DNA of 24,691 nucleotides, from assembly GCA_048938895.1 (NCBI GenBank), contig JBHLLU010000036.1:1-24691 (forward strand), written 5' to 3'. Below the pieces are notes generated by a model. That model had not been told where the DNA came from. It made no database searches and saw only the letters and a list, made by a program, of their open reading frames with translations. The first letter of the stretch is position 1; the number at the start of each line of letters is the position of its first letter. The DNA comes from Promethearchaeota archaeon. Its GTDB lineage: Archaea; Asgardarchaeota; Lokiarchaeia; Sigyniarchaeales; SOKP01. Made by a program: the position numbers and the translations under genes. Positions 1-24,691 of this stretch are shown here, in pieces.

Positions 1-95
1 CCAAAAGTAGGTAAATTTCGATCCCATAATCTTCGATAGATCATGTTATTTTTCTCTCTGAACCGTTGGTATCTTGTTTTATCTATCTCATACAC
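1..95 (-). CDS. 5' fragment of a gene running off the window edge; possibly the N-terminus of a reductive dehalogenase-like protein
   Basis: Not in the ORF track. Manual translation from GTG at 95 gives (M)YEIDKTRYQRFREKNNMIYRRLWDRNLPTFG, open to position 1; the upstream in-frame stop is at 135-137. The Y-E-I-D..Y.RF..KN.M..R..WD pattern resembles RdhA-family N-terminal segments as I recall them. Only 31 codons are visible. Confidence 0.4.
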   Translation of the reverse strand, partial: MYEIDKTRYQRFREKNNMIYRRLWDRNLPTF

Positions 96-158
96 GGTTA
101 TAAACCTAGTCTTATTATGATCCGAATTATAGATTTATTCTAATAAGAATAAAGGTTT

Positions 159-200
159 TAAAAAAAAAATATTTACTTAATGAAAAAAAAAAGCAAAAGC
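159..200 (-). terminator. Oligo-T terminator region downstream of the radical SAM gene
   Basis: Long A runs on + (T runs on -) at about 160-169 and 183-192, just after the stop at 208; typical of archaeal intrinsic termination. Confidence 0.5.
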
Positions 201-207
201 TCTTTTA

Positions 208-1236
208 TTAGCATATTCTATAGGGTAATTTTGTACCAGGAGAAATTGTATCAATATATTTTTTCCTAAATTCTTCATTCAGCATTGGGCATTCCTTGCT
301 TGTCCAGTCCTCTGAAAACATCGAATGACCCCACATTCTATCTAAAATTGTTTTTAGCGGTTCTTCTCTAACATTCCCGAAAGCTATAGGCATAAAACAG
401 CAAGGCATTACATCCCCATATGGTGAAATGTAAAAATACGCTTGACCTGCTACTCCTGCACACTGACTTGAAGTTTGAGTTTGAAAATAGAAATCTCTGC
501 AAACAAATGGAAAATCAGCAATTTTTCTAACTTTTTTCTCTTCTTCAAGTGTCAATTTTACTTCAGGATTATATAACCACCTTCCGGTCGCGGTTGGTAA
601 TAGATATCTAACTCCACTTGCGCCCATATCTCTTCCTAGCTTGATTACAGTCTCAAACTCGCCATTAGCTAGATTTTCTTTAGTAACATAGGTTGAAAGA
701 CAACATTTTAATCCCACTTCAAGAGCATTTTTTATTCCATGAATAGCTTTGTCAAATAATCCTTTCATTCCACGCAATTCATCGTGCTTCTCTGGAATAG
801 GGCTATCAATACTAACATAAAGCATCTCTAAACCACTATCCTTTAATTGTTTAGCATAATCCCTTGAGATTTTTATACCATTAGTATCACAAAATACATA
901 AACCGCCTTTTCCGATGCGTATTGTATTAATTCCATTAAATCTGATCTCATAGTAGGTTCTCCACCGAAGAAGTTAACTACGAATGCTTTTGCGGATTGA
1001 TCTAATATATCTTTAATCTCGTCAGTGGAAAGTTCTCGGGGCGGTTCATTTTCATAATTACCTACACAGCAATGTGGACAATTGAGTTGACAATTATATG
1101 TTATACCAAACATTAGATAAAAAACATCTGCAGTTCCTCTTGCACCCCCTCTTTCCTCATTATACCATTTTATCATATTTAGCTGGTCAAAAGCCAATGG
1201 AATTTTATTTCTTTCCCATAAATTTGTTCTTTCCAA
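208..1236 (-). CDS. Radical SAM protein with C-terminal SPASM/Twitch domain (PqqE/AhbC/NirJ-like superfamily)
   Basis: CxxxCxxC motif (CQLNCPHC), GGEP, TNG, VSIDS..HD..RG, and C-terminal CAG...YISPYGDVMPCCF..GNVRE..ECP. TTG start preceded by GGTGA. Confidence 0.9.
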   Translation of the reverse strand: MERTNLWERNKIPLAFDQLNMIKWYNEERGGARGTADVFYLMFGITYNCQLNCPHCCVGNYENEPPRELSTDEIKDILDQSAKAFVVNFFGGEPTMRSDLMELIQYASEKAVYVFCDTNGIKISRDYAKQLKDSGLEMLYVSIDSPIPEKHDELRGMKGLFDKAIHGIKNALEVGLKCCLSTYVTKENLANGEFETVIKLGRDMGASGVRYLLPTATGRWLYNPEVKLTLEEEKKVRKIADFPFVCRDFYFQTQTSSQCAGVAGQAYFYISPYGDVMPCCFMPIAFGNVREEPLKTILDRMWGHSMFSEDWTSKECPMLNEEFRKKYIDTISPGTKLPYRIC

Positions 1237-1447
1237 TGAATTATCACCAAAAATTCGATTCTGACCCTAAAATTATCTTAGTTTAAACTAGTATTATAAA
1301 TTTAATAGGATTATTCATAGTTTGCCGTATTAATTTATAAATATTTTTGCGCACTCTCAGCTTGATACTTTTTCTTCTAAATAAGGAGATAAAAAGGAGT
1401 TTTAATTTGTAATTTCACTATTAATCTCAATAAGTAATAATTAAAAT

Positions 1448-1840
1448 ATGGTCATAAAATTGTCAGAATCTAAAAGGTTTATCGTTGAGCTCGGGATGGG
1501 TGTGGATCAACACGGGCATAATAATGAATGTACTAATGCTGCAATTAAAGCTATTAAGAATGCAATCTCAAACAATTGTTTGTGTGGGCTTTCAGAAATA
1601 TATAATTTCACAGAATCAAAGGATATTAGTCGAATGGTAGTGCATGTGAAGATTGGAGCACCCTATCCAAAAAATATGGATGAAACAGAAGTGTTAAATG
1701 CAATTCCATTTGGGGAAAAATCAATTGAAGTTGTTCAAGGAGGTTTAATCGCTGAGGGAGTAATGATTAAAGAATTGGGCGATACTTCTAATCAAATTAT
1801 TATTTGTAATGCAGCGGTTACAGTTTCAGTAAGACTCTAA
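1448..1840 (+). CDS. Lin0512 family conserved protein
   Basis: ELGMGVDQHG...AAIKAIKNAI, VKIGAPYP, IPFG, V..GGL and NAAVTV match the Lin0512 family pattern. Confidence 0.85.
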   Translation: MVIKLSESKRFIVELGMGVDQHGHNNECTNAAIKAIKNAISNNCLCGLSEIYNFTESKDISRMVVHVKIGAPYPKNMDETEVLNAIPFGEKSIEVVQGGLIAEGVMIKELGDTSNQIIICNAAVTVSVRL

Positions 1841-1956
1841 ATCTATTTTTTCTTTCTTTTTAAGATTCTTTTACCTTATTGTCAGTTTTGTTTAGAAAGC
1901 AGTATGTTTTAAAAGTTCGAGAGTATAATTAAATTTAATTTTACCGGTGAAAATAA

Positions 1957-3273
1957 ATGGATATTGAATTATTTAACCAATATAAAAAGCTTGGAAGAGG
2001 AAGCTGGGGCAAGGACCTGACCCTTTGGAAGACAATGTATACAACTTTTTTAAATCCTCTCAAAAATGAAGAACTTACACCACTTAATGAAATGCTTCTC
2101 AATATCTTTCTCGATATACCTAAAGCACGTAAGGAACAAAAACCAATTATAATGCATCCTTTTAATTTTGAGCCTGAATTGTTTTTTGCAATGAATATAG
2201 AACCGCTGATGCAAGAAATAATAAGTGTAGGCCTTGCTCCTTTCCATTTAAACGAACCCTTTATTGATTTTGTAAATAAGGCAGGATATGGTGATAATCT
2301 TACAATATGTAATGCTCAAAGACCTTTTATTAGTCTAGCATTGCAAGGAACAGCACCGATTCCAGATTTACTTTTCTTTCTTTCAACACCATGTAATTCT
2401 TTGTCAATGTCTTACCAAGTTTATCAAAATTTAACAAATCTACCTTCATTTAATTTAGATATACCCTATTGGGCTTACAATCAAGAAGACGAATACTATG
2501 ATGGGAAAACTGTAAATTATGTCATTGATCAAATTAAGAACTGTATTGGTTGGTTAGAAAACAATACTTCTCTTCAATTTGAAGAGGAGAATTTTAAGAA
2601 AACGATGGATTTATGTAATCAAGCTCGTGGTTATGTTTTAGAATTTAATGAACTTTTAAAAGCAGTACCATGTCCAGTGACAAGTCAAACAGGTTTTTGG
2701 AATTTTTTCACCATGGTAACTCGAGGGGGAACCCCAGATGCAGTTAAGGTTACCAAATGGATGAGAGATGAGGCAGCAGAAAATGTGAAAAATAAAATAG
2801 GAGGTATTCCAGATGAAAAAATTAGAATTGCATGGCCGTACACCCATGTATTTTTTGATCAAAATCTTCTTTCATGGATTGAAAATTCTTTTAATGCTGT
2901 CGTGATAATGGACCTACTTGGTCATTATAAAGTTTTACCTCACTCAATAGAAACAACTGAGGATTGTTATGAAAGTTTAGGCGAAGGAATATTGGATGCT
3001 TCGATGGTTGGTAAATGCCGGGGACCAATTGAATATTATATAGAATATATGATTAATTTTATTAAAGAATACAAAATAGATTGTGTTATTATGCCTATGC
3101 ATTTTGCTTGTAAGCATGTCTCCATTATGGGACAAGTTACATTAGAAGCTATTAGAGACGAAATTAGTATTCCAAGTTTAATATTTGGTTGTGACTCTTA
3201 TGATTCCAGAGAAGTCACTTCAGAAACGATTAAAAGTAAAATCTCAGATTTTATTACTCAAGTTGTAATATAA
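1957..3273 (+). CDS. 2-hydroxyacyl-CoA dehydratase / benzoyl-CoA reductase family subunit (HgdA/FldB/BcrB-like), paralog 1
   Basis: Fe-S cysteines in ICNAQR, STPCNS and FACKH; LDIPY; EKIRIAW; EYKIDCVI; IPSLIFGCD.YDSR; sits next to a partner subunit and an activase. GGTGA RBS at about 1946-1950. Confidence 0.88.
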   Translation: MDIELFNQYKKLGRGSWGKDLTLWKTMYTTFLNPLKNEELTPLNEMLLNIFLDIPKARKEQKPIIMHPFNFEPELFFAMNIEPLMQEIISVGLAPFHLNEPFIDFVNKAGYGDNLTICNAQRPFISLALQGTAPIPDLLFFLSTPCNSLSMSYQVYQNLTNLPSFNLDIPYWAYNQEDEYYDGKTVNYVIDQIKNCIGWLENNTSLQFEEENFKKTMDLCNQARGYVLEFNELLKAVPCPVTSQTGFWNFFTMVTRGGTPDAVKVTKWMRDEAAENVKNKIGGIPDEKIRIAWPYTHVFFDQNLLSWIENSFNAVVIMDLLGHYKVLPHSIETTEDCYESLGEGILDASMVGKCRGPIEYYIEYMINFIKEYKIDCVIMPMHFACKHVSIMGQVTLEAIRDEISIPSLIFGCDSYDSREVTSETIKSKISDFITQVVI

Positions 3274-3388
3274 GAACTATTGAGATTTTTTTAAAATTAT
3301 TTTGAGCTAAACATTATGTTTTTAAACAGAAGAAGTATAAATTATATTGAATTGAATCCAAAAAATAATTCTAAATAAGGAAAAAATT

Positions 3389-4510
3389 ATGACAACTATT
3401 GAAAAATTTATTGAAGCAAATCCCCTTGAGAATCCATGGATTAGTAAATGGAAAAATGAAGGAAAGAAAGTTATGGGGTATTTTTGTTCATACATACCTG
3501 AAGAAATATTGTATGCTGCTGATATATTACCTATCAGGATGAGAGCAAGGTCCTGTACTGATACACCTATGGGAGATGCATATATGACTCCAACAGCTTG
3601 TAGTTTTACAAGATGTTGTCTTGAATTAGCGAATAGAAATGAATATAAATTCCTTGATGGAATAATTTCCAGCAATTCCTGTGATCAGATTAGACGGCTT
3701 TATGATAATATTAGATATAAAGCTCCATTTCCGTTTCATTATATTCTGGGCGTTCCAGGTTTTTTAAATACTACAACACTTGACTGGTTTAAACATGAGA
3801 TCTCAAAATTTAAAGAAACTTTGGAGGATCAATTTGATGTTAAGATTTCTAATGAAAAACTAAGAAAAGCCATAAAAACCTATAATGAATCTCGTACACT
3901 TCTTAAAGAATTATATATGCTTAGAAAAAAAGACAATCCTCCAATCACAGGTACTGAGACATTAAATATTCTTACAGGAGGAATTTCGATGCCAAGGGAA
4001 GAGTTTAATAATCTCCTATCCCAACAACTTAAAGAACTTAATACCAAAGAAGTTAACTCTGAGTATAAAGCAAGGATAATGGTAATTGGAAGTATGCTTG
4101 ATGAACCAGAGTATATGAAAATAATCGAAGACTTGGGAGGATTAATTGTTACTGATTCCCTCTGTTTTGGCTCTAGATATTTTTGGGATTTAGTTGATGA
4201 GAAAAAAGATCCACTAGATGCACTTACTGAACGTTACTTATCAAAAATATCATGCCCACGAATGACTGATGGACACCCCAAAAGAGCAGAATTTATGATG
4301 AATCTAATAAAAGAATTCAATGTAGATGGAGTTATTTTTCAAAGAATAAAGTTTTGTGCAATCTGGTGGGCAGAAATATTTATGTTGCGAAATAGATTAG
4401 AAAAGGAAGGAATTCCATTTCTCGAATTAGAAAGAGAGTATGTATTGAGTGGTGCTGGTGCCATGAGAACAAGAGTTCAGACATTTATTGAAATATTAGA
4501 AGGGAGGTGA
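3389..4510 (+). CDS. 2-hydroxyacyl-CoA dehydratase / benzoyl-CoA reductase family subunit (HgdB/FldC/BcrC/BzdN-like)
   Basis: WK..GKKVMGYFCSYIPEEILYAA.ILP, ACSF, NSCDQIRR, DSLCFGSRYF, SCPR, VDGVIF..KFC, IPFLELE.EY, RTRVQTFIE. Confidence 0.92.
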   Translation: MTTIEKFIEANPLENPWISKWKNEGKKVMGYFCSYIPEEILYAADILPIRMRARSCTDTPMGDAYMTPTACSFTRCCLELANRNEYKFLDGIISSNSCDQIRRLYDNIRYKAPFPFHYILGVPGFLNTTTLDWFKHEISKFKETLEDQFDVKISNEKLRKAIKTYNESRTLLKELYMLRKKDNPPITGTETLNILTGGISMPREEFNNLLSQQLKELNTKEVNSEYKARIMVIGSMLDEPEYMKIIEDLGGLIVTDSLCFGSRYFWDLVDEKKDPLDALTERYLSKISCPRMTDGHPKRAEFMMNLIKEFNVDGVIFQRIKFCAIWWAEIFMLRNRLEKEGIPFLELEREYVLSGAGAMRTRVQTFIEILEGR

Positions 4511-4516
4511 AGAGGA

Positions 4517-5833
4517 ATGGATGAAGAATCATTTCAAAAATACAAAAAATTAGGAAGAGGAAGCTGGGATAAGGATCTGACTCTCTGGAAAACTATGTAT
4601 AAAGGTTTCGTGACCCAAAATAAAGACGTAGAATTAACGCCATTTATTGAATTATTATTAGATGTATTCCTAAGCATCCCCCGAGCACGTAAGGAGGGAA
4701 GTCCTATAATTATGCATCCATTCAACTTTGAACCTCCAATATTTCATGCTATGAATATAACCCCATTAATGCAAGAAATTTTCAGTGTTGGTTTAGCTCC
4801 GACCCATCTTAACGAATTTTATATTGATCTAACTAATAAAATGGGATACGGGGATAACCCTACACTTTGTAATGCACAGAGACCATTAATTGGCTCTTAT
4901 ATGCAAGGTGCAGCTCCCATGCCCGATTTGCTTTTTTATGTATCAACACCGTGTAATTCCCTAGCAATGAATTATCAGGTTTTCCAAGAATTAACAAAAC
5001 TTCCAACATTTAATATGGATATGCCCTATTGGAATTATGAACAATCTGAGGAATTTTATGACGAGAGAACGCTTGAATATATGGTTAAACAGATAAAAGA
5101 CTTTATTGCTTGGTTGGAAAAGCAGACTAACCAGAAACTTGACCCAGAAAAACTAAAACAGGCAATGATCTGGATTAATGAAGCAAGGCAAAACGTTTTA
5201 GAATTCAATGAGCTTCTAAAAACGGTACCATGCCCTGTACCTAGTCAGACAGGGTTTGGAAATTTTTTCACTATGATAACTCGTGGAGGTACTTTCGATG
5301 GTGTAAAAGCAACCAAATTTATTCGTGATACTGCCGCAGAAAATGTCAAAAAAGGTATTGCTGGCGTTCCAGGAGAGAAACTAAGGATTGCATGGCCTTA
5401 TACACATGTGTTTTTTGACCAAGAGCTATTACCCTGGATAGAAGAGACTTTTCAATCAGTAGTAATTATGGATTTACTTGGATATTATCCTGTTTTACCT
5501 CATGATGTATCAACAATAGAAAAATGTTATGAAAGCCTTGCTATGGGAACTTTGGATTTTTCAATGATTGGTTCATGTAGGGGCCCTGCAGAATATTATG
5601 TTGATTTTGTTCTAAATTATGTAAAGGAATATAAAATAGATTGTGTTATAATTCCAATGCAATTTGCTTGTAAACATGCATATCTTATAACTAGGATTGC
5701 TGCTGAAGCTGTTCGTGAACAATTGGGGATTCCTACCTTGATTTTTGGAGTAGATCCTTATGATTCACGAGAGGTGACTTCAGAAACAGTGAGAAGTAGG
5801 ATAACCGATTTTTTAACTCAAGTAGTCTTGTAA
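4517..5833 (+). CDS. 2-hydroxyacyl-CoA dehydratase / benzoyl-CoA reductase family subunit (HgdA/FldB/BcrB-like), paralog 2
   Basis: Same length (438 aa) as 1957..3273 and colinear with it (YKKLGRGSW.KDLTLWKTMY, IIMHPFNFEP, CNAQRP, STPCNSL, RIAWPYTHVFFDQ, CRGP.EYY, FACKH, YDSREVTSET). GGAGGTGA RBS overlaps the upstream stop codon. Confidence 0.88.
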   Translation: MDEESFQKYKKLGRGSWDKDLTLWKTMYKGFVTQNKDVELTPFIELLLDVFLSIPRARKEGSPIIMHPFNFEPPIFHAMNITPLMQEIFSVGLAPTHLNEFYIDLTNKMGYGDNPTLCNAQRPLIGSYMQGAAPMPDLLFYVSTPCNSLAMNYQVFQELTKLPTFNMDMPYWNYEQSEEFYDERTLEYMVKQIKDFIAWLEKQTNQKLDPEKLKQAMIWINEARQNVLEFNELLKTVPCPVPSQTGFGNFFTMITRGGTFDGVKATKFIRDTAAENVKKGIAGVPGEKLRIAWPYTHVFFDQELLPWIEETFQSVVIMDLLGYYPVLPHDVSTIEKCYESLAMGTLDFSMIGSCRGPAEYYVDFVLNYVKEYKIDCVIIPMQFACKHAYLITRIAAEAVREQLGIPTLIFGVDPYDSREVTSETVRSRITDFLTQVVL

Positions 5834-5849
5834 AGAGGGATTACATAGT

Positions 5850-6632
5850 ATGATTGTAGCTGGATGTGATGTAGGTTCTTTAACTGGAAAAGCTGTAATA
5901 TTAAAAGATGGTAAGGTTTTATCCTATAGCATTGTCCCAACGACGCCGAAACCGGAAAGAACTGCTAAGAATGCAATGGATGCAGCACTTATAAAAGAAA
6001 ATTTAAGTCTAAATGACATTGAATTTATTGTAGGTACTGGATATGGAAGAGTAAAAATTCCTTTCGCGAATTCAGAAATATCTGAATTAACCTGTCATGG
6101 AAGGGGAGCTCATTCATTTATCCCATCAATAAGAACAATAATTGACGTAGGAGGTCAAGATTGTAAAGTAATAAAAGTAGATAAGAATGGAAAGATTCTT
6201 GATTTTGCTATGAATGATAAATGCGCGGCAGGAACAGGGAGGTTTCTTGAAGTTATGGCTAAAACATTGGAATTAAAACTTGAAGAACTTGGACCTATTT
6301 CTTTAGAAGCTAAAAACCAGGCTAAAATTACTGCACAATGTAGTGTTTTTGCTGAGACTGAAGTTGTGAGTCTTATGGCTGATGGAATAGAAGTCTCTGA
6401 TATAGTTGCCGGAATTCATGATGCCATTGCATCTAGAATAATGTCTCTTGTCTATAGAGTCGGTCTCGAAGAGGATTTCACCATAACTGGAGGAGTTGCT
6501 AAAAATACAGGAGTTGTTACATATCTTGAGAAAAGAATTGGCGTTGAAGCAAAAGATTTACCTATTGATCCTCAGATAATAGGGGCTTTAGGAGCAGCGT
6601 TAATTGCTAAAGACCAGTTAGAATCTCAATAA
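5850..6632 (+). CDS. ATP-dependent CoA-substrate-specific enzyme activase (HgdC/FldI/BcrAD/BadFG family, ASKHA fold)
   Basis: GCDVGSLTGK, GTGYGR, SELTCHGRGA, IDVGGQDCK, MNDKCAAGTGRFLE, CSVFAETEV, TGGVAKN, PQIIGALGAAL. Confidence 0.96.
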   Translation: MIVAGCDVGSLTGKAVILKDGKVLSYSIVPTTPKPERTAKNAMDAALIKENLSLNDIEFIVGTGYGRVKIPFANSEISELTCHGRGAHSFIPSIRTIIDVGGQDCKVIKVDKNGKILDFAMNDKCAAGTGRFLEVMAKTLELKLEELGPISLEAKNQAKITAQCSVFAETEVVSLMADGIEVSDIVAGIHDAIASRIMSLVYRVGLEEDFTITGGVAKNTGVVTYLEKRIGVEAKDLPIDPQIIGALGAALIAKDQLESQ

Positions 6633-6636
6633 AACA

Positions 6637-6665
6637 TTTTTTTTTAATTTTTAAAAAAAAAAAAA
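6637..6665. terminator. Bidirectional oligo-T terminator between convergent operons
   Basis: T9-AA-T5 followed directly by A13, lying between the stops at 6632 (+) and 6685 (-). Confidence 0.7.
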
Positions 6666-6684
6666 TTGTAAGTATTTTAATATT

Positions 6685-7926
6685 TTAGATCGCTTTTCTG
6701 ATTAATTCTGAAATGTCAAATGTCTGAATTTTATTATTTTCTATATTAGATTTAAACTGATTTAAACAAAATGGACATGAGGATACAAGAGCGTCAGCAT
6801 TTGTTTCCAAAGCTTCTTCTATTCGTTCTTTAGCTGCAAAGGAGGACAAATCTTTAAAGGCAGATCGAACACCTCCTCCAGAACCACAACACCACGCATT
6901 ATGCCTATTTCGTGTCATTTCTACTAATTCTATCCCAGGAATTAATTCCAATACATCTCTTGGAGCCTTATACATACCCATATGGCGTCCTAAATGACAA
7001 GGATCATGGTAGGTGACTCTCATTTTTACCTCATTTTTAAACATATTTTCCTTACTTTTTGCTTCTCTTCGAATGAAATCGGGTAAATGTTGAATTTCAA
7101 TTCCATGATCTAAATTAAATTTATTTGGATATGTATCTTTTAAAGTTCTGTAACATCCAGCACAAGAAGTAATAATCTTTTCAATTCCGCTTTCTTTAAA
7201 ACTTGCTACATTCATGTTTGCTAATTCAACTGCCTTATCAGTTTGACCTGTCATATATACAGGAGACCCACAGCATACTTCCTTTTCTATAAACTTAAAT
7301 TCAATACCCAGTGTATTTAAAGTTTCTGCTGTAGCTATGGCAATATTTTGTTCTCTATAACTTGCGGTACATCCCACAAAATAACCCAATTTAGCATCTG
7401 GTGATTGTTTAATATGTGAAGGCAACCAATTCAATCTATCTTCATTTTTTTCCATATAAGGGTTATTTTCAATCATTATATGATCTGTATACTTCGTTTG
7501 TTCTGGCATAGGACCGTATCCCCACTTGACTGCTTCTTCTCTCATGGCCATTAACCATTCTCCTGCATAAGTGTGAATTTCGGGTATCTGGCATTGCTGT
7601 ACGCATGCCATACAAACAGAGCATTGATAAAATATTTTTGCTAGTTCTTCACTCCATTTGAGTTTATCTGTAGATATTGCCCACGTCAATAAGTTCTTTC
7701 CCCCAAGATAATAAGCTTCAAACTTTCCAAATTCACCAGAAGGGCAAACCCGAGACCAATAGGCATCTCTATAGACTGTTCTACAGGTTCCACATTTACC
7801 ACATTGAAAGAATGTCTCCTCATAATGTTTTAGGTCTTGGTGTCTCTCAAGTTTCTGATTCTCATGTGCTAAGGTTATTTTAGAGATCCCCTTTCCTGGT
7901 ATATTTCTTATTCTTCTCTTAGACAT
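6685..7926 (-). CDS. Fe-S oxidoreductase with 4Fe-4S dicluster and two CCG domains (HdrD/GlpC/GlcF-like)
   Basis: CGKCGTC...CP and CSVCMACVQQC; GCT..CCG..SCAGC; YHDPCHLGR..CCGSGGG..SCPFC. Starts 1 bp after the upstream gene's stop. Confidence 0.93.
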   Translation of the reverse strand: MSKRRIRNIPGKGISKITLAHENQKLERHQDLKHYEETFFQCGKCGTCRTVYRDAYWSRVCPSGEFGKFEAYYLGGKNLLTWAISTDKLKWSEELAKIFYQCSVCMACVQQCQIPEIHTYAGEWLMAMREEAVKWGYGPMPEQTKYTDHIMIENNPYMEKNEDRLNWLPSHIKQSPDAKLGYFVGCTASYREQNIAIATAETLNTLGIEFKFIEKEVCCGSPVYMTGQTDKAVELANMNVASFKESGIEKIITSCAGCYRTLKDTYPNKFNLDHGIEIQHLPDFIRREAKSKENMFKNEVKMRVTYHDPCHLGRHMGMYKAPRDVLELIPGIELVEMTRNRHNAWCCGSGGGVRSAFKDLSSFAAKERIEEALETNADALVSSCPFCLNQFKSNIENNKIQTFDISELIRKAI

Positions 7927-7927
7927 A

Positions 7928-9361
7928 CTAATCTTCTCCTCTACCTTGTCCTGGATTCATAATTTTATTTGGATCAAGAAGTTTCCTAATTTTTTCTATT
8001 AAAACACCTGTCGCAGGAAAGATTTTCTCCTTATGTGATTGATATGCCCATTTTGGTGATTTATACATTATTGCACCATCAATTTGCTGAACCTCTTCAT
8101 GAATTTCTTTTAAGAGATCTCTTGCTTTTGCGATATCCTCTGGATCATTTTTATTAAAATTAATATTGGTGCGCGCAACACTATAATGTCCACCAAACAT
8201 TATTCTACTGTAAAATTGCGGGGGTTTATTATATTTCAAACATACTTCCCTAGCTGCATTGTAATAATTTACTATATCTCCAGTTGAGCAATACGAACCA
8301 ATCCATTCACCACCACCGCCCCTAGAGAAATTCCAGCAACCCCAAACCTGAGTTGGGGGTACATCAATAGCTTCCACACCTTGTTCTCTTGACATAAGTT
8401 GAATGTTGCCTTTTTTACAGATATTCATAATAGCTTCACATTGAGCTTCATGTTGTTTCGCAGTATATGCTTGAGTTGCAATAATACATACAAAATCAGG
8501 CATTCCTTCTTTTATACCATCTCTAGGAACGTTTTTCTCATTTAAATTCTGAACTGATTGACTCCACCCGAGATTGACTACAACAATATCAACAATTCCA
8601 AGTCCTGCCTTGGCAAGCTCTAGCATTACAGGAATTCCATCATCCATTCTGAGTGTTGCACCTGTAAAAATCTCATTAAAGGGTAATCTTGGCCATAATT
8701 TAATAGCAGCTTTAGTTACAATTCCGGTTGTGCCTTCCCATCCTATAAATAATCCGGCTAAATCGGGTAATGGTTGTCTTCCATACCATTTATCAGAAAT
8801 TGCACAAGAACCTATTTTAACAAGTTCTCCAGAGCCGAGTACAGCTTCTAAACCGTTTAAAAACTCCGCACCAGACCCCCCAATCATACCAAGATCAAAC
8901 ATTCCATAACAGAGACATGAGGGAACTACTCCTGTGCCTGGAGGAGACCATGTTATACCTGCTCTTAGAGAGGGGTGATATTTTTCGAGATATCCTTGTA
9001 AATCTGCCCATGTTATTCCCCCTTCGACTATAGCATACATATCATTCTCATTTACTTCTAATACTCGATTTAATCTCCTTAGATCAACAACGATCCCTCC
9101 TTTTCTAGGGGTAGCTAGAGAACCAAAGTTTATGCCTGAAACCCACGGGACTATAGGTATTTTATGAACATTTGCAAGTTTGACTATTTCTTGAACTTCC
9201 TCTGCGGAATTAGGCATAATTACAATATCACATTTTCCCTCTGGCTCAGCTGTTATGAAATCATAATGATAAAGAAATTGCATTTCAGGTTGATCAGAAA
9301 CATACTTCTCTCCCACAATTCCTGCTAATTCTGTAATAATTTCGTTATCTATCATTTTCAT
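7928..9361 (-). CDS. FAD-binding oxidoreductase, VAO/PCMH-type FAD domain (GlcD/D-lactate dehydrogenase-like superfamily)
   Basis: P.SAEEVQ.IVKLAN..IPIVP..SG.N, GGIVVDLRRLNRVLEV, VEGGIT, GLEAVLGSGE, PDLAGLFIGWEGTTGIVTKA, C-terminal LDPNKIMNPG. Confidence 0.92.
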   Translation of the reverse strand: MKMIDNEIITELAGIVGEKYVSDQPEMQFLYHYDFITAEPEGKCDIVIMPNSAEEVQEIVKLANVHKIPIVPWVSGINFGSLATPRKGGIVVDLRRLNRVLEVNENDMYAIVEGGITWADLQGYLEKYHPSLRAGITWSPPGTGVVPSCLCYGMFDLGMIGGSGAEFLNGLEAVLGSGELVKIGSCAISDKWYGRQPLPDLAGLFIGWEGTTGIVTKAAIKLWPRLPFNEIFTGATLRMDDGIPVMLELAKAGLGIVDIVVVNLGWSQSVQNLNEKNVPRDGIKEGMPDFVCIIATQAYTAKQHEAQCEAIMNICKKGNIQLMSREQGVEAIDVPPTQVWGCWNFSRGGGGEWIGSYCSTGDIVNYYNAAREVCLKYNKPPQFYSRIMFGGHYSVARTNINFNKNDPEDIAKARDLLKEIHEEVQQIDGAIMYKSPKWAYQSHKEKIFPATGVLIEKIRKLLDPNKIMNPGQGRGED

Positions 9362-9432
9362 CGACCTTATAAATTATATTTAATCCTTTATATTATTTAT
9401 AGATTAATTGTATTTTCAAAACAAATAGAAGT

Positions 9433-10548
9433 GTGCCTGAAAGTTTGGTGAAATCAGTAAAAATATTTGGGGCTGCATTAGATGCATCAGATTTCGCTCT
9501 TAGTCTTCAATTTAAATTAAATTATCTAAACAAATTGAATCACAATCTGATTGAACTTAACCAACCAAATTTTGCTGATCCCTATGAAGGACTACTTTTA
9601 TTCAGTCGAGTGTTGTTAAAAGATAAATATCTTAAAATTGGTAAATTTCCCATTGAATCTTGGTTGACTCCTAAACCAAATATAAAAGACTTATCCCTAA
9701 TCGACCAATTAGAGTTCCAAAATTTTAACAAAAGAGGTGCTATTAGAACTTATTCAGATAAACTAGAATGTTATGTTAGAAAAAATGTAATACCTGATTT
9801 TCCTCTAATGATTGGAGTAGATCATTCCTTAACTGGTGGTGTTTTATCTGCATTATCTAAGGAGTATGGAGCAGAAGATTTGTTGGTACTTATTTTTGAT
9901 GCCCATTTCGATGGATTACCCGCAAGTATTTCATTAAATATTGCTAAATATATGAACGAACACCCTGTGGAGATAAATCCTTTGATTTCAGAAGATATTA
10001 AAGCTGCTAATGAAAATTATGATGTTGTGGACAACTATACTTGTGCTTCATTTTTATACTTTCTTTTGAGAGAAAAAATTGTTATTCCTGAAAATCTAAT
10101 CATCTTTGGGTGTCAAGATTATCCAGATGAACACTTTCGGTCTATAGATGATTCAAGAATCTTAGAATATGTTCAATTTTATGATGAAATGGAGCAACTA
10201 GGAGTGCAATTTATTCCGAAATCTAAGCCCTCAACAATGATCAGCAGATTAATGAATAGTTTAAAAGAGACTGAAAAAGCAAAGATGTATATTTCTTTTG
10301 ATACTGATGTAGGGGCTTTGAAAGAAATCATCGCGACTAGGTTTAGGAATGTTATCGGTATCGATCAATCAACAATAATAAATGCCGCAAAAAGCATAAA
10401 AAATATATTGGACTCAAAAAAGATCGACTTATTAGGGTTGGATATAATGGAGATTGAAACTCATTTACTTAATAGGATTTTTCCTAAATCAGGTAGGAAA
10501 GATCAAACTCTAGAAGTTATAGATAATTTTTTAAACTTTTTTTTGTGA
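9433..10548 (+). CDS. Ureohydrolase (arginase/agmatinase/formiminoglutamase) family protein, divergent
   Basis: Metal-ligand motifs GVDHSLT, FDAHFD, YISFDTDV and the GLDIMEI strand. Confidence 0.85.
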   Translation: MPESLVKSVKIFGAALDASDFALSLQFKLNYLNKLNHNLIELNQPNFADPYEGLLLFSRVLLKDKYLKIGKFPIESWLTPKPNIKDLSLIDQLEFQNFNKRGAIRTYSDKLECYVRKNVIPDFPLMIGVDHSLTGGVLSALSKEYGAEDLLVLIFDAHFDGLPASISLNIAKYMNEHPVEINPLISEDIKAANENYDVVDNYTCASFLYFLLREKIVIPENLIIFGCQDYPDEHFRSIDDSRILEYVQFYDEMEQLGVQFIPKSKPSTMISRLMNSLKETEKAKMYISFDTDVGALKEIIATRFRNVIGIDQSTIINAAKSIKNILDSKKIDLLGLDIMEIETHLLNRIFPKSGRKDQTLEVIDNFLNFFL

Positions 10549-10566
10549 GGGAATTTACAGTACGAT

Positions 10567-11229
10567 TTATTTTCCTATAGGACATGATTCAATACACCTA
10601 TTACATTCGATCACCGTATTATCAGACAAGTTTCTTTTATGAGATTCCAAATAAGCATAACATTTCTCCCGAATATATTTCCCATCTATAAATGCATTTG
10701 CAGGACATGCCTTAATACATAGATTACATTCATTACAATATTTACTTTCAGTTATTACCTGTCCACAAATGAGTGGAGCTGTTGTTGCAATTGCTCTTAA
10801 TCTTACCTGTGAACCAAATTTCTCAGTGATTAATAAGTTATTTTTTCCAATTGGTCCAATTCCAGCTAAAGCAGCTGCTTCCTTTAAAAATAATCCGGGG
10901 CTATAGGGAATCACCCTAGAATTAAAACCTCTTTTTAGAAGGAAACGACGAACTCCATGACAGAACTGTTCTACGACCGCGTCGGCAAATTGGTGTGTCC
11001 ATATTCCCTCTCCTTCTTTATGGCTCCAAGCATCAAGAATAATATCATAAAGGTGAAATCCAATGATAATTACTGTACGCGAGTCTTTAATGAATTTAGT
11101 TGGTCGATTCTCGTCTGGATAACGCTCAAACAATAGTGGATCTGCAAATCCTACTACGTCTACCCCAATATTCTCGCAATAATCCCTTACTTGGTTAGTT
11201 AAGCTTTGATCTCTTTCCATGATAATCAT
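10567..11229 (-). CDS. Epoxyqueuosine reductase (QueG)/reductive dehalogenase-like 2x[4Fe-4S] protein
   Basis: G.DVVGFAD, KEAAALAGIGPIGKNNLLITEKFGSQVRLRAIATTAPL, CNECNLCIKACP, C...ECNRCIESCP. Start may be one of the following Met codons. Confidence 0.87.
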   Translation of the reverse strand: MIIMERDQSLTNQVRDYCENIGVDVVGFADPLLFERYPDENRPTKFIKDSRTVIIIGFHLYDIILDAWSHKEGEGIWTHQFADAVVEQFCHGVRRFLLKRGFNSRVIPYSPGLFLKEAAALAGIGPIGKNNLLITEKFGSQVRLRAIATTAPLICGQVITESKYCNECNLCIKACPANAFIDGKYIREKCYAYLESHKRNLSDNTVIECNRCIESCPIGK

Positions 11230-11492
11230 TCTAATTTTTAATTTCTTATTAGCTGGATACTAAAATAAAACTCGATATTTTCCTATTAAAGCGTGAAACC
11301 ACAGTTTTTTAATTTATTTTCCATATATTTATTATAGAAACCAAATTAAATAGGTTAATATTATAATAAAATATTATTAAGGTTAATTTATACAAGATCT
11401 ATAACCAATATCATTTAACAGATCAATAAAAGTTTAATCGAAAAAATCCGAATTTTAGGTTTTAAGTTTAGATTGGGAAAAGGTATTTAAGG

Positions 11493-12026
11493 ATGTATGA
11501 CGCTACTTATAAGGTAGTAATTTTCGGCGATGCGGGATGTGGTAAAACCACACTCACTCAGAGATTTCTAACTAACTTATTTAAGGGTGACACTAAAATG
11601 ACAATTGGTGTAGATTTTGAGGTAAAAAGTTTAGAAATAAATGAAAAAAAGGTAAAACTACAAATCTGGGATTTTGGTGGTGAAGAACGATTCAGATTTT
11701 TATTACCCACCTACGTTAGAGGTGCTAATGGTGCACTTTTTATGTATGATGTCACCAATTATTCATCATTAGCCCATATTGACGATTGGCTCTTAGTTGT
11801 GCGAAAGGAAATCAAAACTGACCAAGATATATTCCCAATTATCGTAGTCGGTGGAAAAGCAGATTTACTAGATGATAGAGAAGTATCTGGAGATGAAGGT
11901 ATAAATATTGCAAAATCAAGAGGAGTAGACGGATTTATTGAGTGTAGTTCTAAAACGGGGGAAAATGTCGATGAGACTTTTGATGCTTTAACGAGATTAA
12001 TGATGCAAAAATCAAAATTATTATAA
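11493..12026 (+). CDS. Rab-like small GTPase (Ras superfamily), Asgard eukaryotic signature protein
   Basis: G1 GDAGCGKT, G2 TIGVDF, KLQIWDFGGEERF, YVRGANGA..YDVT, G4 GGKAD, G5 ECSSKTGENV. No C-terminal Cys prenylation motif. Confidence 0.96.
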   Translation: MYDATYKVVIFGDAGCGKTTLTQRFLTNLFKGDTKMTIGVDFEVKSLEINEKKVKLQIWDFGGEERFRFLLPTYVRGANGALFMYDVTNYSSLAHIDDWLLVVRKEIKTDQDIFPIIVVGGKADLLDDREVSGDEGINIAKSRGVDGFIECSSKTGENVDETFDALTRLMMQKSKLL

Positions 12027-12044
12027 AACAAATAATAGTAGTTT

Positions 12045-12983
12045 TTAGATTTCTATATCTTGGCTCTCTAATGCTTCTTGCTGTTTTAATCTAAGAGTTT
12101 TCCTTCTGCTAGAAACCATTATCTGAAAATCCAAATCTTTCTTATAATCATCCGAGAATTTTAAAATATTTTCAATAAGGCTATCATTATTACTTTCTTC
12201 TTTGATAAAAATACCATCAAATATAGGTATTTCAGAATACTTTCCTACTAAAATTTCAAGCATTTCTTCGGGTAATACATCAGATCTGTCTTTAATTGCT
12301 ATACCCATCATTTCTTCTAGCTTGTCATACATTTCTCGTTTACTAAATTGGCAGAGAACACATTTAGAACTACGATTCTTGAAAATATTTAAAATTGTTA
12401 TCCCAATTAGGAATTTGAAATTCCGTATTAAAGTCTTCTTATCCCCACTCTGAAATTTTGCAATGTATTTATCAACATGTTTCTCAGCATCGAAATATAA
12501 ACCTGCAAAGAATAATGCTCTTTCAAAATAAGCGGGAACGATGCAAAATATTCTCGTAAACCAAAAAGGTTTTATCCTTTTTGGGGGATCTTCATAAAAA
12601 ATGTAGTATACAATCCTCCCATCTCTTTCTTTATATAGAGTCGATTCCTTTTTTAGCATATTCAGGTAAGTCGAAATTGTCGATCGGGCGATCTCCTTAA
12701 AGTATTTCTTATATTCTTGCTCAACCTCTCCTGTTGTAATCTTCTTTTTACCCTCTAAGTAAAATTTTAAAATTATTCCAAGAATTCTATTTTCATGGAG
12801 TCTTCCCGTTTTTATCTGCTGTTCTTCAGATTCATCTTCTCTAATCTGATATAAAAAAGCTATCTCCGGAGCAAATTCTTGTATTACTTTATCAATGATT
12901 AAAAGTTCAGAATCGTTTATTTGAATGCTATCAAACTTTCCAAGTTTGATATCTATGTCTTTAATTTTTGAATTTTCCGACAA
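12045..12983 (-). CDS. Putative winged helix-turn-helix DNA-binding protein with uncharacterised C-terminal domain
   Basis: ITTGEVEQEYKKYFKEIARSTISTYLNMLKKESTLYKERDGRIVYY fits a BlaI/ArsR-like wHTH; C-terminal region has CVLC. TTG start. Confidence 0.7.
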   Translation of the reverse strand: MSENSKIKDIDIKLGKFDSIQINDSELLIIDKVIQEFAPEIAFLYQIREDESEEQQIKTGRLHENRILGIILKFYLEGKKKITTGEVEQEYKKYFKEIARSTISTYLNMLKKESTLYKERDGRIVYYIFYEDPPKRIKPFWFTRIFCIVPAYFERALFFAGLYFDAEKHVDKYIAKFQSGDKKTLIRNFKFLIGITILNIFKNRSSKCVLCQFSKREMYDKLEEMMGIAIKDRSDVLPEEMLEILVGKYSEIPIFDGIFIKEESNNDSLIENILKFSDDYKKDLDFQIMVSSRRKTLRLKQQEALESQDIEI

Positions 12984-13242
12984 GCCTATTTACTCTTTTG
13001 TTTAATTTTTTTATATTTATTAATCACTATTTAAAAAAATAATACTTACTAATAATAATTTATGTTCGACTACGCTAGAAACTATCTGACTATACAATAG
13101 ACTGGTTTATTTATTTAAGTTGTGATGGATATCACTAATATTTCATAATATAGTGAAAGATATATAATATTGCAATTCTTCTAATTGATTAATATGTACC
13201 CTAGAAATATAGATTGAGATTCATATATACCATCATTCATCC

Positions 13243-15015
13243 CTATTTCTTATATAACGGATCTGCTTCTTGTAATGCTCGTCTCTGTACTTTTCCTATG
13301 AAGTTTTTTGGGAGTTCACCCATGATTGAAACCGAATAAGGACATTTGTATGGTGCCATATTCTTCATTGCCCAATCTTTAATAGATTGAGGGGATAAAT
13401 CACAATCCTCACGAATAGAAACCCATGCTTTTACTATTTCACCAAATTCTTCATGAGGTAACCCTGCAACAGCAGCCTCAGTAATGTTAGGATGTTTCAT
13501 TAGAAGCTCCTCAACCTCTTTAGGGAAAATGGAATATCCCTTGGATTTAATCATTTGTTTTTTTCTATCTCGTATCTCGATTGTTCCATCCTCATTCATA
13601 AATCCAATATCTCCTGTATGTAACCATCTTTTTCCATCATAAATTTTTAATGTTTCATCAGTTTCTTCTGGATTATCCAAGTATTTTATCATTACTTGAG
13701 GGCCAGTAATGCATATCTCCCCTGTGTGTTCGATACCAAAATTAACATCTTCAGGATTTCCTAAAGTAATCGGACCTTCCAAAAAGTTATCTACAGGCCA
13801 AATCCCCCATTCTGTACCAGGGAAAGGCATTCCAATACTACCAATTGGACTTTCACCGAATAAATTACCCGCACTCACCGCAGGACTTGCTTCTGATAAT
13901 CCATAGCCTTCAACAATTCTACCACCAGTATTCTTTACAAATTCATCACGGACCTGCCGATGTAATGGGCCTGCACTGGAAATACATAGAACTAATTTAC
14001 CCATTACCTTAGGGTACCTTCTCTTAAGGTTTTTGAATTCTGCCAATCTTTTAAACAACATCTCAGTACCTGCATAAATTAGACCTTCCTCACAAGGCAA
14101 TTGTTCGATTATTTCACATAACTCATTTTGGGAAGGCGGTGTTGGGAATAGCATTACCCATCCTCCTATAGTTAATGTTGTATTCATCACTACCGTATGA
14201 GCAAAACTATGAAATAATGGAAGGATTCCGATATTCCCTATCCCTGGCTTTTCCCCCCCTAACCACAACTTGCATTGTTCAGCATTAGATACTACATTGA
14301 AATGAGTTAACACTGCCGCTTTTGGTAAACCCGTGGTCCCTCCTGTCATTATATATGTCGCAGGATGAGTTGTTACATCAATATTTATGCTATCAGCTTC
14401 TGGTTTTGATTTAAGAAGATCTAAGAATTTTATCGCCCCAGGGAAATCCACTTTCCCTGCTGGAATTTTCTTTACAAACTTCCCAACTGCTTTTTTTATA
14501 CCTTTTATATTTGTAATATCTGCTAGATTGGTATATACTATTGTTTCTATATCAATATCATTAATAATTGGTTTAATAAATTGGTTATAAAGGGCATCTA
14601 ATACTATCAACACTTTAGCTTTTGTTATATCCAGTTGATGTAAAATTTCAATTGGTTGATATGTAGGATTGATACCACTGACTATTGCCCCAATCCTCGT
14701 AACTGCATAATATCCGATCATATATTGGATACAATTTGGCATATGTAGTGCAACAACATCACCACTTGTAATCCCTAAGTTTTTTAGTCCTGTAGCTAAT
14801 GATCTGACATAACTCTGAAATTGTTTATAAGTAATCCAGGTATCTAAGAACCAAATAAAGTTGCTATCTGCATATTTCTTAACCTGTTCATCTAGAAGTT
14901 CGTTTAGGGATTTTTCTTCAAATGTAGTATTGAAAGAAACACCCTCAGGCCACCATTTCTTAAACCATCGTTTATTCTCATCAACATAATAGGGATATGA
15001 AATATCTAACTCCAT
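13243..15015 (-). CDS. Long-chain fatty acid--CoA ligase (AMP-forming acyl-CoA synthetase, FadD-like)
   Basis: MTGGTTGLPKAA, LPLFHSF, EGYGLSEASP, GEICITGPQVM, WLHTGDIG, DRKKQMI, P.EVE, PKNFIGKVQRR. Confidence 0.95.
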   Translation of the reverse strand: MELDISYPYYVDENKRWFKKWWPEGVSFNTTFEEKSLNELLDEQVKKYADSNFIWFLDTWITYKQFQSYVRSLATGLKNLGITSGDVVALHMPNCIQYMIGYYAVTRIGAIVSGINPTYQPIEILHQLDITKAKVLIVLDALYNQFIKPIINDIDIETIVYTNLADITNIKGIKKAVGKFVKKIPAGKVDFPGAIKFLDLLKSKPEADSINIDVTTHPATYIMTGGTTGLPKAAVLTHFNVVSNAEQCKLWLGGEKPGIGNIGILPLFHSFAHTVVMNTTLTIGGWVMLFPTPPSQNELCEIIEQLPCEEGLIYAGTEMLFKRLAEFKNLKRRYPKVMGKLVLCISSAGPLHRQVRDEFVKNTGGRIVEGYGLSEASPAVSAGNLFGESPIGSIGMPFPGTEWGIWPVDNFLEGPITLGNPEDVNFGIEHTGEICITGPQVMIKYLDNPEETDETLKIYDGKRWLHTGDIGFMNEDGTIEIRDRKKQMIKSKGYSIFPKEVEELLMKHPNITEAAVAGLPHEEFGEIVKAWVSIREDCDLSPQSIKDWAMKNMAPYKCPYSVSIMGELPKNFIGKVQRRALQEADPLYKK

Positions 15016-15140
15016 ACAATATCACATTTACCAAGTTTTAAATACTGCTTTTGTGTGACTTAAGTTTCTCAGAATATAAAATTTGTCAAGTATAAAAAAA
15101 AGTAAAAAGTAAAAAAATAATAAAAAAAATTTATGAGATT

Positions 15141-17198
15141 TTAAAATCTACTATCCTTTCTTCTTTTAATTAATACTGTAGCGACACCTACCAGGCCAAC
15201 ACCTGCAATTAAAACTATTAAAGCCCAGAATCCCTCTGATTGGAAAACCATATATACTGAAAAGGTTGGATCATGCCAAACTCCGTAAGCAAGCCCATTA
15301 AATTCGGGATAACATACAGCATAGACCATTACATTAAATTCAGTAGTGATACTAATATCAGAGGCAAAAGTTTGAGACGTTGTACCATTTTCAAATGTAA
15401 ATGTGTCATGACGATCCATTTCCCACTCCCATAAAAGAAGTGGCATAATATTCGTACTTGCGTTATATTGAGGTGCTGTTGTTCTATCCATCCCATATTC
15501 ATAAAAAGGACCAGCAATATCTACAAAATCAAGCTTTTGAGCGGCTTTCTTGCCAATATAATTTCCTACCTTTAATTGATTAGACGTTTCTATATAATCT
15601 TCTTCTGGGTCTAAAAGTACTTCAGGGTCTGTTGGAATTTCATTCACAGCAACATTTAAGTGGAAGTGTAATACAGTTGAAACATAGATAATGGCTAAAT
15701 CTAGCCCTGCGATAGCTGCATTCGGTCCGGAACCCCCATTCCAAGGTGCAAAAAATTGATCTAATTTTAATAAACCTTTTGCCACTTTCAGATCAGGATC
15801 TTTAGTTGGAATAAATGTAAATCCAAAATAAATATACTCTAAATTTTCCTCTGGTGCTTTCAAATATGAATCTAAATCGACGAACATCGGTACCGCAGAA
15901 ATGTTTGCATTCCTTAAAGTTAAACCCCAAGATATGCTTTTATCATCTCTATTAATTTTTGGTTTACTAAAGACGAAATCTTCAACTGTACCTAAAATAA
16001 GTCTGTGGGTAAGTTCAGAACTTTGCGGAAGCTGCATCGGATCGCCTTCTGAGTCCAATACTGGTTGACCAAGATTATCTGTTACATTTGCATAGTTAGC
16101 AGAAATTCTTCCGTCTGGAATAGCATCATCATATAAGAAGGCACCTGCCAAATGATGTGTAAATAAATATAATTCAATATCACATCCACTAAAGGCATTA
16201 GCAATCATTTGCTCTGGTGATCCGCCAATACCCCTTGCAGCATTAAGAATTTCAGAAACATCAATATGAATCTCAAAATTTTTAACCCATAATTGGATCA
16301 AATCAAAAGAAAATTGAGTCCACACCGTTTCTGCTAGATCTCCAGGTACAGTTGAGGTTAAAAGCCATTCAACATAGCTATCTTTCCATGTTGTTGCATT
16401 ATTCATCCAATCTGCTAAATATGGTGCAGGCACAGGACTATCATCCCCTCCACCAATGGCATAATCTGGACCAGTTAACCAATAGGTTTTACTAAGGGAA
16501 TAATTATATGGATCAATATTTAACTTCTGCCATGTAATGGGATTTAAGATAAATAATTCATCCCCGGTAAATATATCATTAATATGAATCAAAAACCAAG
16601 TTAAAACGGAAATACCTTCTTGAATTAAATCCCTGGGTACTTCTTGCCCCAATACATCCTGATAATAAATCAATTTCTTGAAGAAACCCAATAATTTATT
16701 TACTGCCTCAATAAATGACTTATCATTATCCCATATAACAAGTGTTACGGCAGCACCGATTTCTAAACTAAAAGAATAACTTCCCGACTTTGTGACCTCA
16801 CAATAAGCAATTCCCTCATCTACAGGGGTGTTATAGTCTCTTGGGAAATAATAATATTCTTTTTCAGTTCCTGTAAAGTTTTTTGTTCCTGAAATATGTC
16901 GAGTTGTATTTGCACTTAAAACATAAACATTCTTCAATGTTTCATGTGAGTTGAGATCTAATCCCTGTAATAATATTGTTTGAAATACTGTTCCTAATAT
17001 TGCTCCAGCATAACCCAGATTTTCACCAAAGAGTGCTCCAAAGCCACCTCGAAAACCATCAAAAATGCCAACATCCTGGTCGAAACCATAATTATCATCT
17101 GTGGTATTTAATTCACCATTTACAGCAAGAGGCATTGAACCAATCGAAACGAATAGTATTGTAAAAATCATTAATGATTTGGTGTTTATACTTTTCAT
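15141..17198 (-). CDS. Large secreted, C-terminally membrane-anchored cell-surface (glyco)protein of unknown function
   Basis: Signal peptide MKSINTKSLMIFTILFVSIGSMPLA from the ATG at 17198 (preceded by GGTGA; ORF track starts at 17207); acidic ectodomain with 9 N-x-S/T sequons; YP.F.G...WHDPTF then a single TM helix and a basic tail KRRKDSRF. Confidence 0.8.
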   Translation of the reverse strand: MKSINTKSLMIFTILFVSIGSMPLAVNGELNTTDDNYGFDQDVGIFDGFRGGFGALFGENLGYAGAILGTVFQTILLQGLDLNSHETLKNVYVLSANTTRHISGTKNFTGTEKEYYYFPRDYNTPVDEGIAYCEVTKSGSYSFSLEIGAAVTLVIWDNDKSFIEAVNKLLGFFKKLIYYQDVLGQEVPRDLIQEGISVLTWFLIHINDIFTGDELFILNPITWQKLNIDPYNYSLSKTYWLTGPDYAIGGGDDSPVPAPYLADWMNNATTWKDSYVEWLLTSTVPGDLAETVWTQFSFDLIQLWVKNFEIHIDVSEILNAARGIGGSPEQMIANAFSGCDIELYLFTHHLAGAFLYDDAIPDGRISANYANVTDNLGQPVLDSEGDPMQLPQSSELTHRLILGTVEDFVFSKPKINRDDKSISWGLTLRNANISAVPMFVDLDSYLKAPEENLEYIYFGFTFIPTKDPDLKVAKGLLKLDQFFAPWNGGSGPNAAIAGLDLAIIYVSTVLHFHLNVAVNEIPTDPEVLLDPEEDYIETSNQLKVGNYIGKKAAQKLDFVDIAGPFYEYGMDRTTAPQYNASTNIMPLLLWEWEMDRHDTFTFENGTTSQTFASDISITTEFNVMVYAVCYPEFNGLAYGVWHDPTFSVYMVFQSEGFWALIVLIAGVGLVGVATVLIKRRKDSRF

Positions 17199-17339
17199 AA
17201 TCACCACATTTTTTTTAAAATTGGTTAAAGTATTAAAATAATAAATAAAATTTGGCTTTTTAATAATTTACCTTCTAATCTAGTAGAATCTTTAAAAATT
17301 AAAAAGATATTATCAATTCTGGAAAATTTTGCTACGATT

Positions 17340-18344
17340 TTACTCTATCCGCAAGAAAGTATAAAAAAATACGAAAAGATATAAAATTGCTGAAACTAGT
17401 AGACTCCAGACTCTTAAAATCTGAGATATCTCAGAGCTTGTAAAAATAACATTAGAACCAATAAACACTGCAGCAATAAAATATCCTAATAAATGACTTT
17501 TAAAACTTTTAATTTTAGTTTTTCCTCGTATGAGATTTACAAATGAGATAAAGATAATGATCACAAATCCAATGATATAGAAGAAATTTATCACCTCAAA
17601 ACCGAAAATATCTAAGTATAGAAAACATCCGAATAATACAATCTCAAGTATTCTCACGTTCCAAAACCTTTGCTTTTGTGATGGTTCCATAAACAACTGT
17701 TCATATTCAGCTACTCCGGAGGTCATAAAAAGAATTATCAAAGATCCGATTGCTAGTGCTGTAAATAATGAATATGAAATAATATAGAGATATGGAAGAA
17801 TAGGTACCCAAATAACATTCCATAAAAAATCCAGTAAATTAAGATATTCTGGTAGTACTATAATTGAACAGAAAACAGGAAGAATAGCAAAAATAATCAT
17901 CATAATCCATGTTAGAGTCGAAATTTTAGTATCTTCTTCCCATCTTTTCTTTTTAAAAGTAGTTAACCTCCATGCAAATGAGGCAAAACTTACCACCGAA
18001 ACTAAAGGTGTAATAAATGGGAATACAAAAATGAATAGAATATAAACAGCGTTAACCCCATAGAAAAATTTTAATCTTGAAGGGACTACGCTAATAGTTT
18101 TATCAATATCATCTAATGTATCTGAAAAACGTTCGGCAAATAAAATTAAAAAAAAAAGCCAAGATACGCAAAACACAATAGGGCAGAGTAATTTTATTAA
18201 TCCTACTTTAAGGGTATTATCATTCGAAAACCATAAATTAAAATCTGCCAGATTATAAATTAAGAAGATTGCTACAGGTAGGAGAATAATTGTAAGTAAA
18301 ATTATCAATCGACTTACTATTAAACCTTTAACCTCCTTTGGCAT
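17340..18344 (-). CDS. Polytopic membrane protein of unknown function (about 9-10 TM)
   Basis: Repeated approximately 20-residue hydrophobic segments; no family motif recognised. ATG at 18344 preferred over GTG at 18359. Confidence 0.8.
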   Translation of the reverse strand: MPKEVKGLIVSRLIILLTIILLPVAIFLIYNLADFNLWFSNDNTLKVGLIKLLCPIVFCVSWLFFLILFAERFSDTLDDIDKTISVVPSRLKFFYGVNAVYILFIFVFPFITPLVSVVSFASFAWRLTTFKKKRWEEDTKISTLTWIMMIIFAILPVFCSIIVLPEYLNLLDFLWNVIWVPILPYLYIISYSLFTALAIGSLIILFMTSGVAEYEQLFMEPSQKQRFWNVRILEIVLFGCFLYLDIFGFEVINFFYIIGFVIIIFISFVNLIRGKTKIKSFKSHLLGYFIAAVFIGSNVIFTSSEISQILRVWSLLVSAILYLFVFFYTFLRIE

Positions 18345-18488
18345 TAGCTCTATTACCACATTGAACTTTTAATATTATAATAGAAATGTTATTAATATTT
18401 TTATGTTCCTCTGACATTAAAACATTATCTTTAATTTGCTCCTTTTCATTGACATCACTTTTAAACAAAAAAATAATTTTAGTTTATA

Positions 18489-19250
18489 CTAGATTTTAGA
18501 CATCTTGGCGCCACAGTTAGTGCAAAACAAATCATCAGTAAGTATTTTAGCTCCGCAATTCGTACAAGTAGCTGGGGTGGATGCGACAGAACTTTCTATT
18601 GCTCGATTTACATCCGAAATTTCAGTTACATCTTCTTTACTTTTTGATTTCACTTTTTTCCCCTTAGATCCTCCCGGTTTATATTTTAGACTCCCAATAA
18701 AAGCCCCAAAAACAGCACCTACGAGACATCCTTCCAAAATAGAAGATAACACCGCCACAAGAAAGGGTAAATTTGTCAATCCTGTTAATAAACCATCCAT
18801 TATCGCAGATCCTAATGGTAAAGCTATTGCTAAAACCAAATATATAACTGAAAAGATAATCATATAGCCGATCCCTATTGCAAGGCTGGAATTAATGCCG
18901 CCTCGAGGAGAATGAGCAAAAATCGCGCTTATAATAACGCATGTAAGTATCCAGGGTAAAGTAATAGCAATTATAAGCAAGATGTCCTCCGGACGATACA
19001 TTATACACCAATGGATTGGAAAGATAAAAATAAGAGCAAGCCCTATAAATGCCCCTGCCAGAAATTCCACAAAAAAACCAGCACCGGTCGGTAGGCTACC
19101 AGTTATAATACTCAATGCATCATCGATATTTTCAATCAATCCCCCGGTCACTCCCTCAGTTAAATTTAAGAACCTAAAAGAAATCCAAGACATCGGAATT
19201 AGAAAAATCATCCCCACTATACCGGAACCAATCACACGCTTAAATCCCAT
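18489..19250 (-). CDS. Gly-rich membrane protein (about 5-6 TM) with C-terminal zinc ribbon
   Basis: Hydrophobic Gly-rich helices, a Lys-rich linker (KPGGSKGKKVKSKSK), then CTNCGAKILTDDLFCTNCGAK. Confidence 0.85.
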   Translation of the reverse strand: MGFKRVIGSGIVGMIFLIPMSWISFRFLNLTEGVTGGLIENIDDALSIITGSLPTGAGFFVEFLAGAFIGLALIFIFPIHWCIMYRPEDILLIIAITLPWILTCVIISAIFAHSPRGGINSSLAIGIGYMIIFSVIYLVLAIALPLGSAIMDGLLTGLTNLPFLVAVLSSILEGCLVGAVFGAFIGSLKYKPGGSKGKKVKSKSKEDVTEISDVNRAIESSVASTPATCTNCGAKILTDDLFCTNCGAKMSKI

Positions 19251-19442
19251 AGTTATCCCCTTATATTCCTCTCAATTTTATTTATTTAATTCAAAAACTA
19301 AAGTAATTTGATAATAACTCAGACAATATTTATATTTATTTTTTTGTTTTCAAAAGGTGATTCCATTAATCTATGAGTATATTCCTACAAGAAAGAATTT
19401 TTTTATAAAAATTAGAAAAAATTGTATGAAATAAAATTTGAT

Positions 19443-20132
19443 TTATTGAATTTTAGTGATTCTTCCATTATCCATCTGAATTTTTTTGGTTCCATACTGG
19501 GATAAATCCCTATGCGTAACAAAAATTATAGTTGTTTCCATTTCTTTATTAATCTTCTTTAATAAATCCATAACTTGCTTTTCACTTTCAGGATCCAAGT
19601 TACCAGTAGCTTCGTCTGCTAAAATCACTCTTGGTCTATGAATAATCGCTCGAGCAATTCCACACCTCTGCTTTTCTCCCCCTGACATTTGAACCGGGTA
19701 GTGATCTTTGCGATCAAGTAAATCAACATCTCTCAATGCAGCAATTGCTCTATTTTCAATTTCTTTTTGACGTAAAACAGTTGGCCATAAAACAGCCTCT
19801 ACATTTTCCATTGCAGTTAATGTATTTACCAGATTAAAATCTTGAAATACAAAACCAATTTTTTGACGTCTAAGTCTACTTAACCTATCTTCTGTTGCTC
19901 GTGCGATATTTTCCCCATCAAATATTATTCTTCCTGAATCAGGTAAATCTAACCCCGATAAAACATTAAGGAGTGTAGACTTTCCACAACCGGTTGGACC
20001 TTGGACAACAGCAAATTCTCCTGCTCTAATTTTCAAATTAACGTCTGCTAAAGCTCGAATAATGGCACCTGCTCTTCGATATTCTTTATTAATGTCCACG
20101 GCTTCAATCATAATATCTTTATCTGCTGACAA
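19443..20132 (-). CDS. ABC transporter ATP-binding protein, LolD/FtsE/MacB (type VII) family
   Basis: Walker A GPTGCGKST, IGFVFQDFNL, signature MSGGEKQR, Walker B ILADEATGNLD, H-loop VTH. TTG start with GAGGTG RBS. Confidence 0.96.
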   Translation of the reverse strand: MSADKDIMIEAVDINKEYRRAGAIIRALADVNLKIRAGEFAVVQGPTGCGKSTLLNVLSGLDLPDSGRIIFDGENIARATEDRLSRLRRQKIGFVFQDFNLVNTLTAMENVEAVLWPTVLRQKEIENRAIAALRDVDLLDRKDHYPVQMSGGEKQRCGIARAIIHRPRVILADEATGNLDPESEKQVMDLLKKINKEMETTIIFVTHRDLSQYGTKKIQMDNGRITKIQ

Positions 20133-20145
20133 TTTCTTTTACACC

Positions 20146-20697
20146 TCATTCTCCTACTTTTTTTAATGCTATTATTGGTCTTACCTTTAATACCTTTCTA
20201 TAGGCTAAAAGAAAAGCAATTATTTGCACTAAAATGAAAATGGCACTTGTAATTATGACCGGAATCAACTGTACTAAGATTACATCATTTGTGTTAATCG
20301 AAGGGCTACCCGAGTTAAAATAAGCTAAAGCAGCAGTATAATGAAACAACACTTCAATGACGATAAAAAAACCCACTAAAGTCGTAAAAAATATCATTCC
20401 AGAAACTAGAGCTAAAATATTCTTATTTGTATAACCAATACATTTAAAAGTAGCCCATACTCGTCTTCTCCTTGATACTAAAATCCACGCATACAGTAGT
20501 GAAAGAAAGAGACTCGTTCCAAAAAAGATGGCGAGGAGATAGTATGCTTCTTCACCTAATCCGCCGGGTACAACCGCTAAATGCCAGAATAAACTCGTCA
20601 AAAAAATTAAGATCGTATAAATGAGAGTAAAAACTATGAAAATTTTTTTCTCTCTTAGAGATAGCAAAATAGCCTTCCTCAGCATTCTAAAAGCCAA
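20146..20697 (-). CDS. Minimal FtsX/MacB-like ABC permease (4 TM, no extracytoplasmic domain)
   Basis: VSRRRRVWATFKCIGYTNKNI matches the FtsX-domain 'ERRREIA.LKALG' segment; C-terminal AYRKVLKVRPIIALKK matches 'A.RA..L.P.EAL'; 13 bp upstream of the LolD-type ATPase; GGTGA RBS before a TTG start. Confidence 0.85.
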   Translation of the reverse strand: MAFRMLRKAILLSLREKKIFIVFTLIYTILIFLTSLFWHLAVVPGGLGEEAYYLLAIFFGTSLFLSLLYAWILVSRRRRVWATFKCIGYTNKNILALVSGMIFFTTLVGFFIVIEVLFHYTAALAYFNSGSPSINTNDVILVQLIPVIITSAIFILVQIIAFLLAYRKVLKVRPIIALKKVGE

Positions 20698-20804
20698 TTA
20701 TTGTCACCATTTTATATTTAAATTTGATCTTTGTTTATGTTTAAATTTATAATTGATTTTATTTATTTTATTTATAACAATTTAATAATAAATATTTGGT
20801 TATA
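20698..20804. promoter_or_regulatory. Divergent promoter region shared by the permease-ATPase operon and profilin
   Basis: About 107 bp, extremely AT-rich spacer between head-to-head starts with several TTTATA/TTTAAA TATA-like boxes; the functional boxes cannot be assigned from sequence alone. Confidence 0.5.
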
Positions 20805-21206
20805 ATGTCTGAAATTGAAGGAATTATTGATAACTTATTAGATGAAGAACAAAATATTTTTGGAGTAGCTATCATAAGTAAAGATGGAAGATTAATAACC
20901 CAAACTGAAAATTGGGACCTTACCAATGATCTAGGTTTATTAAACGAGTTATTAAATCAAAAACTGGCATTGGGTGAAAAAGGGATAACAAGTCTCACGA
21001 TACAAGGAATAAAATATATGATTGTGGAAAATACAGAAGAGAGAAAAATTGGCACAAATATTAGCGGAAAAGGGCATTTGATAGTATGTCCAATCCCTAT
21101 AGGAGGAACTGGAGCTTTAATTACATATATTAATCCTCAAGTAGGTCCAAGAGATGCGCTTTTTAATGTTCAAGAATACGCAAAGAAACTTGAAACTTTT
21201 ATTTAA
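20805..21206 (+). CDS. Profilin (Lokiarchaeal profilin-1 type; actin-monomer-binding eukaryotic signature protein)
   Basis: IEGIID.LL..E.N..G.AII.KDG..ITQTENW...NDL..LNE.LN.KLAL..KGIT.L.IQGIKYMIVENTEERKIGTNI.GKGH...CPIPIGG.GALITY.NP..GPRD.LFNVQEYAKKL closely matches the structurally characterised Loki profilin as I recall it. ATG at 20805 preferred over TTG at 20796. Confidence 0.93.
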   Translation: MSEIEGIIDNLLDEEQNIFGVAIISKDGRLITQTENWDLTNDLGLLNELLNQKLALGEKGITSLTIQGIKYMIVENTEERKIGTNISGKGHLIVCPIPIGGTGALITYINPQVGPRDALFNVQEYAKKLETFI

Positions 21207-21223
21207 GAATTATCAATTTTTTA

Positions 21224-22321
21224 TCATTTGAAGCAATTCCAATAGTTGGATAATAAACCTTTTAACGCTGACTTTATTTTTAACACCTCTTCTATCTTAG
21301 ATTCAGTTGAGAGTTGAAACTGTTCAAAAACAGGAATGTCATATTTTTCTCCTAAAAGCCCTTGTATGATGGCATACACACATTGAGGGAGCCCAAATAG
21401 ACTATAACCTCCTTCTAGAATAAAAGCTAATTTACCCTCACATATTCTTTTCGAGATCTTTAACAATCTTTTAGTGAATCTATTATATGAAGAAGATGTT
21501 AAAAGACCATTTCCAATAGGATCAGAAAAATGGAGATCAAATCCAGCGGCAATTATAATTATTTCAGGTTTAAATTCATCTAATACTGGTTCTAAAACAT
21601 CCATAAATTCCAAGAACTCATCATCAGTGATATTCATTGGTATTGGGAAGTTAATATTCTTACCAAGACCCTCATGCTCACCTAATTCATCAATAAACCC
21701 TAAATCTCCTTCAACAAAATCAAATTCATGAACAGAAAAATAGAGTACATTAGGATCGTTATAAAAATATTGAACTATTCCGTCCCCAAAATGAGCATCA
21801 ATATCAACAATTGCGATCTTAGTATTTTTCTGCAATTCTTTGTTCAAATATAATATTGCATTTGCAATATTATTGAATATACAAAGTCCGGAAGCCTTTT
21901 CTTGTAATGCATGATGTCCTGGTGGTCTAACAAGTGCAAAAGACTGATTAACATCAGATTTTAACACACTAGTTATTGCTTGTATCGTTCCTCCAACTGC
22001 TTTTTTTGCTAACTCGTAAGTATCTTCTGTTATAAATATTTCCTCGTCTGCTATTCCGAATCCTCTATTTGAAGAATTTTTAATAGAGGTTATATGATAA
22101 TTTGTATGTGCTAAATCTAATACAGAATCTTCTATCAATATAGGCTCCATCTTAATAATTCTTTCATTCAAAAATATATTTCGAATTTCTAGATAATCAT
22201 GAATTACTTTAATTCGTAAGGGTGTTTCATAGGAAAGAAAGATAGGATGTGGATGCGGAGGTGTATTTTTATAGCTAAAATCATCATCAGTTATTATTCC
22301 CACTTTATTAAGTTCCGTCAT
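21224..22321 (-). CDS. Zn-dependent histone deacetylase family protein (class II HDAC/AcuC/APAH-like)
   Basis: RPPGHHA, GLCIFNNIA, DIDAHFGDG, SVHE, GKNINFP, AGFDLHFSDPIG, LEGGYS. ATG at 22321 (ORF track begins at 22342). Confidence 0.95.
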   Translation of the reverse strand: MTELNKVGIITDDDFSYKNTPPHPHPIFLSYETPLRIKVIHDYLEIRNIFLNERIIKMEPILIEDSVLDLAHTNYHITSIKNSSNRGFGIADEEIFITEDTYELAKKAVGGTIQAITSVLKSDVNQSFALVRPPGHHALQEKASGLCIFNNIANAILYLNKELQKNTKIAIVDIDAHFGDGIVQYFYNDPNVLYFSVHEFDFVEGDLGFIDELGEHEGLGKNINFPIPMNITDDEFLEFMDVLEPVLDEFKPEIIIIAAGFDLHFSDPIGNGLLTSSSYNRFTKRLLKISKRICEGKLAFILEGGYSLFGLPQCVYAIIQGLLGEKYDIPVFEQFQLSTESKIEEVLKIKSALKGLLSNYWNCFK

Positions 22322-22430
22322 TTTAAAAAACCCAATATACAATTTAATAGCTAAATTATTATAATTAAATTTACATACATTTATTTTAAATAAGTTTCAA
22401 TTTTCATGTAAAAAAGGAATTGCATTAAAA

Positions 22431-24641
22431 ATGCCTACAGTAGAAATTATTTATACATTATTATTAAATCTCCTCCCAATAATTATATTAATTATTCCAT
22501 TGGCGTTTATTTGGAAAAAACTGGTTGGAAAATTATATTTTAGGATTGTTGTAGGGATTCTTATCTTTTTTCTTATATACTGGGTTTTTCCAATAATATT
22601 TCAGATTACTGAATCTCCTGATGAATTAACTGTACCTGTAGCTGAGGAAGGAAACGTTGCTTATGGCCTGGGATATATTTTCGCACATTTTGGTTCATTA
22701 ATTTCATTATTTCTTTCCTATCCTTTGATTACACTCCCGTTCATATTTTTTTTAGCTCCCTTTATTTCTTTCCTAATTTCATGGAACAGCTTGAGAAAAG
22801 AAGAGGGTTCAATGAAAGAAAAACTAAAAGAATTAAGCTTTGAAATTAGCGAAAGTCCAATTGACCGAACAAAGAAAGAATTATTAAGAGGAAATTGGAC
22901 ACGGGAAAAAGAAATTCTCAAGTTATTGGTCGTATTATTGCCAATTTCACTCTACTTGCTCCAGGTTATTTTAGAAATCTCTGGTTTGCATGAAGAATCA
23001 ATTACTACAGGGGAAACTGCGTTGGGCTGGTTTCTTGAAATATTATTCGTTTACTTAGCCGTTTTTATTTTTAGTATCGAGATTTTATCATCAAGTCAAA
23101 TAGCATTGAAAGGAAAATTCTTTGGAGAAAAAATACGAGAACAAACTTATAAAAGTCTATACACTATCGGTGCCCCAATGTCTATTTTATCAATTATTCT
23201 CTTTGTTATACAATACCAAGAATCGATAGGGATTATTATTTACTTCTTTGCATACTTTATAATGGCATCAGCAATCTTTATCTTATTTCTCGATATTTTT
23301 GAACCAATCTCTATCTTCTTATTTGCCAAAATAATAAATTGGTGGAAAAATCGAAAGGAAAAGAAAGTTGATAGTTCAAACTTCTATTACGTGTTAATTT
23401 TTGGAGCACTAGCACTTGTCTCCTATCTTATTCTAAATCTAATATTGACAAATTTTGGGTATTCTGCATTATTTGGAGAACCCGGTTCAGTTAAGGAAGA
23501 TTTGATTTATACCGCAGGCGAATATACTACTACTGACCCTTCATTTTATCGCTCTCTCCAATACGATTTAATTATTATCTATGGAATTTTCACCACAGAA
23601 ATTGTGTCTACTGTTATTTTAACATTATTTCTGGCATATGCTTTAAAATATCTGAAAAGTATAGGATTAGGAATCCTGGGGTATCTCCCTTTTATCATCA
23701 TTCTTTCTTTATTACTCGGAAGTTCAGTGAATTATTGGCTTACAGGGAAAATTAGTTATACTCAAATATTCGGAATTGAGTTTTACACACTGAGAACAGC
23801 AAGTTTAACAGCAAAATTACCCCCATTTCTACACGGGTTAGCAGCACCTTATTTGTATACACGTTATATCTTCAATATAATAATATGGGGTATTTTTATC
23901 TTCTATTTTAATAAATCATTCAAAACTAAGAATATACCAATTGGAGAAGAATTCGTTAAAAAAATAGTATTTTCAAACCTAACTGATTTTCTATCATTTG
24001 ATACATATAGCAAAGAAGATATATCGTATTTAATTTCTAAAGAAAAACCTCCTGAGATTAAAGATTTGGAGCAAGAACGTGAAGAAATAAAGGATATATT
24101 AAGAAACTTAGAAAATGACAAACTTTTGGAAGAATTGAAACCTGATGATGAAAATGAGCGTAGAAGATTTTATTTTACATTACGATACCTATACCAAAAC
24201 AATTTGATTGCTATTTGGAAACCAGAGCTAAGCTATCTTTATGAAAAAGCGGAAAAGCAGGGACTTTATATAATATATGATGATGGACGTGGAGTTTTTA
24301 ATTATGCCTTTAAAAGTGATTCTGTTCAAGATCCTGGTTTGGTATCTGGCATGTTCTCAGCAATTACTTCCTTTATAAAGGAAATGACCAAATCTACTGA
24401 AGCTTTAAAAAAAATTGACCACGGGGACATCACAATTCTTTTAGAATATGGTGCTAAAATATTTGGTGCGCTTTTCATAAAAGGAACTCAGAGTTCTGAA
24501 GTGAGAGCCCCTTTAAAAGAATTTGTTCAGAAGTTTGAAGAGAGATACGGAGATGTGTTAAAAGATTGGACTGGAGCCCTTGCTCCTTTTAAAGATACAG
24601 AAAATGATAAACTCGTTGAGGATATTTTCAAAGAAGACTAA
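22431..24641 (+). CDS. Polytopic membrane protein (about 12-13 TM) with cytoplasmic C-terminal longin-like domain
   Basis: About 490 hydrophobic N-terminal residues; C-terminal LYIIYDDGRGVFNY..DPGLVSGMFSAITSFIKEM....LKKIDHGDITILLEYG..IFGALF.....LKEFVQKFEERY...L..W.G..F is the typical Asgard longin pattern. Confidence 0.85.
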   Translation: MPTVEIIYTLLLNLLPIIILIIPLAFIWKKLVGKLYFRIVVGILIFFLIYWVFPIIFQITESPDELTVPVAEEGNVAYGLGYIFAHFGSLISLFLSYPLITLPFIFFLAPFISFLISWNSLRKEEGSMKEKLKELSFEISESPIDRTKKELLRGNWTREKEILKLLVVLLPISLYLLQVILEISGLHEESITTGETALGWFLEILFVYLAVFIFSIEILSSSQIALKGKFFGEKIREQTYKSLYTIGAPMSILSIILFVIQYQESIGIIIYFFAYFIMASAIFILFLDIFEPISIFLFAKIINWWKNRKEKKVDSSNFYYVLIFGALALVSYLILNLILTNFGYSALFGEPGSVKEDLIYTAGEYTTTDPSFYRSLQYDLIIIYGIFTTEIVSTVILTLFLAYALKYLKSIGLGILGYLPFIIILSLLLGSSVNYWLTGKISYTQIFGIEFYTLRTASLTAKLPPFLHGLAAPYLYTRYIFNIIIWGIFIFYFNKSFKTKNIPIGEEFVKKIVFSNLTDFLSFDTYSKEDISYLISKEKPPEIKDLEQEREEIKDILRNLENDKLLEELKPDDENERRRFYFTLRYLYQNNLIAIWKPELSYLYEKAEKQGLYIIYDDGRGVFNYAFKSDSVQDPGLVSGMFSAITSFIKEMTKSTEALKKIDHGDITILLEYGAKIFGALFIKGTQSSEVRAPLKEFVQKFEERYGDVLKDWTGALAPFKDTENDKLVEDIFKED

Positions 24642-24642
24642 T

Positions 24643-24662
24643 TCTTTTTATTTTTTTATTCT
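24643..24662 (+). terminator. Oligo-T terminator after the longin-domain gene
   Basis: ttctttttatttttttatt directly after the stop codon. Confidence 0.55.
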
Positions 24663-24691
24663 CTCTCTACTATACTAGATCAATTTGTACC

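Follow-up and report, generated by a model that had tools for sequence, protein, structure and literature searches.

Profilin beside a minimal FtsX/ABC gene pair in an order of Lokiarchaeia: a candidate connection of the membrane with the actin cytoskeleton

Introduction

FtsEX is a transmitter of signal and force and not a transporter, and it activates EnvC, PcsB or RipC by way of an extracytoplasmic domain. In LolCDE and MacB, the canonical permeases have a sizeable periplasmic domain, some 200 residues long. Partners of FtsEX have been reported: the Escherichia coli system interacts with the actin-fold protein FtsA (PMC7343993), and that of Bacillus subtilis needs the cofactors SweC and SweD (PMC6705773). 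Profilins of Lokiarchaeia, for their part, are reported to interact with PIP2 (PMC8410842).

Here we describe a locus in which a profilin gene adjoins a very small permease–ATPase pair of the FtsX/ABC kind. The window, by which we mean the whole stretch of 24,691 nucleotides analysed, comes from a Promethearchaeota archaeon. The pairing of profilin with a minimal FtsX/ABC pair is real and unreported in the literature searched, where no mention of such a conserved partner of profilin was found; its function is read here from the neighbourhood.

Results

Open-reading-frame calls and family searches recovered every gene where the initial annotation had placed it (Table 1). The three co-oriented envelope genes that it described after the ATPase (a membrane protein with a zinc ribbon, a multi-spanning protein and a 685-residue anchored surface protein) were borne out by reading frames, hydropathy and PF13240, and the HDAC-family enzyme on the other side of profilin by PF00850.

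Table 1. Features of the window region, with the principal evidence for each.
Feature	Position	Strand	Evidence
Surface protein Surf688	15141-17207	-	688 aa from GTG; 685 aa from ATG three codons further in
Multi-TM protein TM339	17340-18359	-	339 aa; about 9 hydrophobic segments
TM + zinc-ribbon protein TMZnR253	18489-19250	-	253 aa; PF13240 3.3e-8
ABC ATPase	19443-20132	-	PF00005 1.4e-33
FtsX-like permease	20146-20697	-	183 aa; PF02687 36.2 bits, cut-off 25.5
Divergent intergenic region FtsX/profilin	20698-20795	.	sequence read
Profilin	20796-21206	+	PDB 5yed 1e-66
HDAC-family enzyme	21224-22342	-	PF00850 2.6e-72
Longin-membrane protein, 736 aa	22431-24641	+	about 11-13 hydrophobic segments, then soluble C-terminus

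Hydropathy predicts four transmembrane helices in the permease (hydrophobic blocks at residues 16-48, 50-75, 92-127 and 136-172), and since only about 12 residues separate TM1 from TM2, the protein lacks an extracytoplasmic domain. This genome encodes no other single-domain FtsX: its 12 further FtsX-domain matches lie in frames of 642-1412 aa. Its homologues are open frames of 166-225 aa in most of the matches listed, with about six in family f11 reaching 399-416 aa; a sequence search of the permease-family profile against solved chains gave no match. The ATPase, judged by its sequence, belongs to the FtsE/LolD/MacB clade. Its best NCBIfam matches, FtsE (200.7 bits, equivalog cut-off 264.85) and LolD (198.2 bits), both lie below cut-off; its best PDB matches are MJ0796 (4.7e-50) and LolD (about 1e-44), with the MacB nucleotide-binding domain at 1e-40, and 19 orthologues share, without exception, the motifs Walker A K51, Q97, SGGE 150-153, D173-E174 and H207. 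The earlier designation of the pair as a type VII ABC system thus holds for the combination of an FtsX permease with an FtsE/LolD-clade ATPase, but not for the extracytoplasmic domain that defines the class, which is missing. The ATPase gene begins 13 bp downstream of FtsX, and the two probably form one transcription unit because of this spacing.

Profilin is transcribed divergently from FtsX across a region of 10% G+C, measuring 98 bp from the TTG at 20796 or, as in the initial annotation, 107 bp from the ATG at 20805; it is the presumed site of back-to-back promoters. The protein matches solved Loki profilins along nearly its whole length, at residues 5-134 (5yed, as in Table 1, and 5zzb, 2e-64), and more weakly 5zza (2e-11) and 7pbh, labelled 'Profilin' (1e-4). 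It scores 21.8 bits against Pfam PF00235, under the cut-off of 25. With the profilins beside FtsX in families f2 and f4 it also forms reciprocal best hits, and on these matches it is orthologous to the Loki profilins of solved structure (profilin-1/2). With 5 profilin-like genes among about 3979 ORFs in this genome, the chance of one occupying a given neighbouring position is approximately 0.1%.

Profilin converges on the HDAC gene with a gap of 17 bp. The product of the latter matches HDAC10 (5e-48), HDAH (9e-47) and individual catalytic domains of HDAC6 (about 1e-42); summed over the full-length tandem chain of HDAC6, the match reaches 1.5e-83. With GHH, DIDAH, FD..H and EGGY readable in its sequence, it is by homology a class II (HDAC6/HDAC10/HDAH-like) zinc deacetylase. 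The next gene had been annotated as a longin-domain protein with 12-13 helices, of which hydropathy predicts about 11-13, followed by a C-terminal domain (about 608-736) predicted to be cytoplasmic. This domain has no match among the Pfam longin families, but a model of residues 600-736 was confident (pLDDT 89.3, pTM 0.83), with the topology b-b-a-b-b-b-a-a, and a Foldseek search with it returned AP sigma subunits, Mon1/Ccz1, TRAPP subunits, Sec22b and LAMTOR (E 1e-4 to 2e-3, TM 0.5-0.65). The longin fold, first proposed in the absence of family-level matches, is thereby confirmed at the level of the predicted structure. The domain family comprises 4440 representatives at E<=1e-3, and in relatives the domain is fused to MFS transporters.

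Among the companion genes, TMZnR253 has 5-6 predicted transmembrane helices and a C-terminal zinc ribbon predicted to face the cytoplasm. TM339 has no Pfam or NCBIfam match and belongs to a single-copy family present in 236 of 301 genomes of the Asgard phylum. Surf688, equally without a Pfam or NCBIfam family match, begins with a hydrophobic signal-like segment, ends in a transmembrane helix followed by the tail KRRKDSRF, contains 9 N-x-S/T sequons, and is predicted to be a glycosylated membrane-anchored surface protein; the same genome holds a paralogue on another contig (C24).

The conserved core of the locus is FtsX, ABC and profilin, and the other four genes join it mainly in the window's own family. 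The three core genes occur together in 38 of 40 loci of the order, across four families, the genes of the comparison loci being simple longest-ORF calls. A head-to-head arrangement with a gap of <=226 bp is found in 34 (of 37 head-to-head loci), an insertion of 1.6-3.3 kb in 3, and a co-directional arrangement in 1; two further loci are head-to-head (G002) and co-directional (G007). Profilin adjoins FtsX in 23/23 Loki-type named loci with flanking sequence on the FtsX side, a 24th (L146) being left out as it starts too near its FtsX. In three genomes of one family, including L074 and L145, FtsX, ABC, profilin and TMZnR lie in that order on one strand, with only 14 bp from ABC to profilin in L074. 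Order and orientation have changed here and profilin is still adjacent; the adjacency has thus survived rearrangement.

The companions are less constant. HDAC lies within 5 kb of profilin in 33/40 loci of the order, TM339 is found at the locus beside ABC in 30/40 (in the window's family), TMZnR253 follows ABC in 25/40, and Surf688 is present in 22/40. Elsewhere in family f2, outside the L074/L145 arrangement, TMZnR253 is far from the pair. The gene-order comparison beyond close relatives suggested by the initial annotation therefore upheld the core, in its rearranged form as well, and did not uphold the seven-gene order, the peripheral genes being dispersed in sister families.

The FtsX/ABC pair itself occurs in 172 of 301 sampled Asgard genomes, and in the loci compared outside the order none has profilin beside it. 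In family f11, the gene divergent from the pair encodes a Ras-type GTPase in 8/8 loci; in two other lineages this position is held by a protein of the window's longin family (hhalign probability 96%, E 5e-9 and 2e-9), one of them fused to an Arf-like GTPase, and these two were the only longin-family matches in 20 stretches of up to 20 kb. Such categories of interesting neighbour were picked after inspection of the data. Several lineages have plain metabolic genes beside the pair (a CoA-transferase, arginine biosynthesis, an ELP3-like gene).

In the published gene table of the cultured strain MK-D1, the ABC, FtsX-like and profilin-like genes follow one another directly, with 373, 248 and 243 RPKM respectively (PMC7015854, Supplementary Table 3). 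All three are thus transcribed, but most expressed genes listed around them have similar values, which therefore do not demonstrate co-regulation. Neither this table nor the literature searched yielded expression or binding evidence for profilin–ABC coupling.

Discussion

We tentatively favour, at somewhat less than even confidence, a family-level conserved neighbourhood around the three-gene core, in which a pore-less ABC motor is coordinated with profilin. The pair would move no solute through a pore. Instead, ATP-driven motion of its four-helix bundles may act inside or at the membrane, for example on a partner membrane protein or lipid, in a manner modelled on FtsEX, LolCDE and MacB, here with no outward-reaching domain. 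Expression of the pair would be coordinated with that of profilin, and its activity probably too. We infer the coupling to actin from gene adjacency; given the reported binding of PIP2 by Loki profilins, what happens in the membrane at the ABC complex could be linked to actin polymerisation nearby. TMZnR253 and TM339 may, by analogy with SweC and SweD, serve as cofactors.

The one tie seen between profilin and the pair is their adjacency. Of 46 non-focal neighbouring gene pairs in sister-family loci, 15 (33%) are still neighbours in this genome (focal genes excluded), and since about a third of neighbour pairs are retained at the same divergence, adjacency alone is weak evidence. In the ancestor of the order, profilin may simply have come to lie beside a housekeeping ABC exporter, where it has stayed, small-scale rearrangements being rare and no functional tie existing, and we regard such neutral synteny as quite possible if rather doubtful. 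It would fit the confinement of the profilin neighbour to this order, as well as the many lineages in which the pair clearly works with other neighbours. Three genomes tolerate unrelated genes of 398-708 aa between profilin and FtsX, so that the shared promoter region is dispensable, and in G028 profilin and FtsX/ABC fall on separate contigs, the 3.4 kb that extend past profilin being taken up by other genes. Against this, the adjacency is kept in 4/4 families of the order while every other gene of the window is scattered in complete sister-family genomes; it persists in another order and orientation, at 14 bp, which random rearrangement would rarely produce; and the divergent neighbours of the pair in other lineages are again GTPase or longin regulators.

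The initial annotation went further and suggested that the genes may form one actin-coupled module for membrane remodelling or surface assembly. In its full form, with all seven genes as one machine, the ABC pair, TMZnR253 and TM339 would install or rearrange Surf688, and HDAC and the longin protein would act as regulators. Several genera of the window's family do share a run of 11 genes (Ras, wHTH, AMP-ligase, Surf688, TM339, TMZnR, ABC, FtsX, profilin, HDAC, longin protein), and residual pairs remain elsewhere (TM339/Surf688 and TMZnR/profilin in G013, TMZnR/Surf688 in G032), as do an HDAC orthologue at a distance of some 6 kb in family f11 and TM339 after ABC in one distant lineage, L116/L140, the only one outside the window's family. 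However, in complete sister-family genomes the genes of TMZnR253, TM339, Surf688, HDAC and the longin protein are found tens of kb up to thousands of kb from the core, the distances in f2 running from 50 kb to megabases. TMZnR and Surf688 are absent from the locus in genera g2 and g7, and TM339 occurs in families lacking the ABC pair (27/28 genomes in f9, 21/21 in f26), with different recurrent neighbours. The T-rich gaps of about 130-190 bp noted earlier measure 192, 129 and 132 bp, with runs of 5-8 T shortly past each upstream stop, and suggest separate transcripts. Together with the restriction of the profilin neighbour to the order, these observations speak against a single module, which we consider unlikely; the five peripheral genes appear instead to be lineage-specific companions with their own transcription units, not obligatory to the core.

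A further reading, which we hold improbable, makes the pair a small exporter or flippase of the usual kind, handling for example a lipid, a peptide or a glycan carrier, with neighbours that reflect envelope biogenesis and not the cytoskeleton: the nearest families of the ATPase include the LolD, MacB, bacteriocin and darobactin exporters besides FtsE, GtrA-like (45.7 bits) and EMC3/TMCO1-like (21.7 bits, below cut-off) genes lie beside ABC in three f2 genera, and membrane and surface protein genes follow the pair in the window, but with four transmembrane helices per subunit and no extracytoplasmic domain it would lack the substrate-binding and -expelling parts of known type VII exporters, and the profilin, GTPase and longin neighbours would be left unexplained.

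Comparison with known systems

Several described systems come close to parts of this locus. FtsEX shares with the window pair a four-TM FtsX-domain permease beside its cognate ATPase, for which FtsE is the best NCBIfam match. It differs in its extracytoplasmic domain, in the FtsE equivalog cut-off that the window ATPase does not reach, and in setting: the present host is without peptidoglycan, and the neighbour is profilin and not FtsA or FtsZ. LolCDE, MacB and the archaeal LolD-like MJ0796 agree with the window in ATPase clade and permease–ATPase gene arrangement, but not in the short TM1-TM2 loop or the sub-threshold LolD score. SweC and SweD of the B. subtilis FtsEX-CwlO system offer a precedent for extra cofactor proteins of a type VII system, the likeness being functional only, with no sequence relationship claimed. 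The longin domain has the same topology as the longin GTPase regulators (AP sigma, Mon1-Ccz1, TRAPP, Sec22b) and the Asgard roadblock/longin proteins, from which it differs in falling outside the Pfam longin families and in its fusion to a polytopic membrane protein. Finally, relative to Loki profilin-1 and -2 (5yed/5yee, 5zzb), the window profilin itself presents no differences; the novelty lies in the conserved partner beside its gene, and the order-wide pairing with FtsX/ABC offers a testable candidate link between the membrane and the actin cytoskeleton.

Results

Conservation of the locus within Sigyniarchaeales

The conserved unit at this locus is three genes, not seven: a profilin and an adjoining ABC pair, which consists of an FtsX-like permease and its ATPase. 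The window is contig C44 of a genome of 4.65 Mb in 174 contigs with approximately 32% G+C. The seven genes which the initial annotation had read, from sequence alone, as a possible actin-coupled membrane-remodelling or surface-assembly module were each borne out by ORF listing and family scans. The gap between profilin and the permease gene measures 98 bp from a TTG start, or 107 bp from an ATG at 20805, and has 10% G+C. The co-oriented gaps of 192, 129 and 132 bp carry T runs of five to eight no more than about 45 nt past the upstream stop, and the presence of oligo-T in every one of them agrees with the earlier caveat that several transcription units are involved.

Genes surrounding profilin in the window
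Gene	Position	Strand	Features
Surf688 (surface protein)	15141-17207	minus	N-terminal hydrophobic segment; C-terminal TM helix followed by KRRKDSRF; nine N-x-S/T sequons
TM339 (polytopic membrane protein)	17340-18359	minus	about nine hydrophobic segments; no family match
TMZnR253 (TM and zinc ribbon)	18489-19250	minus	five or six TM segments; C-terminal zinc ribbon PF13240 (3e-8)
ABC ATPase	19443-20132	minus	13 bp from the FtsX-like permease gene
FtsX-like permease	20146-20697	minus	PF02687
Profilin	20796-21206	plus	divergent from FtsX
HDAC	21224-22342	minus	convergent with profilin
736-aa membrane protein	22431-24641	plus	divergent from HDAC

Profilin was matched at E≤1e-10 in 93 of the 101 genomes of the order, a count that takes in paralogous profilins. 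For 40 of these genomes, all window proteins were mapped onto approximately 10 kb to each side of profilin, with gene order in the comparison loci resting on simple ORF calling. FtsX and ABC lay beside profilin in 38 of the 40 loci. One exception (L067) ends at a contig edge, while the other (L068, genome G028) is real, other genes coming next after profilin there and FtsX lying on a different contig. The arrangement was head-to-head with at most 226 bp between the genes in 34 of the 38, interrupted by an unrelated inserted gene of 398-708 aa in three, and co-directional in one. Two further families yielded a head-to-head (G002) and a co-directional (G007) locus, and a third genome, G004, was interrupted by a contig end. 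In the co-directional form (L074, G007, L145), FtsX, ABC, profilin and a TMZnR-like gene follow one another on one strand, with only 14 bp between ABC and profilin in L074. The window profilin and the FtsX-adjacent profilins of sister families are each other's best hits.

The peripheral genes are less constant. Of the 40 loci, 33 have HDAC no more than 5 kb from profilin; TM339 belongs to the locus in 30 cases, the longin protein in 26 and Surf688 in 22, and TMZnR253 held a window-like position in 25/40. Complete or large sister-family genomes contain all five peripheral genes far from the core, the residual pairs being TM339-Surf688 and TMZnR-profilin in G013, and TMZnR-Surf688 in G032. Conservation beyond close relatives holds for the core, and the seven-gene module is not supported as a unit.

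Assessing whether such adjacency exceeds ordinary synteny relied on a control drawn from eight sister-family loci, in which neighbouring ORF pairs with homologues in the window genome were scored for whether they are still neighbours there. This was so for 29 of 60 pairs and, once 14 focal pairs were removed, for 15 of 46 (33%); the two loci fetched from the fourth family contributed one control pair in all, with none from L074, on whose sequence simple ORF calling performed poorly. At this background, a single pair kept between two families is unremarkable, and neutral synteny of profilin and the ABC pair, which the 15 retained non-focal pairs favour, is a serious if somewhat doubtful explanation. 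The core nonetheless exceeds the background in being kept in all four families, in surviving changes of order and strand, and in involving a gene of low density (five profilin genes among approximately 3979 ORFs of the window genome). A functional link between profilin and the ABC pair is, tentatively, a little less than an even proposition and somewhat more probable than neutral synteny. A single operon or obligatory seven-gene module was not recovered, and a full seven-gene machine is very improbable given the oligo-T gaps and the scatter of its peripheral genes in sister families.

Several observations concern individual loci. At L046, a 38-residue fragment of the profilin N-terminus (13354-13467) lies beside FtsX, with the full profilin 3.3 kb away on the far side of an inserted gene of 708 aa; the insertion seems to have left a partial duplication behind. 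Seven genomes of the order (G082, G085, G029, G005, G046, G023 and G080), two of them estimated to be 98-100% complete, have neither a profilin orthologue nor a minimal FtsX. As the genes are adjacent, their joint absence could reflect one unassembled region or joint loss. In three sister-family genera (L071 6061-8426, L072 4657-6984, L073 5697-8148), genes for radical-SAM/SPASM, EMC3/TMCO1-like and GtrA-like proteins lie beside ABC, the EMC3/TMCO1-like membrane protein scoring 21.7 bits, below its cut-off; the same trio occurs together on contig C140 of the window genome. The same three loci encode a tail-anchored, coiled-coil-rich protein of approximately 230 aa beside or near profilin (L072 10284-10991, L071 10303-10974, L073 12196-12924). 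Its match to Synaptobrevin is sub-threshold in a coiled-coil-rich sequence (21.5 bits against a cut-off of 26.4), and a Synaptobrevin-like identity for this protein of family f2 is a lead only. Finally, L163, L165 and L170, labelled Odinarchaeota, Hermodarchaeota and Hodarchaeota, show the full Loki-type gene order with very high scores, and these taxon labels are probably wrong.

Proteins of the core

The profilin scored 21.8 bits against PF00235, below the gathering score of 25; this model is built mainly on eukaryotic profilins. Comparison with the PDB gave matches to 5yed (1e-66) and 5zzb (2e-64) over residues 5-134, and weaker matches to 5zza and to 7pbh ("Profilin", 1e-4). The gene encodes a bona fide profilin. 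PMC8410842 names 5zzb as a Loki profilin and describes Loki profilins as inhibiting actin polymerisation and interacting with PIP2, not with polyproline. Actin-monomer binding and control of polymerisation, as reported there, would extend to the window protein by relationship.

The permease matched PF02687 at 36.2 bits (cut-off 25.5), or 36.3 bits in a genome scan, and no MacB_PCD or other extra domain was found in it by family scan. Hydropathy divides its 183 residues into four hydrophobic blocks, a pattern kept in 16 homologues across the Asgard phylum, in which the loop between TM1 and TM2 ranges from none to about 25 residues, compared with approximately 12 in the window. It is the sole single-domain FtsX of its genome, the other 12 FtsX-domain matches falling in frames of 642-1412 aa. 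The Atlas hints that short FtsX-like proteins exist in bacteria as well. Known type VII systems act through a large extracytoplasmic domain between TM1 and TM2, by mechanotransmission. The permease has no such loop and therefore lacks the domain through which these systems act. The "type VII" label given initially accordingly holds as regards the FtsX domain, the four TM helices and the adjacent cognate ATPase of the FtsE/LolD/MacB clade, but not as regards the large extracytoplasmic domain. Within this known class, the permease represents a reduced form that is new.

For the ATPase, the best NCBIfam matches were FtsE (200.7 bits, equivalog cut-off 264.85) and LolD (198.2 bits, cut-off 307.75); both fall below the curated cut-offs, and the protein is not assigned to FtsE or LolD proper. 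The closest PDB chains are MJ0796, LolD, BceA and the MacB nucleotide-binding domain, and the catalytic motifs are invariant among 19 orthologues. These features mark it as a predicted catalytically competent ATPase of FtsE/LolD type, and it is probably operonic with the four-helix FtsX.

Peripheral and neighbouring genes

The HDAC matched PF00850 at 244 bits, and its catalytic His-His, Asp/His/Asp metal ligands and Tyr are legible in the translation. It is a predicted class II-like zinc-dependent deacetylase. The solved structures nearest to it are the HDAC6 domains, HDAC10 and bacterial HDAH, with little difference in distance between them. Surf688 has a close paralogue (HMM E 4e-166) at 475-2496 of contig C24 in the same genome, at the start of that contig. 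TM339 represents a single-copy membrane protein family present in 236 of 301 Asgard genomes, and its recurrent neighbours in other lineages (L172-L191) are proteins of approximately 260 and 125 aa, not the ABC pair. TM339 and Surf688 were rejected as a general pair, since they adjoin in the family of the window and in G013 only and lie apart in 19 other loci. A defence-system reading was likewise dropped; PADLOC anti-phage models gave nothing specific, with generic ABC-ATPase matches on one window protein and none on the other seven.

Further from profilin, the interval 1957-6632 holds three genes for HGD-D (2-hydroxyacyl-CoA dehydratase D-component) and, after them, one for a BcrAD/BadFG-type activator ATPase. 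A CCG/FAD-oxidase pair and an arginase-family gene adjoin these, and the whole looks like an amino-acid fermentation cluster. Genes for a Ras-family small GTPase (PF00071, 2e-45) and for a winged-helix-like protein of 312 aa are neighbours at 11493-12983, and several genera of the family keep both in this position.

The 736-aa protein had been called a longin-domain protein initially. Sequence gave this call no support: no Pfam family matched its C-terminal region (residues 600-736) at E up to 10, a PDB profile search brought up no relevant chain, and the Atlas gave no more than a lead (score 0.88). A first model built from orthologues only reached a pLDDT of 53.9 and was superseded by one from a deeper alignment of 37 diverse rows (pLDDT 89.3, pTM 0.83), which has a b-b-a-b-b-b-a-a topology. 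Foldseek searches with the latter returned AP sigma, Mon1/Ccz1, TRAPP subunits and Sec22b (E of 1e-4 to 2e-3), as well as LAMTOR and an Asgard roadblock protein, and the call is supported by model and matches together. The superfamily of the modelled domain is certain, while the longin sub-type is suggested by topology, roadblock proteins matching as well. When 1.84 billion representatives were searched by profile, the domain type turned up in 4440 proteins at E≤1e-3, in many architectures. This large family (24228-24638 in the window) is without a Pfam model and accounts for 47 genes in the window genome; it is often C-terminal on membrane proteins, including MFS transporters, and also occurs in giant proteins of up to approximately 3000 aa.

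The ABC pair beyond the order

Of 301 genomes sampled from the phylum, 172 have a homologue of the minimal FtsX, most of the matches listed having frames of 166-225 aa and about six in family f11 having 399-416 aa. The distribution is uneven, with 69/76 genomes in f11, 4/4 in f7 and 13/19 in f16, and none among the sampled genomes of f9 (0/28) and f31 (0/11). Across 42 named loci, the pair occurs in genomes labelled Odin-, Thor-, Heimdall-, Hod-, Sif-, Borr-, Sigyn- and Atabeyarchaeia, some of these labels being contradicted by synteny. The ATPase was always next after FtsX in 20 loci fetched from outside the order, and no profilin was found near the pair in these loci or in a Pfam scan of 18 flanking proteins.

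Which gene stands divergent to FtsX differs between these lineages. All eight f11 loci have a Ras-family GTPase there, f30 a protein of 290 aa containing an Arf-like GTPase domain, f22 one of 206 aa, and f7 and f25 a 377-434-aa protein without an assigned family; in the remaining lineages, FtsX is neighboured by metabolic genes or by a small co-directional gene for a membrane protein. By hhalign, the longin family of the 736-aa protein also includes the f22 protein and, with its N-terminus, the f30 protein (probability 96%; E 5e-9 and 2e-9). The longin-family HMM, run on all 20 loci outside the order, matched these two alone, both adjoining FtsX. The recurrence of longin and GTPase neighbours is suggestive. 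The lineages are few, and the categories were set after the data had been seen.

Other candidate neighbours were rejected. The f11 Ras protein is not a reciprocal best hit of the Ras protein in the window, and is not its orthologue. An ARPC4-like neighbour in Odin-labelled loci scored 20.4 bits (cut-off 22.2) and 14.4 bits in Pfam; a profile made from six of its sequences retrieved no PDB chain at E≤1, and hhalign comparisons with the longin and profilin alignments were blank. A SNAP-like protein after ABC in f11 and f30 matched PF14938 in 3/9 members (best 30.8 bits), and its PDB profile reached alpha-SNAP/Sec17 only at E of about 0.2 against 0.05 for the RPN9 PCI domain; it was taken as TPR+PCI-like. 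In six f11 genomes (G308, G255, G322, G217, G269 and G286), FtsX was matched within an open frame of approximately 400 aa, close to what FtsX and ABC would span together. Natural fusions of permease and ATPase may be present here; a similar case in G007 proved to be two separate ORFs.

Expression and complex prediction

In the MK-D1 culture, the consecutive genes for the ABC ATPase, FtsX-like permease and profilin-like protein are listed at 373, 248 and 243 RPKM (PMC7015854, Supplementary Table 3), and all three core genes are thus transcribed in culture. Most expressed genes around this core lie at 170-330 RPKM (PMC7015854); the values resemble those of surrounding genes and do not show co-regulation. 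Prediction of an FtsX, ABC and profilin complex from 19-row alignments, with single copies rather than a 2:2 transporter, scored 0.00, which counts neither for nor against contact.

Discussion

The observation behind the initial annotation stands and its interpretation is partly supported, function being read here from gene neighbourhood. In the searchable literature, we found no description of the profilin-ABC/FtsX neighbourhood, subscription papers and bioRxiv supplements lying outside the search. Passages of PMC9834061, PMC12993045 and PMC7015854 do not describe it, and the main text of PMC7015854 mentions neither profilin nor FtsX.

To our knowledge, work on Asgard profilins, gelsolins and actin has treated each protein in isolation, and how Asgard actin connects to membranes is not known. 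The conserved genomic partner of the best-characterised Loki profilin is a concrete candidate for this connection and, being present and transcribed in a cultured strain, is directly testable. Should the association prove to be mere synteny, the picture is still corrected, in that the conserved unit has three genes and not seven.

We envisage that the ABC pair would turn ATP hydrolysis into movement of its TM bundles, like other type VII systems, and, because it has no external domain, would act in the membrane plane or on the cytoplasmic face, with partner membrane proteins or lipids as possible targets. Profilin may be linked through co-regulation from the shared promoter region or through direct contact. 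On a broader reading, which we regard as unlikely, the FtsX/ABC pair, devoid of an extracytoplasmic domain, would be an Asgard membrane mechanotransducer whose cytoplasmic face is served by eukaryote-like regulators of cytoskeleton and trafficking: profilin in the Loki order, and longin proteins and Ras/Arf-type GTPases in other lineages. In Loki, ATP-driven membrane events might then be tied to the delivery of profilin-actin nearby, as at the tip or base of actin-filled protrusions. If true, a prokaryotic ABC engine would be wired into a forerunner of eukaryotic membrane-cytoskeleton coupling.

Within the type VII class, a four-helix FtsX that lacks the extracytoplasmic domain is unusual; this form is present in many Asgard lineages and raises the question of its target. 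TMZnR253 and TM339 are candidate partners by analogy with SweC/SweD of B. subtilis FtsEX, and E. coli FtsEX, which is reported to contact FtsA, offers a precedent for a type VII system communicating with an actin-fold protein.
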